NCBI GenBank assembly: GCA_964514285.1 | Contig: CAZEQC010000008.1 | Span: forward strand, 6,181-70,180 | DNA length: 64,000 nt | Direction: 5' to 3' | From: an uncultured Anaerolineales bacterium | Lineage (GTDB): Bacteria > Chloroflexota > Anaerolineae > B4-G1 | Shown here: positions 1 through 64,000 of the stretch, piece by piece | Position numbering within the stretch: the stretch's first letter is position 1 | Layout: the number at the start of each line of letters is the position of its first letter | Made by a program: the position numbers and the translations under genes | Notes under the pieces: model-generated | Told to the model about the DNA's origin: nothing | Database searches by the model: none | What the model saw: the letters and a program-made list of their open reading frames with translations, nothing else

Positions 1-468
1 GCCAGTCTCAACGTCTGGGAGATCACCCGCTTTCTGTCCAATCTCCAGCTTCAGGACGTGATGGTCAAGCGCAAGGACGTGATCTTCACAGATCCCGACG
101 TGGCTCTAGAGGCAGCTGCCCAGGTCATGATCGATAACAAGATCGGGGCCCTGCCCGTCCTGGAGGATGGCATCGTGGTCGGTATCATCACCGAGATCGA
201 TATGATGACGCAGCTAGCAGAGCTGCTGGGCGGGAGCGTGGCTGGCGTGCGGGCCACCGTGCGGATGCCCAATCGTAAGGGGGCGCTGGCCAAGCTCACT
301 GGCGCCATTTCGGATCAGGGATGGGGTATCTACGCCAGCGGCGGTGTGCCCACCCCCAAGGATCCCGAACACTGGGACTGCGTTCTCAAGATCAGGGACG
401 TGTCTAAGGAAGACGTGATCAACGTGATCGAGAGCCTCGCAGGTTACGACATCATCGACGTCCGTTGA
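1..468 (+). CDS. CBS-domain pair protein with ACT-like C-terminus (5' end outside window)
   Basis: Frame 1 is open from nt 1. 'IGALPVLEDGIVVGIITEIDMM' is a typical CBS motif. The C-terminal 'ATVRMPNRKGALAKLTGAISDQGWGI' looks ACT-like (AcuB-type architecture). Confidence 0.75.
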   Translation, partial: ASLNVWEITRFLSNLQLQDVMVKRKDVIFTDPDVALEAAAQVMIDNKIGALPVLEDGIVVGIITEIDMMTQLAELLGGSVAGVRATVRMPNRKGALAKLTGAISDQGWGIYASGGVPTPKDPEHWDCVLKIRDVSKEDVINVIESLAGYDIIDVR

Positions 469-765
469 TCACATCCGTTTACCTTCCTTGATCGATAACT
501 CTCATTCGGAAGGCCCGTACGCTAGGGGGACAGGGCAATCGATGTCCTGTCCCTTGGCGTGCCGGGCTTCCCCGCGCGAAAACAACCACATGTCGGCCCA
601 AGCCAACACTTCAGACCGCCTGGTTCATCCCCAACGACCAAGGCTGCGCAGAGGACGCGAAAGACCATGATCTGCCTCGTGGACATGGAGAAGCGACCAG
701 GGAGACGGAGCAGCCCGCCTCCTGCGGCTTCCACCACACAGCATCGTCTGGTGCCTCAAGCATAC

Positions 766-1458
766 ATGGACGACATCCGCAACCGGTTGGAGGAGATCTC
801 GGGCCACCACTGCCTGCTGAGACCCTACGCCGACATCACCCCGAATTGGCTGACCAACTCGGATGTCAAGGTCCTGGTTCTCAGCGGGAACGTCACGGCT
901 TGGGAAGCCTACGACGTGGCAGATTTCCAACCGCTCATGGCGATCGTCCGCAGTGCGTCCCTGCCCATCCTTGGTCTATGCGGAGGGCTTCAGTTCATCG
1001 CCCTCGCCCACGGCGTCGACATCGGCCCGATGCGAGAGCTGGAAACGGACGAGGAGGACGTCGGCGATGGCTTCGGCGCGGGCTACCTCAAGGAGTGGGG
1101 CTTCACCCCCGTTCGGGTTCTCCACTCCGACCCGCTCTTCGCTGGACTGGAATCACCCGACTTCCTGGAGGCCCACTATTGCGAGGTGAAGAGCGTCCCA
1201 GCGGGCTTCGAGCTGCTGGCATCCACCGGTGTCTGCCGCGTCCAGGCCCTGCGCCAGGTGGGGACGCTGGTCTGCGGCACCCAGTTCCACCCCGAGGCCT
1301 ACGTCGCGAAACCCGCCCACCGACGCAACTGGCTCGTCAACCTCGTCTATCCTGATGGCTACACGCAGAACCAACTAGACGGGCGTCGGTTTCTGACCAA
1401 CTTCTTCCGTGAGGCCGGTATTCTCCCGGAGCAAGGGGACGTTACATCACACGGATAG
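766..1458 (+). CDS. class I glutamine amidotransferase-like protein
   Basis: 'LPILGLCGGLQFIALAHG' (nucleophile Cys elbow) and 'GTQFHPE' (His-Glu) motifs. The ORF is open from 559, but residues before M at 766 are Pro/Arg/Ser-rich junk. Start is uncertain (559, 667 or 766). Confidence 0.7.
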   Translation: MDDIRNRLEEISGHHCLLRPYADITPNWLTNSDVKVLVLSGNVTAWEAYDVADFQPLMAIVRSASLPILGLCGGLQFIALAHGVDIGPMRELETDEEDVGDGFGAGYLKEWGFTPVRVLHSDPLFAGLESPDFLEAHYCEVKSVPAGFELLASTGVCRVQALRQVGTLVCGTQFHPEAYVAKPAHRRNWLVNLVYPDGYTQNQLDGRRFLTNFFREAGILPEQGDVTSHG

Positions 1459-1468
1459 AGGCGTTCAT

Positions 1469-2920
1469 ATGACCAAGATCATCAAGGTTCTAGCAGTGCC
1501 CGCCACCGGCGCTTACTACACCACCGACCTCAAGACGCTGCAGGACAACCCAATGCCCGTCGCACAGCAGTACACGGCCCGGTCGGACACCTCTGGATTC
1601 CGCTACGTCCGAGAGGTCGCGGAAGCCGTGTCGGTGGGCCTGATAATCGGCGATGGCACTGCGGAATCCTCGCCCGGTGACGTCGTCTGGGGCGACTGTG
1701 TTGGCGTCGCCTACGCCGGTATATCCGGCCGCGATCCCGTACTTCGCATGGCCGATGCACGTGGCACCATCCGCCGCAAGGTGGAGCCGGTGCTCACAGG
1801 CCGAGAGATCACCACCTTCCGGGAGTTAGCCGCTGAGATCGACGCGATCACCAAAGAGGTCCGCGTCCCAGCGCCGCCGCAGGAGGCCGAGAGTCCCGAG
1901 GAGAAAGAACACGCCAACGACGACCAGAAGCTGTCCCGGCGCGATCTTCTCACGGCGCCGTTCCGAATGCTCCGCCCGGAGGGAGCCGAAGAGAAACTAG
2001 CGAGGAAACAGCAACCCGGGTCCCAGAAGGTCATGACCATCGAGAGACCATTGCACACCGCCGTCCGCTACGGCGTCAGTCAGGCCCTTCTGAAGGCCGT
2101 CGCCCGGTCGCGAAACCTTACAATGGCCGAGGTGATCGCCGACGAGTGGGATCTGCCACAGCCGGGCCGATCGGTCCCCATCCACGCCCAGAGCGGCGCC
2201 GACCGCCGGACCAACGCCGACAAGATGATCGTCCGCCGCATCAGCTCTCTGCCCCATGCCCTGGTCGAGGACATCCCCACTCAGGTCGGCGAAAGCGGCG
2301 AGGCGTTGGTGAGTTACGTCCGCTGGCTTAAGGACCGTATCGAAGAGCTGGGTGGGTCCAACTACCGCCCTGCTATTCACATCGACGTTCACGGCGCCCT
2401 GGGACGCGTCTACGAAAACAACCTGGGGCGTATCCTGGGGTACCTCTACCGCCTGGAGTCATCCACCCAGCCTTACACCCTGCGCATCGAAAGCCCGTTG
2501 ATCATGGAGACCCGCGCTGCGCAGATCGAGGCGCTGAGGACACTGCGCGAGTACGTCCAGTTCCGCAATATGGCCGTCCAGATCGTGGCCGATGAATGGG
2601 CTGACACGCTCGAGGACATCCACGCCTTCATCGACGCCGAGGCTGCCGATATGATTCAGATCAAGATGCCCGACCTAGGGGGGCTCCACGACACCGTTGA
2701 GGCCGTTCTGGCCTGCAAGGAAGCCGGGATCGGTGCCTTCCTCGGTGGGAGCTGCGCCGAGACCGACCTGGCGGCGCGCACAGCGGCTCACGTCGCCCTC
2801 GCCACCCGGCCAGCCATGCTGATGGCCAAGCCTGGGATGGGCGTCGACGAAGCCGTCTCTATCGTCCAGAACGAGATGACGCGCACGCTCGTAGTGATCA
2901 AGGCCCGCGACAGCCGTTAG
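1469..2920 (+). CDS. 3-methylaspartate ammonia-lyase family protein (enolase superfamily) with an internal insertion of about 60 aa
   Basis: It aligns by eye along the full length with clostridial MAL: 'LHTAVRYGVSQALL', 'AQSGADR', 'LPHAL', 'IHIDVHG', 'QIKMPDLGG', 'AKPGMGVDEAVSIVQNEM'. ATG at 1469 follows GGATAGAGG. There is an extra acidic/basic segment at nt 1859-2044. Confidence 0.8.
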   Translation: MTKIIKVLAVPATGAYYTTDLKTLQDNPMPVAQQYTARSDTSGFRYVREVAEAVSVGLIIGDGTAESSPGDVVWGDCVGVAYAGISGRDPVLRMADARGTIRRKVEPVLTGREITTFRELAAEIDAITKEVRVPAPPQEAESPEEKEHANDDQKLSRRDLLTAPFRMLRPEGAEEKLARKQQPGSQKVMTIERPLHTAVRYGVSQALLKAVARSRNLTMAEVIADEWDLPQPGRSVPIHAQSGADRRTNADKMIVRRISSLPHALVEDIPTQVGESGEALVSYVRWLKDRIEELGGSNYRPAIHIDVHGALGRVYENNLGRILGYLYRLESSTQPYTLRIESPLIMETRAAQIEALRTLREYVQFRNMAVQIVADEWADTLEDIHAFIDAEAADMIQIKMPDLGGLHDTVEAVLACKEAGIGAFLGGSCAETDLAARTAAHVALATRPAMLMAKPGMGVDEAVSIVQNEMTRTLVVIKARDSR

Positions 2921-2986
2921 GACACCGGCCGAGATTTCAGAACAGCCCAAAAAAGGGGCCTCAAAAAGCACCAGGAGAGAATCAGG

Positions 2987-4504
2987 ATGGCCAAATCCAC
3001 CGACCAGCCCCTCCATCAGTCGCCTCAGTTCCGCGTCCTCAACGACCGTCAGATCGAGAAGGTCTACTATGCCACGCTGGCTTGCCTGGAACGGACTGGG
3101 GTCGACGTGCACAACGAACAGGCCCGCCAACTGCTGTCCAACGCTGGCGCGCGCCTGGACGGTGCCCGGGTTTTCGTGCCGCCCCACATCGTCCAGGACG
3201 CCGTTGCCGCAGCGCCGAAATCTTTCGCGCTGTGGGGCCGCCCCGTCGGGGACGCTCGTGAGCAGGACGAGTGCTACAAGGTTGAGGTCGGCTCACCCGC
3301 TCTGGATCAGCCTACCATCGACGCCGTCAACTTCGGGCCCGGGCCAACGTGCACCTACTTCATCGATCCCGAGAGCGGGGAGCGCCGCCGGTCGCAGCGT
3401 GGCGATCCTGGACTGGCGGCCCTGGTCTGCGATGCCCTGGACAACCTTGACTACGTTATGGGACTGGCGCTTATCGATGACGTCACGCCAGAGCTGTCCC
3501 CCATCTACGAATTCGCCGAGATGGTGGTCAACACCGCCAAACCCATCCTCCCCTGGGCCTACGCCCCCGATAACGTGTCCGACATCTACCAGATCGCCTT
3601 GGCCATAGCCGGGGACGAGGAACACCTTTGCGCCCGCCCATTCCTGGCGCTGTTCACCACGTTCCAGTCGCCGCTGCAACACACACGCGAGGACTTGGCC
3701 AACTTGCTTTGGACCGTAGAGCGCGACCTGCCCGTCGTCTACCTGGGAGGAGGATCCGCGGGGAGCACGGCGCCTATCACCGGCGCGGGCACGTTGGTCA
3801 TCACCTTGGCGGGTATGCTCAGCGGGTTGACCATCGCTCAGCTCAAGCGGCGTGGCGCCCCCCTGTGCGTCGGCAGCGCGCCCCAGCCAACGGATCTTCG
3901 CACGGCCCGCCCTGCCTACGGCGGGCCAGAGATGAGCCTCTATGCCGCGGCCATCTCCGACGTCTGCCGCTACCTCGGCCTGCCGTATATGGGCACAGCC
4001 GGTGCCTCCGAGTCGAAGGCCGTCGACCAACAAGCAGCCATCGAGAGCGCCATCCAGGTCCTGCTCTCCGGTCTCAGTGGTTCGACGCTGATCCACGACG
4101 TCGGGTTCCTCGACTGCGCCGACATTGGCTCGCTGGAGATGCTGGTGATGAACGACGAGATCATCGCCATGACGCGCCGCATCACCAGAGGCTTGGAAAT
4201 CAGCGACGAGACGTTGATGCTGGACCTGATCGACAAGGTAGGACCTGGCGGGCACTTCCTGGCCGAGCAAGAGACCGCCAGACGATGCCGCCAGGAGGTC
4301 TGGGTGCCGTCGCTGATGGACCGCACGCCCTGGGAGAGCTGGGCAGCCGCTGGCGCCGAGACGATGACCGACCGTCTCAAACGACGCGTTCAGACCATCG
4401 TCAGCACACACCAGGCGCCTCCTCTGCCCAATGGCGCGGCGGAGCGGATCAGCGAGCTGCTCCAATCGGCCGAGGCCCGCTATAGCCGACCCCGCGTCCC
4501 GTAG
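2987..4504 (+). CDS. MttB-superfamily (trimethylamine methyltransferase-like, non-pyrrolysine) methyltransferase
   Basis: 505 aa with no in-frame TAG. Family-typical stretches are 'GPGPTCTYFIDPESGERR', 'GGGSAGSTAPITGAGT' and 'GPGGHFLAEQETARR'. AGGAGAG RBS. Confidence 0.85.
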   Translation: MAKSTDQPLHQSPQFRVLNDRQIEKVYYATLACLERTGVDVHNEQARQLLSNAGARLDGARVFVPPHIVQDAVAAAPKSFALWGRPVGDAREQDECYKVEVGSPALDQPTIDAVNFGPGPTCTYFIDPESGERRRSQRGDPGLAALVCDALDNLDYVMGLALIDDVTPELSPIYEFAEMVVNTAKPILPWAYAPDNVSDIYQIALAIAGDEEHLCARPFLALFTTFQSPLQHTREDLANLLWTVERDLPVVYLGGGSAGSTAPITGAGTLVITLAGMLSGLTIAQLKRRGAPLCVGSAPQPTDLRTARPAYGGPEMSLYAAAISDVCRYLGLPYMGTAGASESKAVDQQAAIESAIQVLLSGLSGSTLIHDVGFLDCADIGSLEMLVMNDEIIAMTRRITRGLEISDETLMLDLIDKVGPGGHFLAEQETARRCRQEVWVPSLMDRTPWESWAAAGAETMTDRLKRRVQTIVSTHQAPPLPNGAAERISELLQSAEARYSRPRVP

Positions 4505-4603
4505 CTCTTACCACCCGCCACAAAGACAGAAAAAGAGCACCGCCCGGAAGCTAAGCAGGCGATGCCCTCCATCTCGCTACCTCGTCGCGCAGCCGACGTT
4601 TCG

Positions 4604-5197
4604 CTACGCCTCCTCGTCAGGTTGCTGGAGGATCTGATCCACCAACCCGTACTCGATAGCCTCCTCAGCGGTCATGAAACGATCCCGCTCAAAATCGGAC
4701 GCGATCTGCTCCACAGACTGCCCCGTGTGCTTCGATAGCAGCCGATGCAGCAAATCCTCGACCCGCTTCAACTCCTTGTACTGAATCTCCACGTCCGGCG
4801 CATAGCCCTGCGCGCTGCCACCTGCCGGATGCATGTGAACGGTCGCGTGCGGAAGAGCGTACCGATGCCCCTCGTCGCCCGACGCCAGAAGCACGGTCCC
4901 CATGCTGGCCGTCACGCCCACCGCATAGGTGTGCACTGGAGCCTGCACGTGCCGCATCGTGTCGTAAATGGCCAGGCCGTGATAGATCACCCCACCGGGG
5001 CAGTTGATGTACAGGGAGATCGGCCTCTCCGGATCCTCACTCTGCAGGTACAGCATCTGCGCCACGACCAGGTTCGCCACCTGGTCGTTGATCGGCGTCC
5101 CGATGAAAATGATCCGATCTCGCAACAGTCGCGAGTAGATGTCATACGCGCGCTCCCCACGCCCCGTCGATTCGACCACCATTGGAACTAACGGCAT
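4604..5197 (-). CDS. clpP: ATP-dependent Clp protease proteolytic subunit
   Basis: '[19 protein letters not shown]', 'INCPGGVI' and '[11 protein letters not shown]' (Ser) plus 'HMHPAGG' (His). Confidence 0.95.
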
Positions 5198-5213
5198 AAG
5201 TCACCCTCCAAAT

Positions 5214-6596
5214 CTAGGCTTCGCTTGCCTCTTCCGGTCCCTCTGCATCTCTCTCTTCCGCATCTGACGCCTCACCTGCATATGAGACATCCTCATGTGA
5301 GACATCCTCGTCGAATGCCTCTCCCTTGGCGATAGCCACCAGGCGCTCCACCGCCAAGTTGGCCAGCATACGGTTGCGTATGTCGTGGCGTCGTGCAGGA
5401 GCGCTGAGAGCCTCCCGCACCTCGCCCGCCCGCTCGCCGTACTGCTCGCTCGATTCCACGATCTGGGCGTCCAGCGCCTCATCGCTGATCTCGAGGCCCT
5501 CCTGATGGACGATCTCACCCAACACCAGCGACCGATCCAGAGAGGCTTTCGTGTCCTCTTTCAGCTCCTCCCGCAGATCCTCCATCGTCCGCCCCTGGAT
5601 CCGGAGGTAGTCCTCAAGCATCAAATGCTCTCGGCGCTCGATCTGTTGCTCGTAGTCCTCCAGGGCGTCCTCCAGGGCCTCTTCCAGCACCATCGGCGGA
5701 TACGACACCTCAGCCTGGTCAATGACGGCCTCCAGGACGCGTTCGGCATAATTGCCTTCCACTTCGGCTCGCTCTCTCTCCTCCAGCCGCTGGCGGATCG
5801 ATGCCCTCAGTTCTTCGAAAGACTCGTAGTTACCCACCGTCCGGGCCAGATCATCATCCAGCTCCGGCAGAATCCGTTCGTACACGTCCTCCACGTCGAT
5901 ATCGAAGGTCACCTCGGCCCCGGCCAATTCGTCAGCTTGGAAGTCCTCGGGCAGCACCAGCGTGACGGTCGACACCTCCCCCTCCTCCAGGCCAATCAGC
6001 GCATCCACGAGCCCCGGAATCGCTATCTCCTCCGGGTCGAGCAAGAGACGAGCCTCTTCCTCGTGGAAGAACTCCACCCCCTCCGACGTCCGGCCAACCA
6101 GCTCGCCCACCAGCAGATCGCCCTCGGCCGCTGGGCGATCCAGCGGAGCTAGAACCGCGTTCTGCTCCCGCACGCCCTCCAGGGCCTCGTTCACCATCTC
6201 CTCGGGCACCTCCATCGCCGAGGGTTCCAGGCGATACGACCGGTAGTCCCCCAGATCAACGTCGGGCGCCAGCGGCACCGTGAAGGTCAACGTCAGCGGA
6301 TCGAATGACGTCTCCTCCAACGTCCCTGGCGCATAGGGTGTGATGTCCTTCTCCTCCAGGGCCTCACGGTACAAATCCTCAGCCAATGTGCCGACCAACT
6401 CCTGCTGGAAGACCCGCTCTCCAAATCGCTGCACCACGACGTCGGGGGGCGCCTTCCCCTTGCGGAAGCCAGGAATGTCGACCTCCCTTGAGATCTCCCG
6501 GGCGGTTCGTCGCCGGGCGCGCTCGACCCGTTCTTCGTCGACGACAATAGTCAGAGATAACTGGCGTTCGCCAGCCGATTCGGTCGTGATCTTCAA
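5214..6596 (-). CDS. tig: trigger factor
   Basis: N-terminal 'MKITTESAGERQLSLTIVVDEERV...FRKGKAP' ribosome-binding signature. Located directly upstream of clpP. Acidic C-terminal tail. Confidence 0.9.
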   Translation of the reverse strand: MKITTESAGERQLSLTIVVDEERVERARRRTAREISREVDIPGFRKGKAPPDVVVQRFGERVFQQELVGTLAEDLYREALEEKDITPYAPGTLEETSFDPLTLTFTVPLAPDVDLGDYRSYRLEPSAMEVPEEMVNEALEGVREQNAVLAPLDRPAAEGDLLVGELVGRTSEGVEFFHEEEARLLLDPEEIAIPGLVDALIGLEEGEVSTVTLVLPEDFQADELAGAEVTFDIDVEDVYERILPELDDDLARTVGNYESFEELRASIRQRLEERERAEVEGNYAERVLEAVIDQAEVSYPPMVLEEALEDALEDYEQQIERREHLMLEDYLRIQGRTMEDLREELKEDTKASLDRSLVLGEIVHQEGLEISDEALDAQIVESSEQYGERAGEVREALSAPARRHDIRNRMLANLAVERLVAIAKGEAFDEDVSHEDVSYAGEASDAEERDAEGPEEASEA

Positions 6597-6682
6597 CGCG
6601 GTATGCCTCCTGTACTAAACTGTCTGTCCCCACCTCGCACACAATAGGCGCGCCTCGCGCGCCTAAGTGCCGCCGCAAACAA

Positions 6683-6764
6683 TGGGGAAGGCGGGACTCG
6701 AACCCGCACGGGTTACCCCACGTGATCCTAAGTCACGCTCGTCTGCCAATTCCGACACTTCCCC
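6683..6764 (-). tRNA. tRNA-Leu (anticodon UAG), type II with long variable arm; CCA not encoded
   Basis: The reverse complement folds by hand. Acceptor GGGGAAG/CTTCCCC plus A. Anticodon arm CGTGA-CTTAGGA-TCACG. Variable arm GGGGTAACCC. T arm GCGGG-TTCGAGT-CCCGC. Confidence 0.85.
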
Positions 6765-6778
6765 GCTTGCGAAATAGT

Positions 6779-6807
6779 ATTATAATGGCTCGTCCGTTTT
6801 CACGCAA
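6779..6807 (-). promoter_or_regulatory. sigma70-like promoter for tRNA-Leu (TTGCGT-N17-TATAAT)
   Basis: On the minus strand the -35 is 6807..6802 and the -10 is 6784..6779, 14 nt upstream of the mature tRNA 5' end. Confidence 0.45.
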
Positions 6808-6809
6808 GG

Positions 6810-6838
6810 TTGACAAGACCCTCCATCATTGGTATCAT
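6810..6838 (+). promoter_or_regulatory. sigma70-like promoter (TTGACA-N17-TATCAT) upstream of the PGI/PMI gene
   Basis: Perfect -35 at 6810-6815 and -10 at 6833-6838. It sits back-to-back with the tRNA promoter. Confidence 0.45.
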
Positions 6839-6998
6839 CCTCCGGCTGCGCTGCAGCACAGATCCCGAAAAAGCAATAACCATACAGCTCCCCCGAGAGA
6901 CGTCTATCCACAACAGCGGCGATAGCTAGCGCGCTGAGGCTGCATGTTATCTCGATGGGGGTCCAATCCTGCTCTTCATCGCCCAAGGAGGACCACGA

Positions 6999-8102
6999 TT
7001 GATGAACCTGGATCAACCTGAAACACTCAAACACCTCGATCCCGACAGTATGTTGGAACGCATCAGCGAACTGCCGAAGCAATGCCGAGAGGCCTGGGCT
7101 CAAGCCCAAGAGCTGACCTTGCCTCGCGGTTTCGGCGCCATCGATAACCTCGTTATCGTCGGTATGGGCGGTTCGGCTATCGGAGGCGCCTTGCTCCAGG
7201 ATCTGGTCTCAGATCAGTGTGATGTCCCCATCACTCTCGTCCGCGGCTACACGCTGCCCTCTTTCGCAGCGGGCCCGAGCACCCTAGTGATAGCCTGCAG
7301 CTACTCCGGCAACACCGAGGAGACGCTGTCCTGCTTCAATCAGGCGCTCGACAGAGACGCTCGCGCGCTGGCTATTACCACTGGAGGCACGCTTGCAGAC
7401 CTGGCTCGCGAGGCGCAGGCGCCGGTCGTCCAATTCAACTACCAATCGCAACCCAGGGCTGCCCTCGGCTACGCCTTCATCCTCCTCCTCGGAACCGTCC
7501 ACCGGCTGGGCCTCATCCGCGACTACGGGGAGGATGTCGCAGAGGCAGCTACCGTTATGGAGCATCGTCAGAAGGATATCGGCATCCAGACGCCTACCGC
7601 TGATAACCCCGCCAAACAACTCGCCCAACACATCACGGGTCAGCTCTCCATCGTCTATGGCGCTGGGTTCCTGGGCGCCACGGCCAATCGCTGGAAGACC
7701 CAGTTCAACGAGAACGCCAAGAACTGGGCCTTCTTCGAGCTCCTTCCAGAACTCAACCACAACGCCGTCGTGGGGCTCGGCATCCCGGATGTGGTGCAAC
7801 AGAACAGCATCGTCGTTATGCTCCGTTCGAACCTGGATCGGAGACGTATCCAGGAGAGGTGGGACGTGACCGCCGAGTTGATGGATCGCGAGGGGGTGAC
7901 AGCTAGACAGGTCTGGGGACACGGCGATAGCAAGCTCGCTCAGATGCTCTCGCTGATCCATCTCGGGGACTACGTAAGCTATTACGTCGCCATGCTCAAC
8001 CAGGTCGACCCCACACCGGTCGACACCATCGCCTTTCTCAAGCAGCGACTGGCCGAGCTTGGCAGCGTCATCGACGAGCCAAGAACCCAAGAACAAGGAT
8101 AA
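6999..8102 (+). CDS. bifunctional phosphoglucose/phosphomannose isomerase (SIS domain)
   Basis: 'LVIVGMGGSAIGGALLQDL', 'VIACSYSGNTEETL' and C-terminal 'GDYVSYYVAMLNQVDPTPVD'. Start is TTG 6999 or ATG 7002, after AAGGAGG. Confidence 0.75.
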   Translation: MMNLDQPETLKHLDPDSMLERISELPKQCREAWAQAQELTLPRGFGAIDNLVIVGMGGSAIGGALLQDLVSDQCDVPITLVRGYTLPSFAAGPSTLVIACSYSGNTEETLSCFNQALDRDARALAITTGGTLADLAREAQAPVVQFNYQSQPRAALGYAFILLLGTVHRLGLIRDYGEDVAEAATVMEHRQKDIGIQTPTADNPAKQLAQHITGQLSIVYGAGFLGATANRWKTQFNENAKNWAFFELLPELNHNAVVGLGIPDVVQQNSIVVMLRSNLDRRRIQERWDVTAELMDREGVTARQVWGHGDSKLAQMLSLIHLGDYVSYYVAMLNQVDPTPVDTIAFLKQRLAELGSVIDEPRTQEQG

Positions 8103-8125
8103 GGAATCACAGTAAAGGAAGACCA

Positions 8126-9634
8126 ATGCCCTCATCAAACAGGAATAGCACCAACGACAGGCCTTTCGACCCGCTCGTCTTCTGGGTCTCGGCCGTCCTG
8201 ACCGTTATCTTCGTTCTATGGTCCATCGTCTTTCCCGCCCATATGCAGCGGGTGGTTAACCGCGTCTTCAACTGGACCACGCAGGGCTGGGGCTGGCTCT
8301 ACCTTCTGTCAGTCTTCGCCCTGGTCATCGCCTGCTTCGTTCTTATGCTGACCAAGTTCGGCAAGATGAAGCTAGGGCTCCCGGAGGATAAGCCCGAGTT
8401 CTCGGACATCTCCTGGTTCGCCATGCTCTTCGGGTCGGCCATCGCGGCAGGCATCGTCTTCTGGGGGCCGGCGGAGCCTGCCTCCCACTACATGAGCCCA
8501 CCTCCCTTCTTCGGCGGTGAGCCAAAGACGCCTGAGGCGGCCATGGACGCCATGACCACCTCTTTCTTCCACTGGGGACTGAGCGCCTGGGCCATCTACG
8601 CTTTCCTCACCATTCCGCTGGCCCACGCGTGCTTCACCAAAGGGCTGCCATTCCGTTTCTCCAGCGCCTTCTACTACGTCTTCGGCGACAGCGTCCGCGG
8701 GATCTTAGGCAAGCTACTCGATATCTTCGCCGTCTTCGCCACGTTGGGGGGCCTGGCCACCACCACCGGCTTGGTCGCCCTCCAGCTCTCGAGCGGACTC
8801 AAGTACCAGTACGGCCTCTCCCTTCCCAGCTACGCTTCCTATCTCATCATTGGCGTGCTGACCGCCATCTTCACTCTGGCTGTCTACTCAGGCCTTCAGA
8901 AGGGGATCAAGTTCCTCGGGGACGTCAACATGTGGGTCTTCATCGCCGTCTTCCTCTTCATCTTCATCTTCGGTCCCACCTTGTTCCTTATCAACCTGAC
9001 GACCAACTCCATAGGTCAGTATCTGGCCAGCTTCTTGCCCATGAGCCTCTACACGGCACCTGGCGTCGAGGGGAACTGGCTCGGCGACTGGACGATCTTC
9101 TACTGGGCCTGGTGGATCAGCTGGTCGCCTTTCGTCGCCCTCTTCATCGCCCGCATTTCCAAGGGGCGCACCATCCGCGAGACCGTAGCCGCCACGCTGA
9201 TCTTGCCCACGCTGGCCGACTTCCTCTGGTACGGCGTCGTCGGTGGCGCCGGCATCCGCTACGACGTCACTCAGGTGTTGAACGAACACGGCCTTGAAAG
9301 CGCCGTCTTCGCCATCGCCCAAAACCTGCCGCTCACCGGCGTCCTGGCCGTGGCCCTGCTCTTCCTGATCGCCACCTTCTTCCTAACCAGCGCGAACTCA
9401 GCCGCCTTGGCTCTGTCGATGTTCGTCTCCGGGAAGGAAGATCCGGGCAGGAACCTACGCGCCTTTTGGGGCATCGCCCTGGGTGCTGTCGCCGCTGTGC
9501 TTGCCGGGACCGGCAGCCTGCAGGTCATTCAGACGGCCTCCATCGCAACGGCCTTCCCGCTGATGTTCCTGCTCCTCACCCTCCTGTACGGGACCTTCAA
9601 AGGCCTGCAGCAGTATCGCGCCGAGCACGACTAG
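8126..9634 (+). CDS. BCCT-family (betaine/carnitine/choline) transporter
   Basis: About 12 TM segments. 'WFAMLFGSAIAAGIVFWGPAEP' and the BCCT signature 'FYWAWWISWSPFVALFIARISKGRTIRE'. Confidence 0.9.
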   Translation: MPSSNRNSTNDRPFDPLVFWVSAVLTVIFVLWSIVFPAHMQRVVNRVFNWTTQGWGWLYLLSVFALVIACFVLMLTKFGKMKLGLPEDKPEFSDISWFAMLFGSAIAAGIVFWGPAEPASHYMSPPPFFGGEPKTPEAAMDAMTTSFFHWGLSAWAIYAFLTIPLAHACFTKGLPFRFSSAFYYVFGDSVRGILGKLLDIFAVFATLGGLATTTGLVALQLSSGLKYQYGLSLPSYASYLIIGVLTAIFTLAVYSGLQKGIKFLGDVNMWVFIAVFLFIFIFGPTLFLINLTTNSIGQYLASFLPMSLYTAPGVEGNWLGDWTIFYWAWWISWSPFVALFIARISKGRTIRETVAATLILPTLADFLWYGVVGGAGIRYDVTQVLNEHGLESAVFAIAQNLPLTGVLAVALLFLIATFFLTSANSAALALSMFVSGKEDPGRNLRAFWGIALGAVAAVLAGTGSLQVIQTASIATAFPLMFLLLTLLYGTFKGLQQYRAEHD

Positions 9635-9866
9635 CCCGAGAACACATCCCCTCGGGCGAAGGGCTTCCGAAGTCTTCAGCGGGATCCCCCAAGGCGCCCA
9701 AGACTCCAGTACGCAGGGCCGATTGCCTTGGAGAAGCAACCTCACAGACTTCGGAAGTCCTCTGCTGAACGAGATAGGCTCTCCACGCCCCCTGCCGCGT
9801 GCCCGGATAGAACAGACACCCCATGGCCTGGGCATCGTGCACCGTCGCTCGCTCTTTACCAATTCC

Positions 9867-9895
9867 TTGACAAGTTATGAACAACCTGGTATCAT
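9867..9895 (+). promoter_or_regulatory. sigma70-like promoter (TTGACA-N17-TATCAT) overlapped by 11-bp-phased ACA repeats (CarH-operator-like)
   Basis: -35 at 9867-9872 and -10 at 9890-9895. ACA at 9870-9872 and 9881-9883, and TCA at 9892-9894, are spaced exactly 11 bp apart. Confidence 0.45.
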
Positions 9896-9932
9896 ACCGA
9901 CTGATTGGAAGCATAGTCAAGTGAGGAATGGT

Positions 9933-11288
9933 ATGCCAAAGAATGCTTATCGAGATCCCATCTACAACCTGAAAGCCGTCGTCGAGAAGACGGGCGTCAG
10001 TGCTGACGCCCTCCGAGCGTGGGAGCGCCGTTACGGCCTTCCCAATCCTGCCCGCACCGAGGCCGGCCACCGCGTCTACTCAAGACGCGACATCGACATG
10101 ATCAAGTGGCTGGTCGCCCGACAGGACGAGGGGCTCAGAATCGGGCGGGCCGTCAAGTTGTGGCGGAGCCTGGAGGGGGAGGGACAAGACCCCCTCCTCA
10201 GCATGCCTTTCCCCTCAGAGGCCCGACAAGAGAGCGTGGCAGCGGGTGACACCATGGCTGAGTTGCGGGAGGCCTGGATATCGGCCAGCCTCGCTTTCGA
10301 TGAGAGGACGGCGGAACACGCCCTGACACGAGCTTTTGCCATGTACCCCCCTGAGGTTGTTTGCTCGCAGATCATCGCCACGGGAATCGCCGAGATCGGC
10401 GAGCAATGGTGTGAGGGTGAGGCCACACCGCAGCAAGAGCATTTTGCCTCACAGTTGGCGGTCCGCCGCCTGGAGAGGTTGATAGCGGCAACCCCGCCGC
10501 CCACCCGTCGCGGTCGAATCCTGACCGCTTCCGCATCGAGAGAGGAGCACACCATCGGTCTGCTGACGATGACGCTCCTCCTGCGGCGAGCTGGCTGGCA
10601 TGTGGTCTACCTTGGGGTTGACGTGCCGCATGAGCAGATGGAGCAGACCATCGAGGCTACACAACCAGATTTGATCGTCCTGGTAGCGCAGCAGCTTTAC
10701 ACTGCGGCCAGCGTCCTTGAGATGGCCCGCATGGCCCAGGATCAGGATCTGTCAGCAGCCTTTGGCGGCCGCATCTTCGATGAAGAGCCTAGGCTCCGGG
10801 AGCGCATCCCCGGCCACTACCTGGGATCGTCCTTTGAACAGGCGGTGCGGGAGACAGAGCGGCTGATGACCACGGCCTACGCTACGCCGGATCCGGAGCC
10901 GACGCCGGAGGCCTTGGTTCACGCTCGGGCCCACTTCCGCGATAGGCGCGTCGACATAGAGTCGGACATCTGGCAGGCCATGCACCCTCAGCCTCTGGAC
11001 CACGACACCTTGAACGAACTGAACCAGATGGTGGGCCGCAGCATCGACGCCGCCCTGAGGTTCGGCGACATAGAGTTCGCGGCACATCACCTCGACTGGA
11101 TCGAGGGGCTGAGCGAATGTCATCGACCCCCGACGGAGCAGATCGAACCTTACCTCCAGGCCTACCATCGAGCAGCGGAGAGGCATCTCGACGAGCGTGG
11201 GGCCGTCATCGTCGAATGGCTGGCGCAGCAGGTCGGACCCGCCTCCGAGGACGAGCAGGCTGACAAGGCCGTGGGAAGCGACGGATGA
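9933..11288 (+). CDS. CarH/LitR-type MerR-family regulator with a cobalamin-binding domain and an extra C-terminal domain of about 135 aa
   Basis: MerR HTH 'YNLKAVVEKTGVSADALRAWERRYGLPNPARTEAGHRVYS'. W-x9-EH motif 'WCEGEATPQQEH' (nt 10407-10442). B12 loop 'EEHTIG' (nt 10542-10559). ATG 9933 follows GTGAGGAA. Confidence 0.8.
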   Translation: MPKNAYRDPIYNLKAVVEKTGVSADALRAWERRYGLPNPARTEAGHRVYSRRDIDMIKWLVARQDEGLRIGRAVKLWRSLEGEGQDPLLSMPFPSEARQESVAAGDTMAELREAWISASLAFDERTAEHALTRAFAMYPPEVVCSQIIATGIAEIGEQWCEGEATPQQEHFASQLAVRRLERLIAATPPPTRRGRILTASASREEHTIGLLTMTLLLRRAGWHVVYLGVDVPHEQMEQTIEATQPDLIVLVAQQLYTAASVLEMARMAQDQDLSAAFGGRIFDEEPRLRERIPGHYLGSSFEQAVRETERLMTTAYATPDPEPTPEALVHARAHFRDRRVDIESDIWQAMHPQPLDHDTLNELNQMVGRSIDAALRFGDIEFAAHHLDWIEGLSECHRPPTEQIEPYLQAYHRAAERHLDERGAVIVEWLAQQVGPASEDEQADKAVGSDG

Positions 11289-11452
11289 TCACCGGACAGT
11301 GGCCCATGGTCATAGACACGACCCGGGTCGGCTGACCGCCCGTTGGCATCAGGTCCACGGGTGAGAAACTCGCGCTATGGGACATGTTCATCGTTGCGTA
11401 TCGGAGATGCCGAAGAGAGCTGATGCAGCAAGCCCAGACAGGAGGTTAGTAG

Positions 11453-12769
11453 GTGCAAAGACGTCGTCTCGCCTTGATTATCGGTTTCGTGTTCATTGAG
11501 CTGCTCGGCTATAGTCTTTTCTTGCCGTTGTTGCCCTTCTACGCTGGGTCTTTGGGCGCCAGCCCCAGCCTGATCGGTCTCCTCATCGCCTCCAACGCGG
11601 TGGCGCAGCTCCTGGCAGCCCCTCTTATCGGACGCTACTCGGATACCTGGGGCCGCCGCCCCATGCTCCTCTTCAGTATCGTGGGAACGGCCGCCAGCTT
11701 CGTCTTGCTGGCTCTGGTCGAGCCCCTCGGTCGCTGGACGGCTGGCCTCACGGCCGGCAGGCTCACGGTGGACGCTGCCGCCCTGGGTTGGCTCTTCTTC
11801 AGCCGCATTCTGGACGGCTTTGCCGGAGGTAACGTCTCGCTGGCCAGGGCCTACATCACCGACATCACCGATGAAGAGAATCGCGCCAAGGGCCTTGGGA
11901 TGATCGGCGCCGCTTTCGGGACCGGGTTCATCATCGGCCCCGCCCTGGGCGGCACGCTCAGCAACTGGCCCTACGTGACGCAGATCGTTGAGGGCATCGG
12001 TCTGTCGCGCTTTGCTGTGCCGGCCTTTGCCGCGCTGGCACTCTCGGTGATCAACTTCGTCGGCGTGGCGCTCTGGCTACCCGAGTCCCTCACGCCCGAG
12101 CGACGGGCCAAGCTGGCAGAACGGGCGCGGGCCATCCTTCCCATTCGTGCACTGCGAGAGGCCCTGGACCGCCCCCGCGTCAGGCCCCTACTGCAAACCC
12201 GCTTCTTCTACCGCCTGGCCTTCACCATGTTCACGGCCAACTTCGCCCTTTACACCCGCTTCCGTTTTGGCTTGACCGATCAGTCCACCAGCTACATCCT
12301 CACGTACGTCGGCGTCCTCGTCGTACTGGTGCAGGGCTTTGTCGTCGGTCAGCTCGTCGATCGCTTTCCGGAGAAGAAGATCATCGTCACCGGCGTGGGG
12401 CTGCTCGCCGTGGCCCTGTTCGGCTGGGCTCTCGCGCCTACCGTGGGCTTCTTGCTGGTCGTGCTGGCCCTCCTACCCCTTTCCGGAGGCACCCTGAACA
12501 CTGTCACCAACAGCGCCCTCACCAAGGCCGTCCGCCAAGAGGACGTGGGCGGCACGCTCGGGCTCTCCACCTCACTGGATAGCCTCACACAGATCCTGGC
12601 GCCCATTATCGGCGGGTTCCTCATCGACGAGCTCGGAGCGTGGGCAGTGGGCGCGGCTGCGGCCCTCACGATGGCCGGGGTGGTTCTCTATGCCTGGCGC
12701 TGCTTGGTCGTGAACGCCACCCAGTGCTGGGACGAGGAAGGCCAGGAGATCGTCGCCGAGACCGCATAA
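11453..12769 (+). CDS. MFS transporter (drug:H+ antiporter-like)
   Basis: 12 TM. 'GRYSDTWGRRPMLL' motif A and 'LDGFAGGNVSLARAYITD'. GTG start after AGGAGG. Confidence 0.85.
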   Translation: MQRRRLALIIGFVFIELLGYSLFLPLLPFYAGSLGASPSLIGLLIASNAVAQLLAAPLIGRYSDTWGRRPMLLFSIVGTAASFVLLALVEPLGRWTAGLTAGRLTVDAAALGWLFFSRILDGFAGGNVSLARAYITDITDEENRAKGLGMIGAAFGTGFIIGPALGGTLSNWPYVTQIVEGIGLSRFAVPAFAALALSVINFVGVALWLPESLTPERRAKLAERARAILPIRALREALDRPRVRPLLQTRFFYRLAFTMFTANFALYTRFRFGLTDQSTSYILTYVGVLVVLVQGFVVGQLVDRFPEKKIIVTGVGLLAVALFGWALAPTVGFLLVVLALLPLSGGTLNTVTNSALTKAVRQEDVGGTLGLSTSLDSLTQILAPIIGGFLIDELGAWAVGAAAALTMAGVVLYAWRCLVVNATQCWDEEGQEIVAETA

Positions 12770-12779
12770 GGAGACGAGC

Positions 12780-13256
12780 ATGGGGCGCCTGCGACCGGAG
12801 AAGCTGCACGTCACCTACACCTCGCACGCCGGACCTCAGGGCCCGATCATCCCGCGCTGCTATACGCTCACCCATTCGGACTGGACCGGCGATCTGTTCC
12901 TCACTGTTGGCCCCACATTCAACAAGAGCCAGATTTCGGGGCTCTATGTCCGCCTCATGCGGGATGAGGTTCTGGGTGAATGGGAGGAGGAGCAGTCGCA
13001 GTCAACCCCGGTCCTCCGCGTACACTGTCACGTCAGCGGTGGCGTGGCCCTCGGCCCAGCCAGCTTCCGGTTCGCCATCTTCAGACGAGAGCTCCCCTTG
13101 GTCCTTGAGGCGCTCCGTTACGGCGATCAAAGACTCTTCGAGGCACGACCGGCGTTGGATCAGGCTCCCATTCGGGTCCACTTTCACGCCGTTCAGCCCC
13201 GTTACGACAGACTCGATGACTGGGGAGTCCCCGGTGACTATCGATATGAGGGCTAG
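12780..13256 (+). CDS. Stay-Green (SGR) family protein, bacterial Mg-dechelatase homologue
   Basis: Collinear with the plant SGR core: 'PRCYTLTHSDWTGDLFLTVG', 'SQISGLYVRLMRDEVLGEW', 'LRVHCHVSGG', 'FRFAIFRRELPLVLEALRYGD', 'VHFH', 'DDWG'. AAGGAG RBS. Confidence 0.8.
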   Translation: MGRLRPEKLHVTYTSHAGPQGPIIPRCYTLTHSDWTGDLFLTVGPTFNKSQISGLYVRLMRDEVLGEWEEEQSQSTPVLRVHCHVSGGVALGPASFRFAIFRRELPLVLEALRYGDQRLFEARPALDQAPIRVHFHAVQPRYDRLDDWGVPGDYRYEG

Positions 13257-13288
13257 CGCCGTGCTTCCGCGGACCCAGGGCATAGGCG

Positions 13289-14182
13289 ATGCACACGAAG
13301 GCACAAGGTAGCATGCGCTACATCAAACGCTGGTGGTGGATCCTTCTCCTGATCCCGCTCCTGGCGATGGGCGGCTTCATCATCTGGGCCGAATCAACGC
13401 CCGCCCCCATGCCCGAGGCGACTGCGGCGTTGGAGACCCCCGCCCAGACCGACGGAGTCGTGGTAACAACCCGTGACTGGCTGGTCTTCCGCCCTATGGC
13501 CAAGGAACCGACCAGTGGCCTGATCCTCTATCCGGGCGGACGTGTCGAGGCTAAGGCTTACGCTCCGCTGGCTCGAGACATCGCCGCCGAGGGTCACTTG
13601 GTCGTCATCACCCCCGTGCCGCTCAACCTCGCCTTCTTTGCCCCGAACCGGGCATCCGAGGTGATGGACGCCTTTCCCAGCGTAGCCCACTGGGCGGTCG
13701 GCGGACACTCCCTCGGCGGGGCTATGGCAGCCCGCTTCGCGCACCGGCATCCATCGGCGGTACAAGGTCTGGTGCTCTGGGCCGCCTACCCCGCCGAGAG
13801 CGACGACCTGTCGGAGGAGAACCTGACGGTGGTGTCCATCTATGGCACACGCGACGGCCTCGCCACCCCGGAGACGATCGATACATCGCGCCCGCTGCTG
13901 CCGCCGGACACACGCTGGGTGGCGATCGAGGGGGGCAACCACGCCCAGTTCGGTTGGTACGGCCCCCAGAGTGGTGACCACCCCGCTACCATCACCCGGG
14001 ATGATCAGCAGCGACAGATCGTTGCGGCCACCGCCAGATTGCTGCAGCAGCTGCCCCGTGATGCACGTGATCCGAACGAGGCCCAGCGACACACTCACCG
14101 GCTCAGATCGATGAACCGGGATCAAACCATAGTTAGAATAGACGGACGCAGACGAGAGGCTGAGAATAAGAACGATGACTGA
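13289..14182 (+). CDS. membrane-anchored alpha/beta hydrolase (dienelactone hydrolase/chlorophyllase-like fold)
   Basis: N-terminal TM 'WWWILLLIPLLAMGGFIIW' and nucleophile elbow 'GGHSLGG'. Alternative start at 13313. Confidence 0.7.
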   Translation: MHTKAQGSMRYIKRWWWILLLIPLLAMGGFIIWAESTPAPMPEATAALETPAQTDGVVVTTRDWLVFRPMAKEPTSGLILYPGGRVEAKAYAPLARDIAAEGHLVVITPVPLNLAFFAPNRASEVMDAFPSVAHWAVGGHSLGGAMAARFAHRHPSAVQGLVLWAAYPAESDDLSEENLTVVSIYGTRDGLATPETIDTSRPLLPPDTRWVAIEGGNHAQFGWYGPQSGDHPATITRDDQQRQIVAATARLLQQLPRDARDPNEAQRHTHRLRSMNRDQTIVRIDGRRREAENKNDD

Positions 14183-15170
14183 CAACACTAAGAAGCGCCC
14201 CAAGGTCGGATGGTTCAAGGCTGGACTTATCGCCTTGAGCGTCCTCTTGACCGTCGTCCTGATCGGCCCGTTCCTCGTGCCGGTCCCGCCCCTGGAGGAC
14301 ACCGTCCCACCGGAGCAGCTGGCCGATCCCGAGAGCCGCTTCATTGAGATCAATGACCTGGAGGTGCACTACAAGACCACCGGCTCCGGGGAACTCAGGA
14401 TGATCCTCCTCCATGGCTTCGGTGCCAGCGTCTTCTCCTGGCGGGAGGTGATGGAGCCCCTGGGTGAGCTGGGCACTGTCGTCGCCTTCGATCGCCCCGC
14501 CTTCGGCCTCACTGAGCGCCCCCTATCCTGGGAGGAAGGCGCCAACCCTTACGCCCCAGAGGCCCAGGTGAATCTGGTGATAGGCTTGATGGACGCTCTC
14601 AACATCGACGAGGCCGTGCTCGTCGGCAACTCGGCCGGCGGCACCGTGTCCGTCAACGCCGCCTTGGCTCATCCAGACCGTGTTGAGGCCCTGGTCTTGA
14701 TAGACGCCGCCATCTACCAGGGAGGCGGCGCGCCCTCGTGGATACGCCCACTGCTGCACGTACCCCAGGTCGACCGCCTGGGCCCGCTGCTGGCCCGCCA
14801 GATCGCCGTTCGCGGGGATGCCTTCCTGGAGAGCGCCTGGCACGACCCCAGCAAGATCACCGCAGAGATACGCGCCGGCAGTCGCAAGCCGCTGCGGGTC
14901 GATAACTGGGATCACGCGCTTTGGGAGCTGACCAAGGCATCAGGACCGGCCAACCTGGAGGAAAAGATCCCCTCCCTCGACACCCCTTCGCTCGTCATCA
15001 CCGGGGACGACGATCGCATCGTCCCTGCCGAGCAGAGCGTTCGCCTGGCCGATGAGCTCCCGCAGGCCGAATTATCCGTCATTCCTGACTGCGGCCACGT
15101 GCCCCACGAGGAATGCCCAGAGCCCGTACTTGACGCCATGCGGCCCTTCTTGACGAGGTTAGAGGACTAA
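14175..15170 (+). CDS. membrane-anchored alpha/beta hydrolase (MhpC/pheophytinase-like subfamily)
   Basis: N-terminal TM, 'LLHGFGASVFSWREV', nucleophile 'VGNSAGG', C-terminal 'DCGHVPHEECPE'. Overlaps the previous gene by 8 nt. Confidence 0.8.
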   Translation: MTDNTKKRPKVGWFKAGLIALSVLLTVVLIGPFLVPVPPLEDTVPPEQLADPESRFIEINDLEVHYKTTGSGELRMILLHGFGASVFSWREVMEPLGELGTVVAFDRPAFGLTERPLSWEEGANPYAPEAQVNLVIGLMDALNIDEAVLVGNSAGGTVSVNAALAHPDRVEALVLIDAAIYQGGGAPSWIRPLLHVPQVDRLGPLLARQIAVRGDAFLESAWHDPSKITAEIRAGSRKPLRVDNWDHALWELTKASGPANLEEKIPSLDTPSLVITGDDDRIVPAEQSVRLADELPQAELSVIPDCGHVPHEECPEPVLDAMRPFLTRLED

Positions 15171-15220
15171 GCCGTACAGACGACAGACAGTAGGATAAGA
15201 GACCGAGAAACAGGAAACGT

Positions 15221-15919
15221 ATGAACAACGCCGATCAAGAGCAGGCCGACTTCATTCGAATCGAGGATCTTTGTAAAGACTTCCAGGAGGGGCCTCACGT
15301 GCGGCGCGTCCTGCGTGGCGTCAACGCTGCCTTCGGACATGCAGAATCAGTGGCTATCGTTGGCGAGAGTGGAAGTGGCAAGAGCACCTTGCTCAACCTT
15401 ATCAGCGGGATCGACGATGCCGACTGCGGCGCCATCTGGCTCGATGGTCAGAATCTGAACGCCCTTGACGAGCGCCAGCGCACGCTCTTCCGCCGTCATC
15501 ACATCGGTTTCATCTTCCAGTTCTTCAATCTGCTCCCCACGCTGACCGTATGGGAGAACGTCGTCCTCCCGCTGGAGCTGAACGGTATCAACGGCGCAGA
15601 AGCCCAGCAGCGGGCCCAATCGCTGCTCGATGCCGTGGGGTTGGGCGACCGCGGCGACTCATTCCCCGACCGGCTCTCCGGCGGTGAGCAGCAGCGCGTC
15701 GCGATCGCGCGGGCGCTGGTTCATGACCCGCGCCTGGTGCTAGCCGACGAGCCAACCGGGAATCTCGACGAGGAGACCGGGCATCAAATCCTCATGCTGC
15801 TCGACCGTCTCACCCGCCAGGCGGGTAAAAACCTAATCCTGGTCACTCACAGCGCCGACGCCGCGGCTTACGCCGACCACATCTTCTACCTGAACGACGG
15901 GCGGCTCATCGATGGCTGA
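15221..15919 (+). CDS. ABC transporter ATP-binding protein (MacB/LolD type)
   Basis: Walker A 'GESGSGKST', signature '[15 protein letters not shown]' and Walker B '[12 protein letters not shown]'. Confidence 0.9.
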
Positions 15920-18542
15920 GCGACTGATCAGCGCCGAGGGACGTCGACCGGATGAGCCTCGCGCCACGCTGGCTCCACGCACGTTGTGGAACGTCGGCTG
16001 GCGCTACTTCACGCGTCACGCCTGGCAAAGCTTCTTGATGATCCTGGGGATCGCTCTGGGTGTCGCCGTCGTCGTCGCCGTCGACCTGGCCAACGTCAGT
16101 GCCAGCCGAGCCTTCGATCTCAGCGTTGACGCCGTGGTTGGCCGGGCGACGCACCACGTCATTGGAGGGCCGCAGGGCTTGGACGATGCCATCTACGCTG
16201 AGCTCCGGCGGGCAGGTGTCGTGCGGGAGGCCGCCCCCGTCGTCACGGCCTATGCCACATCGCCTCAGCTGGAGGGACGCACCGTGCAGCTTCTGGGTGT
16301 CGACCCCTTCGCCGAAGCTCCTTTCCGTTCCTACGTCTCGGCTGGGGCGTCGACCTCCGTCACCCAGTTGACCACCTTCCTCACCAAGCCGGGCGCCGTG
16401 CTCATCGGCGCCAACCTCGCCGAGCAGTATCAGATCGAGCGCGGCGAGACGCTCCAGCTCGACGTGGCTGGTCGCCAGCGCACAATCGAAGTCGCCGGCC
16501 TCCTGGAGCCCAGTGACGACCTCAGCCGTCGCGCCCTGGAGGGCCTCATCATCGCCGACATCGCCACCGCCCAGGAGCTGACCAATCGCGTCGGCCGTCT
16601 CGACCGCATCGACCTGATCCTACCGGAGCCAAGCGAGGCTAAGGTGACCAGGATCGATGCTCTACTCGACAGGAGCGCACAAGGCACGGCCGACGTCCGC
16701 GTGCAGCCTGTGGAGACCCGCACTGGAGCCACCGAGCAGATGACGGCTGCCTTTCGTCTAAACCTCACGGCTCTCAGCCTGCTGGCGCTCGTCGTCGGGA
16801 TGTTTCTGATCTACAACACGATGACCTTCTCCATCGTCCAGCGACGTTCGTTGTTTGGCATCCTGCGTTCTCTCGGCGTCACCCGCCGCGAGGTGTTTGC
16901 GCTGGTGCTTGCCGAAGCCTTGATCATCGGAATCATCAGCGCAGGCCTGGGGCTCGTTCTGGGCATCGTCTTGGGACAATCGGCCGTACAGATGGTTACG
17001 CGCACCATCAACGATCTTTACTTCGTGCTCACAGTCCAAAGCGTCGACATACCCCTGGTCAGTCTGCTCAAGGGAGCGCTTCTCGGCATTGGAGCCACGC
17101 TGGCAGCGGCCGCACCGCCAGCACGCGAGGCGGCCACCGTCCCGCCGCGCGCCGCCCTTTCACGCTCTGGCCTGGAGAGCAAGGTCGAGCGAGCCGTCCT
17201 TTGGGCCGCCGCCTCTGGCGTTGCGCTCATCGCGGCAGGAGCCGCCAGCCTGCTCGTGCCTACCACGAGCCTAATCATCAGCTTCGGCGGCACCTTCTTG
17301 GTCGTTCTCGGCTTCGCACTGCTCACCCCTCTGGTGACCAAGACCTCGATGCAGGTCGTCAGACCAGGTCTACAGCGCGCTCTGGGCGTCCTGGGGCGCA
17401 TGGCGCCGCGGGATGTGAGCAAGTCCCTCAGCCGTACTGCCATCGCCGTGGCCGCGTTGATGGTCGCTATGGCCGTCACCATCGGCATCAGCCTTATGAT
17501 CACCAGCTTCCGTCAGACCGTCATCGTCTGGCTCAGTGACGCGCTCCAGGGCGACATCGTCGTCTCTGCGCCCAGCGTGTCCGGCCTTCAGGACGTGACA
17601 CCCGTCGACGCCCAGGCGGCGTCCGTCGCCTCCGGCCATCCCAACGTCGCCCGCGTGGATCTGCTCCGCTCGACCACGGTGGAGTCGCCCCGAGGACCGA
17701 TCGACATTGAGGCCGGCAACAGTCCAGACTATGGCGATGGCCTCCGCTATCGCGCCGCCGATCAGCCCCCAGCCGAGACGTGGGACGTCGTTCGCGAGGG
17801 GAGAGCTGTCATCATCTCCGAGCCTTTGGCTAATCGCCTGGACCTCTCGACCTCGGACGAGCTCCGTCTCTATACCAACCAGGGCCTGCGCGCCTTCCCT
17901 ATCGCCGGCATCTACTACGACTACGCCTCGACCGAGGGAACGGCCATTATGTCGCTGTCGACCTACCGTGACGCCTGGGACGACGACACCGTCACGGCCC
18001 TGGTCGTCCAACTCAAGCCCGAAGCCGACCCCGATCAGACGGCGCGAGATCTCGAGCAGAGCTTGGCGCCGATCCAGGGCCTGCTTGCCCGCCCCAACCA
18101 GACGATCCGCCAGGCTGCCTTGGCCATCTTCGACCGCACGTTCGCAATCACAGGAGCTCTCCAGGCACTCGCCACCATCGTCGCCTTCATCGGCGTCCTC
18201 AGCGCCCTGCTGGCCCTCCAATTGGAGAAGCAGCGCCAATACGGTATCCTGCGGGCTATCGGCCTGACCGTTCGCGAGCTCCGCAGCCTGATCTTCCTGG
18301 AGACCGGCCTGATGGGCGCTGTCGCCGGCCTCCTGTCTTTGCCTGCTGGCCTTGCCCTCGCCGTGATCCTGATCTACGTCATCAACCGCCGATCCTTCGG
18401 CTGGACCCTCCAGATGGTTGTGAAGGCAGCTCCTTTCTTGGAGGCGCTGATCGTCTCCCTGGTTGCTTCGCTGCTCGCCGGTATCTATCCAGCGCTCCGT
18501 ATGGGAGAGATGGCCCCAGCCGAGGCCCTGCGGTATGAATAA
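15912..18542 (+). CDS. ABC transporter permease with two FtsX-like domains (YbbP/MacB-like)
   Basis: 876 aa. Two blocks of 4 TM (FtsX/MacB_PCD architecture) separated by large extracytoplasmic domains. Overlaps the ATPase gene by 8 nt. Confidence 0.85.
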
Positions 18543-18592
18543 GACCACAGAAAAACCCGGTCCAGAAACGATCACGCCGTTGTCTGCTGGAC

Positions 18593-18621
18593 TTGACAGC
18601 AAGGGCAAAAGACGTCATAAT
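18593..18621 (+). promoter_or_regulatory. sigma70-like promoter (TTGACA-N17-CATAAT)
   Basis: -35 at 18593-18598 and -10 at 18616-18621, about 90 nt upstream of the PCD start. Confidence 0.4.
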
Positions 18622-18709
18622 ACTCTGCAACCTATCCAACGCCCGCAACGCTTCAGGCGGGCCGCTTTCCGTTAAAACAAAGCACCGAGAGCCGCAAAGG
18701 AGGCCACCG

Positions 18710-19057
18710 ATGGATCAGAAGCTAGCACAGATGAAATGCTCTGCCTGTCGCGGCGACGAACCGCCGCTGTCGGATCAGGAGCTCGAGCACTATCTCCCGG
18801 AGGTCCCCGAATGGGATCTGGTTGAGGAAGATGACATCAACAAGCTCAAACGTACCTTCAAGTTTAGCAACTTCGTCGAGGCATTGGACTTCACCAACGA
18901 CGTCGGTGAGGCTGCGGAGGAGGAGGGGCACCACCCCATCATCACGCTGACGTGGGGCAAGGCGACTGTCACCTGGTACACCCATAAGATCAAAGGCCTG
19001 CACGAAAACGACTTCATCATGGCAGCCAAGACAGACGACCTGTACGCTGACCACTAA
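18710..19057 (+). CDS. 4a-hydroxytetrahydrobiopterin (pterin-4-alpha-carbinolamine) dehydratase
   Basis: 'FKFSNFVEALDFTNDVGEAAEEEGHHPIITLTWGKATVTWYTH' is the PCD core (HHP motif). ATG 18710 follows AAAGGAGG. Confidence 0.85.
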   Translation: MDQKLAQMKCSACRGDEPPLSDQELEHYLPEVPEWDLVEEDDINKLKRTFKFSNFVEALDFTNDVGEAAEEEGHHPIITLTWGKATVTWYTHKIKGLHENDFIMAAKTDDLYADH

Positions 19058-19089
19058 CCTATCACCCCACGCGTGGAAACGAGGGTAAC

Positions 19090-19932
19090 ATGCCAGTAAA
19101 GATCGTCACCGACAGCACCTGCGACCTGCCCAGGGAGGTCGTCACGGATCTCGACATCACCGTTGTTCCGCTGTACATCAATGTCGGTCAGGAGAGCTAC
19201 CTGGACGCCGTCGATATGACGCGCCAGGAGTTCTATGAACGGCTCCCACACTTCGATCATCACCCGCAGACCGCCTCGCCCGGCCCCGAGATGTTTCGAG
19301 AGACCTACGAGCGGCTGGCGCAAGAAGGGGCCGACGAGGTGCTCTCGATCCATATCTCTATCAGCCTCAGTGGCACGCTCAACACCGCCAAACTGGCCGC
19401 TAAGGCCACCGACGCCCTCCCGGTCAGCGTCTTCGACTCCAAACAGCTCAGTATCGGCACGGGGTTTCTGGTGCAGGCAGCGGCCAAGGCTGCTGCTGCC
19501 GGGCAGTCCATCAGCGAGATCATCGAGATGCTTAAGGAGAAGACCAGGAGAACGCACCTCGCTGCCGCCCTCGACACGTTGGAATTCCTCCAGCGCAGCG
19601 GGCGTATGAGCTGGGCGGTCTCCAAGATCGGCGGCCTTCTCAAGATCAAGCCCCTCCTCACCATGCACGACGGGAATCCAGGTGTCGAACAGGTGCGCAC
19701 CAGCAAACGCGCCTTCCGGCGCCTGATCGACAAGCTGACGGACCTCGCCCCACTGGAGGAGCTGGCCCTGGTGCACACCAACGCTCCCGAGAAAATCGAG
19801 GAGCTCCGCCAACGGGCCAGGCATCTCTTCCCCGAGGGGAAGGAACCGGTCACCGTCAACGTGACCCCCGTCATCGGGACCCACATCGGGCCCGGGGCTG
19901 CGGGCTTCGCCTGCGTTTCTGCGGGCGAGTGA
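19090..19932 (+). CDS. DegV family fatty-acid-binding protein
   Basis: 'VKIVTDSTCDLP', 'TASPGPEMF' and 'SIHISISLSGTLNTAKLAA' are typical DegV blocks. Confidence 0.85.
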   Translation: MPVKIVTDSTCDLPREVVTDLDITVVPLYINVGQESYLDAVDMTRQEFYERLPHFDHHPQTASPGPEMFRETYERLAQEGADEVLSIHISISLSGTLNTAKLAAKATDALPVSVFDSKQLSIGTGFLVQAAAKAAAAGQSISEIIEMLKEKTRRTHLAAALDTLEFLQRSGRMSWAVSKIGGLLKIKPLLTMHDGNPGVEQVRTSKRAFRRLIDKLTDLAPLEELALVHTNAPEKIEELRQRARHLFPEGKEPVTVNVTPVIGTHIGPGAAGFACVSAGE

Positions 19933-20086
19933 CAATGACCAGACTCAGGAACGTGCCACCAACGTACGCAACCGTCGAGAGGAGCGCGTATTCGACGAAG
20001 AGGTATCGTTGTTGAACCTTAGCGGCGTCCTGGTCGCAATCCTCAGTCTGATTATGATCAATGTAGAATAGGAAACGCGAGGAACA

Positions 20087-20989
20087 ATGCGCTTCATCGT
20101 CACCGGCGGGACGGGTCTGATCGGTCAGGCGCTGAATGCCAGCCTGGTCGCCGACGGCCACCAGGTGATCGTCCTCAGCCGCCGCCCAGAGCGCGCCCCC
20201 GCGATGCCGGACGGCGTCCGCGTCGTGCAGTGGGACGCCCGCACAGCCGAGGGCTGGGGCCACTGGGCCGATGGCGCCCAGGCCATCGTCAACCTCGCCG
20301 GCGCCCCTCTCAACCGACGCTGGACGCCGCGCTACAAGCGCGTCATACGTGACAGCCGGGTCAACGCCGGTCGCGCCGTGGTCGACGCCGTGAAGAGAGC
20401 CGACCAGAAGCCCCAGGTCGTGATTCAGGCGTCCGGCGTGGGCATCTACGGCCCCTGTGGCGACGAGGTAATCACCGAAGAGGCAGAACCCGGAGAGGGC
20501 TTCCTGGGACGGACCGCTGTCGCATGGGAGGCATCTACGGGACCGGTCGAAAACCAGGGCGTCCGTCGGGCCATCATCCGCAGTGGTGTCGTAATCACCA
20601 TGGAGGGTGGCGCCTTCCCGCTCCTGGCGCTGCCGTATCGCCTCTTCGTCGGCGGCCCCCTCGGCAGCGGAGATCAGTGGCTTCCCTGGATCCACATGGA
20701 GGACGAGGTGCGGGCCATTCGCTTCCTCATCGGGCACGAGGCTGCCAAGGGCCCCTTCAACCTCTCCGCGCCCCATCCCCTCACCAACGCCGAGTTCGGC
20801 CGTGCCTTGGGGCGGGTGATGGGTCGGCCTGCTCTGCTCCGGGTGCCCTCCTTCGCCATCCGGCTCGTCCTGGGGGAGATGAGCACCGTGGTGCTGCATG
20901 GCCAGCGGGCGATCCCGAAGCGATTGGTGGAGCTCGGATTCGGCTTTCAATATCCGGAGGCCGAGGCCACACTGCGGGACTTGTTATGA
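20087..20989 (+). CDS. TIGR01777-family NAD(P)-binding epimerase-like protein (SDR fold + DUF1731)
   Basis: 'MRFIVTGGTGLIGQAL' Rossmann motif and C-terminal 'GQRAIPKRLVELGFGFQYPE'. Confidence 0.8.
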   Translation: MRFIVTGGTGLIGQALNASLVADGHQVIVLSRRPERAPAMPDGVRVVQWDARTAEGWGHWADGAQAIVNLAGAPLNRRWTPRYKRVIRDSRVNAGRAVVDAVKRADQKPQVVIQASGVGIYGPCGDEVITEEAEPGEGFLGRTAVAWEASTGPVENQGVRRAIIRSGVVITMEGGAFPLLALPYRLFVGGPLGSGDQWLPWIHMEDEVRAIRFLIGHEAAKGPFNLSAPHPLTNAEFGRALGRVMGRPALLRVPSFAIRLVLGEMSTVVLHGQRAIPKRLVELGFGFQYPEAEATLRDLL

Positions 20990-21043
20990 AAGCCAAGACC
21001 ATCCGGATAGGTATCCATCCCCAGTTGAACGCAGGAGGCGAGC

Positions 21044-21406
21044 ATGAATTGGATCCACGTCACATCTGAAGCCGATCTGCCAGACGGAGCCCGACGTGTC
21101 GTGTCCGTCGCTGGAAGAGAGGTGCTGCTGATTAACCACGCAGGCAACATCCATGCCGTCAGCAACCGCTGCACACATATGCAGGCCAAGATGGAGAAAG
21201 GCCAGGTAACTGAGGACGGCGGCATCGTCTGCCCTCGCCATCACAGCGTCTTCGACCTGGAGACCGGCGCAGTGGAGGAATGGGTGCCCTGGCCGCCGCT
21301 GGTGGGCCGCGCCCTCGGCGCTATCTCACAGGAGAACACTTTGCCGTCCTACCCAACCAAGATCGAGGATGGGAAGATCTGGATCGGCATCGAGGAGGGC
21401 CAGTGA
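21044..21406 (+). CDS. Rieske [2Fe-2S] domain protein
   Basis: 'CTHMQAKM...CPRHHSVF' (CxH...CxxH). Confidence 0.8.
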   Translation: MNWIHVTSEADLPDGARRVVSVAGREVLLINHAGNIHAVSNRCTHMQAKMEKGQVTEDGGIVCPRHHSVFDLETGAVEEWVPWPPLVGRALGAISQENTLPSYPTKIEDGKIWIGIEEGQ

Positions 21407-22452
21407 ACACTGGTCAGCCCCTCACGCTGATGCGCGCCGAGGACCTACCCTATCTGACCGACGACCTCCCCGGGATTGGTGGCGAGATCAAAGTGGAACC
21501 TCAACACTTCGTCGTTGAGGAGATACCGCTATACGAGGCGTCCGGTCAGGGCCAGCACGTCTACATCCGTCTCACCCGAGAGGGCTGGACCACGCGCGCG
21601 CTCCAGGATGAGTTAGCCGACATTTTCGATCTGCGCGATGTCGACGTTGGCTGTGCAGGTCGAAAGGACAAGCACGCCCGAACCACTCAGACTTTCTCCC
21701 TCAACCTACCGAACGCCGATGAGGCCGAGGTCGCCCGCCGCATCCGTGAACACCTGCCTGTCGAGATCCATTGGGCACGCCGCCACCGCAACAAGATCAA
21801 GGCCGGGCACCTGCTCGGCAACCGCTTCCGTATCGTGGTCTTGGACCCAGGGCCGGACGCGCTTACCAAGGCCGAGGCCCTCGTTGAGGCCCTGCAAGCT
21901 CAAGGCCTGCCCAACTTCTACGGCCCCCAGCGCTTCGGCCGCGAGGGCGACAACGCCGAGCGGGGACGCAAGATTCTCATCACCGGGCGTGGCCCGCGCA
22001 GGCGCTGGTTGCGTCGCCTGCTGCTACGCGCCTATCAGTCAGCCCTGTTCAACACCTGGCTGGTGCAGCGCATCGGGCACGGCTGGTTCCAGCGGCTGCT
22101 GGTCGGTGACCTGGCCAAGAAGCTCGACACCGGCGGCCTCTTCCAGGTTGAGGACGCCCAGGCCGAGCAGCCGCGCTTCGAACGCGAGGAGATCACCTAC
22201 ACCGGCCCCATCTACGGCTCCCGTATGTGGTGGGCCGACGGCCAGCCTGGTCAGCTGGAGCGCCAGATCTTGGAGGAGGCCGGCGTGACCGAGGAGATGC
22301 TCGACCGCGCCCACCTCAACGGCAGCCGCCGCCGCGGCCGCCTGCTGCTGGATGACCTTGAGGTCGAGCGGCATCCCGACGGGCTCCTGTTCACCTTCAG
22401 CCTCCCTAAGGGCTCATACGCCACAACCGTTTTGCGAGAGGTGATGAAATAG
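21403..22452 (+). CDS. truD: tRNA pseudouridine(13) synthase
   Basis: 349 aa. 'IKVEPQHFVVEEIP', 'GCAGRKDKHARTTQ' (catalytic Asp loop) and 'NFYGPQRFG'. GTG 21403 overlaps the Rieske stop (GTGA) after GAGGAGGG. Confidence 0.85.
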   Translation: MNTGQPLTLMRAEDLPYLTDDLPGIGGEIKVEPQHFVVEEIPLYEASGQGQHVYIRLTREGWTTRALQDELADIFDLRDVDVGCAGRKDKHARTTQTFSLNLPNADEAEVARRIREHLPVEIHWARRHRNKIKAGHLLGNRFRIVVLDPGPDALTKAEALVEALQAQGLPNFYGPQRFGREGDNAERGRKILITGRGPRRRWLRRLLLRAYQSALFNTWLVQRIGHGWFQRLLVGDLAKKLDTGGLFQVEDAQAEQPRFEREEITYTGPIYGSRMWWADGQPGQLERQILEEAGVTEEMLDRAHLNGSRRRGRLLLDDLEVERHPDGLLFTFSLPKGSYATTVLREVMK

Positions 22453-23015
22453 TGACGTTACCAACCCGCCTCCTCAATGGTCGGTGGATCCGCCTCACCG
22501 CCTTGACCGAGGACGACGTCCCCTCCATTGCTCACTGGGATGAGGACAGCCGTTTTCTGCGACTCTATGACACTCGACCTGCGTGCCCGCGCTCCGAGAA
22601 GGAGGTCGCCCAATGGCTCGATGACCTGCGGTCCTCATCCCGCACCATCGCCTTCGCCATCCGCCCGCTCGATAGGGACAATCTGATCGGCACGCTTGAG
22701 CTCGACGGCATTATCTGGCCCCACCGCGTCTGCGGGATGGGCATCGCCATCGGCGATCGGAGGCACTGGGGCCAGGGATACGGCTCCGAAGCCGCCCTTC
22801 TCGGTCTCTCATTCGCCTTCGATGAGCTGAACCTCCACCGCGTGACGGCGACGGTTTTCGACTACAATCACCGCTCGATCGCGTTGATGGAGAAGCTTGG
22901 CTTCCGCCACGAGGGCACCTTCCGCCAGTTCTTGGAGCGCGACGGCCATCGCCACGATATGCTGCTTTACGGCCTGCTCCTCCCCGAGTGGAGAGCCCGG
23001 CAGGCCGAGGAATGA
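22452..23015 (+). CDS. GNAT family N-acetyltransferase (RimJ/RimL-like)
   Basis: 'WGQGYGSEAALLGLSFAFDELNLHRVTATVFDYNHRSIALMEKLGFRHEG'. Confidence 0.8.
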   Translation: MTLPTRLLNGRWIRLTALTEDDVPSIAHWDEDSRFLRLYDTRPACPRSEKEVAQWLDDLRSSSRTIAFAIRPLDRDNLIGTLELDGIIWPHRVCGMGIAIGDRRHWGQGYGSEAALLGLSFAFDELNLHRVTATVFDYNHRSIALMEKLGFRHEGTFRQFLERDGHRHDMLLYGLLLPEWRARQAEE

Positions 23016-23623
23016 CCCCTATGCTCCTGCGCGGGATGATCATCGGCTTCTCCATCGCCGCGCCTGTAGGGCCGATCGGCGTGCTCTGTATCCGCCGCAC
23101 GGTAGCCCAGGGGCGAGCCGCCGGCTTCGTCTCTGGGCTGGGGGCCGCCTCGGCCGACGCCATCTACGGTTGCATCGCCGGGTTCGGCCTGACGCTCGTC
23201 TCCGGCTTCCTGGTGGCTCAGCAAACGTGGATTCGCCTCGTGGGCGGTCTCTTCCTCTGCTACCTGGGCGTGCGTGCGTTCCTAGTCGAGCCATCTGCAC
23301 GGGCGCTGTCGCCCCAGGCGCGGAGGCTGGCGGGCGCGTACGCCTCGACATTCCTGCTCACACTTGCCAATCCGATGACGATCCTCGCGTTTGCCGCGAT
23401 CTTCGCCGGGTTGGGCCTTGCGGAGGTAGGGCGAGATCACGCTTCGGCGGCGACGTTGGTGCTGGGCGTGTTCTGTGGCTCAGTGCTCTGGTGGCTCGCC
23501 TTGAGTGGTATGGCGAGCCTCCTTCGCGAGCGTCTTGACGCCCGCGCATTACGCTGGGTCAACCGTATCTCCGGTCTTGTGGTGACCGGATTCGGCCTGG
23601 CAGCCATAGTGAGTCTGTTGTGA
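23012..23623 (+). CDS. LysE/RhtB family amino-acid exporter
   Basis: 'GFSIAAPVGPIGVLCIRRT' N-terminal signature and 6 TM. ATGA overlap with the GNAT gene. Confidence 0.85.
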   Translation: MTPMLLRGMIIGFSIAAPVGPIGVLCIRRTVAQGRAAGFVSGLGAASADAIYGCIAGFGLTLVSGFLVAQQTWIRLVGGLFLCYLGVRAFLVEPSARALSPQARRLAGAYASTFLLTLANPMTILAFAAIFAGLGLAEVGRDHASAATLVLGVFCGSVLWWLALSGMASLLRERLDARALRWVNRISGLVVTGFGLAAIVSLL

Positions 23624-24846
23624 GGTCCTGGAACAGAGCTATCATCGTCTTCTCGCTGGTTGGGGCGATCAGCCTCGGCCTTTGGATGGCATGGCGCGCG
23701 CTTTCGCGGCACAACTCACGGGAGGTCCAGTCGCCAGCCCGGCTCCAGCCCGTGACCGCCCTGACCGGGGGCGACGTCACCGGGTTCGCCCGTGCCGAGG
23801 CACCGCGCCCCTTCGACTTCCCAACCGATCACGGCCCCCATCCCGATTTCCAGACTGAGTGGTGGTACTACACCGGCAACCTGGCGACCGACGACGGCCG
23901 CCGTTTCGGCTACCAACTGACCTTCTTCCGCCGCGCGCTGAACCCGCCGACAGACCGCCAGGAGCGCGCCTCGGACTGGGCCACTGAGCAGATCTATATG
24001 GCCCACTTCGCACTGACCGATGTGGAGGGAAGCCACTCCCACTATGAGAAAGGGAAGCGAAGCGACTCGCACCACGCTTTCGAGCGCTTCAGCCGCGGCG
24101 CAGCCGGCTTGGCCGGAGCCTCATCGCCACCATACCGTGTCTGGCTCGAGGACTGGCGTGTGGAGCAGGAGGGCGACGACCCGGGCGTCGTCCGCATGGA
24201 GGCTGCCCAGGAAGACATCGCCATCGATCTGCAGCTCATCGACCGCAAGGGGCCTATCCCACAGGGCGACCGCGGCTACAGTCAGAAAGGGCCCCAGCCC
24301 GGCAACGCCTCCTACTATTATAGCCAGACGCGCCTGCAGACCTCCGGAACAGTTCAGGTCGGGGAGAATACCTTCGCGGTCGAGGGCTGGAGCTGGATGG
24401 ACCACGAGTACAGCACCAGCGCTCTGGGACCCAACCAGGTCGGCTGGGACTGGTTCGCGCTCCAGCTCGACGACAGCACTGAGCTCATGGTCTTCCAGAT
24501 CCGCACCACCGATGGCGGCATCGATCCCCTCTCCAGCGGCACCTTGATTGAAGCTAACGGCGATACACGCCACCTGGAGCTGGAGGACTTCACCATCACG
24601 ACCGAGGCCACATGGCGCAGCCCTCATTCCGGCGCCACCTACCCCTCCCGCTGGACGGTCGAGGTCCCCAGCGCGGACCTGACGCTGGCCATCCAGCCCT
24701 TCATCGCCGACCAGGAGATGAACGTCTCGTACGCCTACTGGGAGGGTGCCGTCAGCGTCGAGGGACAGCGTGCCGGGGAGACGATTACCGGTCGCGGCTA
24801 CATCGAGATGACCGGCTACGCCGGCTCGATGCAGGAGCAGTTCTAG
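23620..24846 (+). CDS. CrtC/AttH-like lipocalin-fold protein (carotenoid 1,2-hydratase family)
   Basis: N-terminal TM, then 'FPTDHGPHPDFQTEWWYYTGNL...GYQLTFFR', typical of the hydroxyneurosporene synthase/AttH family. Confidence 0.7.
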   Translation: MRSWNRAIIVFSLVGAISLGLWMAWRALSRHNSREVQSPARLQPVTALTGGDVTGFARAEAPRPFDFPTDHGPHPDFQTEWWYYTGNLATDDGRRFGYQLTFFRRALNPPTDRQERASDWATEQIYMAHFALTDVEGSHSHYEKGKRSDSHHAFERFSRGAAGLAGASSPPYRVWLEDWRVEQEGDDPGVVRMEAAQEDIAIDLQLIDRKGPIPQGDRGYSQKGPQPGNASYYYSQTRLQTSGTVQVGENTFAVEGWSWMDHEYSTSALGPNQVGWDWFALQLDDSTELMVFQIRTTDGGIDPLSSGTLIEANGDTRHLELEDFTITTEATWRSPHSGATYPSRWTVEVPSADLTLAIQPFIADQEMNVSYAYWEGAVSVEGQRAGETITGRGYIEMTGYAGSMQEQF

Positions 24847-24908
24847 ATGATTCGTCGTCTGTACTTCCAATATGGCTGGTCAACAAGAATGGATAAGAGA
24901 GGCAACCT

Positions 24909-25244
24909 ATGAAACTCGCGAAAGCTATCGCACTGCTCGGCGTCGTCGCTATGAGCGTCGTGCTCATCTACGCCTTCACCACCGGGAGCCTCGGCCAGGA
25001 GGGCAGGGTCCTGCTCTCCATGCCCTGGGGCATCGTCTCCCTGGTCGACCTCTACGTCGGCTTCATCCTCTTCTCCGGCTGGATCGTCTATCGGGAGAAG
25101 GCCCTCATCCCCTCCGTCATCTGGGTCGTGCTGATGATGGTCCTCGGCTTCTTCACCGCGAGCCTCTATGTGTTCATCGCGCTTCAAACCAGCGGTGGCG
25201 ACTGGCGTCGTTTCTGGATGGGAAGGAGATGGCAAGATGCGTAA
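24909..25244 (+). CDS. small 4-TM membrane protein (DUF1475-like)
   Basis: Hydrophobic profile. 'PWGIVSLVDLYVGFILFSGWIVYRE' resembles DUF1475. Good RBS. Confidence 0.5.
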   Translation: MKLAKAIALLGVVAMSVVLIYAFTTGSLGQEGRVLLSMPWGIVSLVDLYVGFILFSGWIVYREKALIPSVIWVVLMMVLGFFTASLYVFIALQTSGGDWRRFWMGRRWQDA

Positions 25245-26226
25245 GCCCTATTGGTGTTCGTGCCCTGATGAGAAGGAGCCAACAGTTCGTCTCGGCATAA
25301 GCACGTGTCTGCTGGGCGAGAACGTGCGCTATGACGGCGGTCACCAGCGGGACCGTTTCCTGATGAACAGCCTCGGCCGGTTCGTCGAATGGGTCCCCGT
25401 CTGCCCCGAGGTCGAGATCGGCCTTCCGGTCCCCCGCGAGGCCATGCACCTGGAGGGCGATCCGGAGAATCCTCGTCTGGTCACCATCAAGACCGGCAAG
25501 GACTACACCGAGCGTATGCAGACCTGGGCGCGAGAGCGGCTGGAGGAGCTCGCCGACGAAAACCTCCACGGCTTCGTCTTCAAGAACCGATCCCCCAGCT
25601 CTGGTCTCTACCGAGTCAAGATCTACGATGAGCACGGCATGCCCAGCCGTACCGGGACCGGCATCTTCCCCCGCGAGGTGATGCGCCGTTTCCCCCTACT
25701 CCCGCTGGAGGAGGACGGCCGGCTCCACGATATGGGGTTGCGCGAGAACTTCATCGAGCGCATCTTCGTCTACTGCCGCTGGAAGACGATGCTCCTGAAC
25801 AACCCCACCCCGGGCGGCATCGTCGACTTCCACACCGCCCACAAGTTGACCATGATGGCCCACAGCCAGGAGCACTACCGCAAGATGGGACGCCTGGTGG
25901 CCCAGGCTGGGAACCTGCCATGGTCGGAGCTCGTTGACCGCTATGGGACGCTCTTGATGGAAGGCCTCAAGGTCATGGCCACCACGGGCAAGCACGTCAA
26001 CGTCCTCCAGCACCTGATGGGCTTCCTCAAGGATTTTCTGTCCAAGGAGGACAAGGCCGAGCTCTTGGGCGTCATCGACGACTATCAACACGAGCTGGTG
26101 CCCCTCATCGTCCCCCTGACGCTGCTCAGACACCACCTCAATCGCAATCCGGTCGCCGACTGGGTCCATCAACAGGTCTATCTCCGGCCCTACCCCAAGG
26201 AGCTAATGCTCCGCAACCACGTGTAG
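25237..26226 (+). CDS. DUF523 (TudS-like [4Fe-4S]) fused to DUF1722 (YbgA-like)
   Basis: 'RLGISTCLLGENVRYDGGH' and 'WVPVCPEVEIGLPVPRE' (DUF523), then the DUF1722-like helical half 'HTAHKLTMMAHSQEHYRKMG'. Confidence 0.8.
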   Translation: MRKPYWCSCPDEKEPTVRLGISTCLLGENVRYDGGHQRDRFLMNSLGRFVEWVPVCPEVEIGLPVPREAMHLEGDPENPRLVTIKTGKDYTERMQTWARERLEELADENLHGFVFKNRSPSSGLYRVKIYDEHGMPSRTGTGIFPREVMRRFPLLPLEEDGRLHDMGLRENFIERIFVYCRWKTMLLNNPTPGGIVDFHTAHKLTMMAHSQEHYRKMGRLVAQAGNLPWSELVDRYGTLLMEGLKVMATTGKHVNVLQHLMGFLKDFLSKEDKAELLGVIDDYQHELVPLIVPLTLLRHHLNRNPVADWVHQQVYLRPYPKELMLRNHV

Positions 26227-26238
26227 GAGCCCTCTTCG

Positions 26239-26568
26239 ATGAGAGTCTGGGATATCCGGCCGGAGAACCTTTGCCGCAACCACCTCCTCGGCGAGCACGC
26301 CGAGCTTCACGGCATCTGGACCATCCTGACCCAGGACAAACAGGGGTACGCGAACCATCCCGAGGTGGCACGCTGGCGGGGCAAGCTCAGAGCGCTCTAC
26401 AACAAACATGAGGAGATCGTTGCCGAGATGCTGCAGCGCGGCTACCGGCACAACAGTCCCCTCAACCGCAAGCTGGCCACCGGCAGCGAGGAACAAGACA
26501 CGCTCGTCGATACCCTTGAAGAACAAGGTCGCATCTTGAGAGACAAAGGCTGTGGCTGTCAGGTTTGA
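26239..26568 (+). CDS. pyrimidine-dimer DNA glycosylase (T4 endonuclease V-like family)
   Basis: 'MRVWDIRPENLCRNHLLGEHAELHGIW...HPEVARWRGKL..L..RH' matches the Pyr_excise family pattern. Confidence 0.75.
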   Translation: MRVWDIRPENLCRNHLLGEHAELHGIWTILTQDKQGYANHPEVARWRGKLRALYNKHEEIVAEMLQRGYRHNSPLNRKLATGSEEQDTLVDTLEEQGRILRDKGCGCQV

Positions 26569-26809
26569 CGTTCAGCTCACGAACAGCTTTCTGGCCGCTG
26601 AGCCAGCGACGCCTTACTTAACAGGCTCTCAAGGCGTTGCCATCCTCAGCGTGCCCCCCATTTGGGCGACTCGCTTCAACGCCCAGGCTGGCTTTATAAC
26701 GCGTCTAGGAGATCTTCTCTGTGTTCTCCGCACAAATGCCAGAATCGACGTAGTCGCCCATCATCTCGCGGCTGAGAATGGCAGAGCCGTGATACATTCT
26801 CCGGCAAAC

Positions 26810-26838
26810 TTGACAGATACTCTGATGCGTGATAGGAT
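26810..26838 (+). promoter_or_regulatory. sigma70-like promoter (TTGACA-N17-TAGGAT) heading the W/Mo super-operon
   Basis: Perfect -35 at 26810-26815 and -10 at 26833-26838. The predicted TSS at about 26845 coincides with the first leader hairpin. Confidence 0.45.
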
Positions 26839-26844
26839 GCTCTG

Positions 26845-27241
26845 GAATCGTACCGAAAGGTAGGATTCGAACCTGCACCTTACAAGCTCATAGCCACATC
26901 TCTGAACCGCTTGCCCTAAGGCGTCATCGAAGGGACGCTATGGCTAGCGGTCGCAGTGCCGTCTTCTGACGGCCAACGGTATGCAGGGAAACCTGTATAC
27001 CCCCCGTGTTTGGAAAGGAGAATGAGGCGAGGACTTCTTATGACCGGCGCCCTCTTCCCGATGCTAATCGGGCTTGTCCAATCTGGGGGCCGGTTCTTTG
27101 TTGCCCCGGACCCGAGCCCGGTTTGCCCCCTTTCCAGTGTGATACCCTGCAAACCCCACCAGTCAGCGCTAGGGCGCTAGATTGGTGAGGTCCTGTAGCC
27201 GTGCAGATTCCCTGCCAGATCTCTCGAAAGGATGGAAACCC
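26845..27241 (+). promoter_or_regulatory. structured 5' leader of about 400 nt, unclassified cis-regulatory RNA candidate
   Basis: Hand-folded plus-strand hairpins: 26845-26868 (GAAA loop), 26934-26952, 26958-26973 (GCCGTC/GACGGC), 26978-27001 (10 bp, GAAA loop, one G-U pair that would be an A-C mismatch on the minus strand) and 27057-27072 (CCCGAT/ATCGGG). No convincing ORF. Confidence 0.4.
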
Positions 27242-29749
27242 ATGAAAAACCGCAAAGCGCTCGCCCTCGTCCTATCCGCGGCCCTCGGCATCGGCCTGTT
27301 GTGGGCCCTCTTGGCTGCCCAACCTACCGTAGCCACGACAGCGGCCACCACCGCCACGGAGTCAATCACGATCACCAAGTATGCAGCTGATGGCACGACC
27401 GTACTTGCACAAGAAATCATCACCTATGGCCAGATGGAGGCCGCCCTCCCGGTGCACGGCGACGGGGAAACCCACTACTACTTCCAGGGGCCGACGTTCG
27501 ACCCGGATAACCTGTGGGACCCGGACGAGACCATCAATCTCAAGAACAAGGGCGCCATCAAAGGGACCGACATCAAGGATCTCGTGGACCTCGTCGGCGG
27601 CGCCGAGCCCGGCGATCAGATCGAGATCCTGGCGGAGGACAACTACGGGGACGCCTTCCCCTACGACAATGTGTACAACCCCGACCCGGGACAGGGCAAG
27701 ATGGTCGTCGCCTGGTACACCAAGAACGCCGGCGATGCCCACGACCTCTACCCCGATGGTGCGTACGTCCCCGAGTTCGGGGACGGCATGCAGCTCATCT
27801 TCCTTGCGCAGACAACCAACGGGGACGGGAAGCACGTCTTCGGGCACGATGACATGCGCGACTATCTCGCGGAGGAGAACCGACATTACTTCTGGGATGG
27901 CGGCATCCAATATCCCTCTTCCAATGGCACCTCCATCAAGTACATCAGCCAGATCAATGTCTACTCGCAGGCACCTGAGCCTTGGTCGATCGACGTGACC
28001 GGCGCCGTGACCACACCCGTCAGCCAGAGCTGGTTCGAGAACGCCCTCGCCTGCCACGAGGTGGTGACTTGGACCGACGGCGGCGGTGACGTGTGGAGTG
28101 GCCTACCTCTCTGGTACATGCTGGGACTCGCGGACGACGAGTACGTCCACGGCATCGGTTCCTTCAATGATGCTCTCGCCAAGGCAGGCTATGACATTGA
28201 GGTTAGGGCAGAGGACAACTACACGCAGTGGTTCGAAAGCGAGGACGTCCGTCGCTCCTCGGGCTACATCGTGGCCAACCTGATGAACGGGAGTCCTCTC
28301 ACCGACAGTTATCCGTTGAGACTGGTCGGGAGCGCGCTGACGTCGGGCTCCCAGCGAGTCAGTAACATTGCCAGCATCAATCTCCACAATATTCCCGAGA
28401 TCGAGACCTGGACTCTCGACCTGACGGGGGCCTACACGTACACGATGAGGCAGGCGGAGTTCGACAATGCCGTCATCTGCCCCAATATCGGGCACAGCGC
28501 CGTCTACACGGACGGAACCGATGTCTACGAAGGTCTGCCCCTCTGGCTTCTCGTCGGCTGGGTGGATGACGACGACGCCCACGGACCGGACTCGTTTAAC
28601 GACGAGCTCGCCGACCGTGGCTATGACGTCCGCGTGATCGCCACCGACGGTTTTAGCCACACCTTCCCCATCTCCGACGTCGCCCGCAACGACAACATCA
28701 TCGTGGCAAGCACCGTCAACGGGCAGGAGCTGCCAGCGGACGCATACCCGCTCAGGCTGATCGGCAGCGACGTGACCTCAGGCAAACAGAAGGTCAAGAA
28801 GATAGCCGAGATCGAGCTCCTTGACCTGCCAGGGCTCGACTATCACACTTACCTGCCGCTCGTCAGCAAACACTCCACCGCTTGGGACCTTGAGCTCAGC
28901 GGAGCGATGACCACGACTTTGACCGCGTCGGAGTTCGAGGCCGAGGCCTCAGACCATCCGGCCTCCTGGGACGATGGATCGGGCAACACGTACGGCGGCA
29001 TAGCTCTCTGGAGGCTGGTGGGTATGGTCGATGATGCCAACCCCGACGCATTCAACGACCAGTTCGCCGCTCTCGGGTATCAGGTCAAGGTGATCGCCGT
29101 CGATGACTACAGCTACACGTTCCAGGCCTCCGATATCCCCAAGGACGACGGCATCGTCGTCGCCAACACCCTGAACGGGGGCGCGCTGCCCGACGACGAG
29201 TCCCCGCTCAGGCTGGTCGGCAGCGCTCTGGTCTCCGGTGGACAGAGAGTCAAGAAGATAGCAAGAATCGAGCTGCTCAATCTGCCGACGGTGACCCCGG
29301 ATTGGGAGCTTGACCTGAGCGGCGCGATGACCACCACGCTGACTGCGACCGAGTTCGAGACGGAGGCCGCGGACCACCCCGCCTCCTATGATGATGGCTT
29401 CGGTAGTCTGTACGAGGGCGTGGCCCTCTGGCGGCTGGTGGGCATGGTCGACGACGACGACCCAGACACCTTCGACGACGACATCGCTGACTTAGGCTAT
29501 GACGTCAGCGTGATCGCCACCGACGGGTTCAGCTACACCTTCCCTATTTCGGACGTCGCTCGCAACGACAACATCATCGTGGCGAACACCGTCAACGGGG
29601 GAGAGCTGCCAGCCGACGCCTACCCGCTCAGGTTGGTGGGCAGCGCCCTGACCTCAGGCAGGCAGAAGGTCAGGCAGATCGCCAGTATCGAACTGGTCGG
29701 CCTGCCAGCCGTGGCAGGGAGACCCTATTCTCCGCCGTCAGACAGGTAG
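27242..29749 (+). CDS. secreted multidomain protein: N-terminal 'X' domain plus four sulfite-oxidase-fold-like (Oxidored_molyb-like) modules
   Basis: Signal peptide 'MKNRKALALVLSAALGIGLLWALLAAQP'. Modules end in 'YPLRLVGSALTSG.QKVK.IA.IEL', reminiscent of the YedY/SUOX '..PLRLVVP...K.VKW...I.' motif. The canonical Mo-ligand Cys motif is not recognisable. Confidence 0.75.
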   Translation: MKNRKALALVLSAALGIGLLWALLAAQPTVATTAATTATESITITKYAADGTTVLAQEIITYGQMEAALPVHGDGETHYYFQGPTFDPDNLWDPDETINLKNKGAIKGTDIKDLVDLVGGAEPGDQIEILAEDNYGDAFPYDNVYNPDPGQGKMVVAWYTKNAGDAHDLYPDGAYVPEFGDGMQLIFLAQTTNGDGKHVFGHDDMRDYLAEENRHYFWDGGIQYPSSNGTSIKYISQINVYSQAPEPWSIDVTGAVTTPVSQSWFENALACHEVVTWTDGGGDVWSGLPLWYMLGLADDEYVHGIGSFNDALAKAGYDIEVRAEDNYTQWFESEDVRRSSGYIVANLMNGSPLTDSYPLRLVGSALTSGSQRVSNIASINLHNIPEIETWTLDLTGAYTYTMRQAEFDNAVICPNIGHSAVYTDGTDVYEGLPLWLLVGWVDDDDAHGPDSFNDELADRGYDVRVIATDGFSHTFPISDVARNDNIIVASTVNGQELPADAYPLRLIGSDVTSGKQKVKKIAEIELLDLPGLDYHTYLPLVSKHSTAWDLELSGAMTTTLTASEFEAEASDHPASWDDGSGNTYGGIALWRLVGMVDDANPDAFNDQFAALGYQVKVIAVDDYSYTFQASDIPKDDGIVVANTLNGGALPDDESPLRLVGSALVSGGQRVKKIARIELLNLPTVTPDWELDLSGAMTTTLTATEFETEAADHPASYDDGFGSLYEGVALWRLVGMVDDDDPDTFDDDIADLGYDVSVIATDGFSYTFPISDVARNDNIIVANTVNGGELPADAYPLRLVGSALTSGRQKVRQIASIELVGLPAVAGRPYSPPSDR
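27983..29701 (+). repeat. four tandem intragenic modules of about 400 nt (about 135 aa): R1 27983-28384, R2 28409-28825, R3 28883-29281, R4 29303-29701
   Basis: Protein-level repeats 'W.LDL.GA.T......F....../W.G..LW.LVG.VDD.../GY.V.VIA.D.../PLRLVGS...SG.Q.VK.IA.IEL'. Nt 28621-28740 versus 29501-29620 is roughly 85-90% identical by manual count. Confidence 0.75.
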
Positions 29750-29887
29750 CACGCGGTCAGAAAGGGGGGCGGCTAGTCACCGCCCCCCGCGGCATGGATC
29801 GGCGGAGTCAGATAGCTCGCTGTGATGTCCAGTCGCAGGTTTGTGTCACGACCTAGGAGACACGACCTACACGTGCGGGAGGAGGAG

Positions 29888-30952
29888 ATGTCCATCAGAC
29901 CAGTAAGAATCGTCCTCGGGCTGGCGCTGGTACTGTCGGCCGCACTTATCCCTGCCCCTGCCGTCACGGCGGCCGGGACCACGTCAATACGCGTCGTCAA
30001 GTACGCCGCCGACGGGGTCACTGTCGTAGATGAGCGGACGATTAGCTACACCGAGATGGAGTCGCAACTCTCAGTGCAGGGGGATGGGAACACAACCTAC
30101 TATCACCAGGGTCCCACCTTCGAGGAGGATGACCTCTGGGACCCGGGCGAGACCCAGAATCTGAAAAGCAAGGGGGCGCCCCGGGGGACCGACCTCAAGG
30201 ATCTCTGCGAGCTCGTCGGCGGGATGTCTGCCGGCGACACTGTGAAGGTCTCCGCCGCCGACGGGTTCAACAAGACATTCGACTACACGAATGTCTACGA
30301 CCCGGAGCCGCGGCAGGGCAAGATCGTCGTCGCCTGGCATTCCGATCGAGACGGCTATGTCCCGAACTGGGGTGACGGCATGCTGCTCGTCTTCTTCGCC
30401 GAGACCACCAACGCCGAGGGACAGTACGTCTTCGGCAACGAGGATATGCGCCGATCGCTCCCTGAGGAGCGATGGCACTACTTCGACATCTATCCGTCAA
30501 CGAACGGCTATTCCGTCAAGAACATCGATGAGATCGCCATCTTCTCCGCGGCCGACGACGAAGACGGCGAGTCGCGGGAAGTCGCACAGGTGGACGTCTC
30601 AGCGACCGTCGTTCTTCCCCAGGTGGCGCTCTCTCTGAACAGAGGCGTCATCGACTACGGCGAAGTTCAGCCGGGCGGGAGCTCGCGGGTTGTGGACGTC
30701 GGCATCACGAATGTGGGCACGACGGAGGTCGATCTCACGCTTGAGGTGCGAGGTAACGACAACGTCGCTCAGCAATTCTACGAGCGTTCCCTCTATGTCG
30801 ACGGAACGGCGTACGCCCGTGCCGCCATCATAGCCAGGATCGAGAGGGCCCAGACAGAGAGCGTGGATACGCAGCTGAAGGTGCCCACTGACTGGGCCGA
30901 GGAGGGCCGGCAGGAGGCCGTCTTTGTCTTCTGGGCGGAGGCGGTAGATTGA
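29888..30952 (+). CDS. secreted protein: 'X' domain paralogue plus Ig-like C-terminal domain
   Basis: Signal peptide. 'IRVVKYAADGVTVVDERTISYTEME..L.VQGDGNTTYYHQGPTF...WDPGETQNLKSKGAPRGTDLKDLCELVGG' is collinear with the N-terminus of the 27242 gene. GGAGGAG RBS. Confidence 0.75.
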   Translation: MSIRPVRIVLGLALVLSAALIPAPAVTAAGTTSIRVVKYAADGVTVVDERTISYTEMESQLSVQGDGNTTYYHQGPTFEEDDLWDPGETQNLKSKGAPRGTDLKDLCELVGGMSAGDTVKVSAADGFNKTFDYTNVYDPEPRQGKIVVAWHSDRDGYVPNWGDGMLLVFFAETTNAEGQYVFGNEDMRRSLPEERWHYFDIYPSTNGYSVKNIDEIAIFSAADDEDGESREVAQVDVSATVVLPQVALSLNRGVIDYGEVQPGGSSRVVDVGITNVGTTEVDLTLEVRGNDNVAQQFYERSLYVDGTAYARAAIIARIERAQTESVDTQLKVPTDWAEEGRQEAVFVFWAEAVD

Positions 30953-32658
30953 CGTCGCGGTTGAAGCTCGCCGTCACCGTCCTGTTCACGGTGACGGCGC
31001 TGACAGGTCTCTTTCCCACAGCGGCGATCAGAGCCGATACCCTTCCCCCCCAGCCGCTGTGGGGCCCTTACGTCACCGGAACCACTGAAACGGGTGCCGT
31101 CGTCAATTGGAAGACGGAGAAAGCAAGCTGGGGCGTCGTGCAATACAGCGATCAGGTGGGGCACGAGGATTTCGTCCTCGACCCCACACCCCATCAGCTG
31201 CACCACGTCACCTTGACCGGGCTCCAGCCAGGCCGGGAATACCACTACCGCATCTGGCTTCTGGACCCCGACGTGAGCCCTGAACCCTTCCGAACGCGTT
31301 CCGCTGATGAGATGGAACGTTGGCTGCGAGAGCACGGCATCGCCGCCGCGGATTGCAGTTTCAGGACCCTGGGTTCCGAGCCCTTCACCTTCGTCGTCTA
31401 CGGTGACACCCAGGAGCAGGACCCCTTCTTCACGCAGATGGAGCGGCACAAGCTGGTCGCCGACTACGTCGCCCAAGAAGAGGATGTCTCCTTCGTCGTC
31501 CATCTCGGGGACCTCACCTATGACGCGGAGGATGCCGTAGGCTGGGACCTCTTCTTTGAAGCCGCAAGGGAGATGCTTGCGAACACCACGATCTATCCCG
31601 TGATGGGCAACCATGAGGATTACTCGCGGTACTACCACGAGATCTTCGGAGCGCCCGAATACTATGCGTTCCAGTCAGGGCAGGCGCGGTTTCTCGTCCT
31701 GGATACGAATGACCGGGCCGACTTCGACGCCCAGACCCGTTGGATTGAGGGCCAGGCCGGAACCCCTGCGGCGTGGATGTTCGCTTTTCATCACCATCCG
31801 GCCTACAGCTCAGACGCCAGAAACTACGGGGGGTGGGAGCTTTCGCGCAGCCACTGGGAGGACCTTTTCCGAGGCGCCGGCGTGAGGGCCGTCTTCTCCG
31901 GTCACGTACACGCCTACGAGCACTACCGGATACGGGGGCTTCACTACTTCGTCGTGGGAACCGGCGGCGGCATGCTGAGTGACCTCAGCCCAGATGCCCC
32001 GGCGGGCCTTCAAAACCGGTTAGCCAAGACCTTAGGCTACGCCAAAGTCACCGTGGAGAGCGAAGCGGCGATCATCCGCTTCCTAAAGGTCGCGCGTGTT
32101 TCTGAGGACAACCGTGAGGTCCTGGAGGTCTACCCGTTCGGAAGCGTCTTTGACACCGTCACCCTCCAGCCCGTTGAAGTGACACGTCCTGTGGCGAGTC
32201 CTGAGCCGGATTTTCGCATCTCGCCGCCTTCGTTGACCATCGCCGTCGATCGCCGCGGTAGTTCCCGCTTCAACTTGATGATGGCCTCCAGCGATGACGC
32301 GCAGATCATCGTGGACACGGAGGCCTTGCCCTTTGAGGTGGAGCCCAACACGCTGAAGATTGAGGGCTCTGGAAAGCCGCAGTCGTTTGAGCTGGAGCTG
32401 TTCGGGGACCCGTCGAGCCCCAACGGTGACTACGAGGGTAAACTCACCTTTGTGCGTGACGCCGGAGACAACGTGGCCCTCGGCGTCAAGGTCAGGACCA
32501 CCGTGACGCAAACGGGGAAGAGATCAAAGCCTCTTGCGTTCGGCCCTGACCAAACCATCCTGCTGATCGCCGTCGTTCTCGTGGTAGCCGCCAACATCGG
32601 CGTCTATGTCGCCTATCGGAAGTACAAAGCTCGCGTAGCCACAAGAAAGGATGCCTAA
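30949..32658 (+). CDS. purple-acid-phosphatase-like metallophosphoesterase with N-terminal FN3-like domain, Ig-like domain and C-terminal TM anchor
   Basis: Motifs 'VVYGDTQ', 'HLGDLTYD' (GDxxY), 'MGNHE', 'FHHHP' and 'SGHVHAYE'. N-terminal 'VNWKT...HHVTLTGLQPGREYHYRI'. TTG start overlaps the upstream stop (TTGA). Confidence 0.8.
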   Translation: MTSRLKLAVTVLFTVTALTGLFPTAAIRADTLPPQPLWGPYVTGTTETGAVVNWKTEKASWGVVQYSDQVGHEDFVLDPTPHQLHHVTLTGLQPGREYHYRIWLLDPDVSPEPFRTRSADEMERWLREHGIAAADCSFRTLGSEPFTFVVYGDTQEQDPFFTQMERHKLVADYVAQEEDVSFVVHLGDLTYDAEDAVGWDLFFEAAREMLANTTIYPVMGNHEDYSRYYHEIFGAPEYYAFQSGQARFLVLDTNDRADFDAQTRWIEGQAGTPAAWMFAFHHHPAYSSDARNYGGWELSRSHWEDLFRGAGVRAVFSGHVHAYEHYRIRGLHYFVVGTGGGMLSDLSPDAPAGLQNRLAKTLGYAKVTVESEAAIIRFLKVARVSEDNREVLEVYPFGSVFDTVTLQPVEVTRPVASPEPDFRISPPSLTIAVDRRGSSRFNLMMASSDDAQIIVDTEALPFEVEPNTLKIEGSGKPQSFELELFGDPSSPNGDYEGKLTFVRDAGDNVALGVKVRTTVTQTGKRSKPLAFGPDQTILLIAVVLVVAANIGVYVAYRKYKARVATRKDA

Positions 32659-33568
32659 ACGGATGAAGAAGCTTGTCGTTTGGTCGATACTTCTGGCCGG
32701 CCTGCTGTCGCTCGTGGCCGGCGCGCCCCCAGCTGCGGTCGCGGCAGGCGCAACCACGGAGCTCCACATCGTCAAGGTCGCCGCGGACGGCACGACGATC
32801 ATCTCCGAACGGACTGTGTCGTACAATTGGATGGAGGAGAACCTCCCTGTACACGGAGACGGTGCCACGCACTACTACCATCAGGGTCCAGTGTTCGAGG
32901 GAGATATGTGGGACCCCTCGGAAGCGCGAAACCTGAAGGACAAAGGCGCTGTGAAAGGCACTGACGCCCGCGACTTGTGTGAGCTCGTCGGGGGCATGCG
33001 CCCCGGTGACGAGGTGCGTTTCGTTGCGGTCGATGGTTGGCATACCGACTTCGCCTACGAGAACGTCTACGAGCCGCTGGACAGACAGGGTCGGATTGTT
33101 CTCGCCTGGTACAACGGCGAGGAGCCGGCAGATGGCGAGAAATACGGCACCGGCTACCCGGGGGTCGAGGGGTATCACACCGCCATGCAGATCGTGTTCA
33201 TGGCCGCCACCACCAACGAGGCAGGCAAGCACGTCTTTGGCAACGCGGATATGCGCGTGAGCTTGCCCCAAGAGGAGTATCAGCACTTCTACCAGGGTTA
33301 CCCCAGTACGAACGGCCTTTCCGGCAAGTGGATCACCGAGCTGATCATCAATTCCCAAGAAGAGGCGCCCCCTGCCGCGAGTGCGACTCTGTCGGATGCT
33401 CCCGAGTCGGAGCCGGAGGTTGGAGAGACCCCGGGAGAGCAGCGCGAAGCAGAATCGGACTCGAACAGCCTCCTGACTCCTGCGCTGTGGCTCGCCCTGG
33501 GGCTGGGGATTGTGGGGCTGGGACTCACCTCTTTTGCCTTCCTTCGCCTTCGGAAGGAGGCAACCTGA
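32651..33568 (+). CDS. 'X' domain paralogue with acidic linker and C-terminal TM anchor
   Basis: Signal peptide. 'LHIVKVAADGTTIISERTVSYNWMEENLPVHGDGATHYYHQGPVF' is the third copy of the X domain. C-terminal 'LWLALGLGIVGLGLTSFAFLRLRK'. Overlaps the upstream gene by 8 nt. Confidence 0.75.
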   Translation: MPKRMKKLVVWSILLAGLLSLVAGAPPAAVAAGATTELHIVKVAADGTTIISERTVSYNWMEENLPVHGDGATHYYHQGPVFEGDMWDPSEARNLKDKGAVKGTDARDLCELVGGMRPGDEVRFVAVDGWHTDFAYENVYEPLDRQGRIVLAWYNGEEPADGEKYGTGYPGVEGYHTAMQIVFMAATTNEAGKHVFGNADMRVSLPQEEYQHFYQGYPSTNGLSGKWITELIINSQEEAPPAASATLSDAPESEPEVGETPGEQREAESDSNSLLTPALWLALGLGIVGLGLTSFAFLRLRKEAT

Positions 33569-33576
33569 GACACGAG

Positions 33577-34194
33577 ATGACGCGCCTTTTCGAACGAACG
33601 TCGAGGACCACTTGGTTGATCCTGGCGGCGGGGGTGCTGTTTCTCGGCGGCGGGCTCCTATTGGGCCTGCGCCAGTGGGGCGGACCCGACCGGGTCGAAC
33701 CTGTGGAATGGGATCTGACCCTGGTCGGCCGTGAGGGGCAGGAGCTGGTCCTCTCATACGACGAAGTAGTGTCGCTCCCCAGCGTGGAGACCCGTGCGGG
33801 GTTCTTCTCGTCCGTCGGGACGGTTTATGGCCCCTACACAGTGAGAGGGATTCCGCTTGATACGCTCCTCAATCTGGTCGGCGGCATATCCCCCTCCGAT
33901 GTGCTCTTCGTGGCCGCCAAAGATGGCTACTCCTGCGTCTTCGACTATGCACAGCTCCAAGGAGACATCGCCACATTCGAGCCGGACACACTCACGATGG
34001 TTCCGGAAGGAGATGTGCGATACCTCCTCATCTTCGAGCAGGACGGAGAGCCCTTACCTGAGAATAGCGGAAAGCCTCTCAGGCTGGCTGTCGCCAATCC
34101 CGACGGCCTGCTCACCGAAGGCCATTGGTGGGTCAAATGGGTCAAGCGCCTGGAGATACGGACCCTGACATCCGATTCGGACAATGGCGAATGA
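33577..34194 (+). CDS. N-terminally anchored single sulfite-oxidase-fold (Oxidored_molyb-like) domain protein lacking the Mo-ligand Cys
   Basis: TM 'WLILAAGVLFLGGGLLLGL', then 'WDLTLVG...VRGIPLDTLLNLVGG...FVAAKDGY...EQDGEPLPENSGKPLRLAVAN....GHWWVKWVKRLEI' (YedY-like C-terminal signature). Confidence 0.7.
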   Translation: MTRLFERTSRTTWLILAAGVLFLGGGLLLGLRQWGGPDRVEPVEWDLTLVGREGQELVLSYDEVVSLPSVETRAGFFSSVGTVYGPYTVRGIPLDTLLNLVGGISPSDVLFVAAKDGYSCVFDYAQLQGDIATFEPDTLTMVPEGDVRYLLIFEQDGEPLPENSGKPLRLAVANPDGLLTEGHWWVKWVKRLEIRTLTSDSDNGE

Positions 34195-34277
34195 GAAATC
34201 GAGGTCGACGTGAAAATCACTGCCAAACCTCGATGGGCTGCACCGGTGACGCCATCCTGCGCCCTGAGGAGGACCAC

Positions 34278-35354
34278 GTGAAGAACCTTTCCGTTATCCT
34301 CCTCGTATCGCTCTTCGCCCTTCTGCTGACCGGGTGCAGCGGCGGCGTCCCCATGCTTCCAGGCCAGGAGAAGAAGACGGAGATGCGCGTCCTCTTTGCT
34401 GGGAGCCTGATCCTCCCCTTCGACGACCTAGAACACGCCTTCGAGGAGCAGCACCCCAACATCGACGTCTTGATGGAGGGTCACGGATCGATTCAGTGTA
34501 TCCGTCAGGTCACGGAGCTCGAGAGACTGGCCGACGTCATCGCGGTGGCTGACTACTCGCTGATTCCGCTCCTGATGTATGAATCCAAGAACCCCGACAC
34601 AGACGAGCCCTACGCCGACTGGACGCTGCAGTTTGCCACAAACGAGCTCGGTCTAGCCTACACGGATGCCAGCGCCTATGCTGGGGAGATCGATGCCGAC
34701 AACTGGTATCGGATCCTATCCAGGCCCGATGTCGTCTTCGGCATCTCGGACCCACGGTTCGACGCCTGCGGCTACCGCGGCCTGATGTTGGGGCAGCTGG
34801 CGGTCTCGTACTACGACGAGCCGGATCTCTTCTATGACCTCTTCAGCGACCGATTCACCCAGCGGGTGGAGGTGCAGCGCGACCCGCGCGACGACCTCGA
34901 CACGATCCTGATACCCGAGGTGCTACGACCCGAAAGCGACAGCGGGCTGGTGATGCGCGGCTCCAGCGTCCAACTGCTGGGCGTGTTGGAATCGGGCGAT
35001 TTGGATTACGGCTTCGAGTACCTGAGTGTCTCCAGGCAGCGTGACCTGCGGTTCTTGGCCCTGCCCGAGGAGATCAACCTCAGCAGCGAAGCACACCAGG
35101 AGAACTACAGCCGCGCTCGTGTGAAGCTTGCCTATCAGCGTTTCGCCTCCGTCAATCCGGAGTTCGAGGGCAAGACCATCCACTACGGCCTGACCATCCC
35201 GTCCAACGCACCCCACCCCGATCTGGCCGTCGAGCTGATCCAGTTCCTCCTCGGCCCCGACGGTCAGAGGATCATGGCCGAGAACAACCATCCTATGATC
35301 CTTCCTCCCATCGTCGACCGCGAGGAGGCGCTGCCATGGGCACTCCAGCCGTGA
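34278..35354 (+). CDS. wtpA: tungstate/molybdate ABC transporter substrate-binding lipoprotein, WtpA type
   Basis: Lipobox 'LLLTGCSGG'. Collinear by eye with Pyrococcus WtpA: 'FAGSL..PF..L..AFEE.HPN..V..E..GS...IR.VTEL.R.ADV.A.ADY.LI', 'NWY.IL.RPDV.FG.S.P..D.CGYR', 'SG.LDY.F.Y.SV'. GTG after GAGGAGG. Confidence 0.85.
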   Translation: MKNLSVILLVSLFALLLTGCSGGVPMLPGQEKKTEMRVLFAGSLILPFDDLEHAFEEQHPNIDVLMEGHGSIQCIRQVTELERLADVIAVADYSLIPLLMYESKNPDTDEPYADWTLQFATNELGLAYTDASAYAGEIDADNWYRILSRPDVVFGISDPRFDACGYRGLMLGQLAVSYYDEPDLFYDLFSDRFTQRVEVQRDPRDDLDTILIPEVLRPESDSGLVMRGSSVQLLGVLESGDLDYGFEYLSVSRQRDLRFLALPEEINLSSEAHQENYSRARVKLAYQRFASVNPEFEGKTIHYGLTIPSNAPHPDLAVELIQFLLGPDGQRIMAENNHPMILPPIVDREEALPWALQP

Positions 35355-35388
35355 GGCGAGAAGTGGATTGCGTCACACGTGACCCGTT

Positions 35389-36168
35389 ATGACTCTTTTC
35401 TCTAGCCGTCTCTCGGCGCTGTTCACAGTCTTGGCCGCGCTCCTGGTCCTCTTCATCGCCTGGCCTCTGGTGCGTACCGTCACCGGTTCCCAGCCGGCGG
35501 TCACGTGGGAGACGCTCCTGGAGGCCGAGGTGCGGAATGCCATCCTCCTCACCTTCTACAGCTCGGCTTGGGCAACCGTCATCGCCTTCGTCACCGGGGT
35601 GCCCCTGGCGTATCTGCTTGCCCGCACCGACTTCCCCGGCAAGCGCTGGATTGAGGGAATCGTCGATGTGCCCGTCGTGGTACCCCATTCGGCCGCCGGC
35701 ATCGCGCTACTCTTGGTCTTCGGAAGGCGATCGTTTCTGGGCCGGACGTTCGGCCGGATGGGGCTCAGGTTCGTCTCGGCTGTTCCGGGCATTGTGATCG
35801 CCATGCTCTTCGTAAGCCTCTCGTTCCTGGTCGATGCGGCCCGCGAGGGGTTTGAGAGCGTCGATCCTCGGCTTGAGCGCGTAGCGCGCACCCTCGGTGC
35901 CTCTCCCTGGCAGACGTTTTGGCGCGTCTCCTTCCCGCTGGCGCGGCGCAGCATCCTCTCCGGGATGATCCTCATGTGGGCAAGGGGACTGAGCGAGTTC
36001 GGCGCCGTGGTCATCCTCGCCTATCATCCTATGATCGCTCCGGTGCTCCTCTTCGAGCGGTTTCAGTCGCTCGGGCTCGACTACGCCACGCCGGTGGCAG
36101 CCATCATTGTCATCATCTGCCTTCTCACGTTTGTAGCCCTACGCTTCGTCGCTCAGGAGAGGGAGTAG
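35389..36168 (+). CDS. wtpB: tungstate/molybdate ABC transporter permease (WtpB/ModB family)
   Basis: 6 TM and a CysTW/ModB-type EAA loop, 'ESVDPRLERVARTLGASPWQTFWRVSFPLA'. Confidence 0.85.
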   Translation: MTLFSSRLSALFTVLAALLVLFIAWPLVRTVTGSQPAVTWETLLEAEVRNAILLTFYSSAWATVIAFVTGVPLAYLLARTDFPGKRWIEGIVDVPVVVPHSAAGIALLLVFGRRSFLGRTFGRMGLRFVSAVPGIVIAMLFVSLSFLVDAAREGFESVDPRLERVARTLGASPWQTFWRVSFPLARRSILSGMILMWARGLSEFGAVVILAYHPMIAPVLLFERFQSLGLDYATPVAAIIVIICLLTFVALRFVAQERE

Positions 36169-36170
36169 CG

Positions 36171-37301
36171 ATGGGCCTGCGAGGGCGTCTGCAAACGCTC
36201 CGTACCCTGCACGCGGCCCACCGCCAGCGGCCCACGCAAGAACCAGCCGCGCTGCGGATCCAGGATCTCCACGTAGACCTTGAGGAGTTCCACCTGGAGG
36301 CAATAAACCTCGAGATCGCCGCCGGGGAATACTTCGTCCTACTCGGTCCGACGGGAGCGGGGAAGACTGTCCTCCTCGAGACAGTAGCGGGGCTCTTGCC
36401 CCCTCTCAGAGGACGCATCGTCATCGACGGGAACGACATAACCGAGACGCCCCCAGAGCGGCGAGGGTCGGGCTTCGTCTACCAGGACTACGCACTCTTC
36501 CCACACCTGAACGTGGCCGACAACATCGCCTTCGGCCTGAGGCTGAACCGGCACCTGCCAGGTGACGCAGTCGAGCGCCGAGTTACGGAGATGGCTTGCT
36601 TGCTGTCTATCCACCACCTCCTTCACCGTAGCCCCAACACACTCAGCGGGGGCGAGCGACAGCGGGTCGCCCTCGCGCGGGCCTTGGTTACGGAACCGGC
36701 CGTCTTGCTGCTCGACGAACCTCTCAGTGCCCTCGATCCCCAGACGCGCACGGGCTTGCAGCGAGAGCTGAGCCGCATCCACCGCCAGCTGAAAACAACC
36801 ACGCTCCACGTTACCCACGACTTCCAGGAGGCTGTGACGCTGGCCGATCGTATCGGGCTCCTCCACCAGGGCCGGATTGTCCAGGTTGGCACACCTGAGG
36901 ACATCTTCCGTCGGCCGGCCAGTTCGTTCGTCGCGCGATTCGTGGGCGCTCGCAACCTCCTGGTCGGTGAACTGGTGGAGACAACCGAGGCAGGGCATAG
37001 GAGGTTTGAAACCCGTGGGCTCGACATCGCCGTCGACACTGACCTCCGTGGGCAGGCCCACGCCTCCATCCGGCCCGAAGACATCTTCATCTCTAGGGAA
37101 CCGGTACGCACGGATCCCCGAAACTGTTATCAGGGCACCATCGCGCGCATCGCCGACCGGGGGTCACTCGTCTACGTGACGGTCGATGTCCCGCCGGCCT
37201 TCGTCTGTGCCATCACTCGATACTCGCTGGAGCAGATGGGGCTGCAGCCGGGGATGCCCGTTTACGTCACGTTCAAGCCGTCGGCTGTTCACGTGTTCTA
37301 G
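36171..37301 (+). CDS. wtpC: tungstate/molybdate ABC transporter ATP-binding protein with C-terminal TOBE domain
   Basis: Walker A 'GPTGAGKT', 'LSGGERQRVALARAL', 'LLLDEPLSALD' and the TOBE-like tail 'SLVYVTVDV....CAITRYSLEQMGLQPGMPVYVTFKPSAVHVF'. Confidence 0.85.
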   Translation: MGLRGRLQTLRTLHAAHRQRPTQEPAALRIQDLHVDLEEFHLEAINLEIAAGEYFVLLGPTGAGKTVLLETVAGLLPPLRGRIVIDGNDITETPPERRGSGFVYQDYALFPHLNVADNIAFGLRLNRHLPGDAVERRVTEMACLLSIHHLLHRSPNTLSGGERQRVALARALVTEPAVLLLDEPLSALDPQTRTGLQRELSRIHRQLKTTTLHVTHDFQEAVTLADRIGLLHQGRIVQVGTPEDIFRRPASSFVARFVGARNLLVGELVETTEAGHRRFETRGLDIAVDTDLRGQAHASIRPEDIFISREPVRTDPRNCYQGTIARIADRGSLVYVTVDVPPAFVCAITRYSLEQMGLQPGMPVYVTFKPSAVHVF

Positions 37302-37432
37302 CTTGGCTTCAACTGCGTCGTTACGGCGCATATGATCCCGGGGCCAAGCCAGTCGCTCGCTCGGTCCCAGGAAAGATAGGGGCAATTATCGACGAGATCA
37401 TTCGCGGCATATCAGAAGCCTTTCGCCTGATC

Positions 37433-38101
37433 GTGACGCTCGACCCGGCGCTCCTGCAGGTGGTGTCACTCTCCCTGCGGGTCTCGGGAATCGCACTTCT
37501 GTTCAGCACGGTCATCGGCATCCCATTGGGGGCGATGCTCGGACTGAACCGTTTCCGGGGCCGCCGGCTCATCATCGCTCTCCTCTATACCGGGATGGGC
37601 TTCCCACCCGTAGTGGTCGGCTTGTTCGTCTACTTGATGCTATCTCGAAGCGGCCCACTGGGTCAGATGACCGCGCCGGTGATCCCCGACCTCTTCACGC
37701 CGGGAGCCATGGTGGTCGCTCAGACGATCATCTCGTTCCCCTTGGTGGCGGGTTTCACCATGGCTGCCGTCATGGGCGTCGATCCGGGGCTCCGACGACA
37801 GGTCCAGGCCCTGGGTGCCACCCCTTGGCAGACGACACTGGCTATCCTCGTCGAGGCCCGCATCGGCGTCATCGTCTCGATCATCGCCGGCTTCGGCAGC
37901 ATCATATCCGAGGTTGGCGCCGTCATGATGGTGGGAGGGAACATCGAAGGCAGTACGCGCATGCTGACCACGGCCATCGTCCTGGAGACCCGGAAAGGGA
38001 ATTTCGACTTAGCCATGGCCATCGGCGTGATCCTCTTGGCTATCTCCTTCGCGGCGAATCTGCTGATGCAGCGGCTCCAGGGAAGGACGGTCGACGAATG
38101 A
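37433..38101 (+). CDS. tupB: tungstate ABC transporter permease, TupB type (true start probably upstream at a non-canonical codon)
   Basis: 5-6 TM. 'LDPALLQVVSLSLRVSGIALLFSTVIGIPLGAML' resembles TupB. The in-frame upstream 'IIDEIIRGISEAFRLIV' also resembles the TupB N-terminus. Confidence 0.8.
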   Translation: MTLDPALLQVVSLSLRVSGIALLFSTVIGIPLGAMLGLNRFRGRRLIIALLYTGMGFPPVVVGLFVYLMLSRSGPLGQMTAPVIPDLFTPGAMVVAQTIISFPLVAGFTMAAVMGVDPGLRRQVQALGATPWQTTLAILVEARIGVIVSIIAGFGSIISEVGAVMMVGGNIEGSTRMLTTAIVLETRKGNFDLAMAIGVILLAISFAANLLMQRLQGRTVDE

Positions 38102-38829
38102 GCGACTTCATCTACCGCATGCAGAACGTCTCTAAGACCTACGACGAACGGCGTGTGCTCACCGTCGACCATCTGCGTATCCGGCGTGGAGAGATCTTTG
38201 CCTTGGTCGGCCCGAGTGGTGCGGGCAAGAGCACGTTCCTGCGGCTGCTTAACTTCCTAGAAAGCCCAAACACAGGCCGCATCCGGTTCCTCGACGTCGA
38301 GTTCAGCTCCATGGGACAGGTTCCCCTACGACTCCGAAGACGCGTCACCACGGTCTTCCAGCGACCGATTCTCTTGAACCGCACCGTACACGCCAACGTG
38401 GCCTACGGGCTCAGGCTGCGCAGCGAGGAGGACGTAGGAGAGAAGGTCTGCCAAGCCCTGGAGGAAGTCGGCCTCGAGAATCACGCGCGTCAGCGTGCGA
38501 GGACCCTGTCCGGGGGCGAGGCCCAGCGAGTCGCCCTGGCGCGGGCCATTGTCCTGGACCCCGACGTCCTACTGCTTGATGAGCCGACGGCCAACCTCGA
38601 TCCCTACAACGTTGGCTTGATCGAGGAGATCGTTCAGCAGCGCAACCGTGAGCAGGGCACCACCCTGGTGTTGGTCACACACAATGTCTTCCAGGCCAAG
38701 CGGTTAGCCGACCGCGTGGCGCTGATGCTGGAAGGCGAGATCGTGGAGGTAGCCGACGTCGAGACCTTCTTCGAAGAACCCGACGATCCACGAACCGCCG
38801 CGTTCGTCCGCGGCGATATGATCTACTAA
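38098..38829 (+). CDS. tupC: tungstate ABC transporter ATP-binding protein, TupC type
   Basis: Walker A 'GPSGAGKST', 'LSGGEAQRVALARAI' and 'LLLDEPTANLD'. ATGA overlap with tupB. Confidence 0.85.
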   Translation: MSDFIYRMQNVSKTYDERRVLTVDHLRIRRGEIFALVGPSGAGKSTFLRLLNFLESPNTGRIRFLDVEFSSMGQVPLRLRRRVTTVFQRPILLNRTVHANVAYGLRLRSEEDVGEKVCQALEEVGLENHARQRARTLSGGEAQRVALARAIVLDPDVLLLDEPTANLDPYNVGLIEEIVQQRNREQGTTLVLVTHNVFQAKRLADRVALMLEGEIVEVADVETFFEEPDDPRTAAFVRGDMIY

Positions 38830-38849
38830 CCAATCATAAGGAGGAATCG

Positions 38850-39767
38850 ATGTTCCGACGAATCGTGAGTCTGTTGACGGCGCTGACTCTGTTGGCCGGC
38901 ACGCTGATGGCGTGCGGCCCGCAGCAACCAACCGAACTCCCACCCACCCCCACCCAACGTCCACCAACGGCCACAGAGACCGAAGCGGAGGAGACGCGGA
39001 CGCTGACCCTAGCCACCACCACCAGCACCGAGAACTCGGGGCTGCTCGGCTATCTGCTGCCCTTCTTCGAGGAGGAGTACAACACCGAGGTCGAGGTCAT
39101 CGCGGTGGGAACGGGCCAGGCCCTGCAGATCGGCGAGGATGGGAACGCCGACGTCCTGATGGTCCACGCCCGCTCTCTGGAGGACGCCTTCATGGATGCG
39201 GGACACGGCGTCCGGCGCGAGGACCTGATGTACAACGACTTCGTCATCGTCGGCCCGCGCGATGATCCGGCCGGCATCGAGGGCACGACCGATGCCGCCG
39301 CCGCTTTCGCTCAGATTGCGGAGGCTGAGGCTACCTTCATCTCCCGCGGCGACGAATCGGGCACACACACCAAGGAGAAGACCATCTGGTCCGCCGCGGG
39401 TGTCGAACCCTCCGGCGACTGGTATATAGCCGCTGGGCAGGGCATGGGCGCCGTGTTGACTATGGCCGACGAGCAGGAGGGCTATACCCTCAGCGACCGG
39501 GCCACCTACCTGGCCCGCACCCTGGAGGGGACTGACCTGGTCATCCTCACCGAGGGTGACCCGATCCTCTTCAATCCGTATGGCGTCATCGCCGTCAATC
39601 CCGACAAGAGCCCGGAGATCAACGCCGAGCTGGCCAACCAGTTCATCGACTGGCTCATCTCCGTGCCCACCCAGGAGAAGATCGCCGAGTTCGGTGTGGA
39701 GCAGTTCGGCTCGCCGCTCTTCACGCCCGACTCAGAGCCTTGGCGAGAGGCGAACCCGGACGGCTAG
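38850..39767 (+). CDS. tupA: tungstate ABC transporter substrate-binding lipoprotein, TupA type
   Basis: Lipobox 'LLAGTLMACG'. 'LTLATTTSTENSGLLGYLLPFFEEEYNTEVEVIAVGTGQALQIGEDGNADVLMVHA...YNDFVIVGP.DDPAGI' matches the TupA pattern. Confidence 0.85.
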   Translation: MFRRIVSLLTALTLLAGTLMACGPQQPTELPPTPTQRPPTATETEAEETRTLTLATTTSTENSGLLGYLLPFFEEEYNTEVEVIAVGTGQALQIGEDGNADVLMVHARSLEDAFMDAGHGVRREDLMYNDFVIVGPRDDPAGIEGTTDAAAAFAQIAEAEATFISRGDESGTHTKEKTIWSAAGVEPSGDWYIAAGQGMGAVLTMADEQEGYTLSDRATYLARTLEGTDLVILTEGDPILFNPYGVIAVNPDKSPEINAELANQFIDWLISVPTQEKIAEFGVEQFGSPLFTPDSEPWREANPDG

Positions 39768-39864
39768 GTAGCAGGAGCGGGCTCAGCACGGTCGTGCCCA
39801 GGTGCACAGGCAGGATGCAGGCTCAGAGCCTGGTCGCGATCCAGGTCGAACACTTGACACGTTC

Positions 39865-39897
39865 GCCGTCCGCTGGAGGGAACGTCCAGCGGACGGC
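39865..39897 (+). terminator. perfect 13-bp stem / 7-nt loop hairpin downstream of tupA (possible terminator; no U-tract)
   Basis: GCCGTCCGCTGGA-gggaacg-TCCAGCGGACGGC. Confidence 0.3.
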
Positions 39898-39978
39898 GGC
39901 GGGGCTCCTGACGAACCATCTCGATCCCTGTGCACGTTCCGTGGAGATGAACGAACCGATAGTCCCGTCGGGGCGCCG

Positions 39979-40080
39979 ATTCTCGACGGGCGCGCTAACG
40001 AGTTGTCGCGCCCACCTGCCGGTGCGTTGCACCTGATCAGCTTATGTCCACGACAACTCGTTAGTGCGCCTATTCTCGAC
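39979..40080. mobile_element. MITE-like palindromic element of about 84 bp, flanked by a 9-bp direct repeat
   Basis: ATTCTCGAC at 39979-39987 and 40072-40080. The inner arms CTAACGAGTTGTCG (39995-40008) and CGACAACTCGTTAG (40051-40064) are perfect inverted repeats, extended imperfectly to about 21 bp. Confidence 0.35.
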
Positions 40081-40087
40081 CGTTAGC

Positions 40088-40115
40088 TTGACTTAGGCGC
40101 AGGCCTTGGTATAGT
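40088..40115 (+). promoter_or_regulatory. sigma70-like promoter (TTGACT-N16-TATAGT) for the MoSto-like gene
   Basis: -35 at 40088-40093 and -10 at 40110-40115, about 80 nt upstream of ATG 40194 (AAGGAGG RBS). Confidence 0.45.
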
Positions 40116-40193
40116 AAGTCCCTCTGGAGACCTCAACGCTCGTCAGATGAACTACCGTATGCTTATCTCAGACCGAAGCCACAAGGAGGTCGA

Positions 40194-41033
40194 ATGACCC
40201 TCAAACGTGACGAAAGCGGTCGATTGCACATCGACACGCCCCTTATGGCCGAGTCCCTTATGGACAAGTCACTCCTCGATGCCACCGAGACGGAGACCGT
40301 CTTTCGTGCCTTGCCCGATCTCAACGTCATCAAATTGGGCGGGCAGAGCATCATCGATCGTGGCCGTGAAGCAGTGCTCCCCCTCGTCGAGGAAATCGTC
40401 ACCGCCCGTTCGGAGCACCAACTCCTGGTCACCACCGGTGGCGGAACTCGCAGTCGTCACGCCTATGTCATCGGGATGGATCTGGAGATGCCCACTGGCG
40501 TGCTGGCCAAGCTCGGCTCCAGCATCAGCGAGCAGAACGCCCTCATGCTCTCGATGCTGCTGGCGCCTTACGGAGGCATCAAGATCGGCCACGACGACCT
40601 GGTCAAGCTGCCCGCCTACATGGCCCTCGGGTCCATTCCCGTCATGCACGCTATGCCACCCTACGGGCTCTGGGAGGAACCGCCCGAGAGGGGCCGCATA
40701 CCACCGCACCGCACGGACAGTGGCGTCTTCCTCACCGCCGAGGTCGTGGGAGCCAGGCGCTGTATCCTGGTCAAAGACGAGCAAGGTTTGTTCACCGCCG
40801 ACCCCAAGAAGGATTCCGACGCCGAGTTCATCCCCGAGGTAGAGGTTAGCGAGCTTCTGGAGATGGACCTGGACGACCTGCCCGTGGAGCGCTCTATGCT
40901 GCGTGCCCTGGTCAGCGCTCGCAGCGTCCACGAGGTATTCATCATCAACGGGCGTGAGCCCGGGAACCTGACTCAAGCGCTTGCCGGGGAGAACCCAGGG
41001 ACGCGAATCTATCGCCAAAGCCACTCTCAATGA
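40194..41033 (+). CDS. molybdenum-storage-protein (MoSto, MosA/MosB) homologue, amino-acid-kinase fold
   Basis: Collinear by recall with Azotobacter MosB: 'ILPD..VIKIGGQSVIDRGR.AV.PLV.EIV.AR..H.LL..TG.GTR.RH', 'GVLA.LGSS...QNA.ML', 'MPPY.LW', 'IPP.RTD.G.FL.AE', 'VKDE.GL.TA.PK...DA.FIP', 'VNG..PGNLT.ALAGE..GT.I'. Confidence 0.8.
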   Translation: MTLKRDESGRLHIDTPLMAESLMDKSLLDATETETVFRALPDLNVIKLGGQSIIDRGREAVLPLVEEIVTARSEHQLLVTTGGGTRSRHAYVIGMDLEMPTGVLAKLGSSISEQNALMLSMLLAPYGGIKIGHDDLVKLPAYMALGSIPVMHAMPPYGLWEEPPERGRIPPHRTDSGVFLTAEVVGARRCILVKDEQGLFTADPKKDSDAEFIPEVEVSELLEMDLDDLPVERSMLRALVSARSVHEVFIINGREPGNLTQALAGENPGTRIYRQSHSQ

Positions 41034-41038
41034 TCTCT

Positions 41039-41437
41039 CTATGCATCGCTGGCTTCCCCGGCAGGGGTTCGGCCCTCCTTAGCCGCGCGTCCGTCTGCCA
41101 AGCCGCCGACACCACGCGAGCGCCGAGGGCCGCGCGGTTGGGGCGGGGCCACCTCGAACGTCCCCCCCTCGACCTGGAGCGCATAACCTTCGCTCAGCGC
41201 CAACGCCACCTGACGGCGAGCATGGGAGACGATCCGCTGAAAGGTAGAGCGAGAGACGCCCATGCACTCGGCCGCCTCGGCCTGGGTCAGGCCCTCAAGA
41301 TCGGCCAATCGCAGGGCCTCTCGCTCCTCCTGCAACAGGGTCACGCGACGCAGCCCATCCAGCGGTACGCCGGCTGGCTTGTAGATAGCCGGTTTCGGCT
41401 TCTGTGGTATGATGCGTCGCTTGCGGGGCCGGCCCAC
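41039..41437 (-). CDS. DUF134 (UPF0251) family HTH protein, putative regulator
   Basis: GTG start after GAGGGA gives 'MGRPRKRRIIPQKPKPAIYKPAGVPL...LLQEEREALRLADLEGLTQAEAAECMGVSRSTFQRIV', the DUF134 pattern (sigma70 region-4-like HTH). Confidence 0.75.
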   Translation of the reverse strand: MGRPRKRRIIPQKPKPAIYKPAGVPLDGLRRVTLLQEEREALRLADLEGLTQAEAAECMGVSRSTFQRIVSHARRQVALALSEGYALQVEGGTFEVAPPQPRGPRRSRGVGGLADGRAAKEGRTPAGEASDA

Positions 41438-41438
41438 G

Positions 41439-41672
41439 CTATCCCTCGCTGGGATCGCGACGCCGGCGGCCTTTGCCCTCCTCAGCCCCCTCCCCCCGAG
41501 GAAGATAGACGATCTCGGCCGGGAGATCGGCGGCGAGTTTCTCCAGCTCGGCGCGACGGATGCGCGTCTTGTAGACCCGCAGATCCACGCCGTGCGAGGC
41601 CACGATGGCAAAGCGCGGTCGCCCTGCGCCCTTGCCCACGTGGCGTCGATGACGCACGTACAGCTTACTCAT
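41439..41672 (-). CDS. hypothetical small basic protein (77 aa)
   Basis: ATG preceded by AAGAGGAGG. Codon third positions are GC-rich. It lies 1 nt upstream of the DUF134 start and is driven by a near-consensus promoter. I recognise no family. Confidence 0.5.
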   Translation of the reverse strand: MSKLYVRHRRHVGKGAGRPRFAIVASHGVDLRVYKTRIRRAELEKLAADLPAEIVYLPRGEGAEEGKGRRRRDPSEG

Positions 41673-41713
41673 ATCTAGGAGCCTCCTCTTATTTTGAGCA
41701 TATACCCAAAACT

Positions 41714-41742
41714 AGTATACACGACGTAGAAAGGTCTGTCAA
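41714..41742 (-). promoter_or_regulatory. near-consensus sigma70 promoter (TTGACA-N17-TATACT) for the small ORF + DUF134 operon
   Basis: On the minus strand the -35 is 41742..41737 and the -10 is 41719..41714. The inverted repeat TATAC-N9-GTATA (41701-41719) overlaps the -10. Confidence 0.5.
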
Positions 41743-41747
41743 CCAAC

Positions 41748-42494
41748 GTGAAGCCAGGCGAAACAAGACAAGCACGGATGGTGGAGGAAGCAGGTTTCTT
41801 CATCGGCCTCGACGACACCGACACCCGTGAATCCCGTGGCACTGGCCACCTTGCGCGTCACATCGCCGCTGTGCTGGCGCGCCACTATCCGCTGTTGGGC
41901 GTGACGCGTCACCAGTTGCTCTTCGATCCTCGCGTGCCGTACACCGCGAAGAACAGCTGCGCCGCTATCGTATGCGCGTCGAACGGTCACATCGACCCCC
42001 AGGCATTGATGAGTCGCGTCCAGGCAATCATGCGGAAGCACTTCAACCCCGGCAGCGACCCAGGCCTCTGCATTGCGCCGCTCGGATACGAGCCGCGCCT
42101 TCCCGAGCCGATCACCGCTTTCGGGCGCCGCGCGAAGCAGGAGTTGGTGACTCAAGAGGAAGCCCGCTCCTTGGCCGCCGCTCACGCCATTCCCTTGGCC
42201 GGGCTGGGTGGCAGCGAGGACGGCGTCATCGGCGCGCTGGCCGCCGTCGGCCTGGCGGCTGGCGGAGACGACGGTCGTTATGTGATGGTCGGACGTTCCA
42301 GGGACCTCCAGGGCCTTCAGCCGATCACCGCCGTGCTGGAGGCGGGCATCGCCGATGTGCGCACTCTCGACGGCCGCCCGGTGACTGCGGGCCTCATCCT
42401 CAGCGACAAACTGCGCCCCGCGCGGCGTGGCGCCCAGCCGATCGCCTTCGTCGAGTGGGCTGAGGGGCACTGGCGTCCTCTCAAGCTCGATTGA
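41748..42494 (+). CDS. stand-alone homologue of the TiaS N-terminal kinase-like (TCKD) domain; function unknown
   Basis: 'FFIGLDDTDTRESRGTGHLA', 'DPRVPYTAKNSCAAIV', 'DPGLCI' and 'EDGVIGALAAVGLA' parallel archaeal TiaS 'IGIDDTDS..GMCTTYLA', 'NP.IPYKTRGNGA', 'NPG', 'RGLIGALAAVG' (from memory). Start is GTG 41748 or ATG 41778. Confidence 0.6.
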   Translation: MKPGETRQARMVEEAGFFIGLDDTDTRESRGTGHLARHIAAVLARHYPLLGVTRHQLLFDPRVPYTAKNSCAAIVCASNGHIDPQALMSRVQAIMRKHFNPGSDPGLCIAPLGYEPRLPEPITAFGRRAKQELVTQEEARSLAAAHAIPLAGLGGSEDGVIGALAAVGLAAGGDDGRYVMVGRSRDLQGLQPITAVLEAGIADVRTLDGRPVTAGLILSDKLRPARRGAQPIAFVEWAEGHWRPLKLD

Positions 42495-42515
42495 AGAAGC
42501 GTTAAGGAGCCCTCG

Positions 42516-43514
42516 ATGGCCCATCTCGACGCCTACAACCGCCCCATCAGCTACTTGCGGATCTCAGTCACCGATCGCTGTAACTTGCGCTGCATCTACT
42601 GTATGCCGGATGAGGGCGTCCCATCCGTCAGCCATCATCGCATCCTGCGCTACGAGGAGATCGAGACCATCGTCCACGCCGCAGCCGATCTGGGGATCAC
42701 TAAGGTACGGCTCACCGGCGGCGAGCCGCTCGTCCGGCACGGCATCGTCGATCTGGTGCGTAAGATCGCCCGCATCCCCGGCATCGACGATCTGGCCATG
42801 ACCACCAACGGCATCCTGCTGGCTCGCTACGCTCAGCATCTCTCCGACGCTGGGCTCCACCGGGTCAACATCAGCTTGGACACCCTCGACCCAGAGCGCT
42901 TCCGCCACATCACCCGCCGCGGCGAGCTGCAGGACGTCCTATCCGGCATTGAGGCCGCCCGGGCGGCTGGCCTGCGCCCCATCAAGATCAACACCGTCGT
43001 GATCCGCGGGATGAACGCTGACGAGGTCGTCGACCTCGCTGCCAAGACGCTGGAGGCTGGATGGTGGAACATCCGTTTCATTGAGCTGATGCCGGTCGGC
43101 GACGGCGAACTGATGAACACGGCGTGGGAAGAGCAGGTCGTGACGGTCCCGGAGATTCGCCAGCGGATCGAGACGGCACTGGGCGAACTGGAGCCCGTCA
43201 AGATGCGCGTCGGCAGCGGCCCTGCCCGTTACTACCAGCTTCCGGGGGCGAAGGGCACCATTGGCTTCATCAGCCCCATCAGCCAGCACTTCTGCTACCG
43301 CTGCAACCGCTTGCGACTCACTGCTGACGGACAGCTGCGCCCCTGCCTGCTCTCCGATCAGGAGCTCGACCTGCGCACCCCGCTGCGCCAGGGCGCCGGA
43401 GCTAATCAGATCAAGGCCCTGATCATCGAGGCCATCAACCGTAAGCCTATGCGCCACCATCTGGATGAGCACCTCCATCCAGAGCGGCGCGCCATGTCAC
43501 AGATCGGAGGATAG
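42516..43514 (+). CDS. moaA: GTP 3',8-cyclase (radical SAM)
   Basis: 'YLRISVTDRCNLRCIYCMP', 'VRLTGGEPL' and the C-terminal cluster 'FCYRCNRLRLTADGQLRPCL'. Confidence 0.95.
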   Translation: MAHLDAYNRPISYLRISVTDRCNLRCIYCMPDEGVPSVSHHRILRYEEIETIVHAAADLGITKVRLTGGEPLVRHGIVDLVRKIARIPGIDDLAMTTNGILLARYAQHLSDAGLHRVNISLDTLDPERFRHITRRGELQDVLSGIEAARAAGLRPIKINTVVIRGMNADEVVDLAAKTLEAGWWNIRFIELMPVGDGELMNTAWEEQVVTVPEIRQRIETALGELEPVKMRVGSGPARYYQLPGAKGTIGFISPISQHFCYRCNRLRLTADGQLRPCLLSDQELDLRTPLRQGAGANQIKALIIEAINRKPMRHHLDEHLHPERRAMSQIGG

Positions 43515-43517
43515 GAG

Positions 43518-44006
43518 TTGGACACACGCCAAGTCGTCCGCCTGCGGGTTCACGAAGGCTACTGGGGCCATGACTGGAACTGCGCCGTCACGACGCTCCG
43601 CATCCTCAGCGAGGTCTTCGATATCTCCCTTCATCGGCAGGTGCTCGACGGGGCCCTGGGTATGCACGGGGCCGGGGGCTATCGCGCTCAGTGTGGCTTG
43701 GTGGAGGGTGCCCTTATGGCCATCGGAATCCTTGGCAAGGCCAGAGGGCTCGACGACGACGCCGTCGTGGAGGCGTGTTACCGCTTTGCCGAGGCCTTCG
43801 AGGATCGCTTCGGCAGCCTGCTCTGCCAAGAGTTGCGGCCCGAGGGATTCAGCCCCGACAATCCGCCCCACCTGTGCGAGGAACTGACGCGAAGAGCGAT
43901 CCTCTTCGACATCCAGGTCATAGGCGACGAGCTAATCAGAAAGAAGGAGAGGGAGAGAGCAGAGGGGGTGCCGACCGACCCTCTCGACCCCTACAGTGAA
44001 CGATGA
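43518..44006 (+). CDS. C_GCAxxG_C_C family putative redox-active protein
   Basis: 'NCAVTTL', '[18 protein letters not shown]', 'FGSLLCQEL' and '[11 protein letters not shown]' reproduce the C...GCxxxG...C...C pattern. TTG start. Confidence 0.7.
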
Positions 44007-44485
44007 GCCTTTCACACGTGGACGAAGAAGGACGCATCCGCATGGTCGGCGTGGGTCACAAACCCGACACCGTGCGTCTGGCCGTCGCCAAGGGCGAGGT
44101 ACGGATGAGGTCAGAGACACTGCGCCTCATCGCTCAGGGCGAAGCACCCAAAGGGGATGTGCTGAATACGGCGCGGATTGCCGGCATTATGGCTGCCAAA
44201 CGCACCCACGAGCTTATCCCCCTCTGTCACCCCCTGCCGCTCACCAAGGTCGACGTCGATTTCGCCATCGACCCGGACGCTTCGCGAGTCGTCATCACGG
44301 CCACGGCCCGCTGCACCGGCAAGACGGGCGTGGAGATGGAGGCCCTTACTGCCGTCAGCGTCGCCGCCCTGACCGTCTACGATATGGCCAAGGCGGTTGA
44401 GAAGACGATGGAGATAGGCCGGATTCGCTTGGTGACTAAGACAGGTGGGAAGAGCGGGGACTGGGAACGTGAGGATGACGTATGA
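44003..44485 (+). CDS. moaC: cyclic pyranopterin monophosphate synthase
   Basis: '[24 protein letters not shown]', '[29 protein letters not shown]', '[23 protein letters not shown]'. Confidence 0.95.
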
Positions 44486-44775
44486 CAATGAGGAAGGAGA
44501 ACGGAGGGCGAAGCGTGGAAGAGAAACTCATTCGGGTGCGGGTCAAGTTCTTCGCTGCACCGCGGCAGGCCCTGGGCACCGACGAGATCGATCTCGATAT
44601 CGCAGTGGGCTCGACGGTCAAGGATCTCATCCGCGTGCTGCGGGACAGATATCCGGTCCTGGAAAGCTATACCCGCTTCCTCAACGTGGCCGTCAACCGC
44701 GCCTATGTCGGTATGCAGACCGAACTCCACGATGGCGACGAGGTCGCCTGTCTGCCTCCGGTAGGCGGGGGGTAA
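44482..44775 (+). CDS. moaD: molybdopterin synthase sulfur-carrier subunit (MoaD/ThiS fold)
   Basis: '[21 protein letters not shown]' and the C-terminal '[14 protein letters not shown]' (Gly-Gly terminus). Alternative GTG start at 44536. Confidence 0.85.
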
Positions 44776-44778
44776 GCT

Positions 44779-45234
44779 ATGAAGCTCTTTGAGATAACGA
44801 CAGCGCCGCTCTCCGTCGACGACGTCGTCGCTCGCCTCGCCCGCCCGTCCATTGGCGCCGTCACCACCTTTGTCGGGGTGGTGCGCGGCGAGACCGACGG
44901 GCGCGAGACCCGGCGACTCGAGTACGAGGCGTACCCCGAGATGGCCGAGGAGCAGCTCCAGCGGATCGGCGACGAGATCCGTCGGCGGTGGCCCACGATT
45001 CGCCAGGTGGCCATCGTCCACCGCATCGGACACCTGCAAATCGGGGAGACCATCGTCGTCATCGCCGTATCATCCCCTCACCGTCAGGAGACCTTCGCCG
45101 CGACGCACTATGCCATCGATCGGCTCAAGGAGATCGTGCCCATCTGGAAGAAGGAGGTCTGGAAGGACGGAGAGGCTTGGCGGAGTGAGCAGACAGAGAG
45201 CAAGCGAGCACAGGAGCAGGAGGAGAGAGAATAG
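44779..45234 (+). CDS. moaE: molybdopterin synthase catalytic subunit
   Basis: 'GAVTTFVGVVRGE', 'LEYEAYPEMAE', 'VAIVHRIGHLQIGETIVVIAVSSPHRQEAF', 'IDRLKEIVPIWKKE'. Confidence 0.9.
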   Translation: MKLFEITTAPLSVDDVVARLARPSIGAVTTFVGVVRGETDGRETRRLEYEAYPEMAEEQLQRIGDEIRRRWPTIRQVAIVHRIGHLQIGETIVVIAVSSPHRQETFAATHYAIDRLKEIVPIWKKEVWKDGEAWRSEQTESKRAQEQEERE

Positions 45235-46460
45235 TGGAACCCATGCTGAGCTTGGAAGAGGCCCAAGAACGAGTACTGAGCGTGTTTGAACCGGTGGAGA
45301 CGGAGTGCGTGCCCATCCTCAAAGCCGCCGGACGCGTGCTGGCCGAGGATGCCTACGCCGACGCGGATATCCCTCCCCACGCCAACTCGTCCATGGACGG
45401 CTTCGCCGTCCGGGCTGTCGATACTGCCGCTGCTGATCCAGGCGATCCCGCCCAGCTGCGCATCATCGGTGATCTGCCCGCCGGCTACGTCCCCGAGCGG
45501 GCCGTGAAGCCCGGCACGGCCATCCGCATCATGACCGGCGCGCCGCTCCCACCGGGTGCCGATGCCGTGGTCAAGGTCGAGGATACAGAGACCCAGGATG
45601 ACGCCGTGCACATCCTCACCGCAGTCGAGCCTGGCAACTACGTCCGGCCGGCCGGCGAGGACGTGCGCCAGGGCTCCCTCGTCCTCCGCCACGGGACGCG
45701 ACTCCGCCCTCAGGAGATCGGCATGCTGGCTGGGCTGGGACACGAGCAGGTCACCGTGGCCCGTAAACCCCGCGTGGCGATCCTCGCCACGGGAGATGAG
45801 TTGGTGGGCATCGACGAACCTCTCCTCCCAGGCAAGATTCGCAACACCAACACCTACTCGAACGCGGCCCAGGTTCTCGAGCACGGCGGCGAGCCCATCC
45901 TCCTCGGAATCGCCCGCGATCGCGTCGAGGAGCTGACGGCCAAGATCAGGGCCGGGCTGGATCAAGGTGTCGATCTCTTCCTCACCTCCGGCGGCGTCTC
46001 CGTCGGGGACTTTGACCTGGTGAAGGAGGTGCTGGCCACCGAGGGGCAGATGGCCTTCTGGCGTGTGCGGATGAAGCCGGGCAAGCCCCTGGCGTTCGGA
46101 GACGTCGGCGGCGTCCCGGTGCTCGGACTACCCGGCAACCCCGTGTCGGTCATGGTCTCCTTTGAGATGTTCGTCCGCCCCGCCCTTCTGAGGATGCAGG
46201 GCGCAGTGGACTGGCGCCGTCCCACCGTCGAAGCCACCCTGGTGGACGAGATCAAGCAAAAGGACGAGAGGCGCCACTTCGTCCGCGTCCACCTCGTCTG
46301 GGACGAGGGATCCTATCGCGCCTACCTCACCGGCGCCCAGGGGTCGGGCATCCTCAGCTCTATGGTCAAAGCCAACGCTCTGGCCATCATCCCTGAGGAC
46401 TGGGATCACGCCCCGGCTGGAGCGCGCGTGGAGGTGATGATGCTGGAGTGTCAGAGGTGA
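45234..46460 (+). CDS. moeA: molybdopterin molybdo/tungsto-transferase
   Basis: 'LSLEEAQERVL', 'PPHANSSMDGFAVR', 'IMTGAPLPPGADAVV', 'VAILATGDELV', 'IRNTNTY', 'DLFLTSGGVSVGDFD', 'KPGKPLAFG', 'LGLPGNPVS'. Confidence 0.9.
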   Translation: MEPMLSLEEAQERVLSVFEPVETECVPILKAAGRVLAEDAYADADIPPHANSSMDGFAVRAVDTAAADPGDPAQLRIIGDLPAGYVPERAVKPGTAIRIMTGAPLPPGADAVVKVEDTETQDDAVHILTAVEPGNYVRPAGEDVRQGSLVLRHGTRLRPQEIGMLAGLGHEQVTVARKPRVAILATGDELVGIDEPLLPGKIRNTNTYSNAAQVLEHGGEPILLGIARDRVEELTAKIRAGLDQGVDLFLTSGGVSVGDFDLVKEVLATEGQMAFWRVRMKPGKPLAFGDVGGVPVLGLPGNPVSVMVSFEMFVRPALLRMQGAVDWRRPTVEATLVDEIKQKDERRHFVRVHLVWDEGSYRAYLTGAQGSGILSSMVKANALAIIPEDWDHAPAGARVEVMMLECQR

Positions 46461-47428
46461 ATGGAGCGACGTCCGTGCGCGGCTACGGTATCGCTTTGGC
46501 CAGCACCGCCATCTGGTCCGCCTCGGCCGTCTTCATCAGCCACCTGTCCACTCGTTTCCACATGCCGCCCTTGGTGCTGGCCTTCTGGCGCGACTTCCTG
46601 GTGACGTGCACGCTTGCCGGGACCCTGATCCTCTTCGCGCCACAACACCTCCGTCTAGGCTGCCCTCCGCCCGCGCGCCGGCACGTTCCCTTCTTCATCC
46701 TCTACGGCTTCCTCCTGGCGATCTTCAACAGTTTGTGGACCATCTCCGTGGTCCTAAACGGCCCGTCGGTGGCCACCGTCCTTGGCTACATCTCGCCCGC
46801 TTTCACCGGCCTGATTGGCTGGTACTGGTTTGACGAGCGTCTCACAGCACCGAAGATCGTAGCCATTCTTCTCAGTCTCATCGGCTGCGTCTTCGCCTCC
46901 GGCGCCAATGATCCAACGGTCTGGCAGGGCAACGCCGTGGGCATTATCCTTGGACTCGGAACCGGCTTGGTCTTCGCCTTCTACAGCCTGATGGGCAAGG
47001 CCTCCGCAAGCAAGAACATCAACCCCTGGCAGGCCACGCTCTACACCTTCGCTTTCGGCTCGGGATTCCTGTTGTTGCTCCAACGCCCTGGGACCCTCTT
47101 CTGGCTCTCTCGTCCCCTGGCCCAGGGCCCTGCCGGGTGGCGCGAGGCTGCCCTGGGTTGGGGCACCCTGCTACTGCTCGCCATCGGGCCTACCTTGGGT
47201 GGCTACGGCCTCTACACCGTCAGTCTCACGCACCTGCCGGCCTCAACGGCGAGCTTAATCCTGACCCTCGAGCCCGCCATGACGGCCGTTCTGGCCTTCT
47301 TCTTCCTGAACGAGCGTTTGACCCAGTCTCAGCTCGTCGGCGGTGCCGTCATCCTGGCGGGCGTCTTCATCCTCCGCTTCAGCGATCGTCAAACCGTCAG
47401 AGCGCACCAGCCCGTCCTCCAGGACTAG
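46448..47428 (+). CDS. EamA-family (DMT superfamily) transporter
   Basis: 10 TM with two EamA halves. Overlaps the moeA stop by 13 nt. Confidence 0.8.
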   Translation: MSEVNGATSVRGYGIALASTAIWSASAVFISHLSTRFHMPPLVLAFWRDFLVTCTLAGTLILFAPQHLRLGCPPPARRHVPFFILYGFLLAIFNSLWTISVVLNGPSVATVLGYISPAFTGLIGWYWFDERLTAPKIVAILLSLIGCVFASGANDPTVWQGNAVGIILGLGTGLVFAFYSLMGKASASKNINPWQATLYTFAFGSGFLLLLQRPGTLFWLSRPLAQGPAGWREAALGWGTLLLLAIGPTLGGYGLYTVSLTHLPASTASLILTLEPAMTAVLAFFFLNERLTQSQLVGGAVILAGVFILRFSDRQTVRAHQPVLQD

Positions 47429-47584
47429 CCAACGGATCTCTCCTTAGCCCGGCGACCCGCCCTAGGACGCTCTGAGCCGTCCCATGGTGGCCCAGCCCAA
47501 GGAGCTCTGGCCCACCATGGGACGCTCCGGCCCCCCTACGACGCTCGGGCTGGATTCGCAATCCAGCCCATTCCCCCCAACTAC

Positions 47585-47965
47585 CTACGCCAGCTCCTTC
47601 TCCTCCTCTTCCCTGACCAAGGCCGACAGGATCACCGACACCACGCTGACGATCAAACCGCCGAGAAAGGCAGCCCCAAAGCCGTCCACCGAATAACCCA
47701 CGTTGAACCAACTCTGGGCGATCCGCGAGGCCAACCAGAGCGTGAAGCCGTTGATCACCAAGACGAACACGCCCAACGTGAGGATGATCAGAGGACAGGT
47801 CAACAGCTTGAGGACCGGTCGCACAATCGCGTTGATCAAAGCCAAGATGATAGCCATCACAGCGTAGACCGTCCAGCCGTCGCCCTCAACCACGATGCCA
47901 GGCACCAACCACGCCGCCGCGAACAAGGCCAGGCCGGTGATTACCCAACGAACCAATAGCTTCAT
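47585..47965 (-). CDS. phage-holin-4_2 / DUF360 family membrane protein (YvlD-like)
   Basis: 'LLVRWVITGLALFAAAWLVPGI...A.ILALINAIVRPVLKLLTCPLIILTLG.F.LVINGF.LWLAS'. Confidence 0.75.
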   Translation of the reverse strand: MKLLVRWVITGLALFAAAWLVPGIVVEGDGWTVYAVMAIILALINAIVRPVLKLLTCPLIILTLGVFVLVINGFTLWLASRIAQSWFNVGYSVDGFGAAFLGGLIVSVVSVILSALVREEEEKELA

Positions 47966-47990
47966 GCTGTGTCTCCTTTCGCTCTACTGC

Positions 47991-48038
47991 CCGGCGGTCC
48001 TCCGCCCAGCGGTCCTCCGCCCAGCGGTCCTCCGCCCG
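47991..48038. repeat. 15-bp tandem repeat, about 3.2 copies (CCAGCGGTCCTCCGC)
   Basis: ccggcggtcctccgc / ccagcggtcctccgc / ccagcggtcctccgc / ccg..., lying between the histidine-kinase stop and the holin-family start. Confidence 0.8.
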
Positions 48039-48124
48039 ATCGCCCTATTCTACGTTCCCAACCGTAGGAAGTTGCACCCTGTGACGTCGAAAGCTTGTCA
48101 TTGCTCAAAAACGACGCTGTCGTG

Positions 48125-49261
48125 CTAGGAGGACTCTGAAACCGGCAACGTGAAGCAAACCCGCGTACCCTCCCTGAACGTGCTCTTCAGCCATATCTCC
48201 CCTCCCTGCATCCGCACTAGGTTGGATGCGATGCACAGTCCCAGGCCGCTGCCAGGCATATCGCTCGCCTTCCGGTCTTCTGATCGGTAGAATCTCTCAA
48301 ACACTCTCTCTTGCTCATCACGCCGGATGCCAATGCCGTTGTCCTCCACGGCGATCAGGACCCCGCGGCCCTCCTCCCACAGCTCAGCTCGAACGTCGAT
48401 CCGCCCACCTGGCGGGGTGAACTTGTTCGCATTGCTGATCAGATTCGAGAGTGCTTGTACCGACCGCTCTTGGTCAGCCCAGACCGCCGGCAGCCCGTCA
48501 GGAACGTCGATTCGCAACGCCTGATCCCTCGCCTCGACCTGGTTTCGCAGGCTCTCAGCCGCCTCCCTGATGATACTCGGGACGTCCACCCTGCCGAGCT
48601 CCAGCCGCAACCGCCCTGATTCGATCCGCGCGATGTCAGAGAGGTCGGAGATCAAGAGGGCAATACGATCCGCGTTGGACCGGATAGTATCCAAGAACTC
48701 AGTCTGTGCTTCGTTTATCGGGCCCACGGTCTCCCGCGAGAGCAGATCCGTATACCCTTTGATCGATGTAATGGGCGTCCGCATTTCGTGCGAGGCCACC
48801 GACATGAACTCGCTCTTCGCCCGATCGGACGCCTCTGCTGCCTCTTTCGCCTCGCGCAAGGCGTCCTCGATCCGCTTGCGTTCGGTCACATCCTGGAAGA
48901 ACAAGTAGCAGCCCATCGGCTCGCCCGCCCGATCGCAGCGTGACGACAGTTGCACCTCAAAAACCTGCTCCCTGCTACCCTCGCCGACCACGATCTCTTT
49001 GGACCCTTCTTCCGATCCCTCCAGAAGATCGATCAAGTCCGATCGCCCACCAAGCAACTCCGAGGCGGGCCGACCGACCACATCCTTCATCGGTAAGCCC
49101 ACGATCCTTTCAGCCGCCGGATTGATATCCAGGACGCGTTTCTCACCGTCCAAGATGATCAAACCGTGTTCCATCGCCTCAATGACGGCGTCCCTCGCCG
49201 CACCTAAGACATCCGATAGATCCGAGAGTCCTCTCTCTGAAGTCATCCGCTCTGAGGTCAT
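48125..49261 (-). CDS. PAS-domain sensor histidine kinase (HisKA + HATPase_c), orphan
   Basis: PAS 'GLIILDGEKRVLDINPAAERIVG', H-box 'FMSVASHEMRTPITSIKGY', N-box 'ALSNLISNANKFTPPGG' and G-boxes 'VEDNGIGI' and 'GSGLGL'. Confidence 0.9.
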   Translation of the reverse strand: MTSERMTSERGLSDLSDVLGAARDAVIEAMEHGLIILDGEKRVLDINPAAERIVGLPMKDVVGRPASELLGGRSDLIDLLEGSEEGSKEIVVGEGSREQVFEVQLSSRCDRAGEPMGCYLFFQDVTERKRIEDALREAKEAAEASDRAKSEFMSVASHEMRTPITSIKGYTDLLSRETVGPINEAQTEFLDTIRSNADRIALLISDLSDIARIESGRLRLELGRVDVPSIIREAAESLRNQVEARDQALRIDVPDGLPAVWADQERSVQALSNLISNANKFTPPGGRIDVRAELWEEGRGVLIAVEDNGIGIRRDEQERVFERFYRSEDRKASDMPGSGLGLCIASNLVRMQGGEIWLKSTFREGTRVCFTLPVSESS

Positions 49262-49312
49262 ACCTTACTCAGCCCTTTCTCTACCGCCCGTCATCCCTAC
49301 GCTGACCCTCTC

Positions 49313-49717
49313 TTACACCACCATTGATCGCTGCTCTCCATCATCCCAAGCCGGGTCATCGAACCTCTGAATCTCAAGCAAGTATCCATTCGGGTCCCGC
49401 AAGAAGCAATGGTAGATGCCATAGTCGGGGTTGAACGCTGGCTCCTTCTCGAACAACACGCCCTGGTCACGAAGGTGGAGATACCAACGGTCGACCTCCT
49501 GGCTGATGATGGTCAGAATGACGCCCCTCGGATGCTCTGCAGCATCCGTCCGTTCACAGAAACCGAGAAAGCCTCGCTCGGCAACCCGGTAGATGCGGCA
49601 ATCCCCCTGATCCAGGGCCAGTTGGAGACCCAGCACATCCTCGTAGAAACGAGCCGTCGATGCTAGGTCGCGCGTGTAGAGAAACGTTATCTGATGCTCA
49701 ATCGGCGGGTGGGACAT
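49313..49717 (-). CDS. VOC-family (glyoxalase/bleomycin-resistance fold) protein
   Basis: 'FLYTRDLASTARFYEDVLGL', 'YHCFLRDPNGYLLEIQ'. ATG after AAAGGAGG. Confidence 0.75.
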   Translation of the reverse strand: MSHPPIEHQITFLYTRDLASTARFYEDVLGLQLALDQGDCRIYRVAERGFLGFCERTDAAEHPRGVILTIISQEVDRWYLHLRDQGVLFEKEPAFNPDYGIYHCFLRDPNGYLLEIQRFDDPAWDDGEQRSMVV

Positions 49718-49751
49718 AGAACGACCTCCTTTCATCTCCTTAGATAAGGAC

Positions 49752-50636
49752 TTACCCAAGAACATACATCACCATCACAATGCTGACACCCCAGAGCAGA
49801 ATATCTACCTGCAACGCTCGGTCAGAGAACACGATCTCCTCCGGGGCACCTCCCAGCTCTTTGACGTGCATCAGGTACAGATAGCGAAAGATACCGTACA
49901 GCACGAATGGAATCGTCAGCATCATCGTGTGGTTTTGTGGCAGATTCGGCGCCGAAAACGTGTAGAGCGCATAAGCCACCAATGTCGACGCCGTGACGAT
50001 GCTGATGATGTGGTCCAGCAGCGACAAGTTGTATTGCCGAAGCGCCTCACGATGCCCCGCGGCGTTCTCCCTTAGCAGAACCAGCTCGTGACGCCGCTTG
50101 CCAAAGCCGATCAAGAGCGCCAAAAGCGTCATGCAGACGTAAAGCCAGGGAGAGAACCGTTCTGCATCCACCAGCGGCACCCCTGCCGCGACGCGCAGCA
50201 GGAAACCACTCGCCACCAGCATCACGTCGATGATCACCAGGTCCTTAAGCCAAAACGAATAGGCGATCTGAACCAGCAGGTAGCCAGCCAGGATCGCACC
50301 CAGCCAAACATCAAGCACGAATCCTAAAGGCAAGGCGATCAATGGAATGATCAAAGCCGCGACCCTCGCCGTGCCAACGCCCAACGCCCCGGAGGCCAGT
50401 GGGCGATGACGCTTCCGCGGATGGTTCCGGTCCTTCTCGATGTCGGCCAGATCGTTGATAATGTATACCGTTCCCGACGTCAGACACAGGAGCACAAATC
50501 CCGCAGCCGTCCGGGCCAGGTAATGAAGCTCAAATAACTTCTCATCGAAAACCAGGGGGGCAAAGACGAACACATTCTTGAACCACTGCTTGGGCCGCAT
50601 GGTCTTGATCAAGCCGATGAGTGTACCCTTCCTCAT
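49752..50636 (-). CDS. UbiA-family prenyltransferase, decaprenyl-phosphate phosphoribosyltransferase-like
   Basis: 'MRPKQWFKNVFVFAPLVF', 'YIINDLADIEKDRNHPRKRHRPLASG' and 8-9 TM. The start overlaps the AOR stop (TGATG). Confidence 0.8.
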   Translation of the reverse strand: MRKGTLIGLIKTMRPKQWFKNVFVFAPLVFDEKLFELHYLARTAAGFVLLCLTSGTVYIINDLADIEKDRNHPRKRHRPLASGALGVGTARVAALIIPLIALPLGFVLDVWLGAILAGYLLVQIAYSFWLKDLVIIDVMLVASGFLLRVAAGVPLVDAERFSPWLYVCMTLLALLIGFGKRRHELVLLRENAAGHREALRQYNLSLLDHIISIVTASTLVAYALYTFSAPNLPQNHTMMLTIPFVLYGIFRYLYLMHVKELGGAPEEIVFSDRALQVDILLWGVSIVMVMYVLG

Positions 50637-52528
50637 CACACACCACTCCGCTCCAAAGACTCGGCTAGCCAACCGAGCTCCAGCTCTTGGAGCTTGGCCC
50701 GTGTCGGGCGCCCCCGGTCGTCCCAACCCGCCATCTGGTAGTAGAGCGCCTTCGCAGCCTCGAAATCCGCCGCTTCGATCACAATCCCGTCGCTCGGCCC
50801 ACCCCTCAGCGGAACCGTCATCTTAGCGGGGAGTGTGTCCGCCTCCGCGCCGACACCTTCCCGGGCGTTGAATGCTCGCAGCATAGTCAAACGTCGCTCA
50901 CCCACCTTCATCAGCTCCCAGAGGCTCACCCCCCAGCCGGTGACCGCCCGCACCAGGTCCACCAGCTGGTTGGCGTCGTAGAGCTGAAAGGACGGGCCCC
51001 AGACGAACTGGCAGACTGTGACACTGTCCACGAGGCTGTTCCACCGCTGCGTGTAGACGGCAAAACGCACCTTCTCCGCATTCAACGTCCTCAAGGGCTG
51101 GGGGTCCCGCAGATCCAGCTGAGCCATTCGATCGGGATAGCCACCATAGGTCGGATCATGCTGATGAGACTCATGATCGGCGCCAAAGGGATTGACCCCA
51201 TAGATCAAGGCCAGGCTCCGCTTCAATTGGGGCATGTGGGCCGGGAACTCATGCTTCTTCGCTGCGACCACCAGGTCTTCGCCGACGCCCAGCGCCTCCG
51301 CCGCCCGTGTCGATCCTTCGCCCAGCAGCTTACCAAATCCCTTGCGCTCCCCGATACGCTTCACCATCTCCGTCAGGGCCTCGGCGTTGCCGAAGCGTAG
51401 CTCAACGCCTTCGGTCTCCTCCGGTCCAATCAGCCCTCGTTCGTAACAGTCCATCGCCCAGGCGATCGTCGCCCCGCACGAGATCGTGTCCATTCCGTAC
51501 ATATTGCACAGCTGATTCGCGTAGGCGATGGCTTCCAGATCGGAGACGCCACAATACGACCCCATAGTGGCCAGTGTCTCGTACTCCGGGCCTCCATAGC
51601 GCGGATCGAGATCGTAACGCCCCTCTCGGGATTCGACCACCCGCTTGCAGCGGACGACACATCCATAGCAGGTATCGCGCTCCTTGAGGATTGTATCCGC
51701 CATGCGTTGTCCGCTGATCGCCTCAGCGCCTTCGAACACGCCGCTGGACCAATTGCGTGTCGGCAGACCTCCCACCCTCTGCTGCGCAGTGACCGTCTGA
51801 GCGGTCCCCAGCAGACCAAGACCGTAAACGTCCGAGGTCTCGAAGTGCTCAGCGCCCCACTTCGCCAAAGCCCTCACGCCCTCCCGATCTGCCCATTCCG
51901 GGCGGCTATGCCCTCGAACGGCGACCGCCTTCAGGTTCTTCGAGGCCATCACCAGCCCCATGCCCGTGCGGCCGTTCGCTCGGTTAGCGTAGTTGATCAA
52001 GGCGCTAAAGCGTACGCCTCTCTCGGCTGCTGGTCCACACTGCAGGACTTGCACACGATCGTCATCGAGCTCTTCCCGGAGCATGTCCTCCACTTCAGCC
52101 GTAAACGCTCCCCACAGATGCTCACCATCCCGCAGCTCGGCCTCCCCATCCTCGATCCACAGATAGAGAGGTCGTTCGGCCTTTCCTCGGATCACAACCC
52201 CATCAAAGCCCGCGAACTTGAGCTCTGCCGGCCAAAACCCCCCGGCCTGAGCATCGCCAACGAGGCCCGTCTCAGGCGACTTGGCGGTGGCAACCACGCG
52301 AGACTGCCCGGACACCGACGCCCCGACCACGACCCCCGTCATCAGACAGAGGGTATTCTCCGGGCCAAGCGCATCCGCGCCGGGAGGCGTCTGCTTGAGG
52401 AGGTAGTAGGCCCCCATCGCGCTCCCACCCAGGTACTTGCGGTAGAATCTCTCATCAGGTTGTTCGACGGTCAGCTCCTCCGTCGTCAGATCGACGTGAA
52501 GGATCCGACCTTGGTATCCATAGGGCAT
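50636..52528 (-). CDS. aor: aldehyde:ferredoxin oxidoreductase family tungstopterin enzyme
   Basis: 630 aa. 'GYQGRILHVDLTTEELTVEQPDERFYRKYLGGSAMGAYYL', 'DTCYGCVVRCKR', 'GPEYETLA' and 'CGVSDLEAIAYANQLCNMYGMDTIS' match AOR blocks. Confidence 0.9.
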   Translation of the reverse strand: MPYGYQGRILHVDLTTEELTVEQPDERFYRKYLGGSAMGAYYLLKQTPPGADALGPENTLCLMTGVVVGASVSGQSRVVATAKSPETGLVGDAQAGGFWPAELKFAGFDGVVIRGKAERPLYLWIEDGEAELRDGEHLWGAFTAEVEDMLREELDDDRVQVLQCGPAAERGVRFSALINYANRANGRTGMGLVMASKNLKAVAVRGHSRPEWADREGVRALAKWGAEHFETSDVYGLGLLGTAQTVTAQQRVGGLPTRNWSSGVFEGAEAISGQRMADTILKERDTCYGCVVRCKRVVESREGRYDLDPRYGGPEYETLATMGSYCGVSDLEAIAYANQLCNMYGMDTISCGATIAWAMDCYERGLIGPEETEGVELRFGNAEALTEMVKRIGERKGFGKLLGEGSTRAAEALGVGEDLVVAAKKHEFPAHMPQLKRSLALIYGVNPFGADHESHQHDPTYGGYPDRMAQLDLRDPQPLRTLNAEKVRFAVYTQRWNSLVDSVTVCQFVWGPSFQLYDANQLVDLVRAVTGWGVSLWELMKVGERRLTMLRAFNAREGVGAEADTLPAKMTVPLRGGPSDGIVIEAADFEAAKALYYQMAGWDDRGRPTRAKLQELELGWLAESLERSGV

Positions 52529-52651
52529 ACTCCTCTCTCCTCTCCGTCTAGCACATCCTGATCAACCACCCGCGGAAGACCGCATCCGCGGTCAGTCGCA
52601 AGGAGTCTTAGTAACCATTCAACTCGTGTTCCGCTGCCACAAACCGCTGTC

Positions 52652-53731
52652 CTATGGAATCTGATCTTCGTCGGAATCGGACGCAAAGACGCGTCCGTGA
52701 GCCCGGCGGTAATCCTCCCACTTCGTCTTCGCATAGATTCGCGTCGTCGCCGGTGACGCATGCCCCAGCGCGTACTGCGTCAGCGCCAGATCGCCCGTTT
52801 TGCTCAGAAACTCGGTGGCGAAGTAGTGCCGCAGCGTATGAGGTGTCAGATGAAAGCGCTCCGCGATGCCCGCCCGTGAGGCCAAGTCCACGAAAACGTG
52901 CTGGACGCTCCGCGTCGAAAGCGGCAGCGCCTTGCCACCCGCCCCACGATCGTGACGTGAGAAAACTGGCAAGCGGGCAGGGGACCGCCTCGAAAGCCGA
53001 CGTCCCTGGCTTCCGTCCGCTCGCGCCCGCAAGTAAGCCTGAATCGCTGACCAAGCTCGGTCAGAGAAGAGCACCTCGCGGTCCTTCTTCCCCTTTCCGT
53101 ACTTCACCAGAGCGCCCTTGACGTCATAGAGCAGATGCCCCCGCTCCAGGCGCACCAGCTCTCCCACCCTCAATCCCGAGCTCAACAGCGCTTCGACGAT
53201 GGCGATGTTGCGCAGCCGGATCAGCCGCTTCCGCCGCTTCGTCCCCTCCGCCACGCCCTCCGGTAGATCCAAGGGCGCGTGAACCGCCGCCAACAGCATC
53301 CGCACGACCTCGTGCGAGGGCAGCTTGTCCGGAGAGAGTCTTTCGCGATCCCTCGGCCGGCTGGCGCGGGCCAGAGCTCGCCGCAGCGCATCGTAGGCCG
53401 TCCCGCCCATCGAAAGCTCCTCTGTCTCCACCACCAGATAGTCAAGGAAGCCGGAGACCGCCGCGAAATAGGTCGCCTTCGTCGACTCGGAGACGCGGCG
53501 TTCGTCACCAGCTGCCACCTCATCCACCAGGTAATCGTACAGCCAGGTGATGAACTCGGTGACCAGCCCTGGGGCCAACGCGCCCACGTCAGTCTCATCC
53601 GCCGGCAGGTCTCGGTCATCCAGATAGGCCCGTAGGTGGTTCAACCCGGTGGCATAGGTGTCAGCCGTGGCCACCGAACGCGATGCCCTCAGGTAGTCCA
53701 GATACCGCTCAATGGCCTCGTCAATCGTCAT
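52652..53731 (-). CDS. tyrosine recombinase/integrase (XerC/XerD-like)
   Basis: SAM-like N-terminal domain 'IERYLDYLRASRSVATADTY'. Catalytic 'HTLRHYFATEFL' and 'LGHASPATTRIYAKT'. The ORF is open to 53854, but ATG 53731 fits the family. Confidence 0.8.
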   Translation of the reverse strand: MTIDEAIERYLDYLRASRSVATADTYATGLNHLRAYLDDRDLPADETDVGALAPGLVTEFITWLYDYLVDEVAAGDERRVSESTKATYFAAVSGFLDYLVVETEELSMGGTAYDALRRALARASRPRDRERLSPDKLPSHEVVRMLLAAVHAPLDLPEGVAEGTKRRKRLIRLRNIAIVEALLSSGLRVGELVRLERGHLLYDVKGALVKYGKGKKDREVLFSDRAWSAIQAYLRARADGSQGRRLSRRSPARLPVFSRHDRGAGGKALPLSTRSVQHVFVDLASRAGIAERFHLTPHTLRHYFATEFLSKTGDLALTQYALGHASPATTRIYAKTKWEDYRRAHGRVFASDSDEDQIP

Positions 53732-53863
53732 CAGATCTCCAGGTAACTGTTCACCTGCTGCTCCCAGCGGATCCGTGATCCGCAGCCTTGGGCGCGGAAT
53801 TGCCGGATCACGGGCGGAAGGCCGCCTAATCCGGCTAGAGTATGAGAGCCACAAAGTGAATAG

Positions 53864-55126
53864 CTACATCTCCAGAAGCTCATCTGGCACGTACGCTCGT
53901 ATGGAGCTCGACTTGATAGCTTCCACCATAGCCTCCTTGGGGATGACGTCTGTCTCGTCCACGAAGGTCAGCAAGCTGTAGAGGGCTGCATTCCGAGCTC
54001 CCGCTCGCTCTCGGAAGTCGCGCACATGCACCTCGGCCCCGGTCTGAGGACGTTCGAGGCTGGCGTCAATCCAGACCCCCCCTCCCCTCATCGCCTCAAT
54101 GCGCCTTCTGTTGTGCGCCAGACCATCCGACGACGTGATGATCGCCACGTCGGGCTGCGAGATGCCATGGTAGAGAATTGGATCGCGGGAGACGATCACC
54201 TCGGCAGTCGAGAAGCCCACGCCCACGGTCACCGGGTAGCTGCCCTTCTTAGTCGCGTGCAGTCCCGATCCTATCGCTGCCTCAGCGAACAGTTCGGCCG
54301 CCCTCTGCGCTCCCTCCCCGGCCGAACCACCCAGCACCAGGCCCAATCGACTCCCTAACGACGAGCGAAAACGGACCTCTGTCTCCCTCACCTGCTCCGC
54401 ATCCAGCAAGGAAGGACGCCCCTCCTCGACCTCAAGCCGGAAGGCAGCCCGCCCCTCGCTCCGCCAGACACCCGGTTTGTAGTCGGCCTCCTCGGCCAGC
54501 TCCCGCAGCCGTAGGCCCGGATTCATCTTCAGCGCGTGGCTCGTGCAGAGCTCCAGCACCTCCACCAGCGCAAACCCCTCCACCTGGAGAGCCTCCGCCA
54601 GCTCCGAGGAGAAATCTCCCAAACCCAGGATCCGTCGTGCGTAGGGAGCACCGGCGTCGTGCACCAGCTGGCAGAGGTCGTGGTGAGGATAGGGACTACC
54701 CCCTTTGGTGATCACGGTCCGAAAACCACAAGGTGTCAACCCGCTCGGCTGTCCCCCCGTCATACCGTAGAGCATGTTGTTGTGAACCACCACCGTCAAA
54801 TTCACGTTCAACCGTGCTGCCTCCAGAAGGTGCTGCAGCCCAATCGTGGCCCCGCCGTCGCCGATGAAGACGACGATCTCCTTCCCAGCAGGTGCCCCTA
54901 TGGCCAGCCCACTGCCCAGCGCGCCAGATCGTCCATGCAGCCCATGGATCGTGTGTGTGGCGAAATTCCGATCCACGATGCCGTGACAGCCGATATCCGT
55001 CACCAGGATCACGTCCAGGGGATCACGTCCCAGACTCTCCAGAGCTCTAACGGTGTTCCTGGCGATCAGGTGATGACCACACCCCTTGCAGTACGGAAAA
55101 TCTGGGTTGGTGAGAAACTCACTCAT
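53864..55126 (-). CDS. 2-oxoacid:ferredoxin oxidoreductase beta (TPP-binding) subunit fused to a gamma domain
   Basis: 'PYCKGCGHH', 'TDIGCHG' and 'FIGDGGATIGLQHL' (TPP), then the gamma-like 'LVLGGSAGEGAQRAAELFAEAAI.SGLH'. Overlaps the alpha stop by 8 nt. Confidence 0.85.
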   Translation of the reverse strand: MSEFLTNPDFPYCKGCGHHLIARNTVRALESLGRDPLDVILVTDIGCHGIVDRNFATHTIHGLHGRSGALGSGLAIGAPAGKEIVVFIGDGGATIGLQHLLEAARLNVNLTVVVHNNMLYGMTGGQPSGLTPCGFRTVITKGGSPYPHHDLCQLVHDAGAPYARRILGLGDFSSELAEALQVEGFALVEVLELCTSHALKMNPGLRLRELAEEADYKPGVWRSEGRAAFRLEVEEGRPSLLDAEQVRETEVRFRSSLGSRLGLVLGGSAGEGAQRAAELFAEAAIGSGLHATKKGSYPVTVGVGFSTAEVIVSRDPILYHGISQPDVAIITSSDGLAHNRRRIEAMRGGGVWIDASLERPQTGAEVHVRDFRERAGARNAALYSLLTFVDETDVIPKEAMVEAIKSSSIRAYVPDELLEM

Positions 55127-56393
55127 CGGCACCCCCTTGTGGCGAGCCCTGCCGAGGCATCTGCGGCAAGCCATGGCGGTCCCCATCCGGTAAGTCCTCT
55201 CGATCCCCATCCGGAGAGTCCCGTCGAACCATGTGTGGTGAGCATCGTCGAACCATCCCCACGATGTCGTCAGGCCTGATCATGTGACCGATATCCCCCA
55301 CCACACACACGCCCTCCGGAAGCCCCTTCCCAAACAGGATCGATGCGAATTGACCTTGTAGGTTCTCCTCAGCAAAGATGATCGGTTTGTTCGCCTCCAG
55401 ATAGCGATCCAAAACGCTATCATAGGCATCCGGAACCGGCAAAAGCGTCCGAGCGACCAGCAGCGAGACAGCCACCCCCTCTGCATCGAGAGTCTGCACC
55501 GCCTCCCGGGCTGCACCCGCGGTGATGCCGTAGGTCACGATCAGGGCTTCGGACTCCAGGACGCTCTCACCCGGCTCCTCCAAGTGGTAGAGAGGTGGGG
55601 TGCCTTCTTCCACCTTGGCAGGCAGACGCCGTGTATTGTCCAGAGCCTCGTCGGTCGAGTGCCGCAGCAGGCCGTCTTGATCGTGGGTCGATGCGGTCAT
55701 TCGGACTTGATGACGATTATCGCCAATGGACAGAAACGGGGGTACGCCTGCTTCATCCGCTCCATAAGGACGAAAAGGCTTCGCACCGTCATAGAAATCA
55801 CGTCTGATGGTCTTCACCTCTCCCAACCGATTCAAGTCAACGCTCCGCTCGGTCATGACCATCTCCTTCGACGTCAGCAGCACCACCGGCGTGCGCAAGT
55901 CAGCCGACGTCTGCAGAGCCACAGGCGGGAGGCTCCAACAATCCCCCATATCCGCGATGCAGAAGACAGGAATCGGATAGCCACCCGAGATGATGCCGTG
56001 CAGGAAGCGCAAGTCGTCCTGGGCCCCCGCCGTGGCCGTGCCAGTCGACGGCCCCAGACGCTGCACCAGCACGATCACCATAGGCAGTTCCATCATCGCT
56101 GCCATGTTGATCGACTCCACCATCAGCGCCAGGCCGGGGAAGGAAGTGGCGCTGACCGGCAGCTTGCCCGTTGCAGAGAGCCCCGCCATCCACTGCAGGG
56201 CCGTGATCTCGTCCGGTGCTGGAAGTGTCGCTGGAAAGCGCTGACTTGCATAACTGTAAATTAGACTGGCCGGTGTGATCGGATAGCCAATAAAAGCGTC
56301 CGCCCCAGCCCGTACAAAGCTCTCAGCGATCAGCCGCGAGCCGTCCAGTAGGGCTGTCCCTCGTCGTGTGGGAGCTTCCATACCCCTCCTCAT
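55119..56393 (-). CDS. 2-oxoacid:ferredoxin oxidoreductase alpha subunit
   Basis: 'LIAESFVRAGADAFIGYPITPAS', 'MELPMVIVLVQRLGPSTGTAT' and a low-complexity C-terminal tail. Confidence 0.85.
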   Translation of the reverse strand: MRRGMEAPTRRGTALLDGSRLIAESFVRAGADAFIGYPITPASLIYSYASQRFPATLPAPDEITALQWMAGLSATGKLPVSATSFPGLALMVESINMAAMMELPMVIVLVQRLGPSTGTATAGAQDDLRFLHGIISGGYPIPVFCIADMGDCWSLPPVALQTSADLRTPVVLLTSKEMVMTERSVDLNRLGEVKTIRRDFYDGAKPFRPYGADEAGVPPFLSIGDNRHQVRMTASTHDQDGLLRHSTDEALDNTRRLPAKVEEGTPPLYHLEEPGESVLESEALIVTYGITAGAAREAVQTLDAEGVAVSLLVARTLLPVPDAYDSVLDRYLEANKPIIFAEENLQGQFASILFGKGLPEGVCVVGDIGHMIRPDDIVGMVRRCSPHMVRRDSPDGDREDLPDGDRHGLPQMPRQGSPQGGADE

Positions 56394-59300
56394 TTAGTCA
56401 CCAAGCTGATCAAAATCGATCGGGTCGAAGATCAGAACGCGATGCGCGTGAGCATCCGTCACGTAGATCGAGCCGTCGGGCGCCACGGCGATACCCTGGG
56501 GAAGCGAGAAGGACTGACTGTCCGTTCCGTAATCCCCAAACGAGAGTAAGTAGTTGCCCTCGCGATCGAAGACCAACACCCGATAGTATCCCGGGTCAGT
56601 GACGTAGACGCGCCCTTGATCATCCACCGCCAGGTACGGCTTCTCCTCGGGGATGCCCGAGTCCCAACCCTGGATCGGCCATTGACGTAAGAAGGCCCCA
56701 TTTCCGTCAAAGACCTGGATGCGCCTATTCCACGTATCGGCCACGTACATCTCACCTTCCGGACCAAACGCGATGCCCACCGGCTCATCCAGGTAACCCT
56801 CTGCTGCGCCGCCCCCACCCCACTGGAAGGCGAACGTCCCATCTGGCTCAAAAACCTGGACCCGCTTGTTGCCCGTGTCGGTCACGTAGACCTCTTGAGC
56901 CTGCATCTGAGGCGGCCCTACTGCGATACCTCGGGGACCGTAGAACAGCCCTCGGCCCCCATCGTCGCCGTCAGGGCTCGACTCGCCGAACGTGCCCCAG
57001 GCTGCAAGTGGCCACCCCTCCGCATCGAGCTGCTGGATGCGGTGATTCCACGTGTCGGCCACGTAGGCCCTCCCATCAGGTCCCAGAGCGATGTCCCACG
57101 GTTCATTGAAGCCCCGAGCTATGCCCGACTCTTCCTCGGCCAGCGAGCGAGCTCCCCAGCTGTCCACGAACGCACCATCGGCCGTCAATACCTGGATCCG
57201 GTGATTGCCCGAGTCGGCCACATACATCGTTCCGTCATCATCAATCGCTATGCCTCGCGGGCTCTGGAACTCCCCTCGACCCGCCCCCTGCTGCCCCACG
57301 ACTCGCCGGGCCGTCAACGTTAGCTGATGGTCAGCGTAAGGCGCGACGTCCGTCCACGCCTCAGGCCCTAGCGTACCTCGATCCCACATCTTGGCCATCA
57401 CGTCCCGCCGCACGTAGAGACGGTATTCGCTACGCAACGGCCATTCGTCCAGTGTGTGAGTTTTCCCGGTCACCTCGTCATACAGGTCGTAGTCCCGATC
57501 GTACCAAATCCTCCACAACGCCGTGCGCATCTCGGGGTTCGTCAACGCCCCCCGGATCCGCTCCCAGGTCAGGTTTTTGTAGTCCTCCATTGGCCACCAT
57601 AAGTAAGTGTAGGTGTTGGCGATATAATCGTTGGTCACGTAGCGCGCCACCGCGTCCCACTGCTCTCTGCCCGCGATCACCACCGGAGCATCCAGTTGGT
57701 CTCGTGAGGGGTTCTCGCCGTAGAAGACCGCGTTCTCATAATCACGTAGATACCAATGGAAAGGCCACGAGCCATCGGCACCATAGGCCACTTTGATCGC
57801 TTCCGGAGCACCAACAATACGCCGTGAGAGCTCGTCGATCTGACGCATTGTCTCTCCTACCGCTGGCGCAGAATGGGCATAGACCAGGTGCTCGATCGGA
57901 TAACCGTAGTTGATATAGCAGAAGCGCCACGCGTGACGGATCGTCAGGGCCACCGGCACCATCAGAGCGGCCAGCACCAACAAACGCACAGACAGACGCC
58001 GGTCTGCTCTACGTAGGACGTAGATCAACGTCGCCCCAAACCCCACCACGGCGAGCACGCCGCCCAAGAACTGCCCCGTCACCAGCAACGCCGCCAGCTC
58101 ATCTCCGCTGAAAGGCCCAGAGGCTACAGCGTAGATCAGCGTTCCCGTGGCCATCCCAAAGGGCGGCGCCAACAGCGCGATCATCCACACCCGCTGGCGG
58201 ATCACCCCCTGCCAGTCTATCGATTGGACAAAGCGCCCCACGCCCCAGGCGCCCAGCAGAATCATCGGCAAGGCCAAGTGGACGGCCAGCCAGGGCATCT
58301 TCTCCCCTGCATAGGAGTAGAAGGCCCACGCCAGAACGATCCACCACACGAGGAAAGCCAGAAACAGTTGGTGCACCTTCAGCTCACCCTGTGGCGCCTC
58401 GTCTGCCTCCGATGAGCCCGATCGGCGAAGGGCGGAGCGCACGGCCAGGTAGCCACCGGTAACCAATGAAAGCAGCAGGGGCAGGTAGTCATACAGCGGC
58501 ACAACGATACCGTAGTAGTACCAGGGCTGATCGCCGCGCTTCACCCCTTGCTGCGCCAGCCAATACCCCATCGAGCCCACCAGCCCACTGGCGATCCCGC
58601 CGCCATTGGTGAAAATCGTAGTGAAGAGAACCAGGAAGATGGCATAATGAATCGCCGCCGCGATGCCCCATTGCCGCCAATTCCACGCCAGTCCGATGAC
58701 GGCTGATACCGCTAACACAAACCCGGCAATGGCCGCCGAGTAGTAGATCGTCGGGGCGGTGTAGTCCACCGGATCCAGCCCCGCCAGTTCGATCAAAATC
58801 GGGGACAGGAAGGGGAGACACAGCGTCCCCAGCACGATGGTCAAGTCGAACGACCGATAGTCCCGCAGATCCTCCCATGTGCCGATCAACAAGACACCCA
58901 ATCCAGCTAGCAGCGCTCCCCCTGCCAGCGCGCCCCCAGCCAGCCCCCACCAGGGCAAAATCCCGTTCTCCTCGTCGGCCGCCCCCCCAGAAAGCACACC
59001 TAGACTCAGAATCAACAATCCGATGGCCAACACCACCAGCCCCACCCCCAGGAAGGACTTAAGCCGCTCCTTCTCCCCCCAGTCCTGCAACAGACTTCGA
59101 CGGGCAAACACGCCGATCAGGAAGAACCCTACGATCGCATTGTAGATGAAGGCTACCTCCTTGGTGGCGAAAGAGAGCGAAACACCCGCGGCCATCACGT
59201 AGATCCACCGCCGGCGGCCATCCTCCAGGTAGGAGAAGATCGCGAAGATCACAATCAGGACCCAGAGGATAACCGGCAGATCGTGGCGGATGTAGCGAGA

Positions 59301-59714
59301 GTAGTAGGCGATCGACGGCGAGATCAGTAGGAAGAAAGACGCGAACAGCGCGCCCACCCGCCCCAACCAGCGTCGCAGGAGGTAGGGGAAGGCCACCACA
59401 GCCACCCCGGTCAAAGCCACAAATAGACGAGCTGTGAAGTCATCGGCGCCGAATAGAAAGTAGGAAAGCGCAGTGGCGTGGAAGAGAAGAGGCCCATGCA
59501 TCAGCGGTGTGTGCTGGAAGCCCTGCCCGACATATAGGTTCCACGAGTACTTGGTGTGCAAGCTCTCGTCGTGGCTCTGAACACGTATACCCAATCCCCA
59601 AAGCCGTGTGACCAGAGCCAGGACGATGAGCGAAAGGTATAGAGCTTTCTCCCAGTCCAATCTGATCCAACCACCAACCGGTCGATCCAGCAGGCTATCG
59701 AATGATGATCTCAC
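56394..59714 (-). CDS. TIGR03663-like GT-C-fold polytopic membrane protein fused to a six-bladed NHL-repeat beta-propeller
   Basis: N-terminal 'RLWGLGIRVQSHDESLHTKYSWNLYVGQGFQHTPLMHGPLLFH' and more than 15 TM. The C-terminus has six 'G.A....G..YVAD..NHRIQV(F/L)' repeats. Stop TAA abuts the korA-like ATG (TAAATG). Confidence 0.75.
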   Translation of the reverse strand: MRSSFDSLLDRPVGGWIRLDWEKALYLSLIVLALVTRLWGLGIRVQSHDESLHTKYSWNLYVGQGFQHTPLMHGPLLFHATALSYFLFGADDFTARLFVALTGVAVVAFPYLLRRWLGRVGALFASFFLLISPSIAYYSRYIRHDLPVILWVLIVIFAIFSYLEDGRRRWIYVMAAGVSLSFATKEVAFIYNAIVGFFLIGVFARRSLLQDWGEKERLKSFLGVGLVVLAIGLLILSLGVLSGGAADEENGILPWWGLAGGALAGGALLAGLGVLLIGTWEDLRDYRSFDLTIVLGTLCLPFLSPILIELAGLDPVDYTAPTIYYSAAIAGFVLAVSAVIGLAWNWRQWGIAAAIHYAIFLVLFTTIFTNGGGIASGLVGSMGYWLAQQGVKRGDQPWYYYGIVVPLYDYLPLLLSLVTGGYLAVRSALRRSGSSEADEAPQGELKVHQLFLAFLVWWIVLAWAFYSYAGEKMPWLAVHLALPMILLGAWGVGRFVQSIDWQGVIRQRVWMIALLAPPFGMATGTLIYAVASGPFSGDELAALLVTGQFLGGVLAVVGFGATLIYVLRRADRRLSVRLLVLAALMVPVALTIRHAWRFCYINYGYPIEHLVYAHSAPAVGETMRQIDELSRRIVGAPEAIKVAYGADGSWPFHWYLRDYENAVFYGENPSRDQLDAPVVIAGREQWDAVARYVTNDYIANTYTYLWWPMEDYKNLTWERIRGALTNPEMRTALWRIWYDRDYDLYDEVTGKTHTLDEWPLRSEYRLYVRRDVMAKMWDRGTLGPEAWTDVAPYADHQLTLTARRVVGQQGAGRGEFQSPRGIAIDDDGTMYVADSGNHRIQVLTADGAFVDSWGARSLAEEESGIARGFNEPWDIALGPDGRAYVADTWNHRIQQLDAEGWPLAAWGTFGESSPDGDDGGRGLFYGPRGIAVGPPQMQAQEVYVTDTGNKRVQVFEPDGTFAFQWGGGGAAEGYLDEPVGIAFGPEGEMYVADTWNRRIQVFDGNGAFLRQWPIQGWDSGIPEEKPYLAVDDQGRVYVTDPGYYRVLVFDREGNYLLSFGDYGTDSQSFSLPQGIAVAPDGSIYVTDAHAHRVLIFDPIDFDQLGD

Positions 59715-59834
59715 GTCTGTCCTCTCCTCCTAGACAACATCCAATGATCGATCCACATCTCCGTCGTCGGAATGGCTTCATAATCACTATGCGAACAAAC
59801 CTTCAGCCACAAACGCCCACCGATGCGTCGCACC

Positions 59835-61601
59835 TTAATCACTACGCGAAACATCGCCAGCTCGCCACACCGTCGCCCACCCGTCTGCCTCCGGGAGCGG
59901 GCTCCCCTCCCGGAACAGGAACCACTGGTAAGCAGCCCGACAGGTAAGCTCTCCAAAGCTGCACCCCAGATTCCGTGGGGTCCACTGACGGCTCACAGGG
60001 AAGTCCTGTCCCGCGTAGCTCTCTCCGACAACTGCTAGGTCCGTCTCATCGCGACCGGATGTCACAAGCACCGAACCTATCGCTTCCGCCGGCGGGCCGC
60101 TCAGTCGAGTGACGCGACGTGCAGCGTCAAACTCACGCAGATACCAGGACAGAATCGAATCCTCCGGCGCCTGATACGTGAAAGCCAGTCTCGTAGCCAG
60201 ACCGGTCTCCCGCCAACTCAGTTCCTCCAACGTCTCCACTAGGTCGCGGACGGCCCGAGCTGTGGGCTCACGCAACATGGTCTCTCGGGGATCTCCTGTA
60301 TGTCGGTATGCCACACCCCATCCGGTATGTAGCGTAAACGCCAGGAGAGCAACGGCCGTTCCAGCCGCTGCGGTTCGAAAGACCGTTGACCCTCCCAGAA
60401 TTACCCCGAAGCTCAGCACCACCAGCCCTTGGACCGCCATCGCGACTATGGCCAGGACCAAGTCGGTTCGATCGCCGAACTCAGCATAACGAGCTAGCAT
60501 CAGGTACGTATGCGTCCACAGCACCAGCACAAAGCCGATGTGCACGCCCTGCAACCTCCCTGCCGAAGGCGACCGCCAAGCACCGGCCAAGAGCTTCTCC
60601 ACGAAGACGCCCCCCAGCATCGCCAGCGGCAGGACGATCCACAGCAAGTCTGTCGGACGACGACTGGGCATAGCCATCAGCAACAAGACCGTCAGTACGG
60701 TCCACAATCCCAGCAGCAGCGTCCCTCGGTCTCGCTGCGCTGCCCCCCAGATCAGACCGCCGAATCCAAACACCACCGCCCACAGCTCATAGGCCATCAG
60801 CAGCGCCAGCACCGAACCGGGTGGGGCCGACGCTCGCTCGAAGCGCCCCAACCAGGCCGCCAGGAGGCCCCCGCTTGCCTCCAGACCCGCCAGATTCCAA
60901 CCCAGGCCTGTGGCCAAGAGCAGGCCAGCAGACGCAAAGGCGATAATGAACCAACGTCCCTGGCGCCGGATCAATCGAGATGCCTGATCGAGGCCCAGCC
61001 CGTCGATCCGCCCCAGCTGAGTGAGGATCACATAGGCCAATCCCAGAGGCACCAGAACACCGTACATCGTCGCCCCGGACGTCGCGGCCAAAGCCAATCC
61101 GATCGCCGCCCCCGCAAGCCAACGGCGTCTTCCCGTCCGCAGAAACCGCAGTGTGGCTCCCAAAAAGGCCATCGTCCCGACCCCTGAGATGACCGTGCCC
61201 TGAAGCTGCCGCGAGGCGACCAGCGCAGTTGGAGAGATGGCAAGATAGAGCCCCGCTGCCAGAGCCCCCACCCGGCCCATCTCGCGCCTGAAGAGGACCG
61301 GGGCCAGCGCCAGGCACGCCCCAAACAGGGCCGGCACCAAACGAGCCACGGCATCACCCGCCCCGAACAGGGCAAACGACAGACTGTTCACCGCCAACAG
61401 AAAGGGATTGTAGTCCGTCAGCGGCATCCCTTGCCCCGTCGCAGCCCGCCAGGCCAGAACGGCCTCTCTCGCCTCCCCAGCGGTCAGAGGGGCGGCATCT
61501 AGGTGCGCCACGCGCATCGTCAGAGCAACGAAGGCGATCAGCCCCCAGAGCAGATGCTCGTACGTGATTATCCCAATACCCCGGTCACATTTATCGTCCA
61601 T
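59835..61601 (-). CDS. polytopic membrane protein, paralogous to the TIGR03663-like N-terminal region (GT-C/PMT-like)
   Basis: 'FALFGAGDAVARLVPALFGACLALAPVLFRREMGRVGALAAGLYLAISPTALVASR' parallels 'YFLFGADDFTARLFVALTGVAVVAFPYLLRRWLGRVGALFASFFLLISPSIAYYSR' in the neighbouring gene. Confidence 0.7.
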   Translation of the reverse strand: MDDKCDRGIGIITYEHLLWGLIAFVALTMRVAHLDAAPLTAGEAREAVLAWRAATGQGMPLTDYNPFLLAVNSLSFALFGAGDAVARLVPALFGACLALAPVLFRREMGRVGALAAGLYLAISPTALVASRQLQGTVISGVGTMAFLGATLRFLRTGRRRWLAGAAIGLALAATSGATMYGVLVPLGLAYVILTQLGRIDGLGLDQASRLIRRQGRWFIIAFASAGLLLATGLGWNLAGLEASGGLLAAWLGRFERASAPPGSVLALLMAYELWAVVFGFGGLIWGAAQRDRGTLLLGLWTVLTVLLLMAMPSRRPTDLLWIVLPLAMLGGVFVEKLLAGAWRSPSAGRLQGVHIGFVLVLWTHTYLMLARYAEFGDRTDLVLAIVAMAVQGLVVLSFGVILGGSTVFRTAAAGTAVALLAFTLHTGWGVAYRHTGDPRETMLREPTARAVRDLVETLEELSWRETGLATRLAFTYQAPEDSILSWYLREFDAARRVTRLSGPPAEAIGSVLVTSGRDETDLAVVGESYAGQDFPVSRQWTPRNLGCSFGELTCRAAYQWFLFREGSPLPEADGWATVWRAGDVSRSD

Positions 61602-61646
61602 ACCCGCTGCTCGTTACTCCAGGGCCAAAGCAACCCGTCGATAGGG

Positions 61647-64000
61647 CTACTCGACCACCTCGTAGATCGTCACGCCGGCCGAGTCGTAGGCCCTGCGCAG
61701 CAGTCCCCGCTCGGCCATCTCTGCGAACTTGTCCAGCCCGGCCTTGCCGTAGTAGGCCCGCTCGTAAGCACCCACGTAGATGTAGCGTACGCCGTAGCGT
61801 CCCACCACCTCCATCGTCTCATCCACGTTCGTCGTGGCATAGCACAGATCCACGTCGCTGCGGCGCCAGGTCACCATATCGCCCCCCACCCCGGCCCGCT
61901 GCTGCACTTGATGCCAGCGCCATCCCACCACCGCCGGAAGCCCTGTGTGCACGGAGACACGGTTCGCCCACAGGTACTCACGGCGACCCAACCCCTCCAG
62001 GATGACCGGGGATCCTTCCACGTTATCCTGGATCCAACGAATAGCGTGGTAATCACCCGACAGAGGGATCTCCTCCATATCGTCCTCAGGCCCATCGTGG
62101 ATCACGGCATCCTTCATAAAAGCCATGCCGCTCAGTGTCGTCCCCGTCTCTGGTGCTATCCGATCGACGGCTCGCGCATGGACGCCAAAGGGCAGGAACA
62201 GAGCCCCTCCAAGGACCAACAAACCTACCCCACCCCACCAGAGCCGAGCCCAGCTGACGCTCCAGCGAGACGCCTCCTGCCAGACCCAACCCACGCTCAC
62301 CGCAGCGGCGATGGCCAACAGGATCCACACCTGCAGATAGAACTTGAAGACCGTGTTCATCCGCCCGATGTCGCCTTCCAGAACGATGACTTCGACGGCG
62401 AGGGAGAGCGCCATAGCTGCCGCCACCATCAGCCAAAGCAGCTGTCGCCTCCCGTCAGGGGGATCGAGATCGTCAGCGAAGCGATCCCTCGCTCCAGGCT
62501 CGAGAGGGAACAAGAACGCCACCACCGCCAGCCCGATGATCGGAGCCGCCACCAAGACCACTGGAACGTTCATCAGCCACAGCGCCACCGCAAGCACGAC
62601 CGTCCCGCCAGTAACCAACGCGATAATGCCCCAAGGCAGTCTGTCTCTCTCGATTGACAACATCGCGTGAGCGACCAGCCGGGTGACCACGGGGAAAAGC
62701 AAAGCGCCGTAGATCCAAAGGTAGATCGTGGCCGGGGTAGTCCCTCCCTGCCAGAGCTTGAAGGAGCTGTAACCAGCCACGTAGTGGCGCATATAGGGGA
62801 TGTAGAGCAGCACCGTCAGGCCGATCAGCAGCGGGACCCGCCAGACCACCCGCCGCACAAACAAGCCCACACGCACCGCCAGGGGTGAAGGGCCCTCTCC
62901 CTCCTCCGTTTTCCTTCTGACCGGTCGAGGCCAGGCCCCCACCCCCAGTGCCAGCACCCCCAGCAACAGGTATGTCGGGTAGTCCCACGTGTTCGCCGGT
63001 CGCAGGGCCCCGATCACCAGGCCACCGATCAGCAGGCTTGCCCAGGGCCCTCTCGCCTTCCGCGCCCAATTGACCGCCAAAGCTAGGGCAAACAGCGTCA
63101 GGGGAAAGGCGATCATATGCGCGTGGAGGTCACCGTACAGGAACGTGAACGCAGGGAACTCCGCGATCGGATTCCCCGCCTCCGCTGGAATGATGCGCGT
63201 CGGATGCCAGTACCACGTCTCGGGCCGGAGTGCCACACTCGCCCCCTCGACCACCAGCCGCCAAAGGCCCCGTACCAGAGACACAGCATCCGGCAGACCC
63301 GGTATCGTGCTCGGGAAGGAGACATCCCCCAACGCGATCAGCTTGTTCCGCATCAGATGCACGACCCCCAGATTGCCCATGAGCACGGTGAAGACAGTTC
63401 CTGCAAAACCGGCCAACAGAGGTTGTCGGCTGCCATCCTCCCGGCCGTCGCCATCCGAGAGATTGTAGGCCACCGAGAAGGCCCCAATGCCTGTCAGGGC
63501 AAAGAGAAGCGGCACGGCCAGGTTATAAGCGATCGCCGGCACAGTGCCGATCAACTGGATCAGCGTGCCGACGATCACGAAGCCGAAGTAGTAGTAGTTG
63601 ATCCAGGTACCCGACAGCCACGGGCTATACGGCGGGAACCAGGTCGACTTCATCACCGCGTTTAAGTAGGCGAAGTCCATCGGCTTCTCCCCACCCACCA
63701 CCGGATGCCAAAGATCCGGTTGGAGCAGCCGTACTCCAATCCAACCCACGAACAGCAGCGTGAAGAGACTCTCCACAGCCAGGACGCCCCGCCACCGGTG
63801 CCGCAAGAAGCTCCTCAAAGCGTCCCAGCGCAGCCAGCCGACCCCCATGCCCACCATGGTCAATAGCGCCACCATACGCACAATCGTAGGTCGGCTGTTG
63901 GGGAAGAGCCGAAGACTCGCCGCCAGCCAGGTCAGATAGGCTACCAGAAGCAGCCCGAACAGGCGTGCGAAACCGTAGCCCCGATCACGAAGCCGCGGCA
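61647..64000 (-). CDS. DUF2298 / TIGR03662 'YYY' membrane protein (5' end outside window)
   Basis: 'SGTWINYYYFGFVIVGTLIQ' YYY motif and more than 15 TM. The reading frame stays open upstream of M at 63881 to the window edge ('...GYGFARLFGLLLVAYLTWLAAS...'). Confidence 0.75.
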   Translation of the reverse strand, partial: PRLRDRGYGFARLFGLLLVAYLTWLAASLRLFPNSRPTIVRMVALLTMVGMGVGWLRWDALRSFLRHRWRGVLAVESLFTLLFVGWIGVRLLQPDLWHPVVGGEKPMDFAYLNAVMKSTWFPPYSPWLSGTWINYYYFGFVIVGTLIQLIGTVPAIAYNLAVPLLFALTGIGAFSVAYNLSDGDGREDGSRQPLLAGFAGTVFTVLMGNLGVVHLMRNKLIALGDVSFPSTIPGLPDAVSLVRGLWRLVVEGASVALRPETWYWHPTRIIPAEAGNPIAEFPAFTFLYGDLHAHMIAFPLTLFALALAVNWARKARGPWASLLIGGLVIGALRPANTWDYPTYLLLGVLALGVGAWPRPVRRKTEEGEGPSPLAVRVGLFVRRVVWRVPLLIGLTVLLYIPYMRHYVAGYSSFKLWQGGTTPATIYLWIYGALLFPVVTRLVAHAMLSIERDRLPWGIIALVTGGTVVLAVALWLMNVPVVLVAAPIIGLAVVAFLFPLEPGARDRFADDLDPPDGRRQLLWLMVAAAMALSLAVEVIVLEGDIGRMNTVFKFYLQVWILLAIAAAVSVGWVWQEASRWSVSWARLWWGGVGLLVLGGALFLPFGVHARAVDRIAPETGTTLSGMAFMKDAVIHDGPEDDMEEIPLSGDYHAIRWIQDNVEGSPVILEGLGRREYLWANRVSVHTGLPAVVGWRWHQVQQRAGVGGDMVTWRRSDVDLCYATTNVDETMEVVGRYGVRYIYVGAYERAYYGKAGLDKFAEMAERGLLRRAYDSAGVTIYEVVE

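Follow-up and report, generated by a model that had tools for sequence, protein, structure and literature searches.

Single-gene homologue of the molybdenum storage protein between tungstate uptake and pterin cofactor genes in an uncultured Anaerolineales bacterium

The window, meaning the whole stretch of 64,000 nucleotides that was analysed, belongs to contig CAZEQC010000008.1 of an uncultured Anaerolineales bacterium (assembly GCA_964514285.1). A gene of the molybdenum storage protein (MoSto) type, encoding the protein P0001, lies here between genes for tungstate import and genes for pterin cofactor synthesis (Table 1). An earlier reading made from the sequence only had described the neighbourhood as centred on tungsten, and wtpABC, tupBCA, the moa genes, moeA and an AOR-family gene are indeed all present.

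Table 1. Features of the MoSto-type locus and its surroundings, with positions in the window.
Feature	Position	Strand	Remarks
Moco/Wco riboswitch	26888..27036	+	RF01055, 62.4 bits; head of the island; only riboswitch in the window
wtpA-wtpB-wtpC, tungstate/molybdate ABC importer	34125..37301	+	WtpA 302.9 bits (NCBIfam cut-off 242.75); WtpC 439.9 bits (cut-off 440)
tupB-tupC-tupA, tungstate ABC importer	37433..39767	+	Profile matches
MITE-like palindromic insertion	39979..40080		102 nt; strand not assigned; flanked by 9-bp direct repeat ATTCTCGAC
Sigma-70-type promoter-like site, TTGACT-16-(TG)TATAGT	40088..40115	+	78 nt 5' of the MoSto start codon
Shine-Dalgarno sequence AAGGAGG	40183..40189	+	4 nt 5' of the ATG of the MoSto gene; by sequence inspection
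MoSto-type gene (S-type, P0001)	40194..41033	+	ATG start, 279 aa; beta-like catalytic core and alpha-like N-terminal arm
DUF134 helix-turn-helix protein	41039..41437	-	GTG start 1 nt after the p77 stop; converges on the MoSto 3' end
p77, unannotated 77-aa basic protein	41439..41672	-	RBS AAGAGGAGG; about 400 nt 3' of the MoSto gene
Promoter-like site for p77-DUF134, TTGACA-17-TATACT	41714..41742	-	11/12 consensus positions
Stand-alone TiaS-TCKD / methanogenesis-marker-11-like protein	41748..42494	+	Profile matches
moaA, C_GCAxxG_C_C protein, moaC, moaD, moaE, moeA	42516..46460	+	Pterin cofactor synthesis and metal insertion
AOR-family tungstoenzyme	50636..52528	-	One of 7-8 in the MAG

The arrangement was compared across 98 related loci. 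In about 35 of them tupBCA is located 5' of the MoSto gene on the same strand, with gaps down to 77-167 nt, and in one locus (L053) a Moco riboswitch is present 5' of tupB. The genes make up a recurrent module of tupBCA, the MoSto gene, p77 and DUF134 on the opposite strand, the TCKD gene and then the moa genes. TupA was detected in 54% of MoSto-positive genomes as compared to 22% of MoSto-negative ones. The MAG itself contains 7-8 AOR paralogues, one gene of the DMSO-reductase family and two moeA genes. The idea that MoSto carriers own more AORs was rejected, as copy numbers with and without the MoSto gene did not differ (7.1 versus 6.4, p = 0.2). No match to PF00148 (NifD/K/E/N) was found in the MAG by a search that classified control genomes correctly, which agrees with the earlier description of the host as a non-diazotroph; the tie of MoSto to the FeMo-cofactor supply of nitrogenase is thus absent here. 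The neighbours of MoSto loci in Bacillota are less clearly related to molybdenum or tungsten.

In Azotobacter vinelandii, MoSto is encoded by two paralogous genes, mosA and mosB, whose products form an (alpha-beta)3 heterohexamer. P0001 is 52% identical to MosB of this organism (AvMosB), without gaps, and 39% identical to AvMosA. Against solved structures, phmmer matched residues 13-272 gaplessly to MoSto beta (2ogx_B, E 3.7e-75) and the protein to MoSto alpha (2ogx_A, E 3.6e-52), while UMP kinases reached only about 1e-9; the collinearity with MoSto subunits over the full length that had been claimed is therefore borne out. An AlphaFold model (pLDDT 84.6) was compared with the PDB by Foldseek. 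The top 15 matches were exclusively MoSto chains, beta first (E 9e-27), and more than 10 orders of magnitude separated them from other enzymes of the amino-acid-kinase fold. The gene is under purifying selection, with dN/dS values against relatives that are mostly 0.05-0.10 and reach 0.18 in one distant pair. Judged by its sequence, P0001 is a genuine MoSto-family protein, and it is strongly conserved.

The earlier reading had counted a single MoSto-type gene, and this count holds for the whole MAG (completeness 94.6%). Nine divergent tblastn queries, namely P0001, AvMosA, AvMosB and six other family members, matched the MoSto locus and pyrH only. An open reading frame that overlaps the MoSto stop codon (41030-41830, plus strand) was considered as a hidden mosA and rejected; the frame is spurious and rich in Arg, and no protein family matched it. 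The gene is single-copy in 35 of the 37 MoSto-positive species genomes of the order, where 25% of species carry it at all. Overall, the one-gene form is common: species-representative genomes contain at least 563 loci, and metagenomes more than 6000 protein clusters.

Residues of the single-gene (S-type) proteins were compared with those of MosA and MosB in 80 S-type sequences. The core ATP motifs are all invariant, as are K47 and M154, the equivalents of the catalytic Lys-beta42 and of the gate residue Met-beta149; the MosA clade has Phe at the gate. Sixteen positions, including M154, K194 and Q51, are common to S-type and beta subunits only, and five residues, H12 (= alpha-His10), H133, E161, R168 and H172, are common to S-type and alpha. 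H12 belongs to a conserved N-terminal motif, R10-L11-H12, and is kept in 90-100% of the S clade; a comparison of N-termini found the arm histidine absent from the MosB clade. Work of Brunle et al. from 2019 is said to have described a MoSto mechanism that involves beta-ATP, the alpha-arm and the Met gate. By analogy with the Azotobacter alpha arm, the arm of P0001 may close over the ATP of the neighbouring subunit.

The alpha residues that hold the clusters are absent. In the Azotobacter protein Glu129 and His156 reportedly bind a Mo8 cluster covalently and His140 a Mo3 cluster on the three-fold axis, as Kowalewski et al. are said to have found in 2012. At the equivalent positions P0001 has Gly132 (Glu129), Tyr142 (His140) and Gly158 (His156), so that cluster sites and cluster chemistry of the Azotobacter type cannot recur in it. 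The conserved residues listed as S-specific are Lys130, His133, Tyr142, His152, Cys190 and Ser112-Glu113. Lys130, His133, Tyr142 and His152 sit on the segments that bear the alpha ligands and are candidate cluster anchors. Covalent His and Glu bonding to MoSto clusters has been described (PMC6294228), and PDB titles (6ris, 6h6w, 7zse) name K-beta42 and alpha-H156 as targets of structural work on MoSto.

The assignment of an own promoter to the MoSto gene also stood up. The TTGACT-16-TATAGT site agrees with the consensus at 10 of 12 positions, two sites were found as compared to 0.3 expected in shuffles, and in 12 relatives out of 22 a similar TTGACx / TATA(C/G)T element precedes the gene by 63-127 nt. 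No riboswitch was detected at the Rfam gathering level in the spacer between tupA and the MoSto gene.

Three further genes accompany the MoSto gene. Homologues of p77 occur at 52 of the 98 MoSto loci and at 38 of the 60 (63%) well-flanked single-gene loci, and at none of four alpha/beta pair loci. In Bacillota p77 immediately precedes the MoSto gene in the same orientation, with 35-50 nt up to the MoSto start. Of 13 p77-positive genomes of the order, 12 are MoSto-positive, and in the MAG p77 is single-copy, beside the MoSto gene. The p77 protein evolves under dN/dS of 0.10-0.14. Three of its arginines (Arg7, Arg9, Arg39) are invariant, and they would be well suited to oxyanions. No match to p77 was found in Pfam, among PDB sequences or by fold, the last with a model of moderate quality (pLDDT 72.6). 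These results make p77 a conserved partner of single-gene MoSto that is not homologous to it. A DUF134 gene is found at the equivalent position in about 46 of the 98 loci. The TCKD gene, which probably starts at the ATG at 41778, follows the MoSto gene 3' in the same orientation in 50 of the 98, and the two genes co-occur strongly among genomes of the order (28/9/7/101, odds ratio 45).

From the single gene, the earlier reading had concluded that the protein is a homo-oligomer. The single gene is confirmed, but a pure homomer has only partial support; the presence of p77 here and at the majority of well-flanked loci, beside the co-occurring TCKD gene, means that the functional unit is possibly not purely homomeric. 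Neither p77 nor the TCKD protein is obligatory, however, because complete relatives carry the MoSto gene without them.

We regard it as reasonably probable that the locus encodes an ATP-driven store or pump for tungsten/molybdenum oxyanions that consists of a single kind of MoSto-type subunit and in which accessory proteins are optional. What follows on its oligomeric state, on its loading by means of ATP, on the stored metal and on the parts played by p77 and the TCKD protein is inferred. P0001 would assemble, by analogy with UMP kinase and MoSto, into a hexameric cage that is a trimer of dimers. Mg-ATP and tungstate or molybdate would be bound in the beta-type nucleotide groove, and ATP would drive the oxyanion past the Met154 gate into the inner cavity, where polyoxometalate clusters could form. 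A single polypeptide would thereby merge the beta catalytic site and gate with the N-terminal His arm, functions that are split between two subunits in Azotobacter. Without the alpha cluster ligands, the clusters and their anchoring would have to differ from those of Azotobacter. The p77 protein and the ATP-enzyme TCKD probably belong to the system as accessories and may serve in loading, plugging or release, and the stored metal would supply MoeA and the pterin cofactor of the many AOR tungstoenzymes. The sequence-only reading had proposed a store for tungsten, or for both tungsten and molybdenum; the tungsten-related gene context agrees with a store, and it is from this context that tungsten rather than molybdenum appears to be the metal, but with the alpha ligands absent, its cluster chemistry cannot equal that of Azotobacter.

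The alternatives differ in how much of this proposal they retain. A heteromer, in which the S-type subunit and p77 together form the cage or pump and p77 covers the missing alpha roles (plugging, gating, cluster nucleation), overlaps with the store or pump explanation and departs from it only in the word homomeric. The distribution, single-copy linkage, conservation and invariant arginines of p77 all argue for such a complex. However, p77 is missing from 22 of the 60 well-flanked S-type loci and was not detected in two near-complete genomes that carry the MoSto gene (G443, 95%; G451, 100%). In Chloroflexota it is co-transcribed with the opposite-strand DUF134 DNA-binding protein, which fits a regulatory role as well, and it has no structural analogue. 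We hold the heteromer to be a possible alternative of lower probability. An enzyme that is no store at all, and that activates tungstate or molybdate with ATP or discriminates between the two metals before MoeA or a transporter receives the oxyanion, in cooperation with the TCKD protein in cofactor synthesis, appears unlikely. It would account for the absence of all three covalent alpha cluster ligands, for the frequent position of the MoSto gene inside tup or moa operons under riboswitch control or at their end, for the co-occurrence with the ATP-using TCKD protein, and for a metagenomic fusion (P0135) that joins CbiQ, a T component of ECF transporters, to a MoSto-like domain. The whole subunit architecture is nevertheless kept without indels relative to MosB, including the Met gate, and a retained gate makes sense only if the oxyanion passes through the wall. 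The gene is also accessory, at a quarter of species, as would be expected of a buffer and not of a biosynthetic step, and genomes that lack it are still rich in AORs.

Two readings would deny a MoSto function altogether. That P0001 is an ordinary UMP, amino-acid or isopentenyl-phosphate kinase whose likeness to MoSto is one of fold only is very improbable, although it matches Pfam AA_kinase (78 bits) and, weakly, the archaeal pyrH model of NCBIfam. Its scores are far below the cut-offs of all kinase families, the UMP-kinase models included (TIGR02076, 58.5 bits versus 158; TIGR02075, 26.9 versus 243.9), whereas the genuine pyrH of the MAG, on contig C28, reaches 284.3 bits against a cut-off of 243.9. 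In the tree, a branch with 100/100 support splits the MoSto family from PyrH, so P0001 does not group with bona fide kinases, and both the identity to MosB and the consistent tungsten/molybdenum synteny speak against this assignment. The notion of a decaying remnant, a non-functional mosB left after the loss of mosA, draws on a PyrH-rooted tree in which the S clade and MosB form a group that leaves out MosA (98/93 support), a topology in which long branches meet and the outgroup contains no archaeal UMP kinases. An AU test did not reject monophyly of MosA and MosB (p = 0.13), and the loss of alpha is thus not established. With the low dN/dS, 77 invariant columns among 28 S-type sequences from two phyla, a conserved promoter and the hundreds of genomic and thousands of metagenomic occurrences, the remnant has hardly any chance left and is effectively refuted by the conservation data.

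The store or pump explanation can be extended to the history of the family. The S-type clade, which comprises Chloroflexota/Acidobacteriota and Bacillota sequences, is separate from the MosA and MosB clades. The UMP kinase PyrH, above all its archaeal type (2BMU, 2BRX), has the amino-acid-kinase fold in common with P0001, and its homohexamer, a trimer of dimers, probably represents the ancestral way in which a one-gene MoSto assembles; the two proteins differ in that they are only about 22% identical, with sub-cut-off scores and Foldseek E values of about 1e-12 as compared to about 1e-26 for MoSto. We suggest, tentatively, that single-gene MoSto is a widespread, ancestral-like form, an ATP-driven polyoxotungstate (or tungsten/molybdenum) nanocage of anaerobes whose one polypeptide has both alpha arm and beta pump, that p77, as a new basic subunit of 7-9 kDa, completes or regulates the cage while a TiaS-type ATP enzyme helps to empty or load it, and that the alpha/beta protein of Azotobacter is a late, subfunctionalised derivative.

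To our knowledge, MoSto is the only protein that builds polyoxometalate clusters with ATP, and its study has, as far as we know, been confined to a single organism, where it is an alpha/beta heteromer that serves nitrogenase. P0001 resembles the A. vinelandii protein (2OGX, 4F6T, 6GU5, 6RIS, 7ZSE) in fold, length, ATP-site motifs, Lys and Met gate, and it shares the N-terminal His arm of MosA. It differs in being encoded by a lone gene and not by neighbouring alpha and beta genes, in lacking the Glu129, His140 and His156 ligands, in having conserved S-specific residues, and in being accompanied by p77, the DUF134 regulator and the TiaS-TCKD-like protein. The host is an anaerobe that has many AORs and does not fix nitrogen, and the linkage of the gene is to tupBCA and moa genes and not to nitrogen fixation. 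Small storage proteins of the Mop/molbindin class bind a few mononuclear oxyanions and are not known to use ATP or to form a polyoxometalate cage. The proposed role, the intracellular buffering of tungstate/molybdate for cofactor synthesis in anaerobes, is shared with Mop/molbindins (TOBE domain) and with Tub, which stores tungsten in Eubacterium limosum (PMC11980592), but their fold is unrelated to that of P0001. The titles of PDB entries 2OGX and 7ZSE show that Azotobacter MoSto can load polyoxotungstate.

MoSto has been said to have no known homologues (PMC6448029), MosAB has been called rare and limited to select taxa (PMC13144720), and no description of a one-subunit MoSto was found in the literature searched. 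The form reported here is a common one on which purifying selection is strong, and in anaerobes that do not fix nitrogen it is linked to genes for tungstate uptake and for the pterin cofactor. If it does store tungsten, it would account for the buffering of a scarce metal in anaerobes with many AORs, would give structural work and nanotechnology a simpler cage made from one gene, and would show how a homomeric enzyme was divided into one subunit that pumps and another that serves as scaffold.

The spacer between tupA and the MoSto gene is widened in this genome by the insertion at 39979-40080. This palindrome was considered as an operator of the MoSto gene and rejected. It was classified as MITE-like because it is absent from related MoSto loci and because contigs C84 and C91 bear further copies with 86-88% identity over 74-75 nt, besides partial ones at other places.

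The ORF that the sequence-only reading had taken for a single-gene MoSto homologue was found exactly as claimed. Its product, P0001, matched Pfam AA_kinase with 78 bits and fell far under all curated kinase family cut-offs, the best being archaeal pyrH (58.5 bits vs 158). Among all PDB sequences, the top match was MoSto beta (2ogx_B; E 3.7e-75), to which residues 13-272 align gap-free at positions 8-267. MoSto alpha followed (E 3.6e-52), with UMP kinases then at ~1e-9. The 15 best structural matches of the AlphaFold model (pLDDT 84.6) were MoSto chains only, beta first (E 9e-27, 51-52% identity) and then alpha, trailed by isopentenyl-phosphate and UMP kinases at ~1e-12. Membership of P0001 in the MoSto family is established. 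The gene is under purifying selection (dN/dS 0.05-0.18, dS being partly saturated). An ORF overlapping its stop codon (41030-41830, plus strand) was rejected as an Arg-rich artefact of high G+C content.

Features of the locus, with positions in the window
Feature	Coordinates	Strand	Remarks
WtpA			In window; equivalog cut-off passed (302.9 bits vs 242.75)
Moco/Wco riboswitch	26888-27036		Head of island
TupB, TupC, TupA	37433-39767		Best matches, sub-threshold
Palindromic element, 102 nt	39979-40080		9-bp flanking direct repeats (ATTCTCGAC)
Sigma-70-type promoter-like TTGACT-16-(TG)TATAGT	40088-40115		Upstream of MoSto gene
Ribosome-binding site AAGGAGG	40183-40189		Precedes P0001 ORF; read from sequence
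P0001 (MoSto homologue)	40194-41033	plus	ATG start, 279 aa
p77	41439-41672	minus	77 aa (MSKLYVRHRRHVGKGAGRPRFAIVASHG...), RBS AAGAGGAGG; unannotated basic protein
Promoter-like TTGACA-17-TATACT	41742-41714	minus	For p77; near consensus
TCKD (TiaS-TCKD/methanogenesis-marker-11-like)	41748-42494	plus	
moaA, C_GCAxxG_C_C protein, moaC, moaD, moaE, moeA	42516-46460		Follow MoSto gene
AOR	50636-52528	minus	

The window is part of contig C8 in a MAG of 4.5 Mb (254 contigs, 94.6% complete, 6.3% contamination). A six-frame genome search with P0001 returned its own locus and a weak pyrH match, and tblastn with Azotobacter vinelandii MosA and MosB (AvMosA, AvMosB) plus six divergent members found no second MoSto gene in the MAG. 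Of 145 species genomes in the order, 37 have the gene, 35 of them as one copy. In the other two, a pair of copies of the one-paralogue (S) type is split between contigs, one of them short. With 87/74% and 86/71% identity to P0001 and their members in different sublineages, these pairs look like bin contamination. Sampling 401 genomes of the phylum turned up four with two copies (about 50% and 40-48% identity), as three adjacent alpha/beta pairs and one separated pair. Single copy is thus established as claimed, and the one-gene state is a property of the lineage rather than an assembly gap.

Anaerolineae/Anaerolineales MAGs supply the nearest proteins (80-88% identity), which are named 'uridine kinase' at NCBI and 'molybdenum storage protein' at JGI; the latter label is already given to these proteins by automated pipelines. 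More than 6000 clusters (90% identity) match P0001 at E <= 1e-10; at 50% clustering, only 80 representatives of the whole family fall below E 1e-30. At least 563 loci emerged from a scan of species genomes; the best 80 are all single-gene. These derive from Anaerolineae, Thermoflexales, Caldilineaceae, a few Acidobacteriota and one Chitinophagales MAG, and also from Syntrophomonadaceae, Gelria and Desulfoscipio (56-58% identity). In the literature searched, MoSto is the Azotobacter alpha/beta protein. PMC13144720 counts MosAB with the rarest Mo-related genes and confines it to select taxa, and in a 2025 paper on the tungsten storage protein Tub (PMC11980592) MoSto figures solely in the reference list. 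No paper in this literature treats MoSto in Chloroflexota or in one-gene form, which is here a variant of the known family.

Phylogeny against MosA and MosB (61 rows, LG+C20, rooted with seven Chloroflexota PyrH sequences) showed the S-type clade to be distinct from both. Within it, Bacillota sequences form one subclade and Chloroflexota/Acidobacteriota sequences, P0001 among them, another (99/99 support). MosA lies on a long branch, and a further long-branched group consists of metagenomic representatives. The single gene may be ancestral or may follow loss of alpha: S and MosB group together, leaving MosA outside (98/93 support), but long branches meet, the root is uncertain, and monophyly of MosA and MosB is not rejected by the AU test (p = 0.13). 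Very short branches join AvMosB (terminal branch 0.065; sister to the G315/G339 copies) to Chloroflexota pair genes, and the alpha/beta pairs of three Chloroflexota genomes (L046-L048; G224, G315, G339) fall very near the A. vinelandii proteins. This suggests that the classical mosAB pair recently moved between phyla by horizontal transfer. At a further Chloroflexota locus (L049, G095:C22), two MoSto-type genes (~5697-6497 and 9070-9864) lie about 2.5 kb apart; both have an N-terminal His arm and form their own clade apart from MosA and MosB. This looks like an independent duplication, in which case heteromeric MoSto may have more than one origin.

Conserved residues were compared in 80 distinct S-type, five MosB-clade and five MosA-clade sequences. 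The core nucleotide-site motifs are invariant across all (K47, G49-G50, D55, G82/G84, R86, R88-H89, N115, PPY155-157, R173, D175, G198, P204, N252-G253). K47 occupies the position of Lys-beta42, mutated in PDB 6RIS according to the entry title. Sixteen positions are common to S and beta only, including M154, K194, Q51, T85 and E183, whereas H12, H133, E161, R168 and H172 are common to S and alpha only. H12, within the N-terminal arm (R10-L11-H12), equals alpha-His10, which is kept in all alpha sequences; MosB-clade N-termini (...ELE(A/E)LLMERSL) are without histidine at the arm position. M154 corresponds to Met-beta149, the proposed gate, and is Phe in the alpha clade. In Azotobacter, ATP and molybdate reportedly bind in the beta groove, and the alpha N-terminal arm is said to lock over the beta-ATP while molybdate is pushed past Met-beta149. 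Read against this mechanism, the S-type subunit would carry both halves of the machine, as a homomeric pump would need. The same pattern also fits alpha/beta subfunctionalisation after duplication.

The cluster sites differ. The Azotobacter alpha ligands Glu129, His156 and His140 are replaced in S by Gly132, Gly158 and Tyr142. Covalent binding of Glu129 and His156 to the Mo8 cluster, and of His140 to the Mo3 cluster, has reportedly been described. His/Glu bonding is confirmed in PMC6294228, and an 'H156A' variant appears in the title of PDB 6H6W. Residues conserved in S only (K130, H152, P149, G128, S112-E113, C190) share with H133 and Y142 the sequence segments in which the alpha ligands lie, and together they are candidate cluster contacts.

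The tungstate importers, Moco/Wco genes and AOR noted as neighbours are all real; WtpC stands at its equivalog cut-off. When 23 window proteins were compared with 98 related loci by tblastn, tupB, tupC and tupA were upstream on the same strand in ~35 loci, and moaA to moeA were present in ~13. TupA occurs in 20/37 MoSto-positive vs 24/108 MoSto-negative genomes of the order (phylogeny and MAG incompleteness disregarded). The genome encodes 7-8 AOR paralogues, two moeA genes, a bona fide pyrH and one DMSO-reductase-family gene. The latter, the sole PF00384 gene (C30:29628-30998, outside the window), lies in an open frame of 1425 aa that contains a single in-frame TGA and is probably a selenocysteine formate-dehydrogenase-type enzyme. 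No nitrogenase-family protein was found genome-wide. These counts bear out a non-diazotroph host whose pterin-cofactor demand is mostly AOR-type. AOR-type enzymes are normally tungsten-dependent.

The earlier proposal that the gene has its own promoter is supported: the predicted element is one of two promoter-like sites seen in 2.2 kb (0.3 expected). Comparable TTGACx / TATA(C/G)T sites lie 63-127 nt upstream of the gene in 12/22 relatives, in spacers otherwise unlike by inspection. Just 77-167 nt separate the end of tupA from the MoSto gene in several relatives. A Moco riboswitch precedes tupB at L053 and moaA at L062, where the MoSto gene follows moeA. The 426-nt spacer here is enlarged by the palindromic element, which has copies on C84 and C91 (86-88% identity), partial copies on C59, C110 and C200, and none in related loci; from these repeats it is classed as a MITE-like family of this genome.

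The commonest neighbour of MoSto is TCKD, downstream on the same strand in 50/98 loci. Across the order, 28 genomes have both genes, 9 only MoSto, 7 only TCKD and 101 neither (odds ratio 45, Fisher p = 7e-16, ignoring phylogeny and MAG incompleteness). Relatives align with TCKD from about residue 10-17 only, and its true start is probably ATG 41778 (MVEEAGFFIGLDD...), not GTG 41748. Homologues of p77 occur in 52/98 loci. In Chloroflexota, p77 and DUF134, whose gene starts 1 nt beyond the p77 stop, form a unit converging on the MoSto 3' end; in Bacillota-type loci p77 immediately precedes MoSto, with both genes on one strand. A 190-aa ORF at 41039-41611 is a wrong merge of the DUF134 frame with upstream sequence. 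By profile search, p77 is present in 38/60 well-flanked loci and in 0/4 alpha/beta pair loci, and this genome has one copy. MoSto is present in 12 of the 13 p77-positive genomes of the order, and two near-complete genomes (G443, G451) have MoSto without p77, which is therefore frequent, not obligatory. No p77 relatives were found in Pfam, the PDB or a fold search. A small beta-beta-alpha-beta unit is predicted (pLDDT 72.6), with Arg7, Arg9, Pro19, Arg39, Glu42 and Leu57 invariant and purifying selection evident (dN/dS 0.10-0.14, dS partly saturated).

The W/Mo-handling context of the gene is established. Most likely its product pumps and stores tungstate/molybdate at the expense of ATP, as an assembly of one MoSto-type subunit, and the stored metal would supply Wco/Moco in an AOR-rich anaerobe. 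The sequence-only reading of a homomeric tungsten store holds insofar as the cage-forming subunit is single, but the small basic protein p77 and TCKD, a TiaS-like ATP enzyme, are probably involved alongside it in this organism. By context, tungsten would be the favoured metal, given tupBCA linkage, wtpABC, the many AORs and the polyoxotungstate loading of Azotobacter MoSto (titles of PDB 2OGX and 7ZSE). The gene is accessory, carried by only 25% of species in the order; AORs are in every genome, and their number is unrelated to MoSto presence. A buffer against supply fluctuation would thus fit better than an essential biosynthetic step.

At ten related loci (L051, L057, L060, L063, L064, L066, L070, L072, L075, L080), the gene that immediately precedes MoSto ends in ...G(V/L)(I/V)EIQVK*; this end resembles the sulfite-oxidase-fold (Oxidored_molyb) C-terminus, as in window ORFs 27182-34194. 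In a Desulfoscipio geothermicus MAG (L128), tandem Moco riboswitches (9932-10220, minus strand; 49.7 and 38.1 bits) precede a 258-aa ORF (9038-9814, minus) that has no Pfam hit and converges on the MoSto gene. The 732-aa metagenomic representative P0135 joins CbiQ (ECF-transporter T component, residues 9-147) to a C-terminal MoSto-like domain (463-724); this fusion, possibly a gene-call artefact, hints at a direct link of MoSto-like proteins to membrane transporters.

Follow-up and report, generated by a model that had tools for sequence, protein, structure and literature searches.

A stand-alone homologue of the TiaS kinase domain (TCKD), encoded immediately upstream of moaA in an uncultured Anaerolineales bacterium, is supported as a genuine member of this fold and as part of the molybdenum and tungsten economy of the cell. 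Tentatively, we read the protein as the cytoplasmic ATP-dependent partner in an undescribed module for Mo/W-related uptake and storage. The window, i.e., the whole stretch of DNA that was analyzed, comprises 64,000 nt (GCA_964514285.1, contig CAZEQC010000008.1, positions 6,181 to 70,180 of the forward strand), and its features are collected in Table 1. Since the genes of the family almost always have ECF-type or MoSto-like neighbors, often together with a Moco/Wco riboswitch, the family is probably part of Mo/W supply and not a substitute for Mog.

Table 1. Features of the 64,000-nt window around the TCKD-like gene (positions within the window).
Feature	Position	Strand	Description
Moco riboswitch with P3 stem	26888–27036	+	RF01055, 62.4 bits (gathering score 36)
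Second Mo/W ABC transporter	34125–37301	+	binding protein 34125–35354, permease 35389–36168, TOBE-domain ATPase ending 37301
Tungstate ABC transporter	37433–39767	+	tupB 37433–38101, tupC about 38098–38829, tupA 38850–39767; Pfam
MosB-like molybdenum-storage protein	40194–41033	+	amino-acid-kinase family; PDB MoSto beta E 3.7e-75, alpha E 2e-52
DUF134 HTH regulator	41039–41611	−	Pfam DUF134 E 2e-21, ORF aa 60–153
Conserved 77-aa gene	41439–41672	−	directly divergent neighbor, 5' of DUF134
Stand-alone TCKD-like gene	41748–42494	+	248 aa from GTG 41748; 238 aa from ATG 41778
TCKD (TiaS kinase) domain	41796–42257	+	aa ~7–160 (238-aa numbering); alignments, Foldseek
C-terminal ~75-aa beta-rich domain	42270–42494	+	invariant RP in basic motif DKLRPARRG
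moaA, C_GCAxxG_C_C protein, moaC	within 42516–46460	+	42516–43514, 43518–44006, 44003–44485; Pfam
moaD, moaE, moeA	within 42516–46460	+	44482–44775, 44779–45234, 45234–46460; Pfam
Aldehyde:ferredoxin oxidoreductase (tungsten enzyme family)	50636–52528	−	AFOR_N + AFOR_C, E 5e-123

The 248-aa open reading frame with its DDTD acidic cluster, described in an earlier note on this DNA, was confirmed, and an equivalent of the TiaS residue Thr18 is present as well. Both the GTG and the ATG are possible starts, as family members are conserved from FIGLDDTD onward; a database entry with the same sequence (P0001, 238 aa) uses the ATG. An antisense ORF of 261 aa (41739–42524) was rejected as a shadow of the gene, and the forward frame is the real one because thousands of homologues exist. 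The coordinates also confirm the spacing to moaA: the stop at 42494 is separated from the moaA ATG at 42516 by 21 nt, with an AAGGAG ribosome-binding site for moaA. No sigma-70-like promoter was found on the forward strand from 41672 to 41778, and one is located on the reverse strand (41742–41714) before the 77-aa gene. This small gene has no Pfam match and is 79% identical to an 89-aa gene at the same place in a related locus (L001). A divergent DUF134 regulator had been reported; it does lie on the reverse strand, but the nearest divergent gene is the 77-aa gene, with DUF134 next. The true start of the regulator is predicted to be near 41380, probably, the relatives being 109–112 aa long. 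Likewise, the placement at the head of the Moco genes is true in the window but a local peculiarity, as in most relatives four ECF-transporter genes separate the TCKD-like gene from moaA or no moa genes are found nearby.

The relationship to the TiaS kinase domain was borne out by profile and structure comparisons, at a level well above chance. The family profile matched the entire TCKD of the N-terminal fragment of P. furiosus TiaS (PDB 3u02, E 2.6e-15) and of the A. fulgidus TiaS chains (E about 5e-12), and the AlphaFold model of the protein (pLDDT 87) aligned with TiaS structures over approximately 160 residues (Foldseek E 2e-8, probability 1.0). Family profile and fold thus establish homology over the whole domain, beyond the Pfam model PF22641 (TiaS_TCKD), which scored 29.8 bits against a gathering score of 27 and was aligned at model positions 1–62 only. 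The entry 3U02 had been considered as a stand-alone archaeal homologue and was rejected, as it is the above fragment. In the 238-aa numbering, the acidic residues D12, D13, and D15 align with D8, D9, and D11 of A. fulgidus TiaS and T22 aligns with its Thr18; neither the DDTD cluster nor the Thr18 equivalent varies among 48 diverse family members. The fold shared with TiaS (PDB 3AMT, 3AMU, 5XOB, 3U02) further includes the RxxL, PYT, NPG/DPG, and GxIGAlAAvG blocks.

In databases, the family is mis-annotated either as "ABC transporter substrate-binding protein" or, for many members at JGI, as TiaS, and the shared fold would fit a TiaS-like enzyme for tRNA or RNA modification or a decayed fragment of one. 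However, we regard this reading as extremely improbable. Unlike TiaS, the protein carries no ferredoxin-like, OB, or zinc-ribbon domains for tRNA but a C-terminal beta domain of 75 aa found only in the family, so that the claim of missing OB and zinc-ribbon parts stands for the whole 238–248 aa, the C-terminal part matching nothing. The NCBIfam model for TiaS (NF040849) gave an E of 1.4e-6 over aa 18–169 and an equivalog score of 27.1, far below its full-length cutoff of 600. The strong conservation, with 65–85% identity among hundreds of Anaerolineae, shows that the family is not decaying. In bacteria, this tRNA modification is made by TilS. Finally, the family is found in both bacteria and archaea, and its genes consistently lie in a context of transport and Mo/W, compared to translation for TiaS.

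The best-scoring named model was that of methanogenesis marker 11 (TIGR03280, E 3e-13), with a score of 49.5 that falls short of the membership cutoff of 255.8 and an alignment restricted to model positions 136–284. This C-terminal half of marker 11 is the same TCKD domain as in the window protein, which lacks the N-terminal part of approximately 135 aa and has its own C-terminal domain. The presence of a TCKD within marker 11 shows that the domain is used outside tRNA modification. The C-terminal domain of the window protein was also modeled separately (AlphaFold pLDDT 83.5), and Foldseek found no relatives in the PDB; its best match was PRC-barrel-like at an E of 1.7, and an assignment as a molybdate-binding TOBE/Mop or OB fold was therefore rejected. 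Apparent domain fusions in four longer representatives (P0127, P0206, P0218, P0253) turned out to be wrong starts, frameshifts, or insertions, none of them informative.

The window represents the type of module locus that combines a MosB-like gene with TupABC. Its TupA matched PDB 3lr1 with an E of 1.4e-81. The only riboswitch of the window lies 15 kb upstream of the TCKD-like gene, where it heads the Mo/W island on the same strand and is followed by genes for a secreted 855-aa protein, part of which is an Oxidored_molyb segment, and for a purple-acid-phosphatase-like protein. The aldehyde:ferredoxin oxidoreductase is likely a consumer of the cofactor.

The relatives were taken from a genome scan of the close Anaerolineae subfamily, and their loci are the best-scoring relatives and not a random sample of the family. 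In total, 42 Anaerolineae loci flanked by 5 kb or more on either side were counted. Within 5 kb of the TCKD-like gene, an S-component and EcfT were each found in 34/42 loci, the fused EcfAA' ATPase in 35/42, and a 160-aa membrane-anchored protein in 34/42, while MoSto-like genes and Tup/Mod binding proteins reached 20/42 and 22/42, respectively. ECF/S genes stood beside the TCKD-like gene in 35 of these loci, and the other 7 all had a MoSto-like gene there. The ECF components were recognized by PF09819 (30 bits), CbiQ (E 7e-20), and ECF_ATPase (E 3e-85); the match of the S-like protein to the YkoE-type PF09819 is modest (28–30 bits, gathering score 25.2), and its profile had no match among solved structures. 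The window itself contains no S-component, EcfT, or ECF-type ATPase within its 64 kb, and the partnership with an S-component is seen in the relatives.

A similar coupling was found beyond this close subfamily. In a distant subfamily of 40–48% identity, represented by 80 loci from metagenomes, the TCKD-like gene follows the end of an S-like ORF at a median distance of 3 nt in 64/80 loci, and ModE-type regulators, two of them fused to ModA, are located nearby. Among the archaea, the Thermococcus locus has the order lipoprotein, TCKD-like gene, and overlapping S-component, and that of Methanocorpusculum the order TCKD-like gene, S, EcfAA', and EcfT. In Methanofollis, the TCKD-like gene follows two MoSto-like genes at a distance of 69 nt within a Mod/MOT1 cluster; a MosB-like gene directly precedes it there and in several other loci. 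One further locus (L174) shows the order regulator, TOBE, lipoprotein, TCKD-like gene, S, and TupABC and adjoins an AOR gene.

In at least five loci (L008, L035, L065, L075, L084), a Moco-motif riboswitch was found at most 250 nt upstream of the TCKD-like gene. In four others (L056, L063, L068, L165), the riboswitch precedes the gene of a small Oxidored_molyb-domain lipoprotein, with the TCKD-like gene next. The three riboswitches inspected (L008, L035, L084) have no P3 stem, a variant that is associated with the tungsten cofactor (Regulski et al. 2008, PMC2408646). An earlier suggestion of a W-specific accessory factor is compatible with these P3-less riboswitches before the gene in relatives, and with the TupABC, MoSto-like, and AOR neighbors.

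The earlier note had also proposed that the protein substitutes for one of the two ATP-dependent adenylyltransferases, Mog/MoaB for MPT or MoeB for MoaD. The position 21 nt upstream of moaA, which recurs in three relatives (L007, L015, L019), is in line with this, and so is the cleavage of ATP to AMP and PPi by the TCKD. Moreover, the local Moco set does lack mog, moaB, and moeB within the 64-kb window (tblastn with E. coli queries), and no moeB was found in any of about 170 related loci, the search covering the window and flanks of 10 kb or less. However, a canonical mog is flanked by moeA and the MoSto-like gene in L064, L071, and L085 (E. coli Mog matched at E 1e-27 to 1e-33), and with three related genomes encoding the enzyme in one cluster with the TCKD-like gene, the idea of a Mog/MoaB replacement fails. 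The expected recurrent linkage to moa genes was not found either: moaA occurs within 5 kb in only 4/42 loci (moaA/moaC/moaE as counted genes in 4–5/42, moeA in 3/42), and moa genes in 0/80 loci of the distant subfamily, the tightest partner being a membrane protein. The reaction of TiaS on its substrate is a phosphorylation and not an adenylylation, and the family also occurs in Thermococcus and methanogens, archaea in which E1-like MoaD activators are to be expected. For MoeB, too, such a role is unlikely, as it has no linkage support and the TCKD is known for transferring phosphoryl groups. Taken together, we give an adenylyltransferase substitute very little credence.

For a module of Mo/W uptake and storage, the parts would be arranged as follows. 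The TCKD-like protein is predicted to be a cytoplasmic ATP-using enzyme, built from the TiaS kinase fold and a small family-specific C-terminal domain, and no tRNA enzyme. Its putative partners are an ECF-type S-component, in many cases accompanied by EcfT and a dedicated fused EcfAA' ATPase, and a small extracytoplasmic protein that is either a lipoprotein or anchored in the membrane; in addition or instead, a MosB-type storage-like protein would come with TupABC. The whole is often switched by a Moco/Wco riboswitch. The protein would act on the cytoplasmic side right after uptake, where a TiaS-type conversion of ATP to AMP and PPi with phosphoryl transfer could capture or activate an imported Mo/W species, with the storage protein or MoeA as its next recipient. 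In the window, without transporter genes of this kind, it would presumably work with the tup/MoSto and moaA-side genes. Gene context is what suggests both the reaction and the candidate substrate, an oxyanion or a pterin. To our knowledge, S-components serve vitamins and Ni/Co cations and not oxyanions, which counts against the uptake reading, and a further oxyanion importer looks redundant because the loci already carry high-affinity Tup/Mod transporters.

Alternatively, the S/ECF transporter could import MPT, Moco, cPMP, or a dephospho form, and the TCKD-like kinase could trap or re-activate this pterin by phosphorylation, just as salvage kinases for thiamine, riboflavin, and pyridoxal act next to their transporters. 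ECF S-components normally carry vitamins or cofactor precursors, with which the YkoE-type match of the S-like protein agrees, and the TiaS kinase acts on a pyrimidinone ring. Also in line with salvage are the control of the operon by a cofactor-sensing riboswitch, the secreted 855-aa protein and the purple-acid-phosphatase-like protein behind the riboswitch of the window, and the truncated molybdopterin-binding domain (PF00174, 27–31 bits against a gathering score of 24) in the lipoproteins whose genes immediately precede the TCKD-like gene in L056, L063, L068, and L165. However, the recurrent neighbors handle metal (TupABC, Mod, MOT1, MoSto-like, TOBE, ModE-ModA), a complete de novo pathway is often encoded in the same cluster, and Methanofollis as well as seven Anaerolineae loci resemble the window in having a MoSto-like gene beside the TCKD-like gene and no transporter. 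The small lipoproteins have no Mo-ligating cysteine apart from that of the lipobox, and hhalign did not relate the sm160-type lipoprotein to Oxidored_molyb at a significant level (probability 2.7%; profile search against the PDB empty), so that its assignment to this domain is not supported. Pterin salvage thus appears rather unlikely, and the same low probability applies to the claim that kinase, S/ECF, and lipoproteins under a riboswitch would be the first prokaryotic route by which molybdopterin-type compounds are taken up and salvaged.

A regulatory kinase is improbable, though somewhat less so than an adenylyltransferase. It would phosphorylate itself on the Thr18 equivalent, in the manner of TiaS, or else the transporter, the MoSto-like protein, or a regulator, and thereby gate Mo/W uptake or storage. 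This would agree with the invariance of the Thr18 equivalent, the tight coupling of the gene to a membrane protein, and the description of TiaS as a dual protein/RNA kinase. However, a whole catalytic core and a dedicated, highly conserved C-terminal domain kept across phyla fit substrate chemistry equally, and the loci are already controlled by the riboswitch and by ModE-type or DUF134 regulators. Furthermore, we know of no precedent for the TCKD fold in signaling, which counts against this role.

The proposed uptake and storage module can be compared with several known systems. The ykoFEDC operon of B. subtilis encodes a group I ECF transporter with the S-component YkoE (PF09819) and the soluble HMP/thiamine-binding protein YkoF. 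In the relatives, a soluble protein is likewise encoded with a PF09819-type S-component, EcfT (CbiQ), and fused EcfAA'; in contrast to YkoF, the TCKD-like protein has another fold and is probably catalytic, an extra small extracytoplasmic protein is present, and the context is Mo/W rather than thiamine, with the window having no such transporter genes. MoSto (MosA/MosB) of Azotobacter vinelandii handles Mo/W in an ATP-dependent manner, and a MosB-like gene is the upstream neighbor of the TCKD-like gene in the window and in 20/42 relatives; the sequences of MoSto and the TCKD-like protein are unrelated, and we know of no accessory enzyme of this kind for MoSto. MogA/MoaB and MoeB also use ATP with release of PPi or AMP in the Mo/W cofactor pathway, with folds unrelated to the TCKD; the gene linkage of the family points toward uptake and storage and away from MPT synthase. 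Literature searches on TiaS with ECF, TCKD, methanogenesis marker 11, MoSto with TiaS, and Moco riboswitch with ECF returned no papers.

Mo and W enzymes drive much of the anaerobic carbon, nitrogen, and sulfur chemistry, and their supply chain is thought to be well mapped, from uptake by Mod/Tup/Wtp to MoaA–E, Mog, and MoeA. Inside this regulon, our comparison points to a conserved but mislabeled module that combines a TiaS-type kinase with an S-component and a small exported protein, in some cases also with a dedicated ECF ATPase, and that is spread over Chloroflexota, probably a planctomycete lineage, and the cultured archaea Thermococcus, Methanocorpusculum, and Methanofollis. Import or processing of tungstate or molybdate by the module would make it a new class of oxyanion transporter and put an exotic kinase fold to a new use; salvage of a pterin cofactor would answer the question of Moco exchange among microbes. 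In both cases, the rare TCKD fold gains a second biological context, and this in organisms in which its role can be tested.

The TCKD-like protein of the window was matched by the Pfam model TiaS_TCKD at 29.8 bits against a gathering score of 27, and by the NCBIfam models of methanogenesis marker 11 (E 3e-13, through the C-terminal TCKD half of the marker) and TiaS (E 1.4e-6, residues 18-169), both NCBIfam scores being far under the family cutoffs. A profile built from 48 diverse members of the family matched 3U02, a fragment of P. furiosus TiaS, at E 2.6e-15 and A. fulgidus TiaS at E about 5e-12, covering the entire TCKD. In a Foldseek search of the PDB, the AlphaFold model (pLDDT 87, pTM 0.85) significantly matched TiaS structures only, with some 160 residues aligned (E 2e-8, probability 1.0), in line with the resemblance read by eye in the earlier note. 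Profiles and model together indicate that this resemblance is true homology. D12, D13, D15 and T22 (238-aa numbering) were invariant throughout the family. In the profile alignment they pair with D8, D9, D11 and Thr18 (the autophosphorylation site) of A. fulgidus TiaS, active-site residues whose roles were reportedly described by Terasaka et al. and by Osawa et al. 2011. The protein has the fold of the TCKD, and its catalytic signature is intact. Its C-terminal 75 or so residues were well predicted as a beta domain with an invariant RP inside a basic motif; no structural relative of the domain was found. The protein therefore shares the kinase core with TiaS, while all tRNA-binding parts are absent, as the earlier note had stated for the OB and zinc-ribbon parts.

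The family is conserved and widespread. Among the 8,000 best-sharing candidates scored, more than 3,600 relatives were found at E ≤0.001 in 90%-identity clusters. The 50%-identity representatives comprised 876 at E ≤0.001 and 112 at E ≤1e-30. A scan of a species-representative genome collection, using patterns from the close subfamily alone, yielded 299 stretches encoding a relative, and the best 80 of these were all from Chloroflexota, mostly Anaerolineae. Methanofollis ethanolicus, Methanocorpusculum parvum and Thermococcus sp. are the named organisms with members. The literature search turned up no publication on this family. RefSeq labels its members 'ABC transporter substrate-binding protein' or hypothetical and JGI labels them TiaS, and the public names disagree between RefSeq/PGAP and JGI for the database proteins P0047, P0118, P0185, P0280 and others; these names for the cytoplasmic protein are probably wrong.

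The coordinates of the features are collected in the table. An identical database protein (P0001) has 238 aa and starts at the ATG at 41778; since conservation across the family begins only at 'FIGLDDTD', the first ten codons of the ORF are uncertain. The moaA start lies 21 nt past the stop, as described earlier, with an AAGGAG ribosome-binding site in front. The DUF134 gene, said to be divergent from the TCKD-like gene, is indeed on the minus strand, but it is not the immediate neighbour. The intervening 77-aa gene has a good ribosome-binding site and shares 79% identity with an 89-aa gene at the matching position in locus L001. A long 190-aa 'DUF134' ORF overlaps it, and the DUF134 start is probably near 41380. 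The order in the window is tupBCA, MosB-like, the 77-aa gene and DUF134 on the opposite strand, TCKD-like and moaA.

Features of the window and of two related loci (L135, L118)
Feature	Position	Strand	Remark
tRNA gene	6683-6764	-	Rfam, 55 bits
Moco-motif riboswitch with P3 stem	26888-27036	+	RF01055, 62 bits; sole one in window
Secreted 855-aa protein, partial Oxidored_molyb segment	27182-29749	+	first gene after riboswitch
376-aa protein, no Pfam family	29822-30952	+	after 855-aa protein gene
Purple-acid-phosphatase-like protein	30949-32658	+	
305-aa protein, no Pfam family	32651-33568	+	Mo/W transporters come next
77-aa gene, no Pfam family	41439-41672	-	conserved; between DUF134 and TCKD-like gene
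Strong sigma-70-like promoter	41742-41714	-	ahead of 77-aa gene
TCKD-like ORF	41748-42494	+	confirmed
C_GCAxxG_C_C family, putative redox-active	43518-44006	+	between moaA and moaC; 4-nt overlap with moaC
EamA-family transporter	46448-47428	+	13-nt overlap with moeA end
Aldehyde:ferredoxin oxidoreductase (AOR), tungsten-type	50636-52528	-	
Phage-type integrase	52652-53854	-	adjoins AOR
ModE-type HTH fused to ModA (molybdate-binding domain), 352 aa	L135 3894-4952	-	TIGR01256, 101 bits vs cutoff 62.5
Homologous 352-aa protein, equal length	L118 5363-6421	-	homology to L135 protein

In 80 Anaerolineae loci, the TCKD-like gene is typically followed directly by genes for EcfAA' (a fused ATPase), EcfT (CbiQ), a membrane-anchored protein of about 160 aa and an S-component of about 181 aa. 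The assignment as an ECF S-component is suggested by a modest Pfam score (30 bits for PF09819, whose gathering score is 25.2) and the operon partners. Partners within 5 kb were counted in the 42 loci where the TCKD-like gene is flanked by 5 kb or more on either side, a non-random sample drawn from the best-scoring relatives, and neighbours were called by tblastn or HMM with queries from the same loci. EcfAA' was present in 35 loci, the S-component, EcfT and the 160-aa protein in 34 each, a Tup/Mod binding protein in 22, a MoSto-like kinase-family protein in 20 and DUF134 in 13. All 42 had ECF/S genes (35) or, failing those, an adjoining MoSto-like gene (7), and the window is of this second type. 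The S-component/ECF genes and the MoSto-like, Tup and Mod genes are tightly linked to the family. As in the window, moaA follows directly in L007, L015 and L019; the four ECF genes stand between the TCKD-like gene and moaA in L008, L011, L037, L038 and L065.

Loci L016, L022, L033, L046, L027, L034, L047 and L049 carry a second, divergent EcfAA'-like gene (35-38% identity), located upstream of the TCKD-like gene at a distance of 6-9 kb, with an EcfT-like gene (29-32% identity) beside it in the last four. In L016, L022, L033 and L046, this region is preceded at 1.5-2 kb by a Moco-motif riboswitch (position about 1.2-1.6 kb), and a TupA-like binding protein (47-50% identity) is encoded still further upstream in L034 and L047. 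These genes may form another cofactor-regulated transporter of similar kind.

A metagenome subfamily, 40-48% identical, is probably planctomycete, because its neighbours include DUF1559 proteins and TonB-dependent receptors. Of its 80 loci, 64 have a gene for an S-like membrane protein just ahead of the TCKD-like gene (median gap 3 nt), and no EcfA or EcfT was found near the pair. Nine of these loci carry a ModE-type HTH gene; the 352-aa genes of L135 and L118, divergent from the pair, probably encode molybdate-sensing regulators. In Thermococcus, a lipoprotein gene (133 aa) precedes the TCKD-like gene, an overlapping S-component gene and DUF364; in L088 (9320-10057) and L089, the triplet is followed by a DUF4213/DUF364 gene, whose family is annotated with a putative role in chelating heavy metals, and by a gene for a metallo-beta-lactamase-fold protein. 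The Methanocorpusculum order is TCKD-like, a 266-aa protein, S-component, EcfAA' and EcfT. The TCKD-like gene of Methanofollis ethanolicus starts 69 nt past the second of two MoSto-like genes; also encoded ahead of it are a MOT1 molybdate transporter and a Mod/Wtp-type ABC transporter with TOBE. L174 runs from an HTH/PBP_like regulator through a 69-aa TOBE protein, a 147-aa lipoprotein, TCKD-like and S-like to TupABC, divergent from an AOR gene. The exported proteins of 133, 147 and 160 aa are mutually homologous (blastp E 1e-24 to 1e-5) and make up a third conserved part of the module.

The riboswitch of the window heads a 20-kb plus-strand gene run ending in moeA and the EamA transporter; those of the relatives were placed by Rfam and a covariance model made from the matches. 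In L008, L035, L065, L075 and L084, a riboswitch lies at most 250 nt upstream of the TCKD-like gene. In L056, L063, L068 and L165, it precedes the gene of a 150-160-aa lipoprotein, itself ahead of the TCKD-like gene; this lipoprotein has a truncated molybdopterin-binding domain (PF00174, above the Pfam threshold). In other relatives, it stands upstream of a MoSto-like gene, tupB or moaA. The TCKD-like gene belongs to the Moco/Wco riboswitch regulon in several genomes. The three riboswitches inspected directly upstream of it are without the P3 hairpin, whereas that of the window has one; P3-less variants correlate with tungsten-cofactor metabolism (Regulski et al. 2008, PMC2408646). Tandem Moco-motif riboswitches (4927-5047 and 5120-5238) were noted upstream of moaA in L041. 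The region 26888-33568 holds an unusual group of exported proteins under cofactor control, ahead of the Mo/W transporters. The C_GCAxxG_C_C insertion between moaA and moaC recurs in L015 and L037, and the EamA transporter after moeA in L015 and on the contig of P0037; this transporter may belong to the cofactor operon.

The earlier note had offered the protein as a possible replacement for Mog/MoaB or MoeB. By tblastn with E. coli queries, none of the three was indeed found in the 64-kb window. However, in L064, L071 and L085 the search did detect a canonical mog (E 1e-27 to 1e-33) within the cluster of the TCKD-like gene, flanked by moeA and the MoSto-like gene; because both occur in one operon neighbourhood, the TCKD-like protein is not Mog's replacement. 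A MoeB-like role would fit the lack of any MoeB/ThiF gene among the fetched loci (tblastn, E. coli MoeB), but it is unlikely: linkage to moa genes is rare rather than recurrent, with moaA within 5 kb in just 4 of the 42 loci, the nearest partner is a membrane protein, and the chemistry of the TCKD is phosphoryl transfer.

As for the substrate, the metal-handling neighbours and loci like the window, where the gene occurs with Tup and MoSto only, point to a possible inorganic W/Mo species. A pterin, taken up for cofactor salvage, is a possibility ranked second, favoured by the vitamin-type transporter class, by the 'transporter plus kinase' layout, by the lipoproteins that carry a molybdopterin domain and, in the window, by the secreted Oxidored_molyb-like and phosphatase-like proteins under riboswitch control; the data do not separate the two. 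With either substrate, the TCKD-like protein would be a cytoplasmic ATP-dependent enzyme working straight after uptake, which would capture or activate the imported species and hand it to storage or MoeA.
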